Positions 1 through 64,000 of a stretch of DNA of 64,000 bases are shown here, piece by piece. How positions within the stretch are numbered: position 1 is the stretch's first letter; every line of letters begins with the position of its first letter. The position numbers were made by a program, and so were the translations under genes. The notes beneath the pieces are model-generated. The model was given only the letters and a program-made list of their open reading frames with translations, searched no databases and was not told the DNA's origin. The stretch is from positions 32,001-96,000 of the IMG/VR virus record IMGVR_UViG_3300024518_000034. One strand, given 5' to 3'. This DNA comes from a virus.

Positions 1-56
1 TTTTCGTTCCAAATGGCACAAAAGTCGGACTTGCATTTGGACCGCCAAGGAAAATA

Positions 57-218
57 ATGGAAAAATTGGGACTTTCTTTGGAAGATGAACAGTTCATAGT
101 GGAAGTTAACGATAAGAATGATGATTTTATTGAAGTTGCAAAAACCATTGTCCATTTTTATGTTAAACCAGTTGAGATGTCAATTGGTGTATTTAATATG
201 CAGTGCGAGGCGATATAG
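57..218 (+). CDS. small hypothetical protein (53 aa)
   Basis: Read manually: ATG57 to TAG218 (MEKLGLSLEDEQF...MQCEAI); the stop overlaps a GTG in frame with the next gene. Confidence 0.45.
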   Translation: MEKLGLSLEDEQFIVEVNDKNDDFIEVAKTIVHFYVKPVEMSIGVFNMQCEAI

Positions 219-1213
219 TGATAAATAATAAAGCTAAAGAAATTCTGGACGAGATGGATCTGTCAGGGTGTCCGTGGGTGAAAGATAATCTTATCTTTTT
301 GACGCTCGCAGGATCCAGATCTTACGGGACGCACACGGAAACAAGCGATTACGACTATCGCGGAATCTGCATTCCTCCAACTGACTACTTTATCGGACTA
401 AAATCTTTTGAACAAGCAGAGTGTCGCAGAACAGATACTACGATTTTTGGTATTAAGAAGTTTATCAAGCTTTTGATAGACTGCAATCCTAATATTGTTG
501 AACTATTGTTCACAGATGAGGAAAACATTGTCTATAAACATCCAATTATGGATGTATTACTGAGAGATAAGGAGTTCTGGCTTTCTAAGAGAGCAAAAAA
601 TACGTTTCTAGGGTACGCTACGTCTCAATTGAAGAGAATTGAGGGACATAAAAAGTGGATCGACAATCCTGTCGAAAAGCCCAAGCGTGGGACTTGGGGT
701 ATTGCTATGGATAAGAGTAAAATAAACGCCCTAAGAATTTTTGCAAATCATGAATTGATAAACATGGGATTAACTGAACACTATGTAGAGGTATTGAGAG
801 AAGAACAAAAATACCACACAGATCTGCAAAACTATAAAAATTATAAACAGTGGATGGACAATAGGAATGAGCATCGCGCCAAACTAGAAGCAAATGCGGG
901 ATATGACACAAAACACGCTATGCATTTAGTAAGATTACTAAAGATGGCAAGGGAAATAGCTGATTGGAAAATTGTATTTGTAAAAAGACCAGATGTAGAT
1001 TTTTTAAACAACATAAGAAAAGGTATTTATTCTTATGAGTGGATAATAGAGTACGCTGAAGAGTTTGAAGATTTTGTAAAGAAGGCATTTGAAGAGTCGA
1101 ATCTTAAAGACAGAGTGGATGTAAACAAGGCTAGTAACATATTGTGGAATATGGTGATGAATTTTCACAGTATGAGTGTGGGGTTAGAGCCAGAGGGGGT
1201 CGTGGTCGTGTAG
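203..1213 (+). CDS. DNA polymerase beta-superfamily nucleotidyltransferase (Nuc-transf/YcgL-like, RNA-repair associated)
   Basis: LAGSRSYG...SDYDYRG (GS..DxD motif), NPNIVELLF, YDTKHAMHLVRLL helical C-terminus; true start may be GTG218. Confidence 0.85.
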   Translation: MRGDIVINNKAKEILDEMDLSGCPWVKDNLIFLTLAGSRSYGTHTETSDYDYRGICIPPTDYFIGLKSFEQAECRRTDTTIFGIKKFIKLLIDCNPNIVELLFTDEENIVYKHPIMDVLLRDKEFWLSKRAKNTFLGYATSQLKRIEGHKKWIDNPVEKPKRGTWGIAMDKSKINALRIFANHELINMGLTEHYVEVLREEQKYHTDLQNYKNYKQWMDNRNEHRAKLEANAGYDTKHAMHLVRLLKMAREIADWKIVFVKRPDVDFLNNIRKGIYSYEWIIEYAEEFEDFVKKAFEESNLKDRVDVNKASNILWNMVMNFHSMSVGLEPEGVVVV

Positions 1214-1570
1214 GTGGATAGAATAGAGTTGACAATGACAGATCATATTTGTGATTTAGGAAGTAAATTTTTTGTGGTAGCTTGCGATGATGAGAGAAGA
1301 GGACATTGGTATCTTGAGGATTTAGATGGAGAGAACATGATAAATCCAATCACGTTTTGTCCTTTTTGCGGAAAGAATTTACATGATATGAATAAAATAG
1401 AATGTGAGATATGCGAAGGAAAGATAGAATTGAATGGAAAAGAGTGTGTCGCCTGTCAAGGAACAGGTTGGGAACAAGCTCCCGATCCTGAGGACGGAAT
1501 AGACGCACCAATCGTTCTTGGTTTTATGGAAAAACAAAAAGAAAGACAATTGGAGAAAAAAAATGAATGA
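1214..1570 (+). CDS. hypothetical protein with Cys-pair zinc ribbons
   Basis: FCPFCG, CEICEG and CVACQG motifs. Confidence 0.6.
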   Translation: MDRIELTMTDHICDLGSKFFVVACDDERRGHWYLEDLDGENMINPITFCPFCGKNLHDMNKIECEICEGKIELNGKECVACQGTGWEQAPDPEDGIDAPIVLGFMEKQKERQLEKKNE

Positions 1571-1706
1571 AAATACTAAAGAAAATTTAATCGGGGGTTC
1601 GATGATGGCAGGAATGGGAATACTATATTTAACACTTGTAGGTGTATCTATAGCTGTTCCAGTAATGATAGTAGTTTTGACACTTAGGTTTATGGGAGTA
1701 CTCTAA
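1563..1706 (+). CDS. small membrane protein
   Basis: MNENTKENLIGG followed by a long hydrophobic stretch; ATG overlaps the previous stop. Confidence 0.55.
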   Translation: MNENTKENLIGGSMMAGMGILYLTLVGVSIAVPVMIVVLTLRFMGVL

Positions 1707-1948
1707 TGTTTGAGCAGGACCGAAAGGTAATGTTCGAACATCAAGGTAAAAAAAGATTTGGTATAGTTGCGGGAGTTTTTAGAAGAAACAACAATCACTT
1801 GTATATCGTTAAATTAGATAAAAAAATTAAAGATTACCCATACGAATGCGTAGGAGTATATGGACATGCTATTGTCCCAATGGAAGATGAAGATGCCAAA
1901 CTTGAGAGTTATGAAGTTGAAACTAGAAGAGGTGGATGTATTTCGTAA
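1706..1948 (+). CDS. hypothetical protein (SH3/KOW-like beta-rich)
   Basis: 80 aa ORF, TAATG-coupled to the previous gene. Confidence 0.55.
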   Translation: MFEQDRKVMFEHQGKKRFGIVAGVFRRNNNHLYIVKLDKKIKDYPYECVGVYGHAIVPMEDEDAKLESYEVETRRGGCIS

Positions 1949-2261
1949 CGTTTACATTTTAGCACTACTGATGTTGATGTTTAACGTGGCTGATTGGCAC
2001 TTAACGATGGCAGGCGTTGAGGCAGGGCTTTTGTATGAGAAAAACAAGTGGCTAGAAGAGACAATAGTAAAACACAGAAATTGGTTTCAACTTCTGGGTC
2101 TGAAAACTTTCATTTGTGGACTTATCATCGGTGGATTGATTTTTAGCCAAAAAGCTAGAGAAAGTATGTGGGTAAAAAGAGGATTGTTTATAGGGTGCGC
2201 GATTTATTTGTTGGTGGTTTCATGGAGTTTGCTGATATATAATATAGGAAAGTATATGTAG
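1932..2261 (+). CDS. DUF5658-like membrane protein
   Basis: FNVADWHLTMAGVEAGLLYEKN resembles the D..lT...G..E.NP pattern; three hydrophobic segments; GTG1932 start preferred. Confidence 0.5.
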   Translation: MDVFRNVYILALLMLMFNVADWHLTMAGVEAGLLYEKNKWLEETIVKHRNWFQLLGLKTFICGLIIGGLIFSQKARESMWVKRGLFIGCAIYLLVVSWSLLIYNIGKYM

Positions 2262-2270
2262 ATAGTGTAA

Positions 2271-2407
2271 ATGGGTCGAAAAAAATATAAAATAAATGAA
2301 GATGTATTTGCTTTCATTGATAATGAAGAAAAAGCTTATTGGTTAGGGTTAAGGATGCTACAATATTTTTAGATAGAAAAAAAGAATTGTTTGATTCTTT
2401 AAAATAG
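2271..2407 (+). pseudogene. internally deleted LAGLIDADG homing endonuclease remnant
   Basis: Frame from ATG2271 gives MGRKKYKINEDVFAFIDNEEKAYWLG (typical N-terminus); a shifted frame from 2351 gives KDATIFLDRKKELFDSLK* (typical C-terminus); the catalytic core is missing. Confidence 0.7.
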
Positions 2408-2420
2408 AAAGAAAGTATCT

Positions 2421-2786
2421 ATGAAAACATGTACAGATTGTGGCTTTGACTGGCTTCCAGATCTTGAATCACTAAAATCAGATGATTGTCCAAGATGTAA
2501 GTGGAAAGAAAACATGGACTTACTTGATCAAAGTGAATGGGAAGGCGGCATGGAATTGGTCATTCAAAACAATATACAACTGCAAGCGCAGATAAATCAG
2601 ATCAGAAGAAATAATGAAGCAGCTATGGACATTCTGCAAACCTATGGTAACATAGAGGGTAGTGATCATAGGATGTGGGTGATAGATCAGACGTTAAGGG
2701 CCTTAATGGGCGACGATAAATATAAAAACTTTAGAGAAGAATTGTCCGAAGTTGGATATTCTTGGGAAGAAGGTATTGCACCGTGA
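2421..2786 (+). CDS. conserved phage-type hypothetical protein
   Basis: N-terminal CxxC...CPRC; C-terminal GNIEGSDHRMWVIDQ...WEEGIAP resembles a recurring phage hypothetical family. Confidence 0.6.
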   Translation: MKTCTDCGFDWLPDLESLKSDDCPRCKWKENMDLLDQSEWEGGMELVIQNNIQLQAQINQIRRNNEAAMDILQTYGNIEGSDHRMWVIDQTLRALMGDDKYKNFREELSEVGYSWEEGIAP

Positions 2787-3583
2787 TAGAACTAATTCAA
2801 GCATTGATGGCAATTCTAATTTTGAATCTTGGAAATCCATCGTGGAACACTAGGCATGATATTCACGTAGCTATTGAAAAGGATAAAAATCCTGTATGGA
2901 TTAACCTTCTACATGAACAGAGAAAGTCAAAAGACTTAGAGATAAGATTTAGAATAAGAAGATTACTAAAGGTAAAAATACGTGAGACTCCACTAGTGTG
3001 GTTCGCAGAGAAGAAAAATAGACATTTTTTTTACTTGAAAGAAAATCAAGTTATGACAATGTTCAATACAAAACAAGAAATACCAAATTGGTTCAAAGAT
3101 AAACACTTTGGGCCTTTAAATGTTAAAGATAAAAGACTGGGAGTTAAATTGCTTGAAAAGGCAATTAGAGTGAAAGGTCTGTCCTACACAGATGAGACAT
3201 GGTGCATAGATCAGCTTATTAAAGTGAATACTCCAGGTGGAGTGGCTGTGTTATTGGGGTGGCTGAAAACTGATCCGACAGACACTAGAACAATCGGAGC
3301 TTTGTATAAGTATAAATCTATGACATCTTTGCAGGCTCTATTTTGGGCATATACAACGCTAGTCTATCCGGTTCGCCATCAAATGGCCAAAAGAATTTTT
3401 TGGTCGTGGGACGAGGGAAAACATAGGGGGTGGAAGAGCATTCCGCAGATTTACGAAGAGGCGGTAGGTTTATTTCCTAAAAGAATGATTAAGGCTCTCG
3501 CAAAAGAGGTAAGGATTTCTAAAAACAAAGAAAGCATGGAAGCGTTCGCATACATGGTCACTCAAGGATTGAGAGCAAAATGA
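2783..3583 (+). CDS. hypothetical alpha-helical (HEAT-like) protein
   Basis: LGNPSWNTRHD...SKDLEIRFRIRRLL resembles a HEAT-like unit; GTG2783 overlaps the previous stop. Confidence 0.55.
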   Translation: MIELIQALMAILILNLGNPSWNTRHDIHVAIEKDKNPVWINLLHEQRKSKDLEIRFRIRRLLKVKIRETPLVWFAEKKNRHFFYLKENQVMTMFNTKQEIPNWFKDKHFGPLNVKDKRLGVKLLEKAIRVKGLSYTDETWCIDQLIKVNTPGGVAVLLGWLKTDPTDTRTIGALYKYKSMTSLQALFWAYTTLVYPVRHQMAKRIFWSWDEGKHRGWKSIPQIYEEAVGLFPKRMIKALAKEVRISKNKESMEAFAYMVTQGLRAK

Positions 3584-3750
3584 AAGAGTTGATGAATGAA
3601 CTCAGAAAAATTGATTGGTACGTATTCACTGTCGGGTTATTGGTCGGGTTATGTATTAGCCTCATCTTTGCCAATTGCCAACTTAACAGAAAGGCGAGTC
3701 TGCCGAAGAAAATCACTAAAGGAATTGAGAAGATTAAACAAGGTAATTGA
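3580..3750 (+). CDS. small single-pass membrane protein (56 aa)
   Basis: Read manually: ATGA overlap with the previous stop; MKELMNELRKIDWYVFTVGLLVGLCISLIFANC... Confidence 0.55.
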   Translation: MKELMNELRKIDWYVFTVGLLVGLCISLIFANCQLNRKASLPKKITKGIEKIKQGN

Positions 3751-3787
3751 GATAGATAAGGGAAATTTGCTAGATAGGTATATTTAA

Positions 3788-4012
3788 ATGGAAAGTAAAA
3801 AACGAAGTATAGTGAAGTCTGTTACTTGGAGGATATTTAGTTTTATAGTAATTACAACTATTATCTTAGTAGCAACTGGAAATCCCCGCCTGGCTTTAGG
3901 TGTAGGAGTAGCTGAAGCAGCAGGAAAAACTATAATTTACTACATGCACGAAAGATGGTGGAATAATATAGAGTGGGGTAGAACAAAACAAGATGCTACT
4001 ATACAAAATTAA
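3788..4012 (+). CDS. DUF2061 family membrane protein
   Basis: RSIVKSVTWR...KTIIYYMHERWWNNIEWG family signature. Confidence 0.85.
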   Translation: MESKKRSIVKSVTWRIFSFIVITTIILVATGNPRLALGVGVAEAAGKTIIYYMHERWWNNIEWGRTKQDATIQN

Positions 4013-4235
4013 GAGAACTGATGGTAAATTTTCGGGCGGTGGAGCATATCCAATGTTCGTTGAAAAAGGTAAAGAGTGGAAAACGATTGGGCATTTAAAA
4101 AGCCATTTGAGGTTAGTTAAAGATCAACGTACTATTGAAAGATATGACAATTGTGAAATAGTAGTTGTGAAGATGGTTGAAGAATCGTCACACGTCGTTA
4201 ATATGAAAGATTTAATTAAAGGGATGAAAAAATGA
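3993..4235 (+). CDS. phage hypothetical protein
   Basis: LYKIKRTDGKFSGGG...GKEWKTIGHLKSHL pattern. Confidence 0.6.
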   Translation: MLLYKIKRTDGKFSGGGAYPMFVEKGKEWKTIGHLKSHLRLVKDQRTIERYDNCEIVVVKMVEESSHVVNMKDLIKGMKK

Positions 4236-4801
4236 GTGGCGATACATATGTTTTTAGTGATCCGCATTTCAATCATGCGAATATTATCAAATATTGTAAT
4301 AGACCATTTTCCTGCGTAGAGGAAATGAATACTACAATGATTGATAATATAAATGCGGTGGTTGGACCAGGAGACATTCTTTGGTGCCTAGGCGATTGGG
4401 TATTCGGAAGAAATAAGGCTGAAAATGCTAAGAAATTTCTTGACAGAATAACTTGCGGAACGGTTAATCTGATTTGGGGAAATCACGATAAAAAGAGAGA
4501 CATGAGAGGTCTGTTCAATCAAGAACACGATATGTATACTATCCGTGTTCAGGATAGAGGGGAAAAGCAGTCTATTGTTCTGTGTCATTACGCTATGAGA
4601 ATCTGGAATAAGTCTCACCATGGCGTGTGGCATCTATATGGACACTCTCATGGTACGCTACCCGACGATCCAAATTCAATGTCATTTGATGTTGGTGTTG
4701 ATTGTCACGATTTCAAACCGCTAAGCTTCGATGACATAAAGAGGATTATGGCTCAAAAGCAGTTTCAACCAATTGATCATCACAATGCGAGTACGACATG
4801 A
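4232..4801 (+). CDS. calcineurin-like metallophosphoesterase
   Basis: FSDPHFNH, CLGDW, WGNHD, LCHY, HLYGHSH motifs. Confidence 0.9.
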   Translation: MSGDTYVFSDPHFNHANIIKYCNRPFSCVEEMNTTMIDNINAVVGPGDILWCLGDWVFGRNKAENAKKFLDRITCGTVNLIWGNHDKKRDMRGLFNQEHDMYTIRVQDRGEKQSIVLCHYAMRIWNKSHHGVWHLYGHSHGTLPDDPNSMSFDVGVDCHDFKPLSFDDIKRIMAQKQFQPIDHHNASTT

Positions 4802-4995
4802 TAGGTCGTGATGATTATAGACAATTAACAAGATCTATTTTAAAGGTAACAGATAGTATGTCTGATAAAGAGATAGATTTACTAATTAGTTCAATAAGAG
4901 TACAAAGATTTAAGAAGTTCATTTCTATGAGAAGTATAGATCCCGGCGATGACCAGGAGTTTTGCGACAATCAGGAGAAAAAGCATGCATTATAG
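4798..4995 (+). CDS. hypothetical protein
   Basis: 65 aa ORF overlapping both neighbours. Confidence 0.45.
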   Translation: MIGRDDYRQLTRSILKVTDSMSDKEIDLLISSIRVQRFKKFISMRSIDPGDDQEFCDNQEKKHAL

Positions 4996-5212
4996 GCTGA
5001 CAAAAGTAAAGGGAATTGTGTATCCCTACACAGAGGGAACTATACAATATGATAGACCAAAAATAGGAAGAAATGTGAAGTGTCCTTGCGAGTCTGGTTT
5101 AAAGTACAAAAGGTGTTGTCAGAAGGGCAGTGAAATCTTATTAGAGAAAACTAAGGAGGCGAGAAATGCAGTCGAAGAAGCTGAAAAAAACCAAAGCGAA
5201 AAAGAAGATTAA
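4985..5212 (+). CDS. SEC-C motif protein
   Basis: KIGRNVKCPCESGLKYKRCC zinc-binding SEC-C motif. Confidence 0.75.
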   Translation: MHYRLTKVKGIVYPYTEGTIQYDRPKIGRNVKCPCESGLKYKRCCQKGSEILLEKTKEARNAVEEAEKNQSEKED

Positions 5213-5789
5213 GGTTTACGTTAGTGGTCAGATGACTGGAATGCCTGACTTAAATCGAGCCGCCTTCAATGAGGCTGAAGAAAAACTAATCAAAAGAGGC
5301 TTTGCGGTTTACAATCCGGTTAATTTTGGAAACGAGAAAACAGATTCGCGAGAAGAGTTGATGAAAAAAGATTTTGAATTAATACTTGGATCTGATATGG
5401 TAGTTGTACTCCCCGATTGGGAGAACTCGTGGGGCGCGGTACTTGAAGTTACATTTGCTAGAGAGATTGGACTGCCCGTTGAAGATGTAGACGGTAACGC
5501 TGTGACGTACACACCGCCCCTTGTAGAGGCCCAGAAGATAATAAATGCGGATCGTCAATGGGATTATGGTCATCCAATTGACGATTATTCTAGGACAGCT
5601 AGCATGTGGGGAGAAATTATGGGCAAAGAGGGACTTTCAGCGTACCAGGCTGTTTTGGGAATGATAGCTGTGAAGATCTCACGAGAAGTACACAAACCAA
5701 AGAGAGATAATAGATTAGATATTGCTGGATATGCAGGATGCTTAGAAAAGATAGCTTTGGAGGAAGAAAGGCGAAGTAAACTATCATGA
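5166..5789 (+). CDS. DUF4406 (nucleoside deoxyribosyltransferase-like) fused to DUF6378-like domain
   Basis: KVYVSGQMTGMPDLNRAAF...YNP...LPDWENSWGAVLE, then DRQWDYGHP...KRDNRLDIAGYAGC. Confidence 0.7.
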   Translation: MQSKKLKKTKAKKKIKVYVSGQMTGMPDLNRAAFNEAEEKLIKRGFAVYNPVNFGNEKTDSREELMKKDFELILGSDMVVVLPDWENSWGAVLEVTFAREIGLPVEDVDGNAVTYTPPLVEAQKIINADRQWDYGHPIDDYSRTASMWGEIMGKEGLSAYQAVLGMIAVKISREVHKPKRDNRLDIAGYAGCLEKIALEEERRSKLS

Positions 5790-6112
5790 ATAAGGGCGGC
5801 TGCGAAAGATGTAAAAATAAAGGCAAGATTAAAAAAGTAGAGCAGTCGGGGCGAAAGAAACTAAAAATATGTCCTGACTGCCAAGGCATTGGTAAGATAA
5901 AGTGGAATAAAAGAGATGCCAAGAGGTTTGCCTGTAGGATGGTTGCAGAAATGGTAGACGGTGTACTAGATTGTGGTTTTCCTTTAGATAAAATACATGG
6001 GGATAATGTAGACATAGTGTATGACGCTTTAGGCGACATCTTGATGGAAATGCACAAAAGGGGTGGAGAGATTGGTGGCATTAGAAATGCGAAGAAAGTA
6101 TCAAGGAGATAG
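5786..6112 (+). CDS. hypothetical protein with DnaJ-type zinc finger
   Basis: CERCKNKG...CPDCQGIG. Confidence 0.55.
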   Translation: MNKGGCERCKNKGKIKKVEQSGRKKLKICPDCQGIGKIKWNKRDAKRFACRMVAEMVDGVLDCGFPLDKIHGDNVDIVYDALGDILMEMHKRGGEIGGIRNAKKVSRR

Positions 6113-6778
6113 ATGGATAAAACAGTAGAGCAGCAAATAAATGAAAATAATAGGGAACAGCAATTAAAGCCGAAAATTCAAGTAGCTGTTAGACCTAATA
6201 TTAGTAAATATAGGGTGAATTCAGATGATAGGATAGATGTAGACATTTGGATAGATGTAGAGGAGGATAACTTTAGAGTGTTATCCTCTAATTGCATTTT
6301 TACCCAGGGAAAGAACCCATGTATAGGCGACCCCACCCAGCCGTGCAGAAAAAGCTATTCAAGGTGCAACAATCACAAAAAAGACTTATGTACTGATGAA
6401 ATTGGAAGACTAAAATTCTTTGCAAAAAAACAAGAGACGAAACTTCCAGAGAATCTTAAGAAAGAATGGGCTAAATTTGGAAGAGAAACCTGGGCCGTCA
6501 GGTCTTACATAGAAGCTCATTCGTTTAAAATAGATAGAGATACGCAAGAGAGGGTCTTTGACGCACATAGACAACAGTTTCTGATAATACAGTGTCTATT
6601 GAAAGAGTGGTCATTGGGTGAGGAAGATGGAGAGCTAGTAATACAGCACTGTGCTATGCCAGGACTTCCATTTACGATGATTCAAGAAGACCAGATGAAG
6701 AGGATATCTGAGATAAACGGAGAAGTAATGAGGGCTTTCATAGAAGGATTCATAAAAAAGTCTAGGACGATAGAATAA
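6113..6778 (+). CDS. putative tail assembly chaperone
   Basis: Position upstream of the tape measure gene; IIQCLLKEWSL-type motif; mainly a positional inference. Confidence 0.4.
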   Translation: MDKTVEQQINENNREQQLKPKIQVAVRPNISKYRVNSDDRIDVDIWIDVEEDNFRVLSSNCIFTQGKNPCIGDPTQPCRKSYSRCNNHKKDLCTDEIGRLKFFAKKQETKLPENLKKEWAKFGRETWAVRSYIEAHSFKIDRDTQERVFDAHRQQFLIIQCLLKEWSLGEEDGELVIQHCAMPGLPFTMIQEDQMKRISEINGEVMRAFIEGFIKKSRTIE

Positions 6779-6827
6779 ACTACAGAATGTGTAAGCAATT
6801 TAAAATAAAACCAGATATTGTACTTAT

Positions 6828-7181
6828 ATGAGAATAGACGAGGAAATGATAGAAAGGTGTATTTTTCCTTGGTGTAGGAGCGAGGGGAAAGCCGGTTCTA
6901 CGGCTGCACAGAGAAAGATACAGCTATTTAGTAGGATAAAAAATAGTTCAATTGTGGAAAGGGCTTCTTTCTATTTTAGAACACCCCCAGAAGACTACAT
7001 AGCCAGAAGAAATCTATCCATGGCAATGATAGAAGAATATGAAATTTGTTCTACAATGTGGGACAAATTTGGAATAAGTGCCCCAGAGTTAGAAAATTTA
7101 GATGCAACTTGGGTGACAAACATGTTAATGATGCTAAGTGAGGACAATAAAGCGACAAATGAAAGGATGAGTAGAGCATGA
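6828..7181 (+). CDS. putative tail assembly chaperone (gpT-like part)
   Basis: EYEICSTMWDKFGISAPELENLD...MLMMLSEDNK helical pattern; upstream of the tape measure gene. Confidence 0.4.
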   Translation: MRIDEEMIERCIFPWCRSEGKAGSTAAQRKIQLFSRIKNSSIVERASFYFRTPPEDYIARRNLSMAMIEEYEICSTMWDKFGISAPELENLDATWVTNMLMMLSEDNKATNERMSRA

Positions 7182-7645
7182 GTGAAGAAACAGTAGTGGT
7201 AGAGGAAAAAGTAAAAGAAAGAAAGAACATTTATATAAATAAGTCTTCTTCTACAAAGAAGAACATTTATTTAAAACTAAATGAAAGTGATTTGTGGGAA
7301 GTAGTAGACAAGGAAGATAAAGAAGATAAGGATGGAGAGGGAATAAAGACGGAAGAGTTAGAATTTACAAAAGTATGGTGGAAGCTTAGTGTTAGAGTAG
7401 ATAGTTTTTCAACTAAGCTGAACGAGTTAGGACTTAGGGTGCAGGATCCAACGCTGATGGTTGAAATGACTATCAGATACTACCTAAAGAAGTGTTCTTT
7501 CTACGATTTGGAATTTGAAAAAGACGAAGAAGGTTTTGAGAGAATTTCAGAGAGTTGTTGGGAAGAAATGGTAGGAAAAGATGGACTGTCACCTGAAATA
7601 ATATTGGGAATATTTAAGACCTACAGGGAGATTAGTGAGCTATAA
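7178..7645 (+). CDS. putative tail assembly chaperone
   Basis: Directly upstream of the tape measure gene; weak resemblance to the 6113..6778 product. Confidence 0.35.
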   Translation: MSEETVVVEEKVKERKNIYINKSSSTKKNIYLKLNESDLWEVVDKEDKEDKDGEGIKTEELEFTKVWWKLSVRVDSFSTKLNELGLRVQDPTLMVEMTIRYYLKKCSFYDLEFEKDEEGFERISESCWEEMVGKDGLSPEIILGIFKTYREISEL

Positions 7646-7649
7646 ATAA

Positions 7650-10600
7650 ATGGGTTTAGAAACTGCAATTAAAGCTGTCGGAGCAGCGGCGGAAGGAAGC
7701 GGCAAGGCTTTTGGTGGATTTGAAAAAGCTATAAGTGCAACTGCTAGTACTGCAAAGAGTCTAGATGGTGTTATGGCTAGCCTGATGAAGAGTTTTCTTG
7801 AGGTTGGACCAGTAGTTAAATATGAAAAATCTCTGTTGGAGATTCAAAGAACTACTGGAAAAACTGTTAAGGAGATTAAAAAACTAGAAACGGTTTTCAA
7901 GAGGGTCGCAAAAGGGTCTAGATATTCTAGGGACGCATTAGCTAAGTTAACTAGTGGAATGAGTAATCATATTTCTATGATTACCATGACTAACAAATCG
8001 ACTGAAAGATTCCTAAAAACGATGAGCAGTAAATTCGTCGTAGGAATGGAACAGGCGATAAAAGTTCTTGCCGCACTAGGAGATGAATATTCAGAATTTG
8101 GAGCCTCTTTAGCTAAGGGCGACGTGGAGTGGGATTCTGCAGTTTCACAACTTACATCTTTCAATGTATTAATGGAAAAAGGTCCGATGGCTGTAATTCA
8201 AATGAATAAAGCCATGACTGGGCACGCTAAAGGGCTTGGAGATTTAACTGATGCCCAACAGCGACAGGAAGCTGCACAAAAAGATGCAAAACTAGCCTTT
8301 GGTGAAAGTATGAAAGAAGTGTCAAAGGGTGTAATGCAAATGCAAACATTCCTTGCTTCGATTTTGCCAGTAACTAAAGCATTATCAGCTTTAGCGGCTG
8401 CGATGGGTGCAGTCAGCGCAGCAAAAGCAGGTATGAGGTTTGCTGCGGGTGGTGGTTTTGGAGGACGAGGAGGAAAAGGTGGCGCTGGAGGCGGCGCAGC
8501 AGCGGGAGGATATGGCAGTCCAACAATGGCGGGCAGGATATGGGGCATGAGGACTAAAGAAGGCAGAAAAGGAATGTGGCGCAAGGACAAGCCGTCCGTT
8601 GGCCAACATGCGGCAGCTATTAGGGAGAACAGAAGTAGAGATTTTAAGAAAAGAATGTATATGGGTCATATGCCAGGGCAAGTTATTCCTGGTACAGGGG
8701 GAATGATGGGGCCTGGCAAGACTGATCCTAAATATTTTAAATTTAAAGGGAAGTCGCCAATACCACAAAGGGCAGGGTTCGCTCGAAAAGCAATTGGTAC
8801 AGTGGGTGGGGGAAAAGTAGGAATGGGATTGAAAAAAGCCATGGGCGGGTTGACTTCGGCAATACTTCCTATGGCAGGAATGCTGCTTAAATTATTAGGA
8901 CCATTGGCACTCATAGGAACCTTAGTTGGTGTTATAATGCTATTGAATAAGAGGTTTAAGTCAGTTAGTGGATTTTTTACAAGAATAAAAAGAGTTGTTG
9001 AAAAAGTAGTTAGGGCACTTGACACGGCTTTTATGAAGATAGCTGAACCTTTAATGGAAGCAATGGAACCGTTGATAGAGTTGATGGGAAGCTTTGCAGA
9101 AGTTTTTGGAGATGCCACAATAAGTTTAATTAAAACAATGGCAGACCTTTTGGTGCCAGTCATAAAGGACTTTTTGATTCCAGTATTAAATAACCTTATA
9201 GATGCAGCTTACGCAGTTGCAAATAAGGCAGTAGATGCTTCAAATGTAGCAACTCCTTGGCAGAAGCCAGCAGGACATTTTAAGAGAGATGATGGAAGTT
9301 ATAGGGGTAAAAGAACGAAAAAAGAAAAAGGACTTGATAGGGAAGCATTTGCAGAAAATCAGAAGAAAAAGGGGCTCACTAGAAAAGATTTTGCCAAAAG
9401 ACAGAAGGAATATTTTAAAGCGGGAGACGATGAAGAAAAACAAGCAGCTAGAGTGGGAGATAAGAAAGCACTTGCTGCCATTAAGGCAAGAAAAGCAACT
9501 AAGGCTGCTGCAGAGGCAGCTAAACAAGCCGCCCAAGCAGCACTGCGGGCAGAAATGCAAAGAATACATAATCTGTTTCAAATACTTGATATAGAAATGA
9601 AAATAGCAGATCTAAAACAAAGTGCTTTGCAGTTAGAGTTGTCTTTAGCAGAAAAGACTGGTGCCACTTGGAGAATTATAGGGGAGCTTAAAAGAAAAGA
9701 TATTGATGAACAAATTGCTAAGTTAGAAGTTCAGAGAAAAAGAGTAGCGGAGGTGGAAGCTCAAAGAGCAAAGGGTATTAAGAAGGCTGCAGAAGAGAAA
9801 GCTGAAATCGTCATGAGAAGAAAAATGCTTGGAAAAAATTCTTGGTTTGTAAATGAAGAAGAGGATGAGGCAACTTTAAAGGGCCATAAGACAGCCGCAA
9901 AAAGAGCGGACAAAAATGTAAGGGAGGAGCGAATAAAAGAACAACAAATGGCAATAGATTTAAAGAAGAAAATGTTAGATCTAATCGATACAGAATATAA
10001 CATTAAGAAGAAGTTGATAGGTTTGGATCAACAAAACTTAGCTAACTTGGAAAGAATAGCGATGGCAACTAGAAAGGGAGATCCGGCTTTTGTAATAAAA
10101 ATCAAAAAGGAATCTATAAAACTTGATATGCAAGACTTGCACAATGTACAAGTTAAAATAAAGAAGACGGAATTGGCAAGAAAGAAGGCTATAGAGGCAG
10201 CAAGAATTGTGGGCGGTCGTGCAGGTGCAGAAAAAGAATCAGCAAAGTGGGTCGGCATAAGGAAGAAATTGCAAACAGAGGAAACTGGAATATTGGCAAC
10301 GATTTCGGAAAAGGCAGACTACATTCGTAGAACATGGCTTGAACAATATGCAGAAATGGCAATAGGAGCGCAGAGTGGAACATATCTTGTACCAGGAGCG
10401 TCCGACTTGTCTGGAATGCAAACTAAAGGCGCAGCGTTCAGACCGTGGGCACCAACTCAATCAGGCGGTGGAGCAGGAACATACAAAGACATCTATGGAA
10501 AACAATTAGATCCAGCATTAGAAACGGGTAGAAGTAAATTGGAGAGTCAATTGAAGAGGCACCAGGCCGACGCAAATAATGCGGTTAAGAGATTGTCTGA

Positions 10601-10667
10601 CGTTCAAATTAAAATGTTTAAGGAAGTAGAAGATAGAATTCGCAAGGCGATGACGGGTAGAAAATAA
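7650..10667 (+). CDS. tail tape measure protein
   Basis: 1005 aa, Ala/Lys/Gly-rich helical protein with amphipathic repeats and coiled coils, followed by large beta-rich structural genes. Confidence 0.75.
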   Translation: MGLETAIKAVGAAAEGSGKAFGGFEKAISATASTAKSLDGVMASLMKSFLEVGPVVKYEKSLLEIQRTTGKTVKEIKKLETVFKRVAKGSRYSRDALAKLTSGMSNHISMITMTNKSTERFLKTMSSKFVVGMEQAIKVLAALGDEYSEFGASLAKGDVEWDSAVSQLTSFNVLMEKGPMAVIQMNKAMTGHAKGLGDLTDAQQRQEAAQKDAKLAFGESMKEVSKGVMQMQTFLASILPVTKALSALAAAMGAVSAAKAGMRFAAGGGFGGRGGKGGAGGGAAAGGYGSPTMAGRIWGMRTKEGRKGMWRKDKPSVGQHAAAIRENRSRDFKKRMYMGHMPGQVIPGTGGMMGPGKTDPKYFKFKGKSPIPQRAGFARKAIGTVGGGKVGMGLKKAMGGLTSAILPMAGMLLKLLGPLALIGTLVGVIMLLNKRFKSVSGFFTRIKRVVEKVVRALDTAFMKIAEPLMEAMEPLIELMGSFAEVFGDATISLIKTMADLLVPVIKDFLIPVLNNLIDAAYAVANKAVDASNVATPWQKPAGHFKRDDGSYRGKRTKKEKGLDREAFAENQKKKGLTRKDFAKRQKEYFKAGDDEEKQAARVGDKKALAAIKARKATKAAAEAAKQAAQAALRAEMQRIHNLFQILDIEMKIADLKQSALQLELSLAEKTGATWRIIGELKRKDIDEQIAKLEVQRKRVAEVEAQRAKGIKKAAEEKAEIVMRRKMLGKNSWFVNEEEDEATLKGHKTAAKRADKNVREERIKEQQMAIDLKKKMLDLIDTEYNIKKKLIGLDQQNLANLERIAMATRKGDPAFVIKIKKESIKLDMQDLHNVQVKIKKTELARKKAIEAARIVGGRAGAEKESAKWVGIRKKLQTEETGILATISEKADYIRRTWLEQYAEMAIGAQSGTYLVPGASDLSGMQTKGAAFRPWAPTQSGGGAGTYKDIYGKQLDPALETGRSKLESQLKRHQADANNAVKRLSDVQIKMFKEVEDRIRKAMTGRK

Positions 10668-13600
10668 TGGGGAACACAGCAGCAGCGGGGTCAGTAGAGA
10701 CAGTAAATGCAAATGTAAGTGGTAGGTCAGTAGAACCGCCAACAAAAACGCCACCAACCGAAGGTCCACCCACAGAAGAGACAACTAGATTTTTGTGCGG
10801 TGATCAAAGAGGACAAATTAAATGGAGCGTAAGCTCTTCACAGAGAAGTCAGGTATTTTTAGATAATACTGTAGAACACAGCATTATTTATACCGATATG
10901 GTCAGTGAGACAATTCCTGAGTTTACGTTGACAGATAGCGATAAAGAATCGGTTGCAAAAATTAAGGCACTTACAGCGTCACCAGAAACTCCAGTGGCAA
11001 TATTCAGATATAACAGAACACACACATCTGGAGCTTTTGACAGTGATTTTTCTATTCCAATCTTCATAAGAAAGAAATCTAAAATAACTGGAAAAGTAGA
11101 ATATGAACCATTAACAGATGTATATTCCCCAGAAATATCTTATAATAAGTTCGATGATGAACTAATACTTTCATTCTGGCAAAATATAGACCCATCGGCA
11201 GGCGTTACAATATCTTCTATAGAGGGATATGGAAATGACGAGACTAAGGATTGCAGTAATAAGGTCGCCTCTACGGGAAGCGTATCAACGGTAGAAAATA
11301 AGAGCGGATCAGTATCATCAGTTTATAAGAATAAAAATAAAGACATACAAAGAGCATTGATGCATACACAGGGTAGTCCTGTAGCTGTAGCTTTTATAGA
11401 TGGAAAAGGTTTGCCTTATGATATAGTGTACATTTTTAATGAGCCTGCCGAGGTGATGAGAAAAAAAGGACCGATTAATGATATTAATCTAAACGTTGCC
11501 GTAACGTTAATTGCTGACAATGAAGATTGTGTGAATAGGCCAGATAGATCTTCTGTTAATAATTCTACATGGGTGTACGATGGTGACCATTGCAAGTACG
11601 GAGATCTAGATGATCTCTTTAAAGTTGACACTTGGTGTGGTAGTAAGTCTACAAGAGGATCTATTGAAATAACTAATGGGACGCAAGGAAGACAGAAAAG
11701 ACAGTTTGTATTAAGAAGTACAGCGTCTAATTTGGAATCTGAAGGTGAATATTGGGTTGAGACTAAATACGTAGATGACCCTTCGACTCCAGGTAGAAAA
11801 ATCCAAGTCAGTGTTAGAGTTTCGGCAGCAGAAGTCGCAGCAGCAAAAGCATTAGAGGCAGAAAATTCAAACTTAATAAGAGGTGGAAAAAAGTTTGACA
11901 AAATTAACAATGAAGGTGGGGCAGATAGTTCAGACAGTAGATTATTCATATGGATAAATGAAAATAAAAATTATTCTCCACAGGAAACTATAAAAGGTGG
12001 GTTGGTCTTCAGGAGAAGTAAGGACGTAACACAAAAAATTGTTGGGCACAATATAACATCAGACTTAAAAGGATTCAATAGGTTTGTAAAGGGATACCAA
12101 AATGGTACGCAGAATATCGGCGCAGTCATTATGGGCGACACTGGTTTTGAAAATACGGGAACTACAAATGGAAGCGTTACGCCAACGGGTACTCCAAAAC
12201 CATCATTAGATGAAATAAAATGTGGAATGTTTAGAGATGTTTTACATATTGCAGACGATGATCATTTGGAAGTCAGAACTAGTTCTCACTTCATATATCA
12301 AGATAGACAGCAAGGTCTTCCGGCTGAAAATTTGTCTGGCCCAGTAGTATTTTTTCCAGTAGAGAGATTTAATTTATGTAATGAATTCAGCGGAGCATTA
12401 ACTGGCGTATCTACTGTAGGCGGAAGTACAACGGGGACGTTCACTAAAAAATGTGAACCATATTCTGGATTCTTTTTCTTTAAGAAGTTTCCATTCGATG
12501 ATAAAGATCCTACAAAGTCTAACAAGTGTAAAAACAATATGGTGACAAATGTAGATGGGACAAGAGAATGGGAAGTTCCAGGCGTTTGGCATATAACTAC
12601 AGATGTCCCAGTATTTAATTGGACATTTGAACCGCCTCCTCCGCACAGAGGGGTTACCAGAGTTGGGTCGTTCAGTGGTGGAGGGTCTGCTGGGTCAAGT
12701 GGCTCGTCGGGCTCAAGTGCAGGCGGATCAGGTGGTTCCGGTGGCGGGCCAGCAGGGGGAGCAGGAGGAGCCGGTGGCGCTGCTGCTTCTTTTATAGTTC
12801 CACATAAGTTTGGCCAAGTTAATGCATCAATTGTAGAAAGTTATAATTCAAGACATATTGGTACGGGTGATAATCCGACAGCAATTGACGCATATGAGCC
12901 ATCACCCAATTTAGACTTAAGTGACGACACAAATATTCAATATGGGGGAGATGTTGCGGGACTAAGTGTGGGCATGGTTATTGCTATCTCTAGGAGGTTA
13001 AATGATCCAAACACTTCACCGAAAGCAAAAGCAAAATTGCTTGCTCTGCTAAACGATGCAAAAGAAAAAAGACCGAAAAAACCAGCAAAAATTAAAAAAA
13101 GCCCAAATGGAAAAGGGGTGGGAACAGATAAAAAATTAAATCCGAGTCAGATTGCTAACAAGGTTGCTCTACATAAGATGATATATGATGTTACACCGGG
13201 TGCAGCTATAGCGATGGCAAATGCAGCAAACACTATAAGAGATATACAGTATAAGTTTCCAAAAGGAAAGTTGCCAGATCAAGAAATTACTGATTATAAT
13301 TCAGACGGCGAAATTACAGGAGTAAGAGTTAATTCTGAATTTGGATTTAACCAAGATGGCGAAATAGTTGAAATTAAATCAGGAAAAATAAACGTAGAAG
13401 ATAAAGATTTTGATAAGACTTTAGAGGAAGTGCAGGAAAATGCAAAAAGTACTTACTTGGAGAAACTTGTACAATTTCCTACGGGCAGAAAACATGGTCC
13501 TGGGGCTTTTGAGGGTCAACCAGAATATGAGGGTGTTAACGTATATGTAGATAAAGATGGAAATTATTTAGATAAAAAGACATTGAAACCAGTAAATAAA

Positions 13601-16087
13601 AATGGTTTTTCAGACAACGATAAAAAACCAGGAAAACCCGTTAGAGCAGGAAGAATAAAACCAATAGTAGACGCGGGCGGAAATGTAACTTTTGTAATAG
13701 TGAGCAATGAGAGAAAATTGGGAGAAATAGTAGGTGAAAAAAGAGCAGATGGTACAATAGTAGGTGGAATAGTAGGGGAAGTGGGAGTTAAAAAGGCAGT
13801 CTATGAAGCAATTAATGGTAAAGGAACCTTGCATGAAAGTTGGTCAACTATAGAAGGTATGCATCACATTGGTTATGGTTTAGATCAGGCTAGTTTTGTA
13901 AAAGGCGATTCGGCAAATGATCAATTTTGGGCAGATGCAGAACAGACGCTTAGGGATTTGGATGCGGGAAATGCAACAGAAACAACTGCAACGGTAATTA
14001 ATTCGAATGCTGCAGGATTAATAACAAGTAGTAATGCTAACTATCCATTGGATCCGATTCCAAGTGAAGAGGAAATATTGTATAGTTTAAATAAGGACGA
14101 TGGAGTTATAAAATATACAGATGGTACGCCAGTTATGGCAAAAATATTGCTTACTAATTGGGTCGCCCCAGAGTTTTCAACAAAAACGGGAATATGTAGG
14201 GCTTTTAGTCATGCATTTGTTGGGTCGGAAATGAATGTAGATTACAGTGGGGCAGAACCGTCATTTGTCTATAGTACTGGCTTTGACGCAGGACCGCTTG
14301 GAACCGGAATGATAATAACATGTTCAGCGGCACTACAGGGCGATGTTCCAATGAGTGTGGGAGCCGGTGTTACCCCAGGAAATACGGACTTGACTGGAAC
14401 AATTACGGAAGAAGAGAAGAGTGTATTGCCAGAAGGAGTTTTGTGGGTAGGGGATGACATTATAAGGGAAAGTCAGTTTGGAGGAATGTTTAGATTTTTT
14501 GACCCATCGGCTGCTAGCTTATTGTTGACTGAAATAGATTTAAATATGTCAGCTATAGGATATAAGGACACAAGTGCGAATATTGAAAATGCTGCCAAAA
14601 TTAGAAAAATAATGCAAGAGTATTTAAACAACGCTGTAGAACTGTTTAAAAACATGCTTAATTTCTATTTTAGAATGGTAGTACTTGATTGGTGGGATAA
14701 TCAAACAATACCGATTGGAACACAAGAATTGGTAGCTACAACTAGTTTGGCAGCAAAGTGGTTCAGAGACGATGTAGAGGTAGTGCCAGTGGGAGTGTCA
14801 ATTATAGGAGATATTTATAGAAAAGCTATTATACCGCCATCCTATAGGCAGTTTTTTAACACGATAGATGATTTGAGATTTTGGATAGATTTAACAACTG
14901 GCAAACCTGTAAATCAAGGATTTAAGACAGAACTGATACCGCAGACCGAAATGATTGTTTTTTCTGAATTGCCAGGAAGTAGCTTGCTTGGTAATACTGA
15001 TATAAACGGAAAAATTACAGATATGTATAGCAATGTGAATAGAAACTATTCACAAACTAAAGTTCATAATAGGATAGGTGCAATTTTAGTTGAGGTAGGT
15101 GCCGCTGATATGGTGGTAAAGGATATGCATATAGATCACGTTCCGGTAGGAGATGGAAGTATACTGCCGACGAGAATTGGTTTGGAGGAAGGTTTTGATA
15201 TCATCAATACCGCACTCAAGACTTCAATTTCTAGAATCGCACATTTGGAACAAAAGCCTAATGGCGTGTTTTTGGCAACAGTAGAGGAAGTGCTTAGTGA
15301 TGGAAAATTAAGCTGTTCGATAGATAATACAGACGTAGTATTTTTAGACGTAGTGGCGAATGATACTTCAGACTTCAAAGAGGGCGACAAAGTTTGGATT
15401 GTTAGAGCGATGAATGATGATAAATATGTGGCTTACAAGGAGCCACAAGCAGAATCACCAGCAGAATATGTAAGCACCACTGGAATCGTTCCACCTAGAG
15501 TGGATACGCCAGATGGAACGTATCCAGTTGAAATAGTTGCAGGAGATGTAGACAATAATCAACAGGAGTTTAACTTAAAGATCTTAAACTGCTTAAATGG
15601 ACTAATTGCTGCTGTAGTTGCTGAGAAGCAAGTGTTTAGTCCGAGATTTGGAGTAGTTTCAACAGTTCAACCAAACAATACTGCAAACAATGCAGTGTCT
15701 ATAGAAGAAGGATCATTTTTAGGAACGAACAGATTTAGAGCAACAACTACTAGACCGACACTTCAAAATGTATCAATAGTGTTGGAAGTGGTATTGCCAG
15801 ACAGATTTAGAGGGTGGGATCCGACAACTCCGATGCAAGTTTTAAATGTGTCAACTGGAGTAGCCTTTATACAAGTTAGAGTAACAGATTGTAATGGAGT
15901 GGTAGATGTGGGAGCGCATAATTTAGCAAATGCATCATTAACTGATAGTGTTCTTGGTGGCGTAGGAGAACCTACAGAGTTTACAGGGACTTATGTAAAA
16001 AATGGTTTTGTAAGAATAGATTTTACATTTTTTGTAGTGTCAGGCGACACGGCAGATTTAGGAAGAGTAGAACTTAACTACTTATAG
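10667..16087 (+). CDS. large virion structural protein (baseplate hub/spike-like, 1806 aa)
   Basis: Follows the tape measure gene; Gly/Ser linker; late OB-fold-like segment LATVEEVLSDGKLSCSID...FKEGDKVWIV. Confidence 0.5.
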   Translation: MGNTAAAGSVETVNANVSGRSVEPPTKTPPTEGPPTEETTRFLCGDQRGQIKWSVSSSQRSQVFLDNTVEHSIIYTDMVSETIPEFTLTDSDKESVAKIKALTASPETPVAIFRYNRTHTSGAFDSDFSIPIFIRKKSKITGKVEYEPLTDVYSPEISYNKFDDELILSFWQNIDPSAGVTISSIEGYGNDETKDCSNKVASTGSVSTVENKSGSVSSVYKNKNKDIQRALMHTQGSPVAVAFIDGKGLPYDIVYIFNEPAEVMRKKGPINDINLNVAVTLIADNEDCVNRPDRSSVNNSTWVYDGDHCKYGDLDDLFKVDTWCGSKSTRGSIEITNGTQGRQKRQFVLRSTASNLESEGEYWVETKYVDDPSTPGRKIQVSVRVSAAEVAAAKALEAENSNLIRGGKKFDKINNEGGADSSDSRLFIWINENKNYSPQETIKGGLVFRRSKDVTQKIVGHNITSDLKGFNRFVKGYQNGTQNIGAVIMGDTGFENTGTTNGSVTPTGTPKPSLDEIKCGMFRDVLHIADDDHLEVRTSSHFIYQDRQQGLPAENLSGPVVFFPVERFNLCNEFSGALTGVSTVGGSTTGTFTKKCEPYSGFFFFKKFPFDDKDPTKSNKCKNNMVTNVDGTREWEVPGVWHITTDVPVFNWTFEPPPPHRGVTRVGSFSGGGSAGSSGSSGSSAGGSGGSGGGPAGGAGGAGGAAASFIVPHKFGQVNASIVESYNSRHIGTGDNPTAIDAYEPSPNLDLSDDTNIQYGGDVAGLSVGMVIAISRRLNDPNTSPKAKAKLLALLNDAKEKRPKKPAKIKKSPNGKGVGTDKKLNPSQIANKVALHKMIYDVTPGAAIAMANAANTIRDIQYKFPKGKLPDQEITDYNSDGEITGVRVNSEFGFNQDGEIVEIKSGKINVEDKDFDKTLEEVQENAKSTYLEKLVQFPTGRKHGPGAFEGQPEYEGVNVYVDKDGNYLDKKTLKPVNKNGFSDNDKKPGKPVRAGRIKPIVDAGGNVTFVIVSNERKLGEIVGEKRADGTIVGGIVGEVGVKKAVYEAINGKGTLHESWSTIEGMHHIGYGLDQASFVKGDSANDQFWADAEQTLRDLDAGNATETTATVINSNAAGLITSSNANYPLDPIPSEEEILYSLNKDDGVIKYTDGTPVMAKILLTNWVAPEFSTKTGICRAFSHAFVGSEMNVDYSGAEPSFVYSTGFDAGPLGTGMIITCSAALQGDVPMSVGAGVTPGNTDLTGTITEEEKSVLPEGVLWVGDDIIRESQFGGMFRFFDPSAASLLLTEIDLNMSAIGYKDTSANIENAAKIRKIMQEYLNNAVELFKNMLNFYFRMVVLDWWDNQTIPIGTQELVATTSLAAKWFRDDVEVVPVGVSIIGDIYRKAIIPPSYRQFFNTIDDLRFWIDLTTGKPVNQGFKTELIPQTEMIVFSELPGSSLLGNTDINGKITDMYSNVNRNYSQTKVHNRIGAILVEVGAADMVVKDMHIDHVPVGDGSILPTRIGLEEGFDIINTALKTSISRIAHLEQKPNGVFLATVEEVLSDGKLSCSIDNTDVVFLDVVANDTSDFKEGDKVWIVRAMNDDKYVAYKEPQAESPAEYVSTTGIVPPRVDTPDGTYPVEIVAGDVDNNQQEFNLKILNCLNGLIAAVVAEKQVFSPRFGVVSTVQPNNTANNAVSIEEGSFLGTNRFRATTTRPTLQNVSIVLEVVLPDRFRGWDPTTPMQVLNVSTGVAFIQVRVTDCNGVVDVGAHNLANASLTDSVLGGVGEPTEFTGTYVKNGFVRIDFTFFVVSGDTADLGRVELNYL
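12677..12790 (+). repeat. GC-rich low-complexity Gly/Ser/Ala linker
   Basis: Encodes GGGSAGSSGSSGSSAGGSGGSGGGPAGGAGGAGGAAAS; visibly more GC-rich than the flanks. Confidence 0.8.
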
Positions 16088-16099
16088 GAAAGAATAAAA

Positions 16100-19000
16100 A
16101 TGACCGACAAATTATTAAGAAAAATACCAGCAGTAGATGTAAAATTAGATGATTCTATGTGTGTGCCGATACATCACTCATACAACTCTAAAGATTTTAT
16201 GCCAAGAGTGTTTGGTAGAGAGCAAACTTTGACAACTCATTCGTCAGAATATCAAAAAGGAGTTGATAATTATGATTCGCCTAGCTCTAAGAAAAACTCA
16301 GAGCGGCCAGCGCCAAAATATCTAATACAAGGAGTAGAGGAAATTACTACTCCAATAGCGATCACTGGAACGGGATCAAGTAAAGTAAAAAAAAGAACAG
16401 GATCGGTGTCATCCTTCTCAACTACTGGAGGTAAGTCTTCTGCGTTACCTTCTTTAATATTATTACATAATGCTATGATATTGAGACCTAAAAGATTTAA
16501 AATGAGAAACGCGATGACGGTGGGAGGCGTGGTGTTAAGTGGAGGGAGTAAAACAGCAGCTTTCGATGCAGGTATAGCAGGTGTGCCCCTCCAAGGGTCA
16601 TATACTACTGATACATTGGCTGACAATAAGTCAATATATGAATACATCGTTGCAGGATTTGAAGATAAAACATCTAAAACATCTGGCACGGAAATTTTTA
16701 TAGAACAAAATAAACGCAATAGGACTGAAAGTTGGATCGTCAAGAATAAATTGCCAGGGAAGCCAGGAAGCGTTAAAGGGGCTGATCTCATGAGAGATCT
16801 AACATCTGTATTTAAATTAAGAAAAAATCAGCCATTTTTTATAAAGTGCAGACTTCATAGAATGCCAGAAAAGTTTAGAGCATTTGCTAGAAGTAGCCCT
16901 GAGTGGAAGAAGAATACACAATATTCTGCTTTTCTTCCAGACGATGGAGGAGAATACACGTCTTTACTTTTAGAATTTGGTACAAAAGAAGGTGGAGCGG
17001 CAGGAAGTACTCTGCAAGACGGAAGTGATTCGTTTAAATTAGTTATAAAAGGTGGAGGATCGACAAGTTTAGCTCTATTTAAGTGGGCAGCCGCAGATGG
17101 CTGGAAACAATATGGGCAAGTAATGTCCCTCCCTATGGAATCAGGAAAAAAAGAAAGCCATGAAAGTGATATTTCAAATCTTACAATATACCCTATGGGA
17201 AGATTTTTAATAGTGTCGTCTGGATTGCCAAGCACTGAAAACACTATGAAACAGAGATACGTTGTTTGGGAATTTGACAGATTAATAAGTATACCGGAAG
17301 GTAAATTAAAAGTAGGTTTTTATGGAGGAAAAGCAGAGTTTTCTTTCAATCCAATTATCCACGTAAAGGAAGGAAAGCTTATTTCTCCACCAGTTGGAAT
17401 AGGATTTGATCCAGAATTCTTTTTTATGAAGGTTGACTATGAGGGAAAGTTTAGAAGTGATTACGTTGGAGAAAAAAATTCTACATCTAAAATAAAACTT
17501 CCAATACCGACGCCCGAAGACATTGCAGGCGCAGCACAAAGTAAAGATAAAAAAAAGGGAGATAGTGGGTCAGCTAAAACAAAGAAGACACCATATTTTC
17601 AATACTTAAAAGACTTTGTATTTTTAGAAAAACAATTTTTAACAGAAAAGGGCGGTGCAGACGCTGACGAAAAAAAGTTCTTTAAAAACAATCAAAACAA
17701 AAGTAAAAAAAATCAAATTAAGTACGTATTGACTTTAAAATCTCACGATACTGAGGTTAGAAGAATATATTCACCAATAGTATATAAGGTAGAAATGCAT
17801 TGTTTACCTAGAGTGGCTGTAGTTAAGTTGAGCCCAAATCCACAAATTGATAATGCTGATGTTAAGTTGATTGAAATAAGCCAGGGAGTACAGGAAATAT
17901 CAGCAAGCGTTACTTTGTGGAATAGATTTGATTGTGAAAAATCTAGAAAAGAAAAAAGTGGACCTTATACTTTTGGATTACAAAAACCAAAAGGGAATTT
18001 TACTGGAGTAAAGCCGATAACTATTAGAGGAGGAATAAGTAGTGGAAATAGAAAACCAGGTGCAGGTAATGCACCGCCAGGATTAGGAAACGTAGATCTT
18101 GGAGAGATACCTGATAAAAGTCAGCCTATACAGATGAGAGGATTTATATCTCAAAGAAACTATTCTAGACCATCTAGCGCTGAAAGTTATTGTGAATTGA
18201 CCATAGAGGACGTATCTAAACAAGCAAAAGAACAGTTTGCTGTGAATCTACCTATTTATGATGGGTGGTGCAACTTGGCTGTCATTTATAGTTTAGCTAA
18301 GGAGGCAGGATACAAAGATGATCAAATATTGTTTTATCAAGATCCTAGAAATGAAAATGATAAGATAACTATAAAAGAAATGATGGAGGCGGCAGGGACG
18401 GACGTTGACGGAAGGAAAAATGGATGCTTCGCTGGACACGTTCCTAAGTTTCCTCAAAATATAGGACCAGCACAAAGAGTTAGTAGTTTGCCACCATCAA
18501 CTGTTCATGCATTAATGCCGTTAAATGCTTATAGAGAGCAGCCAGCATACATGTTTCAAATGGGAAGAAGTTTATGGGAATGTATGCAAGAAATTAGAGA
18601 ATTTACAGGATTCTTTATGTTTCCAAACATATTTGGAAACATAGTCTATGCACCTGCAGAGGTAGCATTGGGAGTTAAGAGTAAGAAGACGCCTAAGGCT
18701 CAGTGGAATTATTATGAAATATCTGGAGGATCACCAGGAGGGGCTACAGATTACAGTCAGTACCAGGGAGCTTTAAGTGTTCCATTTGGAACTGACCATG
18801 TAAGAAACGCTGTGATGACGTTTGCGTTGATACCGGCAAGTACAAAACCAAAGTTCCCTATGGTAGATTATGCACCAGTTGTAATTATTAAAAAGCAACC
18901 TAAGTGGCCTTTTAATACAAGCGATCCGTCATACGTGCCGTGGCTAAAGTGGTTAATAGTAAGATCTCCGCACTGGAACGATTTAGGAAGAGCAAAAGCA

Positions 19001-19291
19001 AACACGGAACAGAGATTTTTAAGAGGAATAATGCCAAGAACTACTCCATCGTTTGGATCTTGGGGACATGCTTTAGTATATCCATATGATATAATAAAAC
19101 TAGATGAAAGTGAGGCTGGAGAGACTGGAATTGATCAGACGAGTGTAATCGTGCAGTCAGTAACAAAAACTTTTGACGCAGAACGAAAATCATTTGGAAT
19201 GGAATTGGCTTGTGAATATGTTGATTTCACAAAATTTGAGTGGAGTCCTCACGAGAATCAAGCGGGACCAGTACACTGGATACAAAGATAG
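16100..19291 (+). CDS. baseplate hub/tail protein (1063 aa)
   Basis: Position in the tail module; C-terminal ALVYPYDIIKL...IVQSVTKTFD...MELAC resembles a hub beta-barrel end. Confidence 0.5.
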   Translation: MTDKLLRKIPAVDVKLDDSMCVPIHHSYNSKDFMPRVFGREQTLTTHSSEYQKGVDNYDSPSSKKNSERPAPKYLIQGVEEITTPIAITGTGSSKVKKRTGSVSSFSTTGGKSSALPSLILLHNAMILRPKRFKMRNAMTVGGVVLSGGSKTAAFDAGIAGVPLQGSYTTDTLADNKSIYEYIVAGFEDKTSKTSGTEIFIEQNKRNRTESWIVKNKLPGKPGSVKGADLMRDLTSVFKLRKNQPFFIKCRLHRMPEKFRAFARSSPEWKKNTQYSAFLPDDGGEYTSLLLEFGTKEGGAAGSTLQDGSDSFKLVIKGGGSTSLALFKWAAADGWKQYGQVMSLPMESGKKESHESDISNLTIYPMGRFLIVSSGLPSTENTMKQRYVVWEFDRLISIPEGKLKVGFYGGKAEFSFNPIIHVKEGKLISPPVGIGFDPEFFFMKVDYEGKFRSDYVGEKNSTSKIKLPIPTPEDIAGAAQSKDKKKGDSGSAKTKKTPYFQYLKDFVFLEKQFLTEKGGADADEKKFFKNNQNKSKKNQIKYVLTLKSHDTEVRRIYSPIVYKVEMHCLPRVAVVKLSPNPQIDNADVKLIEISQGVQEISASVTLWNRFDCEKSRKEKSGPYTFGLQKPKGNFTGVKPITIRGGISSGNRKPGAGNAPPGLGNVDLGEIPDKSQPIQMRGFISQRNYSRPSSAESYCELTIEDVSKQAKEQFAVNLPIYDGWCNLAVIYSLAKEAGYKDDQILFYQDPRNENDKITIKEMMEAAGTDVDGRKNGCFAGHVPKFPQNIGPAQRVSSLPPSTVHALMPLNAYREQPAYMFQMGRSLWECMQEIREFTGFFMFPNIFGNIVYAPAEVALGVKSKKTPKAQWNYYEISGGSPGGATDYSQYQGALSVPFGTDHVRNAVMTFALIPASTKPKFPMVDYAPVVIIKKQPKWPFNTSDPSYVPWLKWLIVRSPHWNDLGRAKANTEQRFLRGIMPRTTPSFGSWGHALVYPYDIIKLDESEAGETGIDQTSVIVQSVTKTFDAERKSFGMELACEYVDFTKFEWSPHENQAGPVHWIQR

Positions 19292-19307
19292 AAATTGGAG
19301 AAAAACA

Positions 19308-19523
19308 ATGTTTGAAAATACAAGTGCTAGCGAGCCATATTTTGCACAAATTAGAAAACTTATTTCTAAAATTATAACTGGATCTGACAAAAGTAGATTC
19401 GCTACTACGCAGGAAAGAAATGGAGCGTGGATGGTGCCAGGCGCAGTTATGGAAAACGTTATTGTAAATGGTAGCGAAGGAGGAACCTCTTTTCAAGAGG
19501 GCGCTGGCCAAGCAGGGCCATAA
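19308..19523 (+). CDS. small structural-module protein
   Basis: GGAG upstream of ATG19308; MFENTSASEPYF... Confidence 0.5.
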   Translation: MFENTSASEPYFAQIRKLISKIITGSDKSRFATTQERNGAWMVPGAVMENVIVNGSEGGTSFQEGAGQAGP

Positions 19524-19537
19524 AAGTAAGGTTATAA

Positions 19538-21154
19538 ATGGGATACGCAAATAGAACAGACTTTTACAAAATAGAATCAATTGGCGCTGGACAATTTGTT
19601 TCTGAATCTTCTGAAGAAAGATCAGCACAAATAATCGAACAGCAATTGATGGGAGCTATTTCTGCACACTCAGGAGGACATGGAGTGTTTAAATCTGGAG
19701 TGCTTTCAGCAATTGGAGATGCTACAGGATTCATTGTTTCACTTAATCCAGATGGTGGCACACCAGCCGCTGAAGGTTTTATAAACCTATTATATTTCAG
19801 AATAACTGAAACTATAAGTTGGGCATTATTTGGAGACGGAACTCACAAATTATATCTAAAAGTGATAGAGAGTGATGAAGGTTCTACTAGACAATTTGGA
19901 GATGTAATTGTTGATAGTATATTAAATGGAGATGTGCCAGAAAACGGATTGTTAATTGCAGAAGCAACTGTGGCTGGAAATACGATTACTGTAGATGACC
20001 AGCCGATAACTAGGTTAAATATATCTACAATAGATCAACACTTGGCTGATAGTGTCAATCCTCACACAACTCTTCTAAATCAAGACCAGATGATTATTTC
20101 TGGATTAACAGTTGAACAGATAAAGACTCAAACTCTAGAGGTGATAGGAGAGCTTAGATTGTCAGGAACGGCAATATTTCAAGACGATGTTATCTTAGAG
20201 CAAGATTTAACAGTTGGGGGAAACGTAGTAGTAAGTGGAAATGCAATATTTAATGATGGCGCGAGATTTACAGGGTTAGCAATTTTTGATGAGATTGTTG
20301 CGGCAACAGTCGATATTACTAGCGGATTGGATCTAAGAAGTAGAATTAGATTTTTCGAAGATGTGGAAGTTGATTCTGGAATAACTATTGATGGTCGAGA
20401 TGTAGGACAAGATGGCTTAGTGCTAGACGATCATGTATCTGGATTGGCTGCATTTAGTAATCCGCACGCAGTAACGGCAGAACAGGTTGGCGGAATTCCG
20501 ATAATGGGAAGTGCTGGAGGAGGTCCAGCGCTGGAAGGAAGTTTAGGACTTTTGTCTGGAATATCGATTGACGGAATTGACCCGTCCACATTGACGCCTT
20601 TAATTGATGGGTCAAATGTAGACAGCTTGCACTCTCACAATATGTCGGGAATACCAAGTAAATTTATAGCGTTATCACCAGAATATGCAAACTCTGTGCT
20701 TTCAGGATTTGGGTCAGCCACAGTGACTGCAGGATATATAGAGGCGTTTGATAAATCAATCTATGTGGTTGATGCAACGGCAGCAGGCCAACAAGTGTTT
20801 GCGGTGGTAGCAAGAATTGGAGTACCAGCAGATTTTAGAAGTTGGCCCCTTTCTGGAATATCTTTAGTTAGTTCAGTGGAATCACCAGCAACTGCGGGAA
20901 ATTTTGTAAGCTTAAGAATTAGAGATACTGCGGGTGTAAATTTTGACACTTTGACAAATTCACAACAGATACAAAATCCCTTGCCACCAGTGGCTACATC
21001 AATTAACACAAGTACGTTAAATTCAGGAACATTTACTCCAGGTGAGGTGTTCACGGCGATTGTAGAATTGTCATCGGTGAGTGGAACTACAGTTGCAAAT
21101 GCTGCTGTCGGGGATTTGGTTTTTACATATAATACAATTTTTGGTGGCGCATAA
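19538..21154 (+). CDS. tail fibre/baseplate protein, paralog A
   Basis: Beta-rich; H...NPH motifs; shares blocks with 21158..22852. Confidence 0.6.
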   Translation: MGYANRTDFYKIESIGAGQFVSESSEERSAQIIEQQLMGAISAHSGGHGVFKSGVLSAIGDATGFIVSLNPDGGTPAAEGFINLLYFRITETISWALFGDGTHKLYLKVIESDEGSTRQFGDVIVDSILNGDVPENGLLIAEATVAGNTITVDDQPITRLNISTIDQHLADSVNPHTTLLNQDQMIISGLTVEQIKTQTLEVIGELRLSGTAIFQDDVILEQDLTVGGNVVVSGNAIFNDGARFTGLAIFDEIVAATVDITSGLDLRSRIRFFEDVEVDSGITIDGRDVGQDGLVLDDHVSGLAAFSNPHAVTAEQVGGIPIMGSAGGGPALEGSLGLLSGISIDGIDPSTLTPLIDGSNVDSLHSHNMSGIPSKFIALSPEYANSVLSGFGSATVTAGYIEAFDKSIYVVDATAAGQQVFAVVARIGVPADFRSWPLSGISLVSSVESPATAGNFVSLRIRDTAGVNFDTLTNSQQIQNPLPPVATSINTSTLNSGTFTPGEVFTAIVELSSVSGTTVANAAVGDLVFTYNTIFGGA

Positions 21155-21157
21155 TAA

Positions 21158-22852
21158 ATGGCAACAAGTGGAACACCTATAATATCTCACACTAAAAGAC
21201 CAGTACCACAGTGTACTAGTTATTTAGCAAAGACGGCTAAGTATGACTTGCCTATATTGAGTGGGCTAGGAGTAGAAAATGGCCCAGCCGGTTTGTCAGA
21301 AATATGTGAAAGAAGATTTGCTGACATAGTTGATAACCAACTTAGGGGGGCTATTGGTACGCACGGTGAGGGAATTTATGAAATAGGAGAATTCTCAACA
21401 GATGATTCTGTCGAAGAAGTAAGACTTTCTGAATTTAGAGGCTTTGTTGGTCGAGTATTTGTAGAAAATCTGGCCGAAGTGGATGTTGTTTGGACGGATC
21501 TAGATTTAACAAAAGATCAATATTTGTTTATAGGTTTAGTAGAAACAGGAGATAGTGGAAGAGATGACTACCTGTCTAGCAGGCAATTTGGTGAATTTGT
21601 AACTAGAGTTGGAGACACTTCTGTAGTAGGACAAGACGAAGTTATATTGGGAAAGAGATCGTCAGGAGTGGGAGCGACAGTTGATGTAAATGTTCCAAAT
21701 AAGGTAGAGTTTAAGACAGTTCAAACTCACATTTATGATGATAGCCCACATGGAGGATTGTGGACTCAAACAGACGCTGTAGTAAGTGGAATTGAAGTTA
21801 GAGAAGAATTAGATATAATAGATATAGGGACTGTAATTATATCTGGAGTGTTTGACAATGTAGATAGACCGCCTGGAACATTTATTACTAATGACGATGT
21901 GATAGTGGAAAATGACTTAACGGCAGAAAAGATTTTGATGGACTCTGATGCCATTTTTGAAAGTTTATCTCAATTTGAAGAGAGATTTTTCATAGAAGAA
22001 AACATCATAGTAGAAAGTGGAGTCAATGTATTTAGTATAACTAGAGTACATGATCATTGGGAGTTTAATGATCAAAGGTCTATGTCTGGTGTAGGAATCA
22101 GATCTATTAGCGGAGATGCTTTTGGGGTGTTAAGAGGTAATGGAGAGGAATATAAAGTTTTTGATCCTAGCGACTATGGGTCAAACCTTGACGACCACTT
22201 GAGTGCTATAAATCCACATAGGTTAACAGCTAGTGGTGTAGCACCATTTGCAGTTAGTCCAAATGTGTTGTCTATTTTTGGTGATACTTTACAAGGAAAT
22301 TTAGAAGTTGATTCGGGAATATCAATTGATGGAATTGATTTTTCAACCTTAAAACCATTAATCAATGGTTCGAATGCAGACGACCTTCATAAACACTTAT
22401 TATTGAGAGATTTTGAATATCAATTCTTGTCTCCAGAATATCCAAACTCAACTACATCAGGCGTTCAGCCAGGTTGGTTGGAAGCAACTTATGATGCAGT
22501 AAACAATAAAACGCAGCAATCGTGGTTTGCTTTGCAAGACTTGGCTAAATCTAAAATCATTATTAGGCCATACGTGCCAATGGGGCATGTAGAGATAAGT
22601 AATGTAACCGCTTATAGTAGAGTGTCTAGTGGTGCAAGTGATACAAATGTAAACATTAAGGTTTATGACACGGACGGTGATAAAGTGGGAGAAGCACATC
22701 ACGTTAGAAACTTTGTACTAGATAAGACAGTAATTAGCGGAATACAGGGGACTTTTGCAGAAAAGGAACCATATAGAATTGAAGTGGAAATGTTAAGCGA
22801 GTTAGGCATTGGCGCACACGTATCTGATATAATAGTAACATGGAGAACATAA
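21158..22852 (+). CDS. tail fibre/baseplate protein, paralog B
   Basis: SGISIDGIDFSTLKPLINGSNADDLHKH versus SGISIDGIDPSTLTPLIDGSNVDSLHSH in paralog A. Confidence 0.6.
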   Translation: MATSGTPIISHTKRPVPQCTSYLAKTAKYDLPILSGLGVENGPAGLSEICERRFADIVDNQLRGAIGTHGEGIYEIGEFSTDDSVEEVRLSEFRGFVGRVFVENLAEVDVVWTDLDLTKDQYLFIGLVETGDSGRDDYLSSRQFGEFVTRVGDTSVVGQDEVILGKRSSGVGATVDVNVPNKVEFKTVQTHIYDDSPHGGLWTQTDAVVSGIEVREELDIIDIGTVIISGVFDNVDRPPGTFITNDDVIVENDLTAEKILMDSDAIFESLSQFEERFFIEENIIVESGVNVFSITRVHDHWEFNDQRSMSGVGIRSISGDAFGVLRGNGEEYKVFDPSDYGSNLDDHLSAINPHRLTASGVAPFAVSPNVLSIFGDTLQGNLEVDSGISIDGIDFSTLKPLINGSNADDLHKHLLLRDFEYQFLSPEYPNSTTSGVQPGWLEATYDAVNNKTQQSWFALQDLAKSKIIIRPYVPMGHVEISNVTAYSRVSSGASDTNVNIKVYDTDGDKVGEAHHVRNFVLDKTVISGIQGTFAEKEPYRIEVEMLSELGIGAHVSDIIVTWRT

Positions 22853-23938
22853 ATGGCATCATCATTTAGTAACGCTATAAATTTTGAACACGTTGGAGAA
22901 GATTTCAAAAAACAAAATTTGGGTTGTAGTGAAGTAGAATTTAACGATTCGAACAATGCGATATTGGGATTTTTAAAAGACTTAAATGGGTTAATTATTA
23001 ATAATAGATTTCCGTTAGAAGGATCTATCGAAAGCGTTCCGCTATTTATAAATTCACTTTCTTTTCCTACACAGTTGCCAGACTCATTTGTAGAGAGCGT
23101 TTTGGATGCGGGAACAAATGTCGCTATAGAATTCAGAACGGCTGAACAAGAAGACATGAGTGACGCCACAGAGTGGAAGTCTACTTCGGTGGATGGAGCG
23201 ATCAGCAATACAGAAAGTTTTGCATTTGGAGATTACACAGGACCAACTTCATCAGAGTCAAGTTCCTTAATCGTTACTACCATACAAGAAGGAGGATCGA
23301 CTATTGGAATTAATATGGTTGGAACAATACCAAATGTATCTGAGGAGTTTGTATATTTTGTATCTGAAGAAATAGTGTCTTCGTCGCTGACAACGCAAGC
23401 GAAATATTTATCGTTCGAAGTAGAATCTGATAGGGCTGGAATGTTCTTAGAACTACACGTAATGCATGGGTTGGCGTACCCAATTGAAGAGCCGTTTAAC
23501 GCAGCTTTGCCGCCATTTAAATTAGTGACAAAGATATGTAAGATAGGTACGCCGCAAACAATTTACTGGGATATAACTGATTGGCCTGAGGGGCAAAGAA
23601 ATTGGGATTACATTAGAACTTTGGCGTTTAAAGTAAGTGAGGCGAGTGAGGGTTTCAATTTGTCAATAAAGAATATTAGACTTTTTGAAATAAATGATTC
23701 GGCGGTGCCAGCACCAGGACCAGCAGTTCCTCCGATGGAGCTTTCAAGGTTCGTTCAATACAGGGTGGTTTTTTCAACCACGACAGCAGGAATTACACCA
23801 GAAGTTAAAAAGGTTAAGTTTGATTTCACACACAGAGAGGCTATGTTGCCGTCAGACATGATGAGACATCAAAAGTTTTTTGGACCGGGTGGACTAGAGT
23901 ATCCGGCAAGGAATGGTCTGGATATAGTTTTCCCTTGA
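22853..23938 (+). CDS. structural protein with galactose-binding/CBM-like beta sandwich
   Basis: KYLSFEVESD...IYWDITDW...IRTLAFKV...LSIKNIRL pattern; last gene of the tail module. Confidence 0.45.
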   Translation: MASSFSNAINFEHVGEDFKKQNLGCSEVEFNDSNNAILGFLKDLNGLIINNRFPLEGSIESVPLFINSLSFPTQLPDSFVESVLDAGTNVAIEFRTAEQEDMSDATEWKSTSVDGAISNTESFAFGDYTGPTSSESSSLIVTTIQEGGSTIGINMVGTIPNVSEEFVYFVSEEIVSSSLTTQAKYLSFEVESDRAGMFLELHVMHGLAYPIEEPFNAALPPFKLVTKICKIGTPQTIYWDITDWPEGQRNWDYIRTLAFKVSEASEGFNLSIKNIRLFEINDSAVPAPGPAVPPMELSRFVQYRVVFSTTTAGITPEVKKVKFDFTHREAMLPSDMMRHQKFFGPGGLEYPARNGLDIVFP

Positions 23939-23962
23939 TTTTAAGGAAATATGAAGTATAAT
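23935..23962 (+). promoter_or_regulatory. sigma70-like promoter for the replication module
   Basis: TTGATT(23935)-16 nt-TATAAT(23957), then AAGGAG before ATG23983. Confidence 0.6.
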
Positions 23963-23982
23963 AGAAAATAAGGAGAAGGACA

Positions 23983-24570
23983 ATGGATTATTTAAATATT
24001 TGGCTATACACATGTGCTACTTTAGTGACGCTCGCAGCAACATGGAAGACGATTAGATTTTTGGGTTGGAAGAAAAAGCTAATGTTCTATACAGTGAGAG
24101 AAATGGCAAAGGGGAAGGGAGCCATACAGGGAACGTTGATGTGGCCAGCACTTATTGTAGACACTGTTTTGATGCCAGTATATGCTTTTGCTGCACTGTT
24201 GCAGGGAACTATAGATAAGCAGTTAGAGTTGGTAGATTTGAAAGCCATAGAAACAGGAAAAGCCTATTGGAATGACAAGGCGTTTACTTGGTTACAAGAG
24301 GATTTCAATAAGACCAAAAATGATCTTAGAGATTTAATCGACGTGTGGGTTTCAGACGAAAGCGTGATTGATCTTGAAGCTAAAGTTAAAGAGTTGCAAG
24401 AGGAGATAACTAGGTTGGAGAAAAATTTTGAGGATAGAATAAATTATCCAACAAAAATAAATTACCCAAAAAATATGGGTTTGGCGAAAAAAGAAATAGA
24501 CGAGATGTATGGTTTTCATGAGGAATGTCGTCGCAATAGCATTAGACAACTCACCTTGCCATACTGCTAA
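23983..24570 (+). CDS. hypothetical membrane-anchored coiled-coil protein
   Basis: N-terminal hydrophobic segments and a C-terminal coiled coil; strong RBS. Confidence 0.65.
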   Translation: MDYLNIWLYTCATLVTLAATWKTIRFLGWKKKLMFYTVREMAKGKGAIQGTLMWPALIVDTVLMPVYAFAALLQGTIDKQLELVDLKAIETGKAYWNDKAFTWLQEDFNKTKNDLRDLIDVWVSDESVIDLEAKVKELQEEITRLEKNFEDRINYPTKINYPKNMGLAKKEIDEMYGFHEECRRNSIRQLTLPYC

Positions 24571-24579
24571 AAAAAATAA

Positions 24580-26259
24580 ATGATCTGCGCGGACATACAT
24601 AAGCAGGAAAGCAGAATAGTAGTTTGGACAGACGAAAGTAAAGAGTCGATAGCACTGAGAAGAGTTATCGACTCTTTGCCTTACTATTTAGAGTTTGATA
24701 ACAAATACATAATTTCTATCTACGATTTTTGTTTATTGAAAAATGGACTGGACAAAGAAAATTTAAAAAGTAGAAGAATGAGTGGACCACTAAGAGATAA
24801 AATTTCTTTATTGAATAGTGAGGGAGAAGAGTTACCAGACTTGAACCTAAAAAGACCATTGCTTCCTTTTCACGAAGGCGGGGTTAAATTCTTAGCTTCA
24901 AGAAATTCCTTACTCGCTGATCAAATGGGGTTGGGAAAGACAGGACAAGCTTTAGCGGCAGCAAGCCTTTTGATAAAACAAGGTAAGGCGAATCATGCAA
25001 TATTTTTGGTAACTAAGAGTGGGATGGAACATTGGTGTGATCAAATAAAGACTATGTTCCACGATGAAGATATTGACTACGTTGTAGTTAGAGGAAAAGC
25101 TAATAAAAGATTACCCTTGTACAAAGAAGATCACAAGTTTTATTTGGTGTCTTTGGATACATTTAAGAAAGACATAGAAAAGTTATTTCCGAATAGAAAT
25201 AAGAAGTTAAGAGAGATGTGGTCTAAGTCTATAGTGGTGGTGGACGAGATTCATCGAATTAAGCATTCCAGAACCATAAGCGCCAAGGCTTGCTATAAAA
25301 TAGGAAGGTATGCTGCTTACAGGTGGGGCATGACGGGGACACCGTTAGATGGAAGAGTCGAGAATCTGTATGGAGTGATGAACTTTATAGATAGAGATTT
25401 TTTTGTAAACAAAGGTCATTGTTTAAGTTACCACACTATTACTGATTTCTGGGGTGGAATTACTGAATACAGAAATATGGAGAGCTTGAGGGAAAAACTC
25501 AAAACAGTAATGATACGCAGACTGAAAAAGGACGTTTGGAAAGAATTACCAGATAAAGCCTATTTAGATCATTACATAGATTTAAGCACCGAAGAAAAAA
25601 AATTATATAAGCAAATCAAGAGACAGCAACTAGATATGGTGTCTCCAGAAATAAATGAAAAAATCAATATTTGCTTGCCAATTGGGCTGCTATCGTATGG
25701 GCAGATGTGTGTCAACACACCTACCTTAATAGATCGTAAATGGACAAAACCATCGACAAAAATGAAAGAACTGTATGAATTGTTAGAAGAATTAACAGTT
25801 ATTTCCAAAGTGGTAGTTTTTACTAAATTCGCTAAGATGTGTCACATCTTACATCAGTGGTTGCCCTGGAAGAGCGTAGTGTTCACAGGAGAGCTAACTA
25901 CCAAGGAGAGAAGAAAAAGGCAGGTGGACTTCTTGACAAACGAAGAGATTCGTGTTTTCATAATGGATACAGCAGGAGCGCAAGCTATCGATTTACATGG
26001 AATTGAAATCGATGGAGTTTGGCACCAAGGTGCAGAGTATTTAATTAGATATGACAACCTTTGGAATCCAGCTATGAATGAACAAGTTGAAGACCGCATC
26101 CACAGAGTTGGACAAAAAGAGAAGGTGACAATTATTGACTTAATTGCACGAGACACGATAGAAGAGAAGATTAAAAGTTTATTGGTAGCCAAGAAGGAAA
26201 TAACGAAGAGGATAATAGATAAAAATCTAACAGAAAAAGAATGTATGATACTCATGTAA
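24580..26259 (+). CDS. SNF2-family (SF2) helicase/ATPase
   Basis: LADQMGLGKT, VVVDEIHRIK, MTGTP, WNPAMNEQVEDRIHRVGQ. Confidence 0.92.
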   Translation: MICADIHKQESRIVVWTDESKESIALRRVIDSLPYYLEFDNKYIISIYDFCLLKNGLDKENLKSRRMSGPLRDKISLLNSEGEELPDLNLKRPLLPFHEGGVKFLASRNSLLADQMGLGKTGQALAAASLLIKQGKANHAIFLVTKSGMEHWCDQIKTMFHDEDIDYVVVRGKANKRLPLYKEDHKFYLVSLDTFKKDIEKLFPNRNKKLREMWSKSIVVVDEIHRIKHSRTISAKACYKIGRYAAYRWGMTGTPLDGRVENLYGVMNFIDRDFFVNKGHCLSYHTITDFWGGITEYRNMESLREKLKTVMIRRLKKDVWKELPDKAYLDHYIDLSTEEKKLYKQIKRQQLDMVSPEINEKINICLPIGLLSYGQMCVNTPTLIDRKWTKPSTKMKELYELLEELTVISKVVVFTKFAKMCHILHQWLPWKSVVFTGELTTKERRKRQVDFLTNEEIRVFIMDTAGAQAIDLHGIEIDGVWHQGAEYLIRYDNLWNPAMNEQVEDRIHRVGQKEKVTIIDLIARDTIEEKIKSLLVAKKEITKRIIDKNLTEKECMILM

Positions 26260-27179
26260 ACCAAACAAAATTTGATATTTATCTATTAGGCTCATACGGG
26301 TATGCTATCAGAGACATAATTAAAAAACTAAACATAGCTCTAAACGAGAAAGCAAAGGAAGCGTTACGAAATCAAGTGAGGCTTCCTAAAATTTTTTATG
26401 AGCAGGGTTGGAAAAGATTTTTAATCTATAGGGAAGTAGAAAAGAAAACAAAAGATATTCATGTGCTATTGGAAATGTTGATTGAGGGGTTTGATAATGG
26501 CAGTTGGATAAAGGAAGAGTTGGCCGCATACGATTGGCAATTCATTTTTGAGTTTTGTGACTACGGCGAAACCATAGAAATAGGGAATGTAGGAGTTGAC
26601 ACCATACATATAGCAATTGCTGGCTCTAGGCCTTTTATTGTTTTAAATGGTGAGTACATCATGACTTCCAAGGATAGGGTGAAAAAAGCCAAACCAAGTC
26701 TTTCACTTAGGACCATTTTCGAGTATAGTTTAGAGATGGGTACGAGAGAAATAGTCAAGACTGAGAAGAACCGAGAGATCATTTTGAAGCCGGTGGTGAG
26801 ATATCAGGACAAGTATATAGATGATTGGAGGTTGGATGATTTTGCAAACTACATATATGACAGTGTTACTGTGAGATTTGGTCCGACATATATTTCCATT
26901 ACGGAACTTAAAAAGAGAAGCATAGTGAAGAACGGTGTCCAAGGGTTGGGTAGAATGATGAAGATAAGCGACCTAAAGGAACAGAAGGAAAGATATAAAG
27001 AATTTATAGACTGGCTGTTAGAGAAGTTTATTTATAGTAAAACTGTTACGGTAGGCAACTTTGTTTCAAAGGCCACCTTTAGAAATTTCATTATGGACAG
27101 AGAAAGTAAAAAACAGTCAGGTACAGTTTTGGGTAACGAGGGAGCAGATTATAGTAAGGATGTTGAGGTGTCGTTCTAA
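26241..27179 (+). CDS. hypothetical protein, possible replication initiator
   Basis: 312 aa gene directly upstream of a DnaC-like loader; positional inference only. Confidence 0.35.
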   Translation: MYDTHVNQTKFDIYLLGSYGYAIRDIIKKLNIALNEKAKEALRNQVRLPKIFYEQGWKRFLIYREVEKKTKDIHVLLEMLIEGFDNGSWIKEELAAYDWQFIFEFCDYGETIEIGNVGVDTIHIAIAGSRPFIVLNGEYIMTSKDRVKKAKPSLSLRTIFEYSLEMGTREIVKTEKNREIILKPVVRYQDKYIDDWRLDDFANYIYDSVTVRFGPTYISITELKKRSIVKNGVQGLGRMMKISDLKEQKERYKEFIDWLLEKFIYSKTVTVGNFVSKATFRNFIMDRESKKQSGTVLGNEGADYSKDVEVSF

Positions 27180-27973
27180 TGTTGACAAACGAGGAGAGAG
27201 TGAAGGCCATAAATGCTTTAAAAGAGAGAATGACAAGGGAATGTAAATGTCCTAAGGCTGATGGATACAGGCAACAATTGCCATGCAAGTGTGATTCATC
27301 TTTTAGAAATAAATCAATAGCCATTGCAGCAGGCGTTCCAAGTGAGTATGTAGAGTACACCTTGAAGTCTTATCCGGGTAGTGAAGAGTTAAAGAAAGAT
27401 CCAAGAGTTAAGCAGGTTAAAACTTGGATGAACAAATATTTGAAGAATATGGATAAGAACCTAGATCATAATGTAGGACTAATGATAGTTGGTCCATATG
27501 GGGCAGGGAAGACGGCGCTTTTGTCTTTGTGTTTGAGAAAAGCTTTGAACATAGTATTCCCTTCTGGAGGAATCTATAGTACGGCATCAGACATGATACT
27601 CGCCGCAGGAGCGGGTAGATATGATAAGAGAGAAGTAGTGTACAGTTTGAATGATTTTAGAAGTAAACAGGTCGCTTTTATAGATGATTTAGGTAAAGAA
27701 TTTATAATAGGATCCACGGGGATAATTACTGATAGATCAAAGTTTGGCATGATCTTGGATGATATTTTGAGGGTCAGAGCGGCTAAGGGACTGATCACAT
27801 TCATGTCCACAAACTATTCAGTAGAACAGATAGGGGAAGAGTACGGTAAGTCGTGTTTAGAAGCCGTCAAGCAGTGCATGAAGGTAATAGCATTTAAGAA
27901 AGACTACCCGAACCTTAGGGACGTTTCATTTAATAGTGCGGAGGCTAGAGCGAGGAGAATTTACGGGGAATGA
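27179..27973 (+). CDS. DnaC/IstB-like AAA+ helicase loader
   Basis: N-terminal CxC...CxC; GPYGAGKT Walker A; FIDDLGKE Walker B; STNY. Confidence 0.85.
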   Translation: MLTNEERVKAINALKERMTRECKCPKADGYRQQLPCKCDSSFRNKSIAIAAGVPSEYVEYTLKSYPGSEELKKDPRVKQVKTWMNKYLKNMDKNLDHNVGLMIVGPYGAGKTALLSLCLRKALNIVFPSGGIYSTASDMILAAGAGRYDKREVVYSLNDFRSKQVAFIDDLGKEFIIGSTGIITDRSKFGMILDDILRVRAAKGLITFMSTNYSVEQIGEEYGKSCLEAVKQCMKVIAFKKDYPNLRDVSFNSAEARARRIYGE

Positions 27974-29328
27974 GAACAGCAGACGTTGAACTGGAAGAAG
28001 AAATTTTAGCAATGATGATGAAGGACAAAGGATTGGCGGTGTTTGGTTTGAAAGAACTAAATGAGACTGACTTTGTTACGGTGCATAAATCAATTTCTCC
28101 TTCAAGATATACAAACTTTATCTTCAGTAAGATAAAAGATGATATTGATTCAGGAAGCGACGGAAGTTCCACGATGATAATAAGTGGATTCAAAAGCGAT
28201 CCATTTGTTTCAGAAAAAAATCAGAAGTCATATGTAACATTAATTAAGAGACTGTCATCTATGAAGATTAAAAAGATGAATCATTCTTACTTTAAAAAGA
28301 AGTGTGACATGTTAGTGTTGGTAACTAGAAAAAGAGGAATGGATCTTCTAATTAGAGACGTGGTTATGTTTTTAAAGGAAGATAACGTTGTCAAAGCTGA
28401 AGACTCTTTTAAGAAGTATTTGAAAGATTTAAATAGAAGAGCTATGAGAACGGAGTCGGTGATTATCGACTGGAAAGAAAACTTCCCAGATCGAAAGATA
28501 AAAGTACAAGAAGCTATTCCAGATACAAACATCATTACTGGATTTCCGCCTATCGATGACAATTTTGGATCTATTACAAGAGGTGAGTTACATGTGATAG
28601 TGGGAAGAACTGGAGGTGGTAAGAGTGTATTGAAGCAACACGTAACTGCGAATGTTGTGAAGATGGGATATCCAGTTCTGTATATAACCAAAGAAGACAC
28701 CGAAGAAGAAGTCGCCCTAAGATTTGATGCACACTTCAGTAATATTGACCATCCGAAGTTCCACATGCATATGCTCAAACAAGAAGAGATAGAGGATTGG
28801 GAATCGAGTGTAAATAGAATTCCAGACAATCTTTTGAAAATCGTTTGCATGGGACAGTCGTTCAATATCGGTGACGTTAAGGCGATTATGAACAATCAGA
28901 TAAATGGAGGATTCAATCCGGCATTGGTTGTAGTTGATTATATTGGTTTGATGGAGCCAGTAGATAGAAGACTGCAAGATTATAAAGCTGTGGACAAGGT
29001 CGTGCAGGATTTGAAAGAGTTTGCTATAGAATATAATATTGGTGTGGTATCTAGCGCACAGTTAAGACCAGATGCATATGAGAAGGAAACAGTGGAGGTT
29101 GGAGATATCGCTGCATCTAAGTTAGGTATTTCAACAAACGTGAACGGACTGTACGCTTTCATAAATACGAGTTTGATGAAGGCACAGGGAGGGGCGACAG
29201 TGCAAGTGATGAAGGTAAGGTCTACGGGAATTAAAACAGAATTTTACACAGTGAATCCTAATTTTCACAGAATAACTATACATGAAGGCTGGAGAGCATT
29301 GAGGAATAAATACGAAAATGAACAATAA
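27970..29328 (+). CDS. dnaB: DnaB-like replicative helicase
   Basis: GRTGGGKS Walker A, VVVDYIGLM, SAQL motifs. Confidence 0.88.
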   Translation: MRTADVELEEEILAMMMKDKGLAVFGLKELNETDFVTVHKSISPSRYTNFIFSKIKDDIDSGSDGSSTMIISGFKSDPFVSEKNQKSYVTLIKRLSSMKIKKMNHSYFKKKCDMLVLVTRKRGMDLLIRDVVMFLKEDNVVKAEDSFKKYLKDLNRRAMRTESVIIDWKENFPDRKIKVQEAIPDTNIITGFPPIDDNFGSITRGELHVIVGRTGGGKSVLKQHVTANVVKMGYPVLYITKEDTEEEVALRFDAHFSNIDHPKFHMHMLKQEEIEDWESSVNRIPDNLLKIVCMGQSFNIGDVKAIMNNQINGGFNPALVVVDYIGLMEPVDRRLQDYKAVDKVVQDLKEFAIEYNIGVVSSAQLRPDAYEKETVEVGDIAASKLGISTNVNGLYAFINTSLMKAQGGATVQVMKVRSTGIKTEFYTVNPNFHRITIHEGWRALRNKYENEQ

Positions 29329-30349
29329 CATTTTAATATGTGGAGGAATTACAGAATTAGAAAAGTCAATCGCCAAGGTTGATATATTAGAGATACTTAA
29401 AAAGTATGCTCCAAGTTTGAGAAAGAGGAATGGAAAAGAATTTTTTGGACGATGCCCTTTTTCTTTTCACGAAGATAGAATTCCTAGTTTTGGTATCCAC
29501 GTTGGAGAAGGATCGAAAAAGGGAGTTTGGAATTGTGGTTGCGGTTCTGGCAACATAATTCGCTTTATGAAGAACGTTACCGGTGTGAATGACGAAGGGC
29601 AGATTGCAAAAATTTTAAAATTAAATCAATTAGCTAAAGGATCGTTTACTAATGAGACAGTACATCAATTAGAGAGCTTAATTGATGGGTGGGACAAGAC
29701 TAGCAATGATGACGTAACAAAAGAGGTCTTGCCAAAAATGAAACAAATAAAGCCTTTGATTGCAAAATATCTGATTGAGAAGAGGAAAAGGTATTCGGTG
29801 GAGGAAGCGTTGGAGGTGACGAGAGAATTTAGTTTAGGAGTGTCTATTGACTACGAAAATAATCCAGTGTATAATTGGATTGTAGTACCCGTTAAGGACA
29901 AGCGAGGGAAACTCATTATGTGGATTGCGCAACATCCCACTTCTAGAAGAAAATATAATGGAGGGAGAACTACGGGGCTATTGTTTAACATCAATAATGC
30001 CATAAAGAAGAACTGGGTGATTGTAGTAGAATCAATGTGGTGTGCGATAAGATTGAACATGTGGGGATATCCAGCGATTTCTACGTTTGGGGCTAGAATG
30101 GACGATATACAAGCAAAAACGATTAAAAAACACTGGAAAATGGTCTGTCTGTGTTATGACATGTATGACAAGGATTCGGCAGGCGCAAGGGCACAAAAGA
30201 AGGCGATCAAGCTTCTTACGCCGCAGTTGAAGGTAAAGACAGTGTTGTTGCCAAAAGGAAAAGATCCAGACAAGTGTACCAAGAAAGAAATGCAGGTAGC
30301 TTTAGATAACTCTTCTAGAGTGGGGATGATCAAAAACAGATGGACTTAA
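29318..30349 (+). CDS. dnaG: DNA primase (CHC2 zinc finger plus TOPRIM)
   Basis: CPFSFHED...WNCGCG; IVVES, CYDMYDKD, KDPD. Confidence 0.85.
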   Translation: MNNNILICGGITELEKSIAKVDILEILKKYAPSLRKRNGKEFFGRCPFSFHEDRIPSFGIHVGEGSKKGVWNCGCGSGNIIRFMKNVTGVNDEGQIAKILKLNQLAKGSFTNETVHQLESLIDGWDKTSNDDVTKEVLPKMKQIKPLIAKYLIEKRKRYSVEEALEVTREFSLGVSIDYENNPVYNWIVVPVKDKRGKLIMWIAQHPTSRRKYNGGRTTGLLFNINNAIKKNWVIVVESMWCAIRLNMWGYPAISTFGARMDDIQAKTIKKHWKMVCLCYDMYDKDSAGARAQKKAIKLLTPQLKVKTVLLPKGKDPDKCTKKEMQVALDNSSRVGMIKNRWT

Positions 30350-30353
30350 AAAG

Positions 30354-30968
30354 ATGAAGATAAAAAACAAACATGGGTATGTGGTAGCTACCAAAGGACA
30401 AGAGGCTAGAACGGCATTACTTTATTCTCATAAGGCAATTAATTATTTGGAGTGTTTTGCCAATATTACTCTATTTTTAAGAAATAGATTAGCAACGGTA
30501 AACATGATTCCAGAAGATAGCGACATGCCAGACAAGTTTGGATTTTCAGTAAACATGGTGGACAAGTATTGGCATTTAGCTAAGTCAGATGAAGGCGAGA
30601 GTGCTTTTCTAATTGACTATTTTGTAATAGAGAGAGACAGAAGGCCTAAAGGCAAGCCAATAATAAAGGGAAGAAAGCGCGGAGGGGTTGATGAATTAAT
30701 GTTGTGGTCTACCCAGGTGAATAGAATATTAGTAGATTGCGCTGTAGGGTGTTTTACTGACTATATGGTTGGAGATAGAAATTTTTCAGGAGCTTTGTGG
30801 TGGTCACATAAAGTTAAAGCTGTGGCTAGTAGGTATGCATATGAATTGGATTGTTATAGACAGATGTTGTGCCTTAGGCCTAGCGAAAATAGAATAAAAA
30901 CTTTGAAGGAATCTTATGGGTTAAGAATTTATAAGGAATTTGATAGAAATTTTTTGGAAGGAATATAA
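30354..30968 (+). CDS. hypothetical protein
   Basis: 204 aa ORF with no recognised motif. Confidence 0.6.
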   Translation: MKIKNKHGYVVATKGQEARTALLYSHKAINYLECFANITLFLRNRLATVNMIPEDSDMPDKFGFSVNMVDKYWHLAKSDEGESAFLIDYFVIERDRRPKGKPIIKGRKRGGVDELMLWSTQVNRILVDCAVGCFTDYMVGDRNFSGALWWSHKVKAVASRYAYELDCYRQMLCLRPSENRIKTLKESYGLRIYKEFDRNFLEGI

Positions 30969-30971
30969 AAT

Positions 30972-31262
30972 ATGACAGAGTATGCACCAATCTTCGATGA
31001 CTATTTTGATGGCAAAGATGAAGTGAAAACAGATCTAACTGGGTTAGACAGAAATAGTGCATTCCTGTTAGGAAAAGAATTAGGAAAAGCAGAGGAGCAT
31101 TTGAGCTTTACTCTGTCTGGATCTCCTCTAGAATCATTAGTAATTAGTGCAAGAAATGCAGAAACGTTGATGAAGTGGGCTAGAGAAAGAGGTGCGATGA
31201 GTCAAATAAGTAGACAGATCAGTGACGACTTATATATCATTGATTTTAAATTAAATAGATAG
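30972..31262 (+). CDS. hypothetical protein
   Basis: 96 aa ORF. Confidence 0.55.
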   Translation: MTEYAPIFDDYFDGKDEVKTDLTGLDRNSAFLLGKELGKAEEHLSFTLSGSPLESLVISARNAETLMKWARERGAMSQISRQISDDLYIIDFKLNR

Positions 31263-31271
31263 GAGAGGGTT

Positions 31272-31916
31272 ATGGCAAATGAATATGTAGTTGAGTACAA
31301 TGAAAAATGTCCTGAATGTAATGGAAAAATTTTAATAACGGAAGATTATAGTGAGGCTCAGTGTGAAGAGTGTCTAGAAGAGTGGACCTTGAAAGACGAA
31401 GAGGAAATCACAGATACTGATCTTAAAGAAGGTTATGTAGAGATAGGTGAAGAAGAAAATGTGGAACCAGATTACGATTTTGAAGAGGACGAAGAAGATG
31501 AAGTAATTGAGGGAGATTTTGTTGAGGTGCATGATTCGTCAGCACCAACTCCAATAGCACAGCGTACAGTTGACGAACATTTGGAAGAACATCTAAATAT
31601 AGATGAGTTGGCAGCGAAAGTGTTAGCTAAAGCGCTAGCGATGGCTGTGACGGTAATCGCAACGCCCCAAGAGCCAGTGATAGCAGAACCAACAAATCCT
31701 TTCTTAGATGGAACAAGAGAAAGCCAACTAATGGAAACTCTATTGACTGGTCCACAAAACTTAGAAGACATTAAGAAGGCTTTGCCTAAAACTAGAGGTA
31801 AGCCGCCAACTGCAAAGACAATTAAGAGTTGGGTAATGGCTTTGGATAATTTAAGAGATTGGAAGGTCATAGAAGAGGATGATAAGTTTTCTGTTGAAAG
31901 GAGAAGGGATGAGTAA
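31272..31916 (+). CDS. zinc ribbon / acidic tract / putative winged-helix protein
   Basis: CPECNG...CEECL; Glu/Asp-rich middle; helical C-terminal domain; GGAG RBS. Confidence 0.55.
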   Translation: MANEYVVEYNEKCPECNGKILITEDYSEAQCEECLEEWTLKDEEEITDTDLKEGYVEIGEEENVEPDYDFEEDEEDEVIEGDFVEVHDSSAPTPIAQRTVDEHLEEHLNIDELAAKVLAKALAMAVTVIATPQEPVIAEPTNPFLDGTRESQLMETLLTGPQNLEDIKKALPKTRGKPPTAKTIKSWVMALDNLRDWKVIEEDDKFSVERRRDE

Positions 31917-32538
31917 AGTAAAATTGCTAGAAAAACAATCGACACATAGAGAAGAGTGGACAAAGGATGATTACGTTGATAGAATACAAGCACAGATGAC
32001 ATCTTCACTGTACTTGATCTGTGTCATGTTCAAAGAACTTAAGGAAAAATTCTTTGAGAGAGAAGATGACGATGGACAGACGTGGACTAAATTTTGCAAA
32101 GATAGAATAGGAATTTCTAGGCATGCTGTTGCTGGTTATTTGAGAATAGGAAGATATGTATTACCAAGGATTTCTATAGATTTAGCAAACAAACTGGGAG
32201 TTGCAAAACTTCTTGTACTTTCCAAGTTAGGAAAGGATGCAGATTGGGATAAAATTCTAAATGAATTGCACGAAGAGGTAGAGTTGAAAACTATAAAACA
32301 TATAGCGGACAAATATGGTGGTGTCGAGAGAGAAGATAGACCAAGACCACTAAAAAAGACTGTCTCAACTTTAAGAAAAAATATTGAAGTTTTAGATGAA
32401 GATTTGAGAGCTTACTTGCCAAATCCTAACGATTTTGAGTCAAAAAAGAAATTCAAGGAAGTAGCAAACCAACTTTATAACCAAATGGATTCGTTGATGA
32501 ATATGATGAGAATGTTAATGAAAGGCGCAGACGAGTAA
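31909..32538 (+). CDS. DUF3102-like helical DNA-binding protein
   Basis: WTKFCKDRIGISRHAVAGYLRIG...LGVAKLLVL pattern. Confidence 0.45.
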   Translation: MSKVKLLEKQSTHREEWTKDDYVDRIQAQMTSSLYLICVMFKELKEKFFEREDDDGQTWTKFCKDRIGISRHAVAGYLRIGRYVLPRISIDLANKLGVAKLLVLSKLGKDADWDKILNELHEEVELKTIKHIADKYGGVEREDRPRPLKKTVSTLRKNIEVLDEDLRAYLPNPNDFESKKKFKEVANQLYNQMDSLMNMMRMLMKGADE

Positions 32539-35500
32539 TGAAATATACCCCTCTACATGGACATAGTGACTTTTCAATCTTGGACGCTTGCTCAAATGTA
32601 AAAAGCATTTGCAAACGAGCAGCAGAGATTGGACTAGAGCATATAGCACTAACGGACCATGGAACTATGGCTGGAATCTTTGAGTTTTACAAAGAAGCAA
32701 AGGCTGTAGGAATAAATCCTATTTTGGGAGTAGAGGCGTATATAGTAGAAGATAGATTGCAACTAGGACCAACAGATGAGCAAAAAGAGGGATTGAGCAA
32801 GCCTGAGCGCGATGCTTTAAATAAGAAGCATAGGAAGTATAATCACGTAGGTTTGATAGCTCAGAATGGGACAGGGCTTAAAAATTTATTTCATGTCGTG
32901 TCAGACGCTGCAAGAAATGGAACTTATTATAGACCAAGAACTGATTGGGATTATCTTGCAGAACATTCGGAAGGTGTGATAGCGCTTTCAGGATGCCTAC
33001 AGGGAAAAGCCAATAGGATGATTTTGGATGGAAATCTCGATGGGGCGTTGGCACACTTGAAGCAACTAAAAGACATCTTTGGTAAGAGAGTGGTGGCTGA
33101 ATTGCAAGTCAACGAAGCACCAGAACAAAAGATATGTAATGAAAAAATATACATGCTATCGAAAAAAGTAGGGATGCCGTTGGTAGTAACTAACGATTAT
33201 CACTACGTTTCTCCAGAGAGTGTAGAAGCGCACCGCATGTGTAAGTTCATTGATTACATAAAGGGCAGAGGAAAGAAGGATTTGGAGTTTTGTGGGTTTG
33301 AAGGCTATAGAACTACAGGACACTACGTAGCTTCTTATGATGAGTTGAAAAGTCTGTGGGTAGCAAATCACGGAAACATGACGACTGGAATTTTCGAAAG
33401 CGCATGCAGAAACACTATGAAAATAGCTGAAAGTTGCAGCGTGGACATAGACAATTCTCATAAGTTGGTAAAGTTTCCATTGCAAGAGGGAATGAGTAAG
33501 GAAGAGTACTTGAAGAAAGTGGTCACTCATGGGTGGAACAAGCGCAAACACAAATTTGTTGAAGGAAAAAAAGAAGAGTATACTAAGAGAATACAGAAAG
33601 AAATTAATCTGATTAAGAAGATGGGGTACTTAGACTACTTCTTCATGGTTCAAGACTTTATTCTATGGGCAAAAGGACAAGGGATTCCTATAGGGCCAGG
33701 CAGAGGTTCAGCGGCAGGCTCATTACTGTCCTGGCTACTTGAAATCACTCAAATTGACCCAATCAGATATGGGCTATCTTTTGAGCGTTTTTTGAACCCA
33801 CACCGCAAAAAAATGCCAGATATAGACGTTGATGTATGCAAGCGTCGTAGAGGTGAAGTTCTTCAGTATATGAAAGATAGATGGGGAGAGGAAAATGTTG
33901 CTGCGGTAGCCACATATCACAGATTTACTTCAAACTCTTTGTTTAGGGAAGTGTCAAGAGCGTTGGGATGTGAGTACAATACGTATAATGATATTGCTAA
34001 GAAAATTGACCACACTGATAATTGGGAAAACAACTTAGAGAAGAACAAAGAGTTAAAAAATTATGTAGATCAAAATGAAGATATAAATCTTTACATGGAT
34101 GAGTTAGATGGAAATATAAAAAACTTCGGAACTCATGCAGCAGCTATCATTATTACAAATGGAAACATTAGTGACTATTTGCCGCTACGAAGAACTACAG
34201 ATACGGCTGGCAATGTAAATATAATCACAGAAATTGAAAAAGATTTACTGGAGGCGTTTGGATATTTAAAGAAGGATATCTTGGGATTGAAAACTCTGAC
34301 GATAATTGCAGATACTGCAAAAGCGGCAGGAATGACATATGGAGATTTAGAGGACATTCCAGTTGACGATCCAGAAGTTTATAAAATGTTTAACGAAGGA
34401 GACACAGTAGGAGTATTTCAATTTCATGGTAGCGGTATGACAGATTTGGCAGTCGATATAGGCGTTGAGAACATGGAAGACTTGTCAGCCTGTAACACTA
34501 TGTATCGTCCAGCCGTTTTGAAAGCTGGAATCGATAAGAGTTTTATTAGAAGGCGAAGAGGAGATGAAGAAGTAACGTTTTTACATCCCAAACTAAAGGA
34601 TGTACTTGAACCAACAGAGGGGCTCATTATATATCAGGAACAGATAATCCACATTATGATGAAATTGGGATTAGATGAAGGCGAGGCTGATTTGATGAGA
34701 AATGACATGGAGAAGGTTTATAAGGGGGCGAAACCACAATCTGTGTTAGACGATTGGATAGAGAAAGCTAAAAATAGAGGGTTTGGTGAATTTGATGAAG
34801 ATGAAGCTGAAGATGTCATCGACCAAGTGATGGCGCAAATTGGTTATCTGTTCAATAAAGCTCACAGTGTGTCTTATAGTTTAATTGGATATATATGTCA
34901 GTGGCTTAAAGTTTACTATCCTTATGAATTTTTAACATCGTGCTTGAACAATGAGGAGAAGTTAGAAAAAATTGAAGAATATTTGGCGTACTTCAATAAC
35001 ACATATGAGGTTGATATTAAAATTGGAGATCTAAATAATTTTAGTGTAGATTTTTGTGTAGAAGATGAAGAAACAATTAAAGTTGGGCTAGAAAACACTA
35101 AAGGTCTTAGTAAGAAAGTGTTAGATATGGTAAACGATAATAGGCCGTATGATTCTATTATGGACTTTTTCTATAGTGACATTGATTGGCGTGTTTTAAA
35201 TAAAAGAAAAGTTCAGATAATGGCCGAGTTGGGACTGTTTGACGGACTGCCTATATATGAAGATGGACCGAAGATTGAACATGCAAATCAAATGAAAGGA
35301 TTTTATAACGGATTAAGAACATATGGTTCTGGTGAAACAAATCACTATGTAACACAAAAGCAAGATAGAGAAGTTTGGGGTAAGGTTTATGGAGATGTTG
35401 AATTGTACGACAGTCCTTCATTCGCTGACTTGGCTCAAAAGGAAGTTGAATATTTTGGTTTTCACATTGTGTACGATCCGCTGAGCTACATTAGAAATAA

Positions 35501-35795
35501 TTTTGATTTCAAGAAGATAGGAATGGTAATGCCAGGTACTTTGGCGGTGGGTGGAGTAGTTAATGGGATTAAGCTTCACATAGACAAGAAGGGAAATGAA
35601 ATGGCATTTGTGTCATTGAAGACTTTAGAGGACTTCAAAGACATTGTTATCTTTGCTAGCCAATGGGGACATTATAGTAAGAAGTTGAAGATTGGCTCTT
35701 GTGGTATATTTTTCTTAGCTATGTCGGATAGAAAGAGTTATATAGTAAGGAGATATGAAAAGGTAGAGTTACCTCACGGATATGATGGAGAATAA
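32538..35795 (+). CDS. dnaE: DNA polymerase III alpha subunit (family C)
   Basis: PHP domain (LHGHSDFSILD, TDHG, TNDYHY), GPGRGSAAGSL, catalytic PDIDVD, DILGLKTL, FNKAHS, C-terminal OB fold. Confidence 0.97.
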   Translation: MKYTPLHGHSDFSILDACSNVKSICKRAAEIGLEHIALTDHGTMAGIFEFYKEAKAVGINPILGVEAYIVEDRLQLGPTDEQKEGLSKPERDALNKKHRKYNHVGLIAQNGTGLKNLFHVVSDAARNGTYYRPRTDWDYLAEHSEGVIALSGCLQGKANRMILDGNLDGALAHLKQLKDIFGKRVVAELQVNEAPEQKICNEKIYMLSKKVGMPLVVTNDYHYVSPESVEAHRMCKFIDYIKGRGKKDLEFCGFEGYRTTGHYVASYDELKSLWVANHGNMTTGIFESACRNTMKIAESCSVDIDNSHKLVKFPLQEGMSKEEYLKKVVTHGWNKRKHKFVEGKKEEYTKRIQKEINLIKKMGYLDYFFMVQDFILWAKGQGIPIGPGRGSAAGSLLSWLLEITQIDPIRYGLSFERFLNPHRKKMPDIDVDVCKRRRGEVLQYMKDRWGEENVAAVATYHRFTSNSLFREVSRALGCEYNTYNDIAKKIDHTDNWENNLEKNKELKNYVDQNEDINLYMDELDGNIKNFGTHAAAIIITNGNISDYLPLRRTTDTAGNVNIITEIEKDLLEAFGYLKKDILGLKTLTIIADTAKAAGMTYGDLEDIPVDDPEVYKMFNEGDTVGVFQFHGSGMTDLAVDIGVENMEDLSACNTMYRPAVLKAGIDKSFIRRRRGDEEVTFLHPKLKDVLEPTEGLIIYQEQIIHIMMKLGLDEGEADLMRNDMEKVYKGAKPQSVLDDWIEKAKNRGFGEFDEDEAEDVIDQVMAQIGYLFNKAHSVSYSLIGYICQWLKVYYPYEFLTSCLNNEEKLEKIEEYLAYFNNTYEVDIKIGDLNNFSVDFCVEDEETIKVGLENTKGLSKKVLDMVNDNRPYDSIMDFFYSDIDWRVLNKRKVQIMAELGLFDGLPIYEDGPKIEHANQMKGFYNGLRTYGSGETNHYVTQKQDREVWGKVYGDVELYDSPSFADLAQKEVEYFGFHIVYDPLSYIRNNFDFKKIGMVMPGTLAVGGVVNGIKLHIDKKGNEMAFVSLKTLEDFKDIVIFASQWGHYSKKLKIGSCGIFFLAMSDRKSYIVRRYEKVELPHGYDGE

Positions 35796-36369
35796 AATGA
35801 GTAGAATTTTAACTATTGCAGGGGACCAGGACGTAGATATTGAAGAGATCACCAAAGATTTAGTATTACCCAAAAATGAATCCCTAAAAGAAATTATAAC
35901 AATGTGTTTGGTTATCTCTCATAAATATAGGAGAGGCGTTCCGACAATAGCAGGTGATACGGATAGGAAGTGTTTAACCGACGATTTAGCTAGGCTTGCT
36001 TATTTGCGAGACAGGTTTGCAGCGGTGTCTGCTCACTTTGAGGGAATTTTACACAAAGCAGAGGGCAGGTTTAAGAATCAGTTGGAAGGAGAGTTTTACT
36101 TAGACGCTAGGAAAGAGTTGGAAACAGAATATGAAGAGAAGTATGAAAGATATAAAAGGGGCGATATAGATAAGCCAAGACAACCAACAGATACTTATGT
36201 AAAAGCCTTGGCTGAAATGAAATCGAAAGATAATAGAAAGAGGTTAGCCGAGGCTCAAGGGAATGTTAAATATATTAGAGCGTTCTGGTCTTCGGCTATG
36301 GAAAGTGCTAACACATTGAAAGCTGTGTTGAAATACACAGAAAATCAAGGGTACGGGCCAAGTGAATAA
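35782..36369 (+). CDS. helical protein, possibly UvsY-like recombination mediator
   Basis: All-helical, next to the ssb/recA block; weak pattern only. Confidence 0.3.
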   Translation: MMENKMSRILTIAGDQDVDIEEITKDLVLPKNESLKEIITMCLVISHKYRRGVPTIAGDTDRKCLTDDLARLAYLRDRFAAVSAHFEGILHKAEGRFKNQLEGEFYLDARKELETEYEEKYERYKRGDIDKPRQPTDTYVKALAEMKSKDNRKRLAEAQGNVKYIRAFWSSAMESANTLKAVLKYTENQGYGPSE

Positions 36370-36395
36370 AAGTTAACATTTTTGGGCTTTTTAGC

Positions 36396-36423
36396 TTGAC
36401 TTTTTGGCCAAAAATGGTAGTAT
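36396..36423 (+). promoter_or_regulatory. sigma70-like promoter with extended -10
   Basis: TTGACT(36396)-16 nt-TAGTAT(36418), with TG upstream of the -10, in one of the few intergenic gaps. Confidence 0.65.
36401..36414. promoter_or_regulatory. perfect 14-bp palindrome, candidate operator
   Basis: TTTTTGGCCAAAAA in the promoter spacer. Confidence 0.4.
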
Positions 36424-36471
36424 GTATACTAAGAGTAAAACGAAGAATTTGGTAGGTAGAGGGGGTATAAA

Positions 36472-36702
36472 ATGGACATTGTCAAGATAACCAAAGAATA
36501 TGAAGAAGAAATTGTCACTCAGGATTTCACTGCTGTAAGAATTAGAAATATCGTAACCGGAACTCTATCTGAACAAGAACAGGAGGGTGGAGCTAAGGAG
36601 TTGCAGAAACATTCTGATAAGCTATTCGTAATAGCTAAGAAGTTGACAGAAAGAGACATTAAGAGGTTTTATAAAGACAATAATATAGAAGAGGAGATTT
36701 AG
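36472..36702 (+). CDS. hypothetical protein
   Basis: 76 aa, with GAGGGGG upstream. Confidence 0.6.
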   Translation: MDIVKITKEYEEEIVTQDFTAVRIRNIVTGTLSEQEQEGGAKELQKHSDKLFVIAKKLTERDIKRFYKDNNIEEEI

Positions 36703-36706
36703 TAGT

Positions 36707-37309
36707 ATGGCAAGAATTATAACAGTAGGTGGTCAAGGTGGAAGCTACGAGGCAGTTCCAGAAGATTATTACATGGCAGAAGTTGGCAAGATTGAATTTG
36801 TAGCTGATCAGAAGAATCACTTTACGGGAGAGCTTGAAGACAGATGGAAGCTTTTCTTCAAAGTAACTGAAGGCGAACATGCTGGTAAGACGTTCACAGG
36901 TTTGGCAAAGAATAGTACTCACCCAAAGAGTAAGTTAAGAGATTGGCTCAAAGCATTCTTTGGTCCACTGAAAGAGGGAGATCCAATTGATATTGATGAC
37001 ATTGTAGGTCGTCCATGTATGATTTATATTTCTCATGGAAGTTCTTTGAGAGACGATGGACAGCCGTGGTGTAACGTAAGTAAGGTTCAGAAAAAGCCAA
37101 ATAGTGGTGTTGAACTTATGAGTCCGTTGTCAGAATCAGAAGTTAGTGATCGTGATGGTGATGAAGCAGATGAGACAGAAGAAGCTTCAGAACCAGTGGT
37201 AAAAAAAACTAAAAAAACAATGGTAGGTAAGAAGAAGACTACAAAGAAAAAGCCGAAAGTTACTGTCCCAGAAGGAGAAGAGGAAGAGGAACTTGACGTA
37301 GAATGGTAA
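36707..37309 (+). CDS. single-stranded DNA-binding protein (DUF669-like OB fold)
   Basis: EAVPEDYYMAEV...FKVTEGEHAG...DIDDIVGRPC; acidic tail EEEEELDVEW; adjacent to recA. Confidence 0.65.
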   Translation: MARIITVGGQGGSYEAVPEDYYMAEVGKIEFVADQKNHFTGELEDRWKLFFKVTEGEHAGKTFTGLAKNSTHPKSKLRDWLKAFFGPLKEGDPIDIDDIVGRPCMIYISHGSSLRDDGQPWCNVSKVQKKPNSGVELMSPLSESEVSDRDGDEADETEEASEPVVKKTKKTMVGKKKTTKKKPKVTVPEGEEEEELDVEW

Positions 37310-38346
37310 AGGGAACTTTGAAAAGAAAAAAGAAAACATCAGAAGATGAATTGCCAGGAGATGACTATGAAGCTTTTATGGCTTGTCTGAAACCGCAAGT
37401 AAAATCTGGCTTAATTATGAGCTTAGGAGGGGAAAATTCTAAGCTAAAGGTAGATGCAATTTCTACGGGGATTGGCTCTCTAGACAAAGCATTGGGGGTC
37501 GGAGGGTTGCCGAGGGGAAGAATTGTAGAATTGTTTGGCCCAGAGAGTGGGGGAAAAACTACCTTAGCGCTGCAATGCATTGCCGCCTGCCAAAAGGCAG
37601 GCGGTATTGTAGTGTTTCTTGATGCTGAACATTCATTAGACCCAGTATGGGCAGGAGTGCTTGGTGTAGATACTGAAAAGCTAGCAATAGCACAACCGGA
37701 CTATGCCGAGCAGGCTTATGAGTTAGTTAATACCTTACTTGATAGTCCTAGGCCTCCCGATATGATAGTGCTAGACTCTATTGCAGCTATGCCTACAAAG
37801 AAAGAAATTGAAGGTGACGTAGAGGATCTACAAAAGCAGATAGGTTTGCAAGCTAGAGTGAACACGGGAAACTTGCGTAAACTTATGCCAAAACTATCTA
37901 GGGCTGGCACTGTATTTGTTATTATAAATCAGGTGAGAGAAAAGTTTGGTGGTGGATGGTCAGGTTATGGTCCAAACGAAACTACGCCAGGTGGAAGAGC
38001 GATGAGGCATGCTTACTCTGTTAGAATGTCAGTTAGAAAAGGTGAGATGATAAAAGAAGGACCAGAGTTTATCGGTAATAGAGTAAAGGTTAGAATTGCA
38101 AAAAATAAAGTAGCTGCACCATTTGGGAAAACTGAATTTCCTATATATTATGCAGAAGGAATAGATATAGTTTCCGATGTATTTATGAACGCAGTTGAAA
38201 AGGGAGTGGTTCTAAAAAAAGGTGCCTGGTATTTTTATGGCGAAGAGAAGTATCAAGGAAGGAAGGGACTGATTGAGGCATTAAAGAGTGATCAAGAGTT
38301 GTATCAGTCTTTGGCGGATGAACTCGATGCAGTAGAAGAAGAATAG
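37303..38346 (+). CDS. recA: recombinase RecA
   Basis: GGLPRGRIVELFGPESGGKTT, LDSIAA, INQVREK, TTPGGRA, KNKVAAPF. Confidence 0.97.
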   Translation: MVKGTLKRKKKTSEDELPGDDYEAFMACLKPQVKSGLIMSLGGENSKLKVDAISTGIGSLDKALGVGGLPRGRIVELFGPESGGKTTLALQCIAACQKAGGIVVFLDAEHSLDPVWAGVLGVDTEKLAIAQPDYAEQAYELVNTLLDSPRPPDMIVLDSIAAMPTKKEIEGDVEDLQKQIGLQARVNTGNLRKLMPKLSRAGTVFVIINQVREKFGGGWSGYGPNETTPGGRAMRHAYSVRMSVRKGEMIKEGPEFIGNRVKVRIAKNKVAAPFGKTEFPIYYAEGIDIVSDVFMNAVEKGVVLKKGAWYFYGEEKYQGRKGLIEALKSDQELYQSLADELDAVEEE

Positions 38347-38874
38347 ATGAGGGAGGCGGTAACAAGAATTGTAGAAGAAAATAGAGATCGAATTGAGGAA
38401 AGATTTTGGTCTAAAGTGAAAATTCCACATGAAGGATTTGGATGCTGGATATGGAAAGGTAGCACTAAAGGCGTGGCGAGAGGGTATGGACATTTCTATT
38501 TTGGAAAATTAAATAATAGAAAATACTATATGATCGCCCATCGTGCAGCGTGGTGGCTAGTTTATGGAGAAATCATAGATTTGCCAGATTCTGATTTCAG
38601 AGGAACGTGCGTTTGTCATAAGTGTGATAATAGGCTGTGTGTAAATCCGACACATCTATTTATTGGGACGCATAAGGATAATGTAAAAGATATGATTGAG
38701 AAAAATAGAAATTACATTGTGTCTGAGTGGACTAGAAAACTAGATTTATCTCATGTGGAAATTATGAGAAAAATGAAAAAAGTTGCAAATATAAGTAATG
38801 AAAAAATTGCAGAAATTTTTGAAACTACAGTTCCAAATGTAAGTCTTATATTAAATAATAAGAGGTGGAAATGA
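38347..38874 (+). mobile_element. free-standing HNH homing endonuclease
   Basis: RFWSKV...GCWIWKG...AHRAAW...[28 protein letters not shown] plus a C-terminal HTH. Confidence 0.88.
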
Positions 38875-39989
38875 AAATCGCTTTTAGTGCCGATTGGCAT
38901 ATTGGTATATCTACACATTCAAAGAATAAGGTAGGTATTCCATCTCGCACGCAGGATTCAATAGATTCTGTAAATAAGATAATTAACAAAGCTAAAGACT
39001 TAAACTGTGATACTTTTATAGTAGGCGGGGATTTGTTTCACCATTCAAATCCCCGACCTGCATTTATACTTGAAGCAGTTAGGCTATTGCAATATGCAAA
39101 TAGAATGTTTGATGATCTTATAGTTATAAGCGGCAATCATGATCCAATGCCGCTAAGCGGCGGTGTTGGAGCAATAGGCTTATTGGCTAACATGAATGAA
39201 ATGCCTCACAATAGAATGTATGAAGAAGATGCAGATCTGTTGGTGACTAAGCGCGAAGAAAAAGTTCATTTAAGTATTCGACCATATCAAAAGAAAACAC
39301 AGGTAATGGAAAAACCTAGTTCCCTTGGCGGTGAGGCACCAACCATAATGATAGCCCACCATCATTTTCAGGGAGCAGTGGTAGGGTCTGAAACAAGAAT
39401 GCTGGCAGGAGGCGTTTCTGTAATTGAAGAATTAGATGGCGTAAGCTTAATTTTAAGTGGACATATTCATAAACCTCAACATCTTAAAACTCCAAAAGGA
39501 GTACCGGTTCTTTACCCTGGTTCACCGGCTAGATTTTATTTTAGTGACAGAGATGACGAAAAGGGATTTTGGACCATTGAAGTTGACTCACAAGGAGTTA
39601 AGGGTTTTGAGTTTATAGAGATAGAGAATAGGCCAATGGTGCAAATAGAAAAAGACATTAAGTGGCTAGCGAAACCTAAAAAGTACTGTGTGGAGGATTT
39701 AATAGTCGAGGGAGTGAGGGGCGCTGATGTGAAAACTATTATAAGTTGCGATGATGTTTTAGAAATAGATACCGTTAAAATGGTTGACCTGTTGAAGAAG
39801 GCTGGCGCTTATTACATAGTTCCACCTAAAATAGAATTGAGACATAAAAATAGGACAAGAGAAGAGGAAATCAACCGTGACCAAAATAAGGACAAATGTG
39901 TTGATTTATGGCTAAAAAACAACGATTTAGGACAGTTTGAAAAAGAAGAGATAAAGCAGAGTGCAGACGAGATCATGCAAGACGATTAA
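38865..39989 (+). CDS. sbcD: SbcD/Mre11-like nuclease
   Basis: SADWHIG, GGDLFH, SGNHD, GHIHKPQ, YPGSP. Confidence 0.88.
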
Positions 39990-40450
39990 TGAATATATTG
40001 ACATTAGATTTAGCAACAACAACTGGATGGGCACAAAAGAAGAAAAAGAAGATCGAGAGTGGGATAGTAAATTTCTCTCCTAAAAGAGGAGATAGTCCTG
40101 GGGTAAGATTTTTGAAGTTTAGAGCCTGGCTCACTAAAGTAGTTAAAGAATTGGAACCAGAAGTTATAGTTTATGAGCGCCCCCATCATCGAGGAGGGGC
40201 AGCAACCGAAGTCTTAGTAGGATTGTCCACTAGAGTGCAGGAGATAGCCGCAGAGTATAAAATAGAATGCCAGGCGGTTCACAGCACTACGCTTAAAAAA
40301 TTTTTAACAGGGGGCGGCAGAGCGTCTAAGGAAGATATGATCAGAGAAGCCAAAATTAGGTTCCCGAAACAAGATATTGTTGACGACAATCAAGCCGACG
40401 CGCTAGCTCTTTTAGCATATGCAATAGAAACTTACGAATATGAAGATTAA
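39989..40450 (+). CDS. RuvC-like Holliday junction resolvase
   Basis: LTLDLATTTGWA, IVYERP, DDNQADALA. Confidence 0.8.
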   Translation: MNILTLDLATTTGWAQKKKKKIESGIVNFSPKRGDSPGVRFLKFRAWLTKVVKELEPEVIVYERPHHRGGAATEVLVGLSTRVQEIAAEYKIECQAVHSTTLKKFLTGGGRASKEDMIREAKIRFPKQDIVDDNQADALALLAYAIETYEYED

Positions 40451-42509
40451 CAGAATAAGAGCTTTAAACTATCTGTCCTTTGGACATGTAGACATAAATT
40501 TGTCTAAAGCTAGACTTACTTCTATTTTGGGAGATTGCGGAGAGGTAGGAAGATCAAATGGTGCTGGAAAAAGCACCATATTTGGTGCCATATGTTATGG
40601 ATTGTTTGGAAAGTACATTGTTGCCTCTGATGATTTGTTGATTAGAGATGATCAGTCTAGGATGGAAGTAGAAATAGAATTTGAAATAGATAATCATCAA
40701 ATAAAGATAATTAGAGGTAGAGATAAGTCAAGCAAGCATGCAAAACTTATTGTAGATAATAAACTGACAGCCGAAGGAATAAGAAATGTAAATTATGAAG
40801 TAGTTAAATTGATTAAGATGAACTTTGATGTATTTCTAGCTACTACTTTTTTTATCCAAGGAGGATTGGACAACTTCACTAGTGCTGCACCATCGTCAAG
40901 AAAAGACTATCTTGGATCAATCTTGGACACCACTTGTTGGGATAAATGGTACAATGAGGCCAAAAACAAGTTAACGGATTTAAGTCAAGAAGTTGAAAAA
41001 TTAGACAGCGAAGTTGGAATTATAAAAGACAATTTTGACCTTAAAAAGAACTATACTAAAGAGATAGGTGAATTGAAGAAGAAACATACTGGTGAAAACT
41101 TGGTTCTGAAGAGGTTGGAGAAAAAGAAGAAAGCTGCTACAGATAGAATTGCTGAATTAGAAAAGCTTAAAGTAGAACATCAAGCGCTTTTAAAGAACAA
41201 AAATGGAACTAGCGTAGATGTGATGTTAGTAAAAGCTAAACAGGAGTTAAGTAAGGCGAAAAAAGAATTTGAAGGAAATCAAATCCAAGAAAAAAGAATA
41301 AAAGAGGAGTTAAAGAAATATAAACCTAGAAGTGTCATACTTAAAGAAGAAAAAGAGATAGGTGAAAAAATAGCTCAATTTGATGAAAAAATACGTAGTA
41401 GTAAGGAAATTTTGGCCTTATTGAACAAAGCAGGAACAGGGAAAGACGTTGATTGTCCTGTGTGTGAAACAAAAATAGAAGGAGTTGCCGCAACCATAGG
41501 TCATAGAAAACTTGAATTGATTTCCTTGGAAAAAGAGCTTGGTGAGACGCAGGAGACAAGGAGAAGTTACAAAAGTGATTTAGCAGAGGTTAATGTGCTA
41601 ACAAATGAGGAAATAAGATTAGAAACAAGTGGAATGCATTTAAAAGAAGATGTGCATATTGCTAATCGTAGAGTGAGTGATGCTAAAGAGCTTCTTGTAG
41701 AAGAGAAAAAACGTTTCAAAGAAGTAAACAAGAGGATAGCTGAAACGGTAGTCGATGAAGATGAAATCTATAACTTGATGAATCAACGAGAAGATTTAAA
41801 AAAACTAGTTGACAGCAAGAGAGGGAAAGTGGTAGACTTAGAAGTTAAAATAATTTCTTTGGAAGGAAATAAGGACAAAGTAGAAGAAAATAAAGAGAAG
41901 GTAAAGAAATTAACAGAGCGAAAAAAGGAAGCTAAAAAGGAAGGCAGAAAGATTACTCTAGTAAAGAGAATGTTTTCTAAAAAGAGTGGGATACCAGCCT
42001 ATATCATTGAGAATGCAATTGCAGACATAGAAGATAGGGCTAATGATATATTGAAATCTTTTGGTAGTGGATTGATAGTTGCATTAGAAAGTCAAAAGAT
42101 TACAAAGACGAAGAAAAAAGAAGTGGACACGTTAGAAATCTTTGTTATAACTTCAACCGGTAGGAAAAGAATCTACCAACTGCTTTCTGGCGGTGAGAAA
42201 GCACAAGTTAATATAGCAATGAGATTGGCACTGTCTATGCTTTTGTCGAACAGGTATGGAGTTAACATTGATACCTTGTTTATAGATGAATCTATGGGAG
42301 CCTTTGACGAAATGAATAGGTCGGTAATGTTAGGCATTTTTAAGCTATTATCTAACAGATTTAGGCAAGTTTTTGTCATTAGTCACCACGAAGATTTGAG
42401 AGATATGATGCCAGATACAATATTAGTTTCTAAAAAAGATGGCGTGAGTAGCGCCAAGGTTGTATTAGGCAATAGAGGTAAGCTAGTGTTGGCTAGCAAA
42501 GGAGAATAG
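40440..42509 (+). CDS. sbcC: SbcC/Rad50-like SMC ATPase
   Basis: SNGAGKST Walker A, coiled coils, CPVC zinc hook, LSGGE signature, FIDE Walker B. Confidence 0.92.
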   Translation: MKINRIRALNYLSFGHVDINLSKARLTSILGDCGEVGRSNGAGKSTIFGAICYGLFGKYIVASDDLLIRDDQSRMEVEIEFEIDNHQIKIIRGRDKSSKHAKLIVDNKLTAEGIRNVNYEVVKLIKMNFDVFLATTFFIQGGLDNFTSAAPSSRKDYLGSILDTTCWDKWYNEAKNKLTDLSQEVEKLDSEVGIIKDNFDLKKNYTKEIGELKKKHTGENLVLKRLEKKKKAATDRIAELEKLKVEHQALLKNKNGTSVDVMLVKAKQELSKAKKEFEGNQIQEKRIKEELKKYKPRSVILKEEKEIGEKIAQFDEKIRSSKEILALLNKAGTGKDVDCPVCETKIEGVAATIGHRKLELISLEKELGETQETRRSYKSDLAEVNVLTNEEIRLETSGMHLKEDVHIANRRVSDAKELLVEEKKRFKEVNKRIAETVVDEDEIYNLMNQREDLKKLVDSKRGKVVDLEVKIISLEGNKDKVEENKEKVKKLTERKKEAKKEGRKITLVKRMFSKKSGIPAYIIENAIADIEDRANDILKSFGSGLIVALESQKITKTKKKEVDTLEIFVITSTGRKRIYQLLSGGEKAQVNIAMRLALSMLLSNRYGVNIDTLFIDESMGAFDEMNRSVMLGIFKLLSNRFRQVFVISHHEDLRDMMPDTILVSKKDGVSSAKVVLGNRGKLVLASKGE

Positions 42510-42510
42510 T

Positions 42511-42741
42511 ATGAGTGAAGAGAGAGTTAGTAATCGTGAGTTAAAGGATCAAGAAGAGAGAGAAAAACTTAAAGTTACTGGATTGGGTGATCTGGTTGCA
42601 GAGATGATTGCTATAGGCGATCCGAAAGATGTATACACAAAACGTAGTCCAGGTAAGGTGAAGAAAGCTCAATTTATACAAGATGAATTGAACAGAAGAG
42701 GAAAATTAAGAAAAACAAAAAAGTCAGCAGCGGCTGAGTAA
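42511..42741 (+). CDS. hypothetical protein
   Basis: 76 aa ORF. Confidence 0.55.
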   Translation: MSEERVSNRELKDQEEREKLKVTGLGDLVAEMIAIGDPKDVYTKRSPGKVKKAQFIQDELNRRGKLRKTKKSAAAE

Positions 42742-42744
42742 AAC

Positions 42745-43974
42745 ATGAGCGAGGGCAAGCGAAAAGTTATGTGGGTAAGTGATAGCCCACAATGGAGATA
42801 TGTTGGACAATCTAGAGTAACTAGAGAGGTCTGCAGAAGGTTGAATTCCAAATATGATATGTGTGTGGCTGGATTCTTTGATAAGAAAGAAGTTGGAAAA
42901 GAAGCAATATTTAAAGATGGATATCCAGTCTATAACATAACAAGGGATGCTACTGGATTAATTATTGACGCTATACATCATTATAATCCAGACGTGGTCA
43001 TCATGAGTCACGATTGCTGGGAGTTTCCAAACATAGAACTGTTTAGAAGAAAATTTCCAAAGATTAAATTTATTGGATGGTTTACTATTGATGGTGATCC
43101 GATAGATACAAAGTGGAAGAATTTGTTGGAAGCTTGCAATTTAATAATTAGTCCTACAGAATATGGAAAAAAAGTAATAAAAGATCAGTACATGCACTTA
43201 GATGTAGATGTTGTCTCGTATGGAATTGACCATTCTAATTTTTTTAAGATAGATCAGTTACAAAAAGAGATGCATCGTAAGAGTATAAGAATGAATAATG
43301 GGGCAAGTTTGGAGGGGAAATTTTGTGCTATTTTCACAGGACAAAATCACACTAGAAAAAATCTGGGAGCAGCCTTCGACGGATGGAATAGATTTTCTAA
43401 AGGAAAAGATGATGTGGCATATACCATCATCACCCATACGCGAAAAATTAAGCATGGAGAATGGGCTAACATGCCAGTAGATTATGATCTAGGCAATTGG
43501 TATAATGCTGATAGCATGTTAGTTGTGGATGGTGTAGTAGATGATCCAACTCTTTCTAGATTTTATCAAGTAAGTGATGTAATGTTGTTACCCACCCTAG
43601 GCGAGTCGCCTTCTCTGCCATTGTTGGAATCTATGGCTTGCGGAGTAGTGCCAATAGTTACTAATTATTCTGGCCCAACTGATTTCTGTAGGCATAATGA
43701 AAATGCCTTCTTGATGGAAGGAGTAGATTTTTGGCCTCAAATGTGGCATGTGAGAAGAAAGATAGTTTCGCCAGAAACAGTTCAAGAATCGTTGGAAATA
43801 ATGTATAACAAATGGAAAAATGAAAAGGCCAACTTTCACAAGTTGGCGCAAAATGCAGTGGCTGCTTCTAGAGAATACGATTGGGATAAATCGGCAGCGG
43901 GAATAATGAATAGTATTGAAAGTCTATTCAAAGAGAATAGAGTAGAGAGAACAAACAAGGTAACTAGAGTATGA
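42745..43974 (+). CDS. glycosyltransferase, GT-B fold (GT4-like)
   Basis: QNHTRKN; LLPTLGESPSLPLLESMACGVVPIVTNYSG. Confidence 0.88.
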   Translation: MSEGKRKVMWVSDSPQWRYVGQSRVTREVCRRLNSKYDMCVAGFFDKKEVGKEAIFKDGYPVYNITRDATGLIIDAIHHYNPDVVIMSHDCWEFPNIELFRRKFPKIKFIGWFTIDGDPIDTKWKNLLEACNLIISPTEYGKKVIKDQYMHLDVDVVSYGIDHSNFFKIDQLQKEMHRKSIRMNNGASLEGKFCAIFTGQNHTRKNLGAAFDGWNRFSKGKDDVAYTIITHTRKIKHGEWANMPVDYDLGNWYNADSMLVVDGVVDDPTLSRFYQVSDVMLLPTLGESPSLPLLESMACGVVPIVTNYSGPTDFCRHNENAFLMEGVDFWPQMWHVRRKIVSPETVQESLEIMYNKWKNEKANFHKLAQNAVAASREYDWDKSAAGIMNSIESLFKENRVERTNKVTRV

Positions 43975-46196
43975 GATCTATAAACGTTTTTGGAACTTTT
44001 AATGGGGTTACTGGATATGACCATGTAGTTAGAAATATTGTAGAAAGAATGTATTTCAAGGGTATCGTTGTAGGATTGCATGATTTCAAGGAATGGTCGG
44101 GTACTAAGATACCTACGTCAGTTTTGTTACAGAATATGGTAAAAAGCGCACCGGCTGTGCGCTCTGATATGCTGTTAGCTTTTTGTTTACCAGAGCAGAT
44201 TTATAAAAATAAGAATCTGCACCAAGGAAAAATTATAGCTAATTACACTATGATGGAAACTGATAGGATACCTAGAAATTGGGTAGATTATGGTGCATCA
44301 AGTGATGTAATAATAGTGCCTACTCAATTTAATAAAAAGGCCTGGATAGATAGTGGAGTGAATGAGAACAGATTGGAGGTCGTACCGCTAGGAATTGATG
44401 TAGGTATGTACAATCCAAGCATTCACCCATTGCCATTATATGATGGTGACGAGCTAATAAATGACAAATATAAGTACAGATTCTTAAATATACAGGAAGC
44501 GGTAGATAGAAAGAATTTAGATGGCATATTAGAAAGCTGGATGATAGCTACTAAAGATAGAGACGATTGTTGCTTAATATTGAAGTTATCTTCATACTCA
44601 GAAAATAGATTAGACTTTTTCGGAACTAGAATGGATCGTATTAGAGAGAAGGTAGGAATCAAAAAAGAAGAACACGCGCCTATTTTTATATATTCTAATA
44701 TGTTGTTGGACTCACAAATGCCTTCATTACTTTCAACTTGTACACATTACATATCACTTAGTTTTGGCGAAGGGTGGGATCTAAATATGATCGCAGCAGC
44801 GTCGATGAATAAACAACTGGTAGCGCCAGACAATTCATCTTATAAAGAATATTTGAACGATGAGATTGCATTCATGATTGATACTAAATTAGAGCCAGCA
44901 AAACAAAGCGGACCAACAGCTAGAATCTATCATGGGTCAAACTGGGCAAGACCACAGATGGAATGTGTATTGGATACGTATAAGAAGATTTTTGATGGAG
45001 AAGTGAAGAAAGAAGCAAGAGAGGTGATTGCAAAAGAATATACTTGGGATCACACTGTAGACAATTTAATAAAGACATTAGATAGAAGATTTTATGGCAC
45101 TAAACCTTTTTCTCTACCCAAAGAAGTAGAGAAAAAAAAGACGGGTGTCATGTTAGTTTGCAAAAGTAATGTTGGTTCAGAGAAATGTGGAATATTGGAG
45201 TATAGCAAGTCATTGATAGGTGCATTTCAAAATTCGGAAGAAAAGTTAGATAAAGTGGGACTTATGGGCGGAAATGAGCCGACTTATGTCGATCATATTG
45301 ATAACAATGAAATAGCATTAGTGCATTATCAATATGAGTATCAGTTTCATAGCCCAAGTAGATTGAAGTTTATGTTTAGAGAATTAAAGGCTCGCGGTGT
45401 TAAAACGGTTGTGACTCAACACACTCTAACGAAAGAGGCTGCACCGCACAATTGCGTGATAAGAGATTATGCTGATGCTATCATAGTGCATAGTGATCGT
45501 AGTAAAGAATATGCTAGCGCACAATTAGGATATGATTCAAAAAAGGTTCACAAGGTTATAATGCCATGCAATCCAATCATAGAAGAGTTTGATTCCACTG
45601 TTCCATTGCCGAAAGACAAATTGAAGGTGGGATTTTTTGGATTTTCCTATTATCACAAGGGAATAAACAAACTTATAATTAACTACTATTCACTGAAACA
45701 GCACGAGGCTTTTAAGGATCTAATGTTAGTTATAGTTTCGAACAAGCCTAAGCAGGACCAGGTTGGATATTATGAACAATGTGTAAATATGTTGAACTAT
45801 TTTGGATTGAAGAACAAAGAAGATTACATTTGGATAGATAAGTTTTTACCTGAGGAACAAGCTGTAGGTTATTTGAACCAGTGTGACTGCATTATATTAC
45901 CATATGATGATTATGGTGGAGTAGGTACGAGTGCGGCAATAAGAACAGCTATGAGAGCAGGCAAGCCAGTTTTTGCATCAGACACTTGTTGGTTTTCTGA
46001 CATACCAGAAATAGTAGTACCTAGAATTAATGATGATAATTTCGAAGGAGATTTGAAATCATTGTTGGGTGAGGTTAGGAAAAAAGAGAATTCAGAGGCA
46101 CTTTCTGGTAGAGTTAAAAAGTATGTTGAGAGGAATTCATGGGAAGAGTCGGCAAGGCAGCACAGAGAGATATATCAAACGCTTATAGGTACTTAA
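43971..46196 (+). CDS. tandem double GT4-like glycosyltransferase
   Basis: Module 1: DRKNLD...SLSFGEGWDL. Module 2: GFFGFSYYHKG...ILPY...SAAIRTAMRAGKPVFASD. Confidence 0.85.
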   Translation: MRSINVFGTFNGVTGYDHVVRNIVERMYFKGIVVGLHDFKEWSGTKIPTSVLLQNMVKSAPAVRSDMLLAFCLPEQIYKNKNLHQGKIIANYTMMETDRIPRNWVDYGASSDVIIVPTQFNKKAWIDSGVNENRLEVVPLGIDVGMYNPSIHPLPLYDGDELINDKYKYRFLNIQEAVDRKNLDGILESWMIATKDRDDCCLILKLSSYSENRLDFFGTRMDRIREKVGIKKEEHAPIFIYSNMLLDSQMPSLLSTCTHYISLSFGEGWDLNMIAAASMNKQLVAPDNSSYKEYLNDEIAFMIDTKLEPAKQSGPTARIYHGSNWARPQMECVLDTYKKIFDGEVKKEAREVIAKEYTWDHTVDNLIKTLDRRFYGTKPFSLPKEVEKKKTGVMLVCKSNVGSEKCGILEYSKSLIGAFQNSEEKLDKVGLMGGNEPTYVDHIDNNEIALVHYQYEYQFHSPSRLKFMFRELKARGVKTVVTQHTLTKEAAPHNCVIRDYADAIIVHSDRSKEYASAQLGYDSKKVHKVIMPCNPIIEEFDSTVPLPKDKLKVGFFGFSYYHKGINKLIINYYSLKQHEAFKDLMLVIVSNKPKQDQVGYYEQCVNMLNYFGLKNKEDYIWIDKFLPEEQAVGYLNQCDCIILPYDDYGGVGTSAAIRTAMRAGKPVFASDTCWFSDIPEIVVPRINDDNFEGDLKSLLGEVRKKENSEALSGRVKKYVERNSWEESARQHREIYQTLIGT

Positions 46197-46537
46197 TAGT
46201 AGACAGGCTTGAGGAAAAAGATTTAGATTTTATTGACTACACTGAAGAAGGAGGGTGCCTTTATCTTGGAAAAGATTGGAAAGATGGAGGTCACCAAACA
46301 TATGTAATAGGATTGTCTAGTAAGATGGTGGTGTTTTTAAAAGAATTAATAAGATATAAATTTGGAGTTATAGATTTAAAAAGTGGATCGTGGCATTATT
46401 TCATTTGGTCTAAGAACAAACCTGGAATTATTTGTACTATGTATCATAAGTTTAACGACAACATAGAGGGGGACTCAAGAAGATTTTGGAGAGTGATAAG
46501 ACTGTTAGCGGGAAATTTGAGGGCAAGAGATGAGTGA
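46139..46537 (+). CDS. hypothetical protein, possibly a degenerate LAGLIDADG-fold protein
   Basis: EKDLDFIDYTEEGGCLYL...FLKELIRYKFGVI; start uncertain. Confidence 0.3.
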   Translation: MGRVGKAAQRDISNAYRYLIVDRLEEKDLDFIDYTEEGGCLYLGKDWKDGGHQTYVIGLSSKMVVFLKELIRYKFGVIDLKSGSWHYFIWSKNKPGIICTMYHKFNDNIEGDSRRFWRVIRLLAGNLRARDE

Positions 46538-47444
46538 ACCAAAAATTAGTGTACATATATTGGCGAAGGAAACCACAGAGCTTGGAAACAGACTGTTTGA
46601 GTCATGTGTTCAATCTATATTGGATGCAGACTATGCGTATGAAATTATAATAGTTGATAACGGGTGTGAACCGGGACTTGTTGATGGGCAGTGGGGAGAA
46701 TGCCAAATAACAGTAATAGACGGAACAAACATTGCTGACTTTGCTGCATTAAGAAATCTAGCTTTAGAATACACAGGAAAAGATTGTACACATTTTCATT
46801 GGATTGACACTGATGAGTGCTATCCAAAAGAGACTTTATCAAAGCTAAAGGAAATGGCTAAAAATGATAATATTTCAGCAATAACTACGTGGTTTTGGCA
46901 CTTTATGATTGATCCTACACAATGGCAAGAACAACAGAATAAAACGAACTTCTACAAGCTTGTCCCAGGAATAAAATGGGAATTGCCAGTTCATGAGCAT
47001 CTAGTTGGATATGATAAAACGAAGGTGGCCCATCTGAACGCTTCATATCATCACTATGGATACATTAGGCCACAATGGGTCCAGGCGTTGAAGTGGATAA
47101 AGTATGACGTGTGGCAAAAAGGAAACGCAAATCATTATCGAGAATATTACGACGGAGGTTGGGAAAAGGTGGTAGACTATTATAGCGATGAAAGAACGCC
47201 AGATCAATGTTTAGAAGATCGCAGATCTTATTGCTCTAAATATATAGGGAATCACACGGATGGGTTTGAAAAGAATATAATAGAACCATGGATAGATAGT
47301 GGTAAGACCTGGAATGAGTGGCTTAAGACGATTAACGATTGCACAATGTGGGACGAGTGGGAAGAGAAGAGAAAAGAGTTGGGTTCGTGGAAAGACACAA
47401 TAAGTTGGGCATGTGAACGATATGGATTGAAAGAAAATGAATAA
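46530..47444 (+). CDS. glycosyltransferase family 2
   Basis: IIIVDNG, DFAALRNLAL, WIDTDE (DxD), VHEHL, HHYGY. Confidence 0.88.
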   Translation: MSEPKISVHILAKETTELGNRLFESCVQSILDADYAYEIIIVDNGCEPGLVDGQWGECQITVIDGTNIADFAALRNLALEYTGKDCTHFHWIDTDECYPKETLSKLKEMAKNDNISAITTWFWHFMIDPTQWQEQQNKTNFYKLVPGIKWELPVHEHLVGYDKTKVAHLNASYHHYGYIRPQWVQALKWIKYDVWQKGNANHYREYYDGGWEKVVDYYSDERTPDQCLEDRRSYCSKYIGNHTDGFEKNIIEPWIDSGKTWNEWLKTINDCTMWDEWEEKRKELGSWKDTISWACERYGLKENE

Positions 47445-47628
47445 AGCAACGCTAGAGAAAAACTACAAATTAACCTTGCAACTTACAGATGAAGAGATTC
47501 AGAACTATAAAGTGATATTGCATACATTTAAGACGTTGGGGGACAAGTCAGGTATAGCTGCAAAATATCCTGGTGCCGCGCTTTTAGCAGATGCCATTTT
47601 GTATTCTATTGAAGGAGACAACGAATGA
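47437..47628 (+). CDS. hypothetical protein
   Basis: 63 aa, coupled to both neighbours. Confidence 0.55.
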   Translation: MNKATLEKNYKLTLQLTDEEIQNYKVILHTFKTLGDKSGIAAKYPGAALLADAILYSIEGDNE

Positions 47629-48338
47629 CAGTAGGAATGTTGATTTGCTCTTTTAACGACCTGGAATTAAGTAAAGTAATGTATCCATCTTTAGTTAAGT
47701 CAATGCCTAGTCATATTCCTTATGGAATTGTTGTAGTGGATGGCGGATCAACAGATGGATCGCTAGAGTTTTGGAAATCGAAGGCACCCGTGATACATCC
47801 AGGCGATTCAGATTTGCTAAAGCAGTTAAACGCTGAACCTGGAGATTTGAGACACTTATCTAGATCCTTAAATGTGGGAGGTAAGTATTTAATGGATAGT
47901 GGAGAGTATTCTCACATATTACACCCACATCCTGACATGGAATTTCCCCAAGAGGGGTGGGTAGAGACAATGGTCAATTATCTCAAAAAAGAGCCAAAAA
48001 TAGCTAAATTATCAGCAGATTGGGACCATTTGAGAATGGGAGATAGAGAGGGAAATCAATGCCCGTGGATAATGCCGGTTTCTGTAATCAAAGAAATGAT
48101 TGAAGGTGATGGATATTGGTTCGATCCAGAGTTTAGAGGGATTGGTGGAAGTGAAGACTGGGATCTAAATTGCAGGTTGATCAACAAGGGGTATCGTGTT
48201 ACAATTACATCTGATGCAATAGTAGAGCATGAGGGAATGGGAACTAGGGGTCAAAAGGGAAGAGACACTAACCAGGATGCTCTGTACAATAGAGGTTATT
48301 ATGTGAGCAAGTGGGGAACGCACATGTCCCCAGTATAG
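47625..48338 (+). CDS. glycosyltransferase family 2
   Basis: VVVDGGSTDGS, HPDMEF, GGSEDWDLNCR. Confidence 0.85.
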   Translation: MTVGMLICSFNDLELSKVMYPSLVKSMPSHIPYGIVVVDGGSTDGSLEFWKSKAPVIHPGDSDLLKQLNAEPGDLRHLSRSLNVGGKYLMDSGEYSHILHPHPDMEFPQEGWVETMVNYLKKEPKIAKLSADWDHLRMGDREGNQCPWIMPVSVIKEMIEGDGYWFDPEFRGIGGSEDWDLNCRLINKGYRVTITSDAIVEHEGMGTRGQKGRDTNQDALYNRGYYVSKWGTHMSPV

Positions 48339-48346
48339 GAGATAAA

Positions 48347-48625
48347 ATGACAGTTAAAGAAGCAAAGAAGGCAGTGTACGGATTTATTGAAGACACAGAT
48401 CTTACAACGAGAGATGCGCTTGATTTTACTGAATTAGTAAATGACTTAATTGAGGCTGCAAAAGAAGAACAGAAAAGTTCATACGATGGTGAATTGCAGA
48501 GACTATATCATCTAATATATAATCAAGCTGTAAGTGCAGCAAGAGAAGCATTTGTACAAGGGATGAGGCCTCCTGAGAACAGTGAAGAGGCGAAAGAAGA
48601 GGTTGAGGAAGTTGCAAATGTCTAA
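48347..48625 (+). CDS. hypothetical protein
   Basis: GGAGA RBS before ATG48347. Confidence 0.6.
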   Translation: MTVKEAKKAVYGFIEDTDLTTRDALDFTELVNDLIEAAKEEQKSSYDGELQRLYHLIYNQAVSAAREAFVQGMRPPENSEEAKEEVEEVANV

Positions 48626-49526
48626 ACCAAGAGTTGCTATAGTTATGACCACTATGAATCTTAAGTGGACAAAAATGGCATTACCAGATCTTATCGAGAA
48701 TACTAAGTATCCTTACGATCTAATATTGGTGGACGATTGCACTACAGATGAAGCTAGAAAATTTATCTGGAGTGGATATAAAGAAGTAGAAGACGCTTCG
48801 AAAGCGTTAAATAAGAAAATCGTTTGTTTTTCTACGGGAGAAGAGGACAGGCGAGGAGTTGCAGGATGTTGGAATATTGGGTTGGAAAAAGCGATAGAAG
48901 GTGATTATGAATATTGTTTGATTATGAACAATGACATAGCTTTTCCTGCACCAAAAGATGATAAATGCTGGCTTGAGAGACTAGTAGATTTGGGAGACAG
49001 TAATAAAGATTATGCTTGGCTGTCTCCAGCTTGGCATTGGACAGGTGAACCAGAAGCGGGAGGAATTAAGTGTTTTAAAGCTTCCTGTTGGGATTACACA
49101 GAAAAGCATAAAGATCAAATAGACGATGGAGGAATTGGGTGCTTCTTTATGCTTAGGATGGCTGATGTTAAGTGGATGAAGAATTCAGAAGAAGCTAAAG
49201 GTGAAGAGAATCATCCAGGCTTGTTTGATAAAACATCATATCCAACTAACTGGGAAGAAGTGGATTATTTGATAAGATTGAGGAGAAAAACCTCAATAAA
49301 GGTTAAAAATAAAACAGGAACATTTCACGCTGTAGCATTATATCATAAAGGTAGTGGTACAACGGGGTCGCCCGAATGGCATGGAAAAGTTAAAGTAGAT
49401 TACCAAACGGGACATGTCAACTTTTGTAAGAAATGGAATCTTCCTCATCCAAATAGTGGGTTTGGAGTGCATAATGCAATATATGAATATGTTAATAAAG
49501 ATGGCAAATGGGAAAAGGCAACATAG
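48618..49526 (+). CDS. glycosyltransferase family 2
   Basis: LILVDDCTTD, GCWNIG, IMNNDI, WEEVDYLIR. Confidence 0.85.
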   Translation: MSKPRVAIVMTTMNLKWTKMALPDLIENTKYPYDLILVDDCTTDEARKFIWSGYKEVEDASKALNKKIVCFSTGEEDRRGVAGCWNIGLEKAIEGDYEYCLIMNNDIAFPAPKDDKCWLERLVDLGDSNKDYAWLSPAWHWTGEPEAGGIKCFKASCWDYTEKHKDQIDDGGIGCFFMLRMADVKWMKNSEEAKGEENHPGLFDKTSYPTNWEEVDYLIRLRRKTSIKVKNKTGTFHAVALYHKGSGTTGSPEWHGKVKVDYQTGHVNFCKKWNLPHPNSGFGVHNAIYEYVNKDGKWEKAT

Positions 49527-49534
49527 GAGGTGAA

Positions 49535-50539
49535 ATGATTTTAGCAGAATACATATGGATAGATGGAACAACGCCAACAGCGAGGTTAAGATCAAAAACG
49601 AAAGTGTTAACTTTGGAAGACGAAGGAATTTGTCCAGATTGGAACTTTGATGGGTCGTCTACAAATCAGGCTGATGGAGACGATTCAGATGTTAAGCTTA
49701 AAGTTGTAAGAACGGTAAAAGATCCATTTAGAAAAGGTACGAATTACCTTGTTTTGTGTGAATGCACAACTCATGATGGCAAGCCTGTAGAAAGTAATGC
49801 AAGAGCTAAATTGAGAGCGCTGCTGGAGAGTGGTGTTAGAAAAAAGCATGAGCCGTGGGTTGGCTTTGAACAAGAATATACATTAATTGATGAAATATCT
49901 GGGAAACCAAAGGGATTCCCAGAGAGGGGATATCCATCACCGCAAGGGCCATATTATTGTGGAACAAATATACCAGGAAGGGTGGTAATGGAGAGGCATC
50001 TGCAGGCATGCATTGAGGCTGGGTTGAAAATTACGGGTACAAATGCTGAAGTCATGGTTGGGCAGTGGGAATATCAGATTGGCCATGGAGATCCGCTAGA
50101 GATTAGTGATCATCTGTGGATAGCTAGATATCTCTTGGAGAGGATAGCAGAGGAAGAGGGGGTAGGCGTAAGTTTGGAAAATAAACCAGTAAAAGGCGAT
50201 TGGAACGGATCAGGCGCACATTTAAACATATCTATTAAATCAACAAGAGAGAAAAACGGATTAGAGGCTATTGACAAAGTTATATCGAAGTTGAAAAAGT
50301 GTCACAGGGAACATATATTGGAGTATGGGCATGGGTTGGGAGAGAGACTTACTGGTGAACACGAGACTTGTCATATTGGTGAGTTTAAGTGGGGTGTAGC
50401 AGATAGAACTGCATCCATTAGAATTCCTTATAAAGTTTATAAGGATAAGAGGGGGTATTTTGAAGATAGAAGGCCAGGGGCCAATATTGATCCATATCGA
50501 GCATGTAGAAGGATGCTACAAACAATAGCAAGTGAATAA
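49535..50539 (+). CDS. glnII: glutamine synthetase, type II
   Basis: AEYIWIDG, WNFDGSST, GFEQEY, PQGPYYC, NAEVMVGQWEYQ, DWNGSGAH, RLTGEHET, RTASIRIP, GYFEDRRP. Confidence 0.95.
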   Translation: MILAEYIWIDGTTPTARLRSKTKVLTLEDEGICPDWNFDGSSTNQADGDDSDVKLKVVRTVKDPFRKGTNYLVLCECTTHDGKPVESNARAKLRALLESGVRKKHEPWVGFEQEYTLIDEISGKPKGFPERGYPSPQGPYYCGTNIPGRVVMERHLQACIEAGLKITGTNAEVMVGQWEYQIGHGDPLEISDHLWIARYLLERIAEEEGVGVSLENKPVKGDWNGSGAHLNISIKSTREKNGLEAIDKVISKLKKCHREHILEYGHGLGERLTGEHETCHIGEFKWGVADRTASIRIPYKVYKDKRGYFEDRRPGANIDPYRACRRMLQTIASE

Positions 50540-51026
50540 AAAATGTACAAAGTGTAATTCAAGTAAAGATATTTCTAATTTTTATAAAGATAAGCACAAT
50601 AAGGATGGGTATAATTATAGATGTAAATTTTGTGTGAATCAAGGAAATACGTGCAGTGAATGCGGTAAAAGTATTACAAAAAGATCAAAATATTGCGATA
50701 GGTGTTGTAAAATTGGAGTGAAAAATCCTGACTGGAAGGGCGGCAGAGTTGTAAGAGGGTCTGGCTATGTTAGGGTTAAGATGCGAGATCATCCGAATGC
50801 GCACGTTGATGGCTATGTATTTGAACACGTAATGATAATGTCTAAAATGATAGGAAGACCATTGTTAAAAAAAGAAACAGTACATCATAAAAATGGAATT
50901 AAAAATGATAATAGACTAGAAAATCTTGAATTGTGGAGTTCAGATCATCCTTCTGGTCAAAGAGTAAAAGATTTAGTAAAGTGGGCTAAAGAGATACTTA
51001 GAAAATATGGTGATAGATGCGACTAG
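50532..51026 (+). mobile_element. free-standing HNH homing endonuclease with zinc fingers
   Basis: Several CxxC pairs; GYVFEHVMIM...VHHKNGIKNDNRLENLELW. Confidence 0.88.
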
Positions 51027-51580
51027 AACTTGGACCAGGAAACGATCCGTCACCGGGTTTTGATTACTATGTAGACATTGCTCCTCTTGATCATGTAACT
51101 CATGTGCTTGATTTTGCCAAACAAGGACTGCAAGGTTTTGAGGATAACAGTCTTGATGAAATCTTAGCTATACATTTTCTTGAGCATTTACCACAAGGCA
51201 AGCAAAGTTATTTTTTTGCTGAATGTAAGAGAAAACTAAAAGTGGGCGGCAAGCTTGTAGTACATGTACCAAACTTAGAAACGATATTTAGAGCATATGA
51301 GTGTTTTAAAAATAATAACCAATATGATGCGCTTATGACAGAGCTTCAATCGATGTTATTTGGTGTACACAATGGTGATGTTTATTCTGTGCATAAAATA
51401 GCGTATAATTGGCAAATATTAGAGAAAATGTTTCACAATCATGGGTATGAGCCTGTGAGAAACCTAACAGGAATAAAAAAGGACAGACACACTGTTGGTT
51501 GGGAGTGGGTCACAAAGTATATAAGAGATGCTGGTGGAGTCACACCAGAATTTAGTTTAATAGTAGAAGGGAAAAAATAA
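51017..51580 (+). CDS. class I SAM-dependent methyltransferase (type 11-like)
   Basis: RLELGPG, FEDNSLDEILAIHFLEHL, LKVGGKLVVHVP. Confidence 0.85.
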   Translation: MRLELGPGNDPSPGFDYYVDIAPLDHVTHVLDFAKQGLQGFEDNSLDEILAIHFLEHLPQGKQSYFFAECKRKLKVGGKLVVHVPNLETIFRAYECFKNNNQYDALMTELQSMLFGVHNGDVYSVHKIAYNWQILEKMFHNHGYEPVRNLTGIKKDRHTVGWEWVTKYIRDAGGVTPEFSLIVEGKK

Positions 51581-52560
51581 TGAAATCACCGGGAAAAAAG
51601 TTTAAAGAATTAATCGAAAAAGATGGATATATTTTTACAGGTGGAGTATACGATGCTATATCTGCAAAAGTAGCAGCGATGGCTGGAATGAAGGCTTTGT
51701 ATTTGTCAGGATATTCTCAGTCATTGGGGTTGCTTGGAAGATCAGATATGGAATTTGTACAGAGACATCAGGCTGTTGACAATTCGAGAAGAGTAGCAGA
51801 GTCACTAGAAGATGGCGGATTTGATGTCCCAGTAATCGCAGATGCAGATACAGGCTATGGGTCAGTTAATCAGGTTCAATACACTGTGAGGTCGTTTGAG
51901 CGTGCTGGTGTTGCAGGTGTACATCTAGAGGATCAAACGATTCCTAAGAGGTGCGGGCATATTGCAGGAAAGACAGTGCTTCCTATGGAGGAAAGCGTTG
52001 GAAAGATTGCAGCAGCAGTTGATGCAAAAACGGACAAGGATTTCATTATTATAGCAAGAACTGATGCATTGGGTGCAGCCGGTGGATCTATGGAAGATGC
52101 AGTTAAGAGAGCTATCGCGTACCACGACGCAGGTGCTGACATGGTATGGTGCGAGTTTGGCAGTGCATCTAGAGAGTTAGCTAAAGAGTTTGCATATCTT
52201 ACAACATCGTTAAGACCAAAAATGGGTTTGGCTTTTAACTATTCTTCGTCATTTAAGTGGCACGAGCAAAAAGAGCCTATGGTCGCTGAAGAATTGCACG
52301 AGATGGGCTATACATTTATGTTTGTAACATTGTTTGGTATTCATGCTGCAACGCTAAGCTTGTATAATCATTTTGAAAATATGTATGTAGACGGACCAGT
52401 GGCTCAGTGGGATTTAGAAGTGCTTAAGAAAAATCATCCAACGGAGAGTCATCACGTCATGGGAGATACTGCAACATATCAAGCAGTAGAGCAGAAGTTT
52501 CTGCCAACTGTGGCAACTGAAAGAATTGAAGCATCAGAAGGATATAAGGAAGAAAAATAA
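51580..52560 (+). CDS. aceA: isocitrate lyase (short, haloarchaeal-type architecture)
   Basis: YLSGY, VIADADTGYG, HLEDQTIPKRCGHIAGK, IIARTDA, VWCE, AFNYSSSFKW, FVTLFGIH, HPTESHH. Confidence 0.85.
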   Translation: MKSPGKKFKELIEKDGYIFTGGVYDAISAKVAAMAGMKALYLSGYSQSLGLLGRSDMEFVQRHQAVDNSRRVAESLEDGGFDVPVIADADTGYGSVNQVQYTVRSFERAGVAGVHLEDQTIPKRCGHIAGKTVLPMEESVGKIAAAVDAKTDKDFIIIARTDALGAAGGSMEDAVKRAIAYHDAGADMVWCEFGSASRELAKEFAYLTTSLRPKMGLAFNYSSSFKWHEQKEPMVAEELHEMGYTFMFVTLFGIHAATLSLYNHFENMYVDGPVAQWDLEVLKKNHPTESHHVMGDTATYQAVEQKFLPTVATERIEASEGYKEEK

Positions 52561-52561
52561 T

Positions 52562-53551
52562 ATGCATCCAAGTGAAGCGTTAGTTGAAAGAGGGACTAAG
52601 GATATACCAACAATGTCGCCAGTTGAACATTTCTGCGGGACGGAAAAGTTTGTAAAGAAAGCGATGAAAATTCAGCAAGAGAGAAATGGTGATTTTGACA
52701 TTACTATCGATCTGGAAGATGGTGCGCCAAAAGGTAAAGAGAAAGACAACCTTGATATGGCTATTGCTATGATCAAGTCAGACGACAATAAGTTTAATAG
52801 AATAGGTGTACGTATCCATGACCCAGGAAACGATTGGTGGTTTAAAGAGGCTAATTTATTGAGAGAAGAAGTTGGAGATAGATTAGCTTATATAACTTTG
52901 CCAAAAGTTCTAGGTGCGGAAGATGTAATGAAAATGAGAACAACGCTTTTTAGGTCAAACCTTTCTCTGCATGTAATCATTGAAACGCTTGAGGCGTTTC
53001 AGAATTTAGATGACATTTTAAAAGTACACAATGTAGATTTAGTAGATTTTGGCCTTATGGACTTTACATCTGCCCACCAGGGAATTCTTTCAAGAGATGT
53101 AATGAAATCGCCGCAGCAGTTTACAAACCCATTGATGCAATATTATAAGTCACAGTTTGTGGCAAAAGCCTTGGCAGCAGGTAAAGTGCCAGCACACAAT
53201 GTAACAGTGGATGTTGGTAAAAAGGACTTAGCATATAAAGACGCAGCAACAGCAAGAAACGATTTCGGCTTCTTGCGTATGTGGTCCGTCTTTCCTGCTC
53301 AGATAGATGAAATTATGAGAGGCATGGCGTCAGCATATAATCTCTTGCAGTTGAAGGCGTATTCTGATATCCTATGTAAGGCTCAAGAAGCGGACTGGGG
53401 TCCAATCGGTTATATGGGTAAGATGGAAGACAGAGCAACGTATAGACTTTATTGGCAGACTCTGAAGAGAGCAAGAAGTGTAACTGGAGTTGAAATTCCA
53501 GCAGAAGCAGAAGAAAGATTTTTTAAGGACGTTAAGCTAGTGGGAGCATAA
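52562..53551 (+). CDS. HpcH/HpaI aldolase-citrate lyase beta (CitE/malyl-CoA lyase/malate synthase fold) protein
   Basis: TIDLEDGA, IGVRIHD, ITLPK, HVIIET, FGLMDF, MWSVFPAQI, EDRATYR. Confidence 0.85.
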   Translation: MHPSEALVERGTKDIPTMSPVEHFCGTEKFVKKAMKIQQERNGDFDITIDLEDGAPKGKEKDNLDMAIAMIKSDDNKFNRIGVRIHDPGNDWWFKEANLLREEVGDRLAYITLPKVLGAEDVMKMRTTLFRSNLSLHVIIETLEAFQNLDDILKVHNVDLVDFGLMDFTSAHQGILSRDVMKSPQQFTNPLMQYYKSQFVAKALAAGKVPAHNVTVDVGKKDLAYKDAATARNDFGFLRMWSVFPAQIDEIMRGMASAYNLLQLKAYSDILCKAQEADWGPIGYMGKMEDRATYRLYWQTLKRARSVTGVEIPAEAEERFFKDVKLVGA

Positions 53552-53554
53552 AAA

Positions 53555-53905
53555 ATGTATTTAAACAAGTATCAAGAAGAAGCGACAAGAACAGCTAGGA
53601 ATTTTGAAGACGTTGAAATGGGGCCAACCAAGTTGGCCCTAGCTAATTGGGCGCTAGGTTTAGCAGGTGAAGCAGGAGAGGCGGCAGAGCTTGTAAAAAA
53701 GCATGTATTTCACGGACATGAGTTAGATTTGGCTGAAGTTAGAAAAGAGCTAGGTGATGTGTTGTGGTATATAGCTAATCTGGCTGAAACTGTGGGACTG
53801 GAAATGGAAGATATAGCTAAGGCTAATATTGAAAAGTTGAAAGCTAGATATGGTGATGGGTTTTCAGAAGAGAAATCTCAAAATAGAGTAGAATATAGCA
53901 ACTAA
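53555..53905 (+). CDS. MazG-like nucleotide pyrophosphohydrolase
   Basis: LGLAGEAGEAAELVKK...KELGDVLWY...NIEKLKARY. Confidence 0.9.
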   Translation: MYLNKYQEEATRTARNFEDVEMGPTKLALANWALGLAGEAGEAAELVKKHVFHGHELDLAEVRKELGDVLWYIANLAETVGLEMEDIAKANIEKLKARYGDGFSEEKSQNRVEYSN

Positions 53906-54816
53906 TGAACATATTAATGCTTTTTGCTTTTACTGATAAACCAGCCTCTCCAGCTTGGTATATCAGAAGGTCTTTTCTTCGTATGGGTCATAGTATAACT
54001 ACGATGGGCCATAATTGTGAGATTAATACTAAAGGTAAAAATCCTTATCAAACTCAAAACATTCACAGTATAATAAAAAAGAAGAATATTGATCTAGTTT
54101 TGGAAATAGACTCTGGAGGTTTTGACATAAGTTGGAACCCTGGACCTTTGAAGAATCAATATAAGAATGTTAAATTTGTATACTGGGGATCAGATACACA
54201 CTTGGGAACTGTTGCAGGAGTGTATGGGAACAAGAGAAAAAGATACGATTTGGCATTTTTCGCACAGAAGAAGTTTATTGATGATCAGCATATGTCTCAC
54301 AGGTATTGGTTACCACACGCATGTGATCCAGAATTTCACAATCCAGACATAAAAGACAAGAAGAAGATTCACGATGTAACATTTATTGGACATAAGCATC
54401 CTACGGTACATGGTAAAAGAATTACCTTGCTTCAAATGATTAAAAATGATAGAATAAACATTAATGACAGGTGTTATATTTATACAGATAAGATGGGTGC
54501 TGAGTTCGTTAAAAGCAGAATTGTGTTGAATTGTTCATTGAATGGCGACTTAAATATGAGGTTTTTTGAAGCCATGTGTTCTGGTGCATGTTTGCTGACT
54601 GATTGGTCAGATCATGGAGGTTTTACAGAACAAGGATTTAAAAGAGGGGAACATTATTGTGCTTACGATAGTAATCGTCATGCGGTGACAGCGATAAGAG
54701 CATTGCTTAACGACCATGAGAAAAGAAAGAGAATAGCTAAGGCTGGACAAAAGTATGTTTTGGAAAATCATACCTATGATAATAGGGCGAAAAAAATATT
54801 AAGTTTTGTAGAATGA
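53905..54816 (+). CDS. CgeB-like glycosyltransferase (GT-B)
   Basis: WLPHACDP, SRIVLN...DLNMRFFEAMCSG...HTYDNRAKKIL. Confidence 0.88.
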   Translation: MNILMLFAFTDKPASPAWYIRRSFLRMGHSITTMGHNCEINTKGKNPYQTQNIHSIIKKKNIDLVLEIDSGGFDISWNPGPLKNQYKNVKFVYWGSDTHLGTVAGVYGNKRKRYDLAFFAQKKFIDDQHMSHRYWLPHACDPEFHNPDIKDKKKIHDVTFIGHKHPTVHGKRITLLQMIKNDRININDRCYIYTDKMGAEFVKSRIVLNCSLNGDLNMRFFEAMCSGACLLTDWSDHGGFTEQGFKRGEHYCAYDSNRHAVTAIRALLNDHEKRKRIAKAGQKYVLENHTYDNRAKKILSFVE

Positions 54817-55295
54817 GCAGCACTGTTGATTATTTTGGTATTGTTTACGGAAGGAATCAAACAATGAATTGGAAATATTACGAACTAGTTGAAGGCGTGC
54901 ATAATAAGTTTTGGATGATAGCTAGACATGAAGATGGAAAAGGATTCACGGCGCGATGGGGGAAAATTGGAACAACTGGTCAAATGCAAATGAAGAATTT
55001 TTCAAGCGTAAGTAGGACTATAAAAGCCTTTAATGACAAAGTGTGGGAGAAAACTAAAAAGAGGTATGTATTAAAACATCATGGGGATGATTTCTTGACA
55101 GCGGAAGGTGCTAATGCGTATAGGCCTGGTCGCCCAATTACGGAAACTATGAAGTACTTCAGAAGAAGAGATCCAATCGTACATGATCCAAATAAGACAA
55201 TCACACCGGCACCAAAGAAGAAAAAAGCTAAAGGTAAGAAGACTGCGATAAAGCCAAAGTTTAAAATAAGAATAAGGAAAAGAAAAGCAGAATGA
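54813..55295 (+). CDS. WGR domain protein with Lys-rich tail
   Basis: HNKFWMI...ARWGKIGTTGQ...EKTKKRY. Confidence 0.8.
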   Translation: MSSTVDYFGIVYGRNQTMNWKYYELVEGVHNKFWMIARHEDGKGFTARWGKIGTTGQMQMKNFSSVSRTIKAFNDKVWEKTKKRYVLKHHGDDFLTAEGANAYRPGRPITETMKYFRRRDPIVHDPNKTITPAPKKKKAKGKKTAIKPKFKIRIRKRKAE

Positions 55296-56281
55296 AGATA
55301 GCAATGTTGACAACATGGGATGTCCGATGTGGTATCGCACAAAACTCAAAGTTTTTAGTAGATGCATTAATTGAAGCTGGACATGAGGTGGGATTATTTG
55401 TTCAATTTAGTAATGATATTGAAAAGAAAGAAAGAGTGCCTCCTTCCTGCATCCATAGAAGAGATAAGAATGGCGAGTATTGGTCATATTTTAAATTATG
55501 GCGATGTTGGAGTTGGTATGGGAGATCAGATAAAGTAGAATTTGATGTAGAACCAATTAAGGAATTTAAGCCAGACGTGATTCACGTTCAATATGAGTCA
55601 TTCCTTTGGCATGAATCATACTTGCCGCAACTAAAAGGTATAGCACCGATAGTAATAACCCACCATTCGTCTTGTACGGGTCCAGGTTGTCCTGTAAATG
55701 AAGCACAGGCTAATGTTGTACACGATGAAGAGTTTCCCGCTTTACCTAATAGGAGAATAATCCCTATGGGCATTCCAGACACCTTTGATTTTGTTAATTT
55801 CGAAGACACAGAACCAGTAATGGGTTCGTTTGGATTGCACAGAAATAATGATGACTATTGTAAGGAGGCCATGACTTTGGTCAGTAAAGCGTTGTCAGCA
55901 CCTATTCATTATAGAACACATTATGGCAATTCAAAATGGGTTCCAACAGAAGAACTGGTAAAAATCTTACAGAAGAATAGAATGTTGGCTTTGATTTATC
56001 CAAAAACAGGCGCTGTGGTGTCGAGTAGTGCAGCATGTGTAGCTTTGGGGGCAGGACTTCCTGTATTATGTTCAAACACTAGGTGGTTTAAACATTTAAG
56101 TAAATATGTACATCTTATTGATACTGTAGAAGAGATGGCTCACATTATAGGTCATTATATGGTAGAGGAAGATTTTTGGAATATTGCAAGAGATAGGGCT
56201 ACGCAGGCCAGAGAAGAAAGAGGCTGGAGTAAGATTGCTAAACAACACGAGAATCTATATAAGGAGATTTTAAATGGATGA
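55292..56281 (+). CDS. glycosyltransferase, GT4-like
   Basis: WDVRCGIA, PDVIHVQYE, SSAACVALGAGLPVLCSN, WSKIAKQHENLY. Confidence 0.75.
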   Translation: MKIAMLTTWDVRCGIAQNSKFLVDALIEAGHEVGLFVQFSNDIEKKERVPPSCIHRRDKNGEYWSYFKLWRCWSWYGRSDKVEFDVEPIKEFKPDVIHVQYESFLWHESYLPQLKGIAPIVITHHSSCTGPGCPVNEAQANVVHDEEFPALPNRRIIPMGIPDTFDFVNFEDTEPVMGSFGLHRNNDDYCKEAMTLVSKALSAPIHYRTHYGNSKWVPTEELVKILQKNRMLALIYPKTGAVVSSSAACVALGAGLPVLCSNTRWFKHLSKYVHLIDTVEEMAHIIGHYMVEEDFWNIARDRATQAREERGWSKIAKQHENLYKEILNG

Positions 56282-56699
56282 ACAAGAGAAGATGCTTTCG
56301 GAAGATATATCCGTAGGCAAGATGTGCCCATTTTTGATGGGAACGGCAGAAGACTTTCAATCAAATCAGGCTATATGTGTGGGAGATAAATGTGCCTTGC
56401 ATCAAACTATGCATGAAAGTTATGTAGAGACAGATGACAATGAGGAACCAGTTGTAAAAGATGGACAACCAGTGGTTAAAACTAAAGAAATAAAAGGATG
56501 TTCGTTTGCGTTGTCTTCTAGATTAGAATATATGTCTGTAATGACATTGTCTGACTCAAACAGAACAGGGCACTTTGTAGCCCAGGGACTTTCAAAACTT
56601 ATGCAGGCAATGACGCCTGTGGGAATGAATAAACCAAAAGGTGGGATCGTTTTACCAAGAGGTAATATAGCACCAAGTCAAATGGGTCCAGCAAGATAA
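56274..56699 (+). CDS. hypothetical protein
   Basis: KMCPF...CVGDKCAL...C Cys cluster. Confidence 0.6.
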   Translation: MDEQEKMLSEDISVGKMCPFLMGTAEDFQSNQAICVGDKCALHQTMHESYVETDDNEEPVVKDGQPVVKTKEIKGCSFALSSRLEYMSVMTLSDSNRTGHFVAQGLSKLMQAMTPVGMNKPKGGIVLPRGNIAPSQMGPAR

Positions 56700-56703
56700 A
56701 TGA

Positions 56704-57333
56704 ATGAAGAAGAATCAAACCAAGAGTAGATTAGAGAAGATAGACAGATCTGTATTTCTTTTACAAAACGGTACTATACCGGAAAGGGAGTCATCATCTA
56801 GAGATCTTCTTGAAATATTTCACCCATTGGTAATCTCTGCTGCTCAAAGGATCGCTAACAGATTTCCTCATAATTTGCAGGAAATAATACCTGTGGTGCA
56901 AAACAAGCTTATTGTGATAATTATTGAGTTTCGTACTCCGAGAAAGGATACGAGAGGAAATGGTCGTCCCAAGGGTGGCTGGGCACCTAATATTAATGTG
57001 TATTTAAGGCAAAATCTCTACTATTTTAGTATGCTTGAAATAAGGAAAGATATTAGTGGGTCTAAAAATAGTAATCAAGACTCAACTATAGTGATACAAG
57101 ACATTTGTGATTATGAGACGCAAGGTACGGTTGAGTATGATTACGATGTAGCATCGGAAATGCTAGGAATGATTGAATTTGAATATGGAGCGAAAATAAG
57201 GGATGTGGTAATGCTTAAGTACCTTTTTGGGTTTAAATATGCAGAAATCAGTTGGATTACAGATATGTCTAATATACAAATAAGAAATAGTCTTAGTAGA
57301 GTTAAGAACAAATTTCAATCAATAAAGCTATAG
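56704..57333 (+). CDS. phage RNA polymerase sigma factor (sigma70/ECF-like)
   Basis: Region 2-like LLEIFHPLVISAAQR; region 4 HTH RDVVMLKYLFGFKYAEISWITDMSNIQIRNSLSRVKNK. Confidence 0.7.
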   Translation: MKKNQTKSRLEKIDRSVFLLQNGTIPERESSSRDLLEIFHPLVISAAQRIANRFPHNLQEIIPVVQNKLIVIIIEFRTPRKDTRGNGRPKGGWAPNINVYLRQNLYYFSMLEIRKDISGSKNSNQDSTIVIQDICDYETQGTVEYDYDVASEMLGMIEFEYGAKIRDVVMLKYLFGFKYAEISWITDMSNIQIRNSLSRVKNKFQSIKL

Positions 57334-57338
57334 TAATT

Positions 57339-57515
57339 ATGAGGTTATCATCAAGTTTAAAAGGTTATTGCGTGTCTTGTAACGATGAAAAGATATTCGT
57401 TAAGAAGAGAATGCAAACGATGGGTGAGCGTAAAGTAATAAAAGGTAAGTGTGATTGTGGTATGTTAATGATAAAAATAGTAGATGGGCCTGGGGGAAAG
57501 AATGCCAACTTATAG
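57339..57515 (+). CDS. small zinc-ribbon protein (DUF5679-like)
   Basis: Read manually: MRLSSSLKGYCVSC...KGKCDCG; 58 aa. Confidence 0.6.
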   Translation: MRLSSSLKGYCVSCNDEKIFVKKRMQTMGERKVIKGKCDCGMLMIKIVDGPGGKNANL

Positions 57516-58047
57516 ATTTCAGTGTGATTCGTGTGAAGGTTATTATGAAGAAGTATTTCATGGATATGAAGAAAGAGGACCATTTGAGTGCAAATGTGGT
57601 GGTTCTTTGGAAAGAACTATGAAGGGGTGTATTCCAGGTCTTAAGTTTGTTGGTAAAGGTTGGAATGACAAGGATCGTAAAATAGATGAGCATATGGACT
57701 GGGTCGGTCAGGTTATGGCAGAGCCCGTGTGTGCAAGCGAAATAGATGAAGGTAAGGACATGTTGAGAGAGAGGGAGCAGGAGAAGGGGTATCCTGAAGG
57801 TTATTTGACAGGTGACAGACCGCAGGAAACTAAATTGGTAGAAGCAAAAACAGGACAGCAGGTTGATATAAGTAAAATGGTTGACGCGGGCCTAGCTACT
57901 CAGGGTGCTGTGGAAAAGAAAATAGCAGATAGTGTAAAGGCTGGAGATTTGGTAGAGGTAAAGCAGACTAAGCTCCAGGGGGCAGAAAAGATTAAAAAGA
58001 GAGCGAAAGCTCAAGCTGCAGAAAGAAGAAGGACTACGGGGTCATGA
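57502..58047 (+). CDS. FmdB-like zinc-ribbon protein
   Basis: MPTYRFQCDSC...ECKCGG; GGAAAG upstream of ATG57502. Confidence 0.75.
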   Translation: MPTYRFQCDSCEGYYEEVFHGYEERGPFECKCGGSLERTMKGCIPGLKFVGKGWNDKDRKIDEHMDWVGQVMAEPVCASEIDEGKDMLREREQEKGYPEGYLTGDRPQETKLVEAKTGQQVDISKMVDAGLATQGAVEKKIADSVKAGDLVEVKQTKLQGAEKIKKRAKAQAAERRRTTGS

Positions 58048-58307
58048 AAATATTTACAAGAGAAGAATATGAAAAATATGATTTGAAGCATGTACGAGAT
58101 AAATTAGAAGGAACGTGGTCGGACAAGTTTCAAATATGGGATCCGCCTTTGGGATATAGAAAAACGTATGGGGAATATCCAGTTATTAGGTGGGACGAGA
58201 AGAAAAATCTTTATGAGAAAGTTAGAAACTATATTAGAGCGAGAACGTACCGTTTTAAAAGATTAAAAAGATATCTTAAAAAAGTGATGCAAGGGAGAAG
58301 AGAATAA
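58044..58307 (+). CDS. hypothetical protein
   Basis: 87 aa, ATGA-coupled. Confidence 0.55.
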   Translation: MKIFTREEYEKYDLKHVRDKLEGTWSDKFQIWDPPLGYRKTYGEYPVIRWDEKKNLYEKVRNYIRARTYRFKRLKRYLKKVMQGRRE

Positions 58308-58477
58308 TGATAGCATGTTTCGGATTATGCCCAGTCGATTGGGTAATTGCAGGATTGCTGGCTGTAGGGGTCGGTGGCACAACATTGGCAAACTATTTAA
58401 AAGAAAAAAGATGTGGGAAAAAGGAATGTTGCACACATAAAGATGGAGAACATACAAAAGAAGAAGAAACTACTTAA
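58307..58477 (+). CDS. small membrane protein
   Basis: Read manually: TAATG coupling; MIACFGLCPVDWVIAGLLAVGVGG... Confidence 0.55.
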   Translation: MIACFGLCPVDWVIAGLLAVGVGGTTLANYLKEKRCGKKECCTHKDGEHTKEEETT

Positions 58478-59939
58478 ATATAGGCTACATCAATTAACAG
58501 ACGAAGAACTGTGTAGTGATAGTATGGTTAGAAGTGCTGCTGATGAGGAAAATTATCCTGGGTTTGAATTTAGACCGCTAAGAAAAAAGGATTATTTTAG
58601 TCCAGAGAAAGAGATGGAAGTGCCTATGGCTCCTATGGATTTATATAATGAATTAGGAGAAGCGATAACAGAAGAAGAAAGACAGGTAGAACAAGGAGGA
58701 TTTCCTTCTATACCTGAAAAAGAAAGAAACCTTCCTCAAATGAGGGAGGAAAGAAGAGATCTGGAAGATCCAGAAGCTGCAATGCGTGTGTTAGGAGTAT
58801 ATTCTGAAAGATTTGAGGAGATTGCTGATAAGGTTTTTCAAATAAAGCGAGGATTGAAATCTATCACTGACGAGATTGAAAAAAAGAAAGAAGAACATAA
58901 AGCTAATGTTGAAATTGTAAGAACGTTAGCGATACGTGATAAAATATATCACACAATGAACACGGCAATAATACCTATATTTAAAACACATAGGAGAATA
59001 ATATGGGCAGTCCAGCAAGAAATCAAAAGGACAACTAAAGAATCTAGTTGGTATACAACACCTGAAGAGATTGAAGAGTTAAACGCTAAATATCCAAGAA
59101 GAGAACCTTTCAGATATGAAACTACGTCAAAAGGCGTTCGTTTCTTGAGAATGAGAGAGTTTAAGGATAGGTGGGTAGATGATAGAGAAGAAGAAAATAA
59201 AATCTATCAAAACATGGGCAATGCTGTAGCTTCTGCGTGGCAATCCTATGAGAGAGCGCTGAGACTTAAGGGTGAATTTTTGATAAGATATGCACAGCAG
59301 GATAATCTCTTAATGGCCCTAGAGAGTCTCGCAAATGATATGGAAGTTTTGGCGCAAGCAGCTTCGGAATTGGCAGAGCGAGATAGACAGACGGAAATGG
59401 CACTTGGGGCAGAATTGGAGATGCCTAAGGCAGCAAAATTAATTTCCCCAGATAACTTTTCTAAGATAGCTGTTGAAACTTTAGATGAGTTTTTGCAGCC
59501 GCCAATGATGTCAGATTTAGACGAAGAGGAACAAGGAATTCCTCCAGCCCAGCCAATAATGGATGATGGGACTCTAGAGCCTATTCCAGTAGACGATGAT
59601 GAATTTTTAAGACTTAAGTTTCCTGAAAATGATAGGATGCCTGAGTCGATGTGGGCAAAAATTCAATTTGCTGGAGCTAAGAATCTTTTAATAAGTATAA
59701 CTTATACAAAGATCACCCCACCTGAAGAAGGAATGACTAAGTCGTATGTCGTTGAACCATATTCGTTTAGATTGAAGCGACCAAGGCGCACAGGAGGCGG
59801 CTCACAGTATTATTTCTTTGCATATGATACAGAGGATCACCATATTAAAGGTTTTATATACAGGCGTATTCAGAGTATAGAAATATTGCCAGAGAGTTTT
59901 GATCCTAGATGGGAGGTTGAATTTCATTGGGCAGATTAG
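58413..59939 (+). CDS. coiled-coil protein with C-terminal WYL-like domain
   Basis: ITYTK...YVVEPYSFR...FFAYD...IKGFIYRRIQSIEIL; true start possibly ATG58524. Confidence 0.65.
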   Translation: MGKRNVAHIKMENIQKKKKLLKYRLHQLTDEELCSDSMVRSAADEENYPGFEFRPLRKKDYFSPEKEMEVPMAPMDLYNELGEAITEEERQVEQGGFPSIPEKERNLPQMREERRDLEDPEAAMRVLGVYSERFEEIADKVFQIKRGLKSITDEIEKKKEEHKANVEIVRTLAIRDKIYHTMNTAIIPIFKTHRRIIWAVQQEIKRTTKESSWYTTPEEIEELNAKYPRREPFRYETTSKGVRFLRMREFKDRWVDDREEENKIYQNMGNAVASAWQSYERALRLKGEFLIRYAQQDNLLMALESLANDMEVLAQAASELAERDRQTEMALGAELEMPKAAKLISPDNFSKIAVETLDEFLQPPMMSDLDEEEQGIPPAQPIMDDGTLEPIPVDDDEFLRLKFPENDRMPESMWAKIQFAGAKNLLISITYTKITPPEEGMTKSYVVEPYSFRLKRPRRTGGGSQYYFFAYDTEDHHIKGFIYRRIQSIEILPESFDPRWEVEFHWAD

Positions 59940-60451
59940 GTAAGTGTATTTGGTTATATGGGTTGTCAGGATCGGGAAAGTCCACGATTGCAAATGAGCT
60001 TTTGATGAGGTGGGGGCCGTTTCACGTCACTTTATTAGATGGAGATGAAGTGAGAAAAAACTTATCTTATGGGTTAGGATTTTCTAAAGAGGATAGAGAA
60101 AGACACGCACTGAGGGTGGCGTGGGTTGCAGCAGAAATAGTAAGACATGGAGGAACTGCAATAGCTGCTTTAATTACACCTTATGAATCTACTAGAGAAA
60201 AAATAAGAGAAATTGTAGGAAAAGAAAATCTTATTGAAGTTTATGTGGATACTGCCTTAGAGGAGTGTGAAAAGAGAGATCCTAAGGGGTTGTATAAGAA
60301 AGTTAGAGCGGGCGAAATTAAAAATTTTACTGGAATAAGTGATCCTTTTGAGTTTCCAAAAGAAGATCCAGACGTAATTATAGATACTTCAAAATGCTCA
60401 CCAATTGATGCTGTGGGCAAAATATATAAAGTTTTAATGGACAATGAATAG
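59927..60451 (+). CDS. cysC: adenylyl-sulfate (APS) kinase
   Basis: WLYGLSGSGKSTIA, LLDGDEVR, RDPKGLY, FTGISDPFE. Confidence 0.95.
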   Translation: MGRLGKCIWLYGLSGSGKSTIANELLMRWGPFHVTLLDGDEVRKNLSYGLGFSKEDRERHALRVAWVAAEIVRHGGTAIAALITPYESTREKIREIVGKENLIEVYVDTALEECEKRDPKGLYKKVRAGEIKNFTGISDPFEFPKEDPDVIIDTSKCSPIDAVGKIYKVLMDNE

Positions 60452-60770
60452 AAATAAATACATACCAGGCAAGGATTTATCAAATATAGAGAAGATTGCT
60501 ATCAAGTGTTGCAAAGGTAAAACGATAATGGAAATCTACTATATAAAGAAGGGTTATCCGAATGGTAAAAGATACGAAATTGAGCCATATGAGATCAAAA
60601 ATGGCGGCTTGTATGCATTTCACCCAGAGGATAACACTATTAAGAGATTCAATTTAGGTGGTATTGTACAAGTAGGGGAACTTAATAAAAAGTGGGAAGT
60701 AGAAGAAGGCCACGAGAGAGAAAATTTTGAGCTAAAATTAGCTAAAAAAGGAGAAACTGATGAGAGGTAG
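60444..60770 (+). CDS. stand-alone WYL-like domain protein
   Basis: IYY...KRYEIEPYEIK...LYAF...TIKRFNLGGIVQV. Confidence 0.65.
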   Translation: MNRNKYIPGKDLSNIEKIAIKCCKGKTIMEIYYIKKGYPNGKRYEIEPYEIKNGGLYAFHPEDNTIKRFNLGGIVQVGELNKKWEVEEGHERENFELKLAKKGETDER

Positions 60771-61275
60771 ATTGCCAGTAAATAGAAAAAAAATTGATAA
60801 AGTATCAGATATGTACTTTGATAAATATTCACAATTAATTCAAAGTCAGCAGCCCCAGGATATGGATCCACAGATGGGTCAGGCAGATGTAGGCGCGGCA
60901 CAGGGATTGCCAGCCTCACCGCAAGATGGAATGGCTCAAACAATACCCAATATGGTAGACAGGACGCATGATGTTAGGGAAATTGTTAAAAATTATGAAA
61001 GATTGGAAAAGTTAGTTAGCTCTAATTTGAAGATGTGGCAAAAGATGCTGGAAAGTGATGGTCAGGATACGGCAGGTTTTCTAGATGATCCAAATGAGTG
61101 GGACGATAAAAAATGGGGTGAAGCAACTAAGGCTACTGAAAGATTAGTTAAAGATGCAAATAATGCTCTAATGAAGACGGGTGAAACAGGGGCGATAGAG
61201 GGCGGCGAAGTATTAGGGCCTGATCTTGGAGGAGAAGACGAAGAGATTGATTTACTGGGAGAGGAAGCTATATAA
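60760..61275 (+). CDS. hypothetical protein
   Basis: Gln/Pro/Met-rich segment and acidic C-terminus. Confidence 0.6.
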   Translation: MRGRLPVNRKKIDKVSDMYFDKYSQLIQSQQPQDMDPQMGQADVGAAQGLPASPQDGMAQTIPNMVDRTHDVREIVKNYERLEKLVSSNLKMWQKMLESDGQDTAGFLDDPNEWDDKKWGEATKATERLVKDANNALMKTGETGAIEGGEVLGPDLGGEDEEIDLLGEEAI

Positions 61276-61541
61276 TGTTAATAGGGAACTGCGACGTAAG
61301 GAGTGCGAAGGTATCATCGGGGGGACATTGGATATGTCCATTTTGCTGCCAAATGGTAGCAAAAAAGTTTAAAATACATAAGCAGTGCGATGCTGTATTG
61401 GTAGAGCGTGGTAACTTGACTGCTGCATATAGAAAGAGAAGTGACAGTGGAGTGTGGGGCGGAAAAGCTGATAGTTTAACTCATAGTAAAATATTAAGGG
61501 AATTAAGAAGAGCATCGGACAAAGGCGAAAAAATAGAATAG
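61275..61541 (+). CDS. small Cys-rich hypothetical protein
   Basis: WICPFCC...HKQC. Confidence 0.5.
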   Translation: MLIGNCDVRSAKVSSGGHWICPFCCQMVAKKFKIHKQCDAVLVERGNLTAAYRKRSDSGVWGGKADSLTHSKILRELRRASDKGEKIE

Positions 61542-62168
61542 ATGTCTAAAATCTTAGTAAAGAAAAAAAAGAAAGAATCACTTCCAGCGCTGACGCGACA
61601 CCAGAACAAAATAGAGAGATTTAAGTTGGAAGAAATTGTAGTTGATGCGTATGTCAATAAAAGTTGTACGGTTGCTCAGGTAGTTAAGAGATGTCAAGCT
61701 GATCTGACCAAAAGAGGGGTAAACGTAAAGATAAATAAAACTAACGTAAGAAATTACATAAAAAAGATTAGAAATAAGTTGGCAAAACTTGATCAAGATT
61801 TCTTTCAAGATGTAATTCAGGACGCAGGCGTAGTAGACAAGATAAAGAATCTGTCTGCATTGGTTAAAAGTGGGTGGCATAGAAGACAAGCCATAGTTGA
61901 AGACATGGAAGCTTGTTTTGAAAAGGGAGACAGAGACGGTTTTCAAAAGGCTGTTAGGCTAGATCAACAAAATGACGCACTTATGGCTGATATAGTTACA
62001 AAACTAGCTACACTGGAGAGTAAGTTACAAACAACCGTTACTATAGAATTCGTAGCGAGCTTGGCACAAAAAATGACAGATGTTGTGTTGGGTTTTGACG
62101 GCATCGATGGATTGGCCAAAGAACATTTGGTTGTAAAAATGTCTAAAATGATAGACTTTGGTGGCTAA
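61542..62168 (+). CDS. putative terminase small subunit
   Basis: Basic N-terminus, HTH-like segment and helical oligomerisation region; TAATG-coupled to TerL. Confidence 0.55.
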   Translation: MSKILVKKKKKESLPALTRHQNKIERFKLEEIVVDAYVNKSCTVAQVVKRCQADLTKRGVNVKINKTNVRNYIKKIRNKLAKLDQDFFQDVIQDAGVVDKIKNLSALVKSGWHRRQAIVEDMEACFEKGDRDGFQKAVRLDQQNDALMADIVTKLATLESKLQTTVTIEFVASLAQKMTDVVLGFDGIDGLAKEHLVVKMSKMIDFGG

Positions 62169-64000
62169 TGAGAACATTTAGAGAAGAAGCACAACGAATA
62201 CAAGAAGCGATGTTGGACAGAGTGTCTTCTTTGAGAGCAGAACCCAAAAAGAAAATATTAGTTCCAAAAACTGTATGGGAACAATATCCTGTAAGTCCAC
62301 ATGAATTTATAAATGGAAGAGATTTCTTACACGATACCAAAGGTGATATTTGGCCAGCGCTAAGAGCAGACATGGAAACTATCTTTGCTGGTGAAGATAG
62401 CAAGGGGAGAGAAGACTATAGTCCAATTTGCAATGTATTCTTAGATTGTGAAGGGTTGGGGTCTGGTAAGTCAACAAAAGTTGTGCTTTTCATTTGTTAT
62501 ATAACTTATTGGTTGCATTGTTTGAAAGATCCGTATGGGTATTTTGGACTAGGCGACCTAGGGTCAACCATGGCTGTTATGAATATAGCGCCAAAAGAAG
62601 AAAAAGCTAAAAGAATTATTTACAATAGGCTTTTCTCAATGATTCACAGAATTCCTTGGTTCAGGGATATGGGATACATTCCAGATAAGAGATTTAGAAA
62701 CGAACTAAGATTTTATAAAAACAAGCAAACTCTTAGTATGAAAAAGGATGACTTAGATCAGTTTATATCGCCATTTCTAGTCTTAAGACCAGGATCAGGT
62801 AAAATTTCTTCTGCTGTAGGTGAAGATTTGTACGCAGGAATCGTTGACGAAGCTTGCTCTGAGGACGGCTTTGAGTTGATGGATGGAACGGACAGATGTG
62901 AAGACATTTTTGAAGTAATGCATACAAGAAGGAAATCAAGATTTGGCGATAAAGGTATAAACATGTTTATATCGTCTGCCGGTACTGAAGATCGCTGGAT
63001 GGAACGTATGATTCAAGAGGTAGAAGAACATAGAGCTATTCATCAGACTACAGGTGAAATAACTGAAATAGCTGACATGAAGATAATTCATCGTCGCAGA
63101 CCTTCCTATAAAGCAAACCCAAGATACAAAAATAGTAAAACATTCCATTACACAGTTACTAAAGATACTGAAAAAGGAATTCAATTGGTATATGAATTAG
63201 ACATACCAGTTGAATTTAAGAGAGATATGGAGTTGAAGCCTGAGAAAATGTTGAGAGACATTTGCGCTTTACCAACTCTTGCACACAATCCATTCTTTGC
63301 TGAGTGGGCTAGAATTAGAGATAATGTAAACAAGCAGAGGCGAGATCCGCTACCTGATAATGGTAACGAAATGTCATTAGCACCATTATGTAAGAAATGT
63401 TTGGGATTGCATAGAAACGATTCTACACCGTGCGCGTGGGAAATGTTGCCAGGGTGGTTCAAAGGAGAAAAGGGAGTACATTACTACGTTCATATCGACC
63501 TAGGAACGGGTGGCACAAAAAAATCAAAACGAGATGGTGCAGGTCTTGCAATCGCGCATCGTGGTCCAGATGTAGAATATAATGGAACTATGTTACCAAG
63601 CGTTGTTGTTGATCTGGCTGTTAGATTTAAAGCATCTAAGAAAAAGATGACAATTAGAAAACAAGACGGTGGTAAAACATCATCTTCTAAGAGAGTAGAA
63701 GAAATAGATATAGCTTCAGTTAGAGAGTTTATACTAAAGTTAGATAGAGAAAGAGGATTTAAGTTCGCAAAAATAACATATGATGGTTTCCAGAGTCTTG
63801 AAACACTGCAAACGTTCCAAAAATTAGGGTACTTAGCAGAAAGGGTTTCGTGTACAAAAGATTCTTGGGACAACTTAAGAACTTTATGGTACGACGGAAG
63901 AGTTGACATATTTCAGGATAACTGGCTATTGTATGAGATGAGTAAGTTGGAAGACAAGGGAGCCAAAGTAGATCACGCTGTTGGAGCTTCAGACGATGAA
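62168..64000 (+). CDS. terminase large subunit (3'-truncated by the window edge)
   Basis: Open from ATG62168 to the end (611 codons; absent from the ORF track); EGLGSGKST Walker A, AGIVDEA Walker B, nuclease motifs VHIDLG, YDGFQS and KVDHAVGASDD. Confidence 0.9.
   Translation, partial: MRTFREEAQRIQEAMLDRVSSLRAEPKKKILVPKTVWEQYPVSPHEFINGRDFLHDTKGDIWPALRADMETIFAGEDSKGREDYSPICNVFLDCEGLGSGKSTKVVLFICYITYWLHCLKDPYGYFGLGDLGSTMAVMNIAPKEEKAKRIIYNRLFSMIHRIPWFRDMGYIPDKRFRNELRFYKNKQTLSMKKDDLDQFISPFLVLRPGSGKISSAVGEDLYAGIVDEACSEDGFELMDGTDRCEDIFEVMHTRRKSRFGDKGINMFISSAGTEDRWMERMIQEVEEHRAIHQTTGEITEIADMKIIHRRRPSYKANPRYKNSKTFHYTVTKDTEKGIQLVYELDIPVEFKRDMELKPEKMLRDICALPTLAHNPFFAEWARIRDNVNKQRRDPLPDNGNEMSLAPLCKKCLGLHRNDSTPCAWEMLPGWFKGEKGVHYYVHIDLGTGGTKKSKRDGAGLAIAHRGPDVEYNGTMLPSVVVDLAVRFKASKKKMTIRKQDGGKTSSSKRVEEIDIASVREFILKLDRERGFKFAKITYDGFQSLETLQTFQKLGYLAERVSCTKDSWDNLRTLWYDGRVDIFQDNWLLYEMSKLEDKGAKVDHAVGASDDE

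Follow-up and report, generated by a model that had tools for sequence, protein, structure and literature searches.

A conserved phage gene pair encoding an isocitrate-lyase-type protein and a CitE-like lyase as a candidate compact glyoxylate bypass

Two adjacent phage genes encode an isocitrate-lyase-type (ICL-type) protein, P0001, and a CitE-superfamily acyl-CoA lyase, P0002. On balance, this two-gene metabolic module probably constitutes a compact glyoxylate bypass. P0001 would cleave isocitrate to give succinate and glyoxylate, P0002 would work in the condensing direction, joining glyoxylate and acetyl-CoA to form (S)-malyl-CoA, and the release of malate would fall either to P0002 itself or to a host thioesterase. 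Glyoxylate, the product of ICL, is used by malyl-CoA lyases as well as by beta-methylmalyl-CoA lyases. The bypass is the best available reading because glyoxylate is common to both enzyme types. The original prediction had placed the pair in a single six-gene module that feeds neighboring glycosyltransferases and is rare among phages. The conserved lyase pair and the bypass as its best reading have stood up, but the single module, the glycosyltransferase link, and the unqualified rarity have not.

The window analyzed here is a 64,000-nucleotide stretch (G000:C1:32001-96000) of a 192,308-bp IMG/VR virus record whose completeness is estimated at ~90%. The phage is large and of marine origin. All six open reading frames of the predicted run are present on the + strand, abutting or overlapping, and the run is flanked by glycosyltransferase genes as predicted, five upstream and two downstream. 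The features are as follows.

42745-43974: upstream glycosyltransferase
43971-46196: upstream glycosyltransferase
46530-47444: upstream glycosyltransferase
47625-48338: upstream glycosyltransferase (Pfam match below cut-off only)
48582..49526, + strand: GT2-family glycosyltransferase, left flank (PF00535, 26.3 bits, cut-off 23.3; relatives collinear to 49520)
49521..51022, + strand: GS+HNH cassette, 1,502 bp (absent from closest relatives)
49535..50539, + strand: type II glutamine synthetase (GS), GlnII-like (PF03951, PF00120, NF041605)
50532..51026, + strand: HNH endonuclease, homing-type (PF13392, 30.9 bits; phrog_20891, 138 bits)
51017..51580, + strand: class I SAM-dependent methyltransferase (PF08241, 27.6 bits)
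51580..52560, + strand: minimal isocitrate-lyase-type lyase (P0001), 326 aa (KRCGH, AceA-type motifs)
52562..53551, + strand: CitE-superfamily acyl-CoA lyase (P0002), 3QQW/3R4I family, malyl-CoA-lyase-like (3QQW match)
53555..53905, + strand: MazG-like nucleotide pyrophosphohydrolase (PF03819, 44.5 bits; phrog_229, 144.5 bits)
53905..54816, + strand: GT1-like glycosyltransferase, right flank (PF13524, 85 bits)
55292-56281: downstream glycosyltransferase

Do these genes belong to the phage? Cellular-type metabolic genes within a metagenome-assembled viral contig could reflect a host fragment or a chimeric join at the module borders, an explanation that is effectively refuted. As predicted from DnaE and TerL, the context is viral: the record encodes primase, DnaB, DnaE, RecA, and SbcCD, together with a TerL at 62168-64000+ for which 327 phage records contain matching annotated terminases. 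The replication genes and TerL flank the lyase stretch on either side, composition is uniform across it, and its GC3 and purine bias are like those of DnaE and RecA; it is not a stray piece of host DNA, as had been argued. A single 37-kb contig with even ~23x depth spans 44000-60000 in two runs that are possible sources of the record. In X3, an independent seawater run not flagged as a source, 30/30 bins were covered without joints, and one contig bridged the GT2, GS, and HNH genes. At 49-54 kb, where a check of the assembly had been proposed, depth is even, there are no joints, and X3 reproduces the stretch, so the region is not chimeric. Furthermore, the lyase genes are collinear in four contigs of relatives from other samples. 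The module genes are real, intact, and phage-borne.

GS and HNH lie outside the lyase module because they are missing from four otherwise collinear relatives. In these contigs (L100, L007, L006, and L101; ~84% nucleotide identity), the blastn alignment stops at 49520 and restarts at 51023, and ~14 bp replace the cassette. The GT2 and methyltransferase genes of L100 directly abut. In other words, the six genes do not form the one module that was proposed. The GS gene starts at an ATG at 49535 preceded by AGGAGG, within a longest open reading frame that opens at 49508. Its Gln-synt_N and Gln-synt_C domains both score above the Pfam cut-offs, and it matches the NCBIfam GlnII model NF041605 with 425 bits (cut-off 500) over positions 4-330 of 333. 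It matches maize GS1a (2D3A) with 347 bits and carries the GSII motifs in identical or near-identical blocks. As judged from its sequence, the putative type II GS is probably active. No relative exceeding ~58% identity was found. GS is probably a separate auxiliary gene, gained or lost together with the HNH endonuclease. GS has been reported in 247 huge phages (bioRxiv 10.1101/2025.02.27.640493).

Motifs, structure matches, and a gene tree identify P0001 as a minimal putative isocitrate lyase. It carries KRCGH at residues 123-127 and shares the NYSSSFKW and TLFGIH motifs, absent in PrpB, with E. coli AceA, and PrpB motifs are missing from its C-terminal half. ICLs rank top among its Foldseek matches (TMq 0.79-0.84), and the tree places its family with AceA, split from PrpB with a support of 100. 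One cellular homolog is found beside malate synthase G as well as a LysR regulator, which counts for ICL identity. Cellular short ICLs mostly stand alone beside regulators, with a malate synthase nearby in just 1 of 80 metagenome loci, and therefore their ICL role rests on motifs. This counts against the bypass, as do two further observations: Tyr replaces the conserved Trp of the ICL SGW motif in the P0001 family, and P0001 and P0002 each fall under every curated NCBIfam equivalog cut-off, the best match of P0001 being PrpB (180 bits).

P0002 (329 aa) starts at an ATG at 52562, one base past the ICL stop and as in its relatives; a TTG open reading frame opens at 52526. It has no PF01274 match. 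Its D62, E64, D65, R96, E153, D179, and D302 are invariant and correspond to the catalytic residues of malyl-CoA lyases (PMC3832036), common to CitE, malyl-CoA lyases, and malate synthases. The lid position holds Asp, not the thioesterase Glu. The closest characterized folds in Foldseek are malyl-, beta-methylmalyl-, and citramalyl-CoA lyases. P0002 belongs to the same family as 3QQW (Reut_B4148) and 3R4I (Bxe_B2899), with near full-length phmmer matches of 282 and 221 bits and Foldseek TM scores on target of 0.83-0.92. These two are cellular structural-genomics 'putative citrate lyases' with no assigned function that appear as 'CitE-like' only (PMC3832036). Their relatives lie in acyl-CoA operons and not beside a P0001-type ICL, whereas P0002 is phage-borne and adjoins one. 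The malyl-CoA lyases of Chloroflexus and Rhodobacter have a CitE-like fold and the seven catalytic residues as in P0002 (PMC3832036). Like P0002, they carry a beta-hairpin and Asp in the lid domain, and they condense glyoxylate with acetyl-CoA, the reaction predicted for P0002. However, they share only ~18-20% identity with P0002, which sits on the separate 3QQW/3R4I branch. The predicted CitE fold thus holds at the level of the superfamily, but malyl-CoA lyases are nearer than the haloarchaeal malate synthase that had been invoked. The glyoxylate cycle of Haloferax volcanii combines ICL with a CitE-fold malate synthase, a precedent for a CitE-superfamily enzyme as the second step, as proposed for P0002. 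However, phmmer matches P0002 to none of the malate synthase chains of H. volcanii at E<=1, and this enzyme is not among the Foldseek matches listed for P0002.

How would malate be released? No canonical malate synthase is encoded on the phage record, and therefore P0002 is the only candidate for the second step there. The 'apparent malate synthase' of Rhodobacter sphaeroides consists of a malyl-CoA lyase and a malyl-CoA thioesterase (Mcl1/Mcl2), whereas the phage lacks a second, thioesterase-type paralog. The phage also encodes no 4HBT-family thioesterase, which counts against the bypass; a lyase-only P0002 would therefore need host help in pulling the condensation.

The cellular neighbors of the P0002 family are mesaconyl-CoA hydratase, the commonest (15/60), acyl-CoA dehydrogenase, CoA-transferase, and thioesterase, which counts for CitE-like chemistry. 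The hydratase context, however, points to cleavage of beta-methylmalyl- or citramalyl-CoA, not malate synthesis, and counts against the bypass. It is thus conceivable, though unlikely, that the phage pair is a C3/C5 module in which P0001 acts on 2-methylisocitrate or another 2-alkylmalate, P0002 cleaves citramalyl- or beta-methylmalyl-CoA, the probable role of its cellular relatives, and pyruvate, propionyl-CoA, or acetyl-CoA feeds host metabolism. The PrpB match of P0001 fits such a module, as do a PrpB-like gene adjoining the CitE-like family in Methylophaga and Methylophilaceae and a C. necator operon that resembles C5-dicarboxylate catabolism. However, the motifs of P0001 are of the AceA type and ICL structures match it better. 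The methylotroph PrpB-like partner comes from another subfamily, its alignment being confined to the first ~150-205 residues (37-41% identity), and no hydratase, CoA-transferase, or methylcitrate-cycle gene lies beside the pair in any phage locus.

Further evidence for a two-gene module comes from a search for ICL beside a CitE-like gene in phages, as had been suggested. In at least five phage lineages of 32-50% GC, the two genes are either direct neighbors (the window phage and P0125's contig) or separated by a single gene (L100/L007, L002, and L008/L013). They are the only genes common to the window and the other-lineage contexts, except for MazG in L002. The phage ICLs group in one clade (SH-aLRT 96), as do the phage CitE proteins, whose branching order matches that of ICL (95), with weak support for all six together (64). 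On the sequences compared, the two gene trees are compatible. A CitE-like gene was found near a cellular short ICL in 0 of 80 loci. Both lyases are under strong purifying selection (dN/dS 0.094 for the ICL gene and 0.035 for the P0002 gene). The side-by-side arrangement noticed in the window is therefore real, conserved, and selected.

The methyltransferase gene, whose Atlas neighbors are for the most part viral methyltransferase clusters, lies just upstream of ICL in the close relatives L100, L007, and L006 and has a dN/dS of 0.19. MazG is found with the pair not only in the window but also in L007 and L002 (47% identity between the window and L002 proteins). MazG and the methyltransferase are frequent companions of the pair. 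ThyX lies beside the pair in L002 and P0125's contig. Such ThyX and MazG neighbors would suit a glyoxylate-producing module, in which ICL works alongside a P0002 that cleaves host malyl- or beta-methylmalyl-CoA, and a host aminotransferase makes glycine for purines and methylene-THF, supplying C1 units and nucleotides. The malyl-CoA lyase reaction is indeed reversible (PMC3832036). This use of the pair is distinctly unlikely, however, as the phage lacks a class-V aminotransferase, ThyX, and any malyl-CoA-making enzyme, and the adjacency may merely mirror the clustering of early or auxiliary genes.

Do the lyases serve the glycosyltransferases? In the window and L100, the pair lies within a run of ~8 glycosyltransferase genes; an RmlD-like reductase sits between ICL and CitE-like in L008, and P0125's contig has an epimerase and a methyltransferase upstream of the pair. 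The pair might thus supply an organic-acid block or acyl-CoA donor (malyl, succinyl, or glyoxylate-derived) for the polysaccharide. This is highly improbable, since both enzymes come from central-metabolism families, no acyltransferase or pyruvyl/succinyl-transferase was found beside the pair, and L002 has the pair without any sugar genes. In other lineages the pair adjoins ThyX, MazG, methyltransferase, or epimerase, not glycosyltransferases. The idea that the lyases feed the adjacent glycosyltransferases is thus not supported, and the latter are neighbors rather than demonstrated partners.

Phage shunt genes have been described before. aceA and aceB have been reported from viromes (PMC4053976), and a canonical aceBA operon from a marine virus whose complete 179-kb genome also carries polysaccharide genes (PMC5332604). 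This large tailed-phage-like genome, TARA_ERS478052_N000008 (178.6 kb, 37.5% GC; Nishimura et al. 2017), has both shunt steps side by side and polysaccharide-biosynthesis genes, like the window phage. As a precedent, it counts for the bypass reading. The enzymes differ, however: its AceA is host-like (411 aa, TIGR01346 3e-178), whereas the window ICL has 326 aa and scores below equivalog cut-offs, and its second enzyme is a 502-aa malate synthase A (PF01274) rather than a CitE-family lyase. The order is aceB-aceA there but ICL then CitE-like in the window, and the gene contexts differ. In the 2025 preprint, ICL is reported to adjoin a 'malate synthase' in 20 huge phages (bioRxiv 10.1101/2025.02.27.640493), the same adjacency as in the window phage. 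This 'malate synthase', identified by structure, may or may not be of the CitE-like family, and the 200-kb threshold of that study lies just above the 192 kb of the window phage. Because phage shunt genes and GS have been published (Hurwitz 2013, Nishimura 2017, 2025 preprint), the claimed rarity narrows to the enzyme types: it is the non-canonical ICL/CitE-like enzyme pair that is new. With genes totaling <2 kb, the bypass would skip both CO2-releasing steps of the TCA cycle and provide infected cells with C4 acids for biosynthetic use.

The original prediction described a gene run from a glutamine synthetase (GS) to MazG, and this part of it was borne out. Six intact genes, abutting or overlapping on one strand, lie between 49.5 and 53.9 kb; their families were assigned with Pfam, NCBIfam, and PHROGs.

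Genes of the run (coordinates, strand, identity)
49535-50539, + strand, GS
50532-51026, + strand, HNH endonuclease
51017-51580, + strand, class I methyltransferase
51580-52560, + strand, isocitrate lyase (ICL)-family lyase, P0001
52562-53551, + strand, CitE/HpcH-fold lyase, P0002
53555-53905, + strand, MazG

The GS start was corrected, most likely to the ATG at 49535, which has AGGAGG upstream. The CitE-like start was corrected to the ATG at 52562, one base past the ICL stop, and a 95%-identical relative has the same start. The methyltransferase displayed generic class I matches only. A promoter scan found no more candidates than in shuffled sequence, and a convincing internal terminator was not detected. 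The predicted glycosyltransferase flanks are present on both sides of the run, with five genes upstream (one a sub-threshold Pfam match) and two downstream. Genes for primase, DnaB, DnaE, RecA, and SbcCD lie upstream of the upstream glycosyltransferases, and a sigma-like gene, APS kinase, and TerL lie downstream of the run. The TerL ORF had no Pfam match and its identity was confirmed by tblastn; the Pfam Terminase_6N and sheath models found no matches. The virus record comprises 192,308 bp in IMG/VR, with an estimated completeness of ~90%.

The surroundings of the run displayed several other features. The APS kinase gene (59927-60451), a few genes ahead of TerL, encodes an intact CysC (PF01583, 178 bits), and a 160-aa WGR-domain protein (PF05406, 54 bits) is encoded at 54813-55295 between two glycosyltransferase genes. 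A row of very large ORFs (1005, 1806, 1063, 538, 564, and 361 aa) occupies 7650-23938; the five that were scanned, all but the 1806-aa ORF at 10667-16087, had no PHROG match at E<=1e-5. Strand asymmetry is very strong throughout 1-64000: each 2-kb bin has a GC skew of +0.19 to +0.35 and a positive AT skew. In the surveyed regions of the window, every sizeable gene is on the + strand, and coding strands are 57-65% purine.

An artefact or chimera at the module was effectively ruled out by four lines of evidence. Composition is uniform along the window; in GC3 (0.31-0.35) and in purine bias, the genes of the module match DnaE and RecA. Two seawater runs, possibly the source of the record, yielded one 37-kb contig over 44-60 kb with an even depth of ~23x. 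A further seawater run that was not flagged as source covered all bins with no joints, and one of its contigs spans the GT2, GS, and HNH genes; its three differences were of low depth and near a contig end. Lastly, four contigs from other samples, with ~84% DNA identity, are collinear over the methyltransferase-ICL-CitE-MazG genes.

The same four relatives separate the GS from the lyases. The GS domains score above cut-off (PF03951, 39.6 bits; PF00120, 73.4 bits), the match to the GlnII model NF041605 is near full length (4-330 of 333), and the conserved GSII blocks align with maize GS1a. The protein misses the NCBIfam equivalog cut-off (425 bits vs 500) and is thus a divergent GSII, whose best relatives anywhere are taxonomically scattered at ~58% identity. 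The alignments of all four relative contigs reach window position 49520 and continue from 51023, with ~14 bp in place of the 1,502 bp that contain GS and HNH; in one of these contigs, L100, the GT2 gene directly adjoins the methyltransferase gene. Membership of the GS in the module, as originally proposed, was therefore not upheld: GS and HNH form a strain-level cassette, with the GS beside a homing-type endonuclease, outside the lyase module. This indel is a clean case of an auxiliary metabolic gene that varies between near-identical phage strains and has a homing-type endonuclease as its neighbour. A second HNH gene was found at 38347-38874, between recA and a Mre11-like phosphoesterase gene, so that HNH genes of the free-standing kind occur at scattered places in the replication module.

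What kind of lyase is P0001? It has the TIM barrel of the superfamily (PF13714, 143 bits; PF00463, 106 bits), and its AF2 model (pLDDT 84.8) matched ICL structures in Foldseek at an E of 1e-21. The catalytic loop of these lyases reads K-[KR]-C-G-H and includes a general-acid Cys; in P0001 it is KRCGH at residues 123-127, of which K123, C125, G126, and H127 are invariant in comparison with AceA and PrpB. The C-terminal half carries NYSSSFKW (220-227) and TLFGIH (250-255). E. coli AceA has NCSPSFNW and TLAGIH at the aligned positions, and the relatives of P0001 share the motifs, whereas NITEFGxTPLF and PLSAFRA are found there in PrpB and PrpB-like proteins. In ICLs, the NxSxSFxW and TLxGxH motifs are attributed to binding of the substrate (succinate). 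P0001 is not a complete AceA: it lacks the N-terminal extension of ~45 aa as well as both insertions, SGY stands where AceA has SGW, and the ICL equivalog cut-offs are missed (TIGR01346, 123.8 vs 275.9; NF011645, 129 vs 562).

One less likely alternative to a glyoxylate shunt is a C3/C5 module acting on methylisocitrate and citramalyl-CoA, in which P0001 would be a methylisocitrate lyase. PrpB is indeed its best NCBIfam match (180 bits), yet all equivalog cut-offs were missed. PrpB itself was rejected, with a TIGR02317 score of 179.8 vs a cut-off of 354.4 and the PrpB C-terminal motifs absent, and phmmer alignments to most PrpB structures stop near residue 192-205. TM scores on the query were 0.79-0.84 for the P0001 model with true ICLs; with PrpB they were 0.69-0.74, and with methylisocitrate lyases and the other small members of the superfamily as a group 0.69-0.75. 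The tree places the P0001 family with AceA, across a split from PrpB with a support of 100. A PEP mutase was likewise rejected (TIGR02320, 112 vs 319.6; the loop is the lyase-type KRCGH). An unlikely further alternative is a glycan-tailoring role of the two lyases. The idea of a PEP mutase at the start of a phosphonate-glycan pathway was dropped early because of KRCGH and the ICL motifs. The motifs, the tree, and the model together identify P0001 as a predicted minimal ICL, neither PrpB nor PEP mutase.

Short ICLs of this kind form a large family in cellular metagenomes at ~45-50% identity, including Methylomirabilota and Binatia. One cellular homolog adjoins malate synthase G, but a malate synthase was found near the short ICL at only 1 of 80 loci; the usual neighbours were a LysR regulator (12 of 30 sampled loci) and a sigma-54 activator (10 of 30). 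Since malate synthase is rare and regulators are usual at these loci, the ICL assignment rests on the active-site motifs and the fold.

P0002 has an HpcH/CitE TIM barrel (PF03328, 30 bits vs a cut-off of 25). It matched 3QQW with 282 bits and 3R4I with 221 bits, both solved but uncharacterised structural-genomics proteins, whereas malyl-CoA lyases were reached only at an E of 1e-5. The catalytic set of CitE-like enzymes consists of an Asp, a Glu-Asp pair, an Arg, a Glu and an Asp that bind Mg2+, and an Asp in the lid (PMC3832036). By HMMER alignment, and in the numbering of that paper, D62, E64, D65, R96, E153, and D179 of P0002 correspond to R. sphaeroides Asp42, Glu44, Asp45, Arg76, Glu141, and Asp168, and its lid residue D302 corresponds to Asp318 of the Chloroflexus enzyme. 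Across the family alignment, none of the seven residues varies. Lyases and synthases have Asp in the lid, as P0002 does, whereas Glu takes this place in the thioesterase branch.

The AF2 model of P0002 (pLDDT 87.2) displays a lid beta-hairpin just ahead of D302. After its own family, the fold is nearest to malyl-, beta-methylmalyl-, and citramalyl-CoA lyases of Roseiflexus, Chloroflexus, Rhodobacter, and Methylobacterium (TM on query 0.68-0.71), followed by Mtb CitE and (S)-citramalyl-CoA lyase (0.62-0.65); haloarchaeal malate synthase was not among the structural matches listed. Identity to solved malyl-CoA lyases is only 18-20%. P0002 misses the cut-offs for malyl-CoA lyase (NF041626, 32 bits vs 500) and RipC/Ccl (31 bits vs 375), and the canonical malate synthase A/G model PF01274 found no match on it.

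Genomic context points to the chemistry of the family. At 80 surveyed cellular loci, the gene directly upstream encoded a mesaconyl-CoA hydratase in 15 of 60 cases and another HpcH paralog in 11 of 60. Directly downstream, a gene of the ICL/PEP-mutase family was found in 8 of 57; thioesterases and acyl-CoA dehydrogenases were further neighbours. In C. necator H16, the family gene ends an operon of acyl-CoA synthetase, citrate-synthase-like protein, acyl-CoA dehydrogenase, CoA-transferase, and mesaconyl-CoA hydratase. Based on this acyl-CoA operon context, the 3QQW family is a predicted acyl-CoA C-C lyase on C4/C5 dicarboxyl-CoA esters. The mesaconyl-CoA hydratase context is compatible with the glyoxylate-dependent acyl-CoA C-C chemistry predicted for P0002, and glyoxylate is used in two of the three candidate reactions for the family. 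The Ccl genes in the C. necator C5-dicarboxylate paper were defined by homology to a RipC-type enzyme, and so that paper does not fix the substrate of the 3QQW family. In methylotrophs, a row of a mesaconyl-CoA-hydratase-like gene, a 3QQW-family CitE-like lyase, and a PrpB-like lyase was observed (Methylophaga thiooxydans, L039:4926-7913) and recurs in contigs L023, L040, L043, L076, L086, and L090.

The two lyase genes were found together in several other phages.

Arrangement of the pair in phages (protein identity, ICL / CitE where two values are given)
This phage: ICL - CitE, adjacent
Close relatives L100, L007, and L101: ICL - 81-aa ORF - CitE; 91-95% (a fourth, L006, stops just after ICL)
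Contig of P0125: epimerase - methyltransferase - 193 aa - ThyX - ICL - CitE; 73% / 55%
L002: ThyX ... MazG - 73 aa - ICL - 248 aa - CitE; 52% / 52%; 32% GC
L008, the same as L013/L017 (395-kb IMG/VR megaphage): ICL - RmlD-like - CitE; 46% / 46%; 50% GC

ICL and CitE are the only genes common to the 64-kb window and the other contexts of the pair, plus MazG in L002. In the trees, the ICLs of the phages group as a single clade (SH-aLRT 96). Four of the phage CitE proteins are likewise united (support 95) and branch in the same order as the ICLs, and the best tree unites all six phage-type CitE proteins with a weak support of 64. No CitE-like gene was found at any of 80 cellular short-ICL loci. 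Most likely, therefore, the two genes were brought together in phages, or phages acquired the pair once, and it was then kept. In comparison with L100, dN/dS is 0.094 for ICL (dS 0.65) and 0.035 for CitE (dS 1.06).

The junction between the two genes varies. It is one base here (52558-52562), and close relatives carry the 81-aa ORF there (~217 bp; L100:9759-10004), which constitutes a second small indel inside the module. In the megaphage (IMGVR_UViG_3300032132_000001; locus of the pair, L008:5108-7987), the two genes are separated by one for a reductase that is RmlD-like and NAD(P)-dependent (PF04321, 189 bits), and a TROVE/Ro60 gene lies ~2 kb further on.

How would the pair work? ICL would produce succinate and glyoxylate, the CitE-like enzyme would condense glyoxylate with acetyl-CoA to malyl-CoA, and malate would be freed by the CitE-like enzyme itself or by a host thioesterase. 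The 192-kb record has no canonical malate synthase (PF01274), class-V aminotransferase, 4HBT thioesterase, or ThyX. Less probably, the glyoxylate may be produced for glycine and C1 supply. Returning to the shunt, a bolder reading, possible but rather unlikely in our judgement, is that P0002, with its 329 aa, represents a hitherto unrecognised small malate synthase class derived from (methyl)malyl-CoA-lyase stock, which both condenses and releases malate. With the minimal ICL it would then form a self-sufficient shunt of <2 kb, assembled and subsequently inherited within large phages.

The original prediction held that both shunt steps side by side are rare in tailed phages. The concept of a phage glyoxylate shunt is already published. 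Ocean viromes have yielded both aceA and aceB (PMC4053976), and a complete marine virus of 178.6 kb with polysaccharide genes was reported by Nishimura et al. to carry an aceBA operon (PMC5332604). By its gene table, that pair consists of a canonical AceA of 411 aa and a malate synthase A of 502 aa (PF01274), and its context is unlike that of this phage. In a 2025 preprint (bioRxiv 10.1101/2025.02.27.640493), huge phages are reported to carry ICL (98 phages), GS (247), and a 'malate synthase' (22), the last directly next to ICL in 20 and one gene away from it in 2. Phage glyoxylate shunts and phage GS are thus known ideas, and the new element is the non-canonical, co-inherited enzyme pair, with the huge-phage 'malate synthase' compared by description only. 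Taken as a whole, the observations of the original prediction were confirmed and its interpretation stood only in part.

Database searches bear on the novelty of the pair. Megablast of 46-58 kb found no match among GenBank phages, and tblastn of the lyase against them returned only host-like fragments and the canonical ICL of phage C48C1, which has no partner gene; an ICL-CitE pair of this type was not found among GenBank phages. PHROGs has no family for either lyase. IMG/VR pattern scans recovered the pair only in this record and one 395-kb contig, using short exact patterns that can miss relatives. Phage C48C1 (OQ984149.1, Kyanoviridae) is a deposited complete cyanophage-family genome whose AceA-type ICL (L184:5911-7152; 54% to E. 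coli AceA) is annotated as a hypothetical protein and lies near no malate synthase or CitE gene. Two IMG/VR contigs, L014 and L015, carry a canonical ICL alone, at 60% to AceA.

Should the pair function as proposed, a glyoxylate bypass was gained by large marine phages at least two times, once as a host-like aceBA and once as a compact, non-orthologous pair that is strongly selected across lineages of 32-50% GC. This would suggest that rerouting of the TCA cycle around its CO2-releasing steps is a recurrent need in marine infection. The proposal would also give a testable function to the ~323-aa 'short ICLs', which are unstudied and common in soil bacteria, and to the 3QQW/3R4I CitE-like proteins, which have crystal structures without a known activity, and it would make a very small two-gene shunt available to metabolic engineering. 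The small-malate-synthase reading, if true, would be the first functional assignment of the 3QQW/3R4I family.
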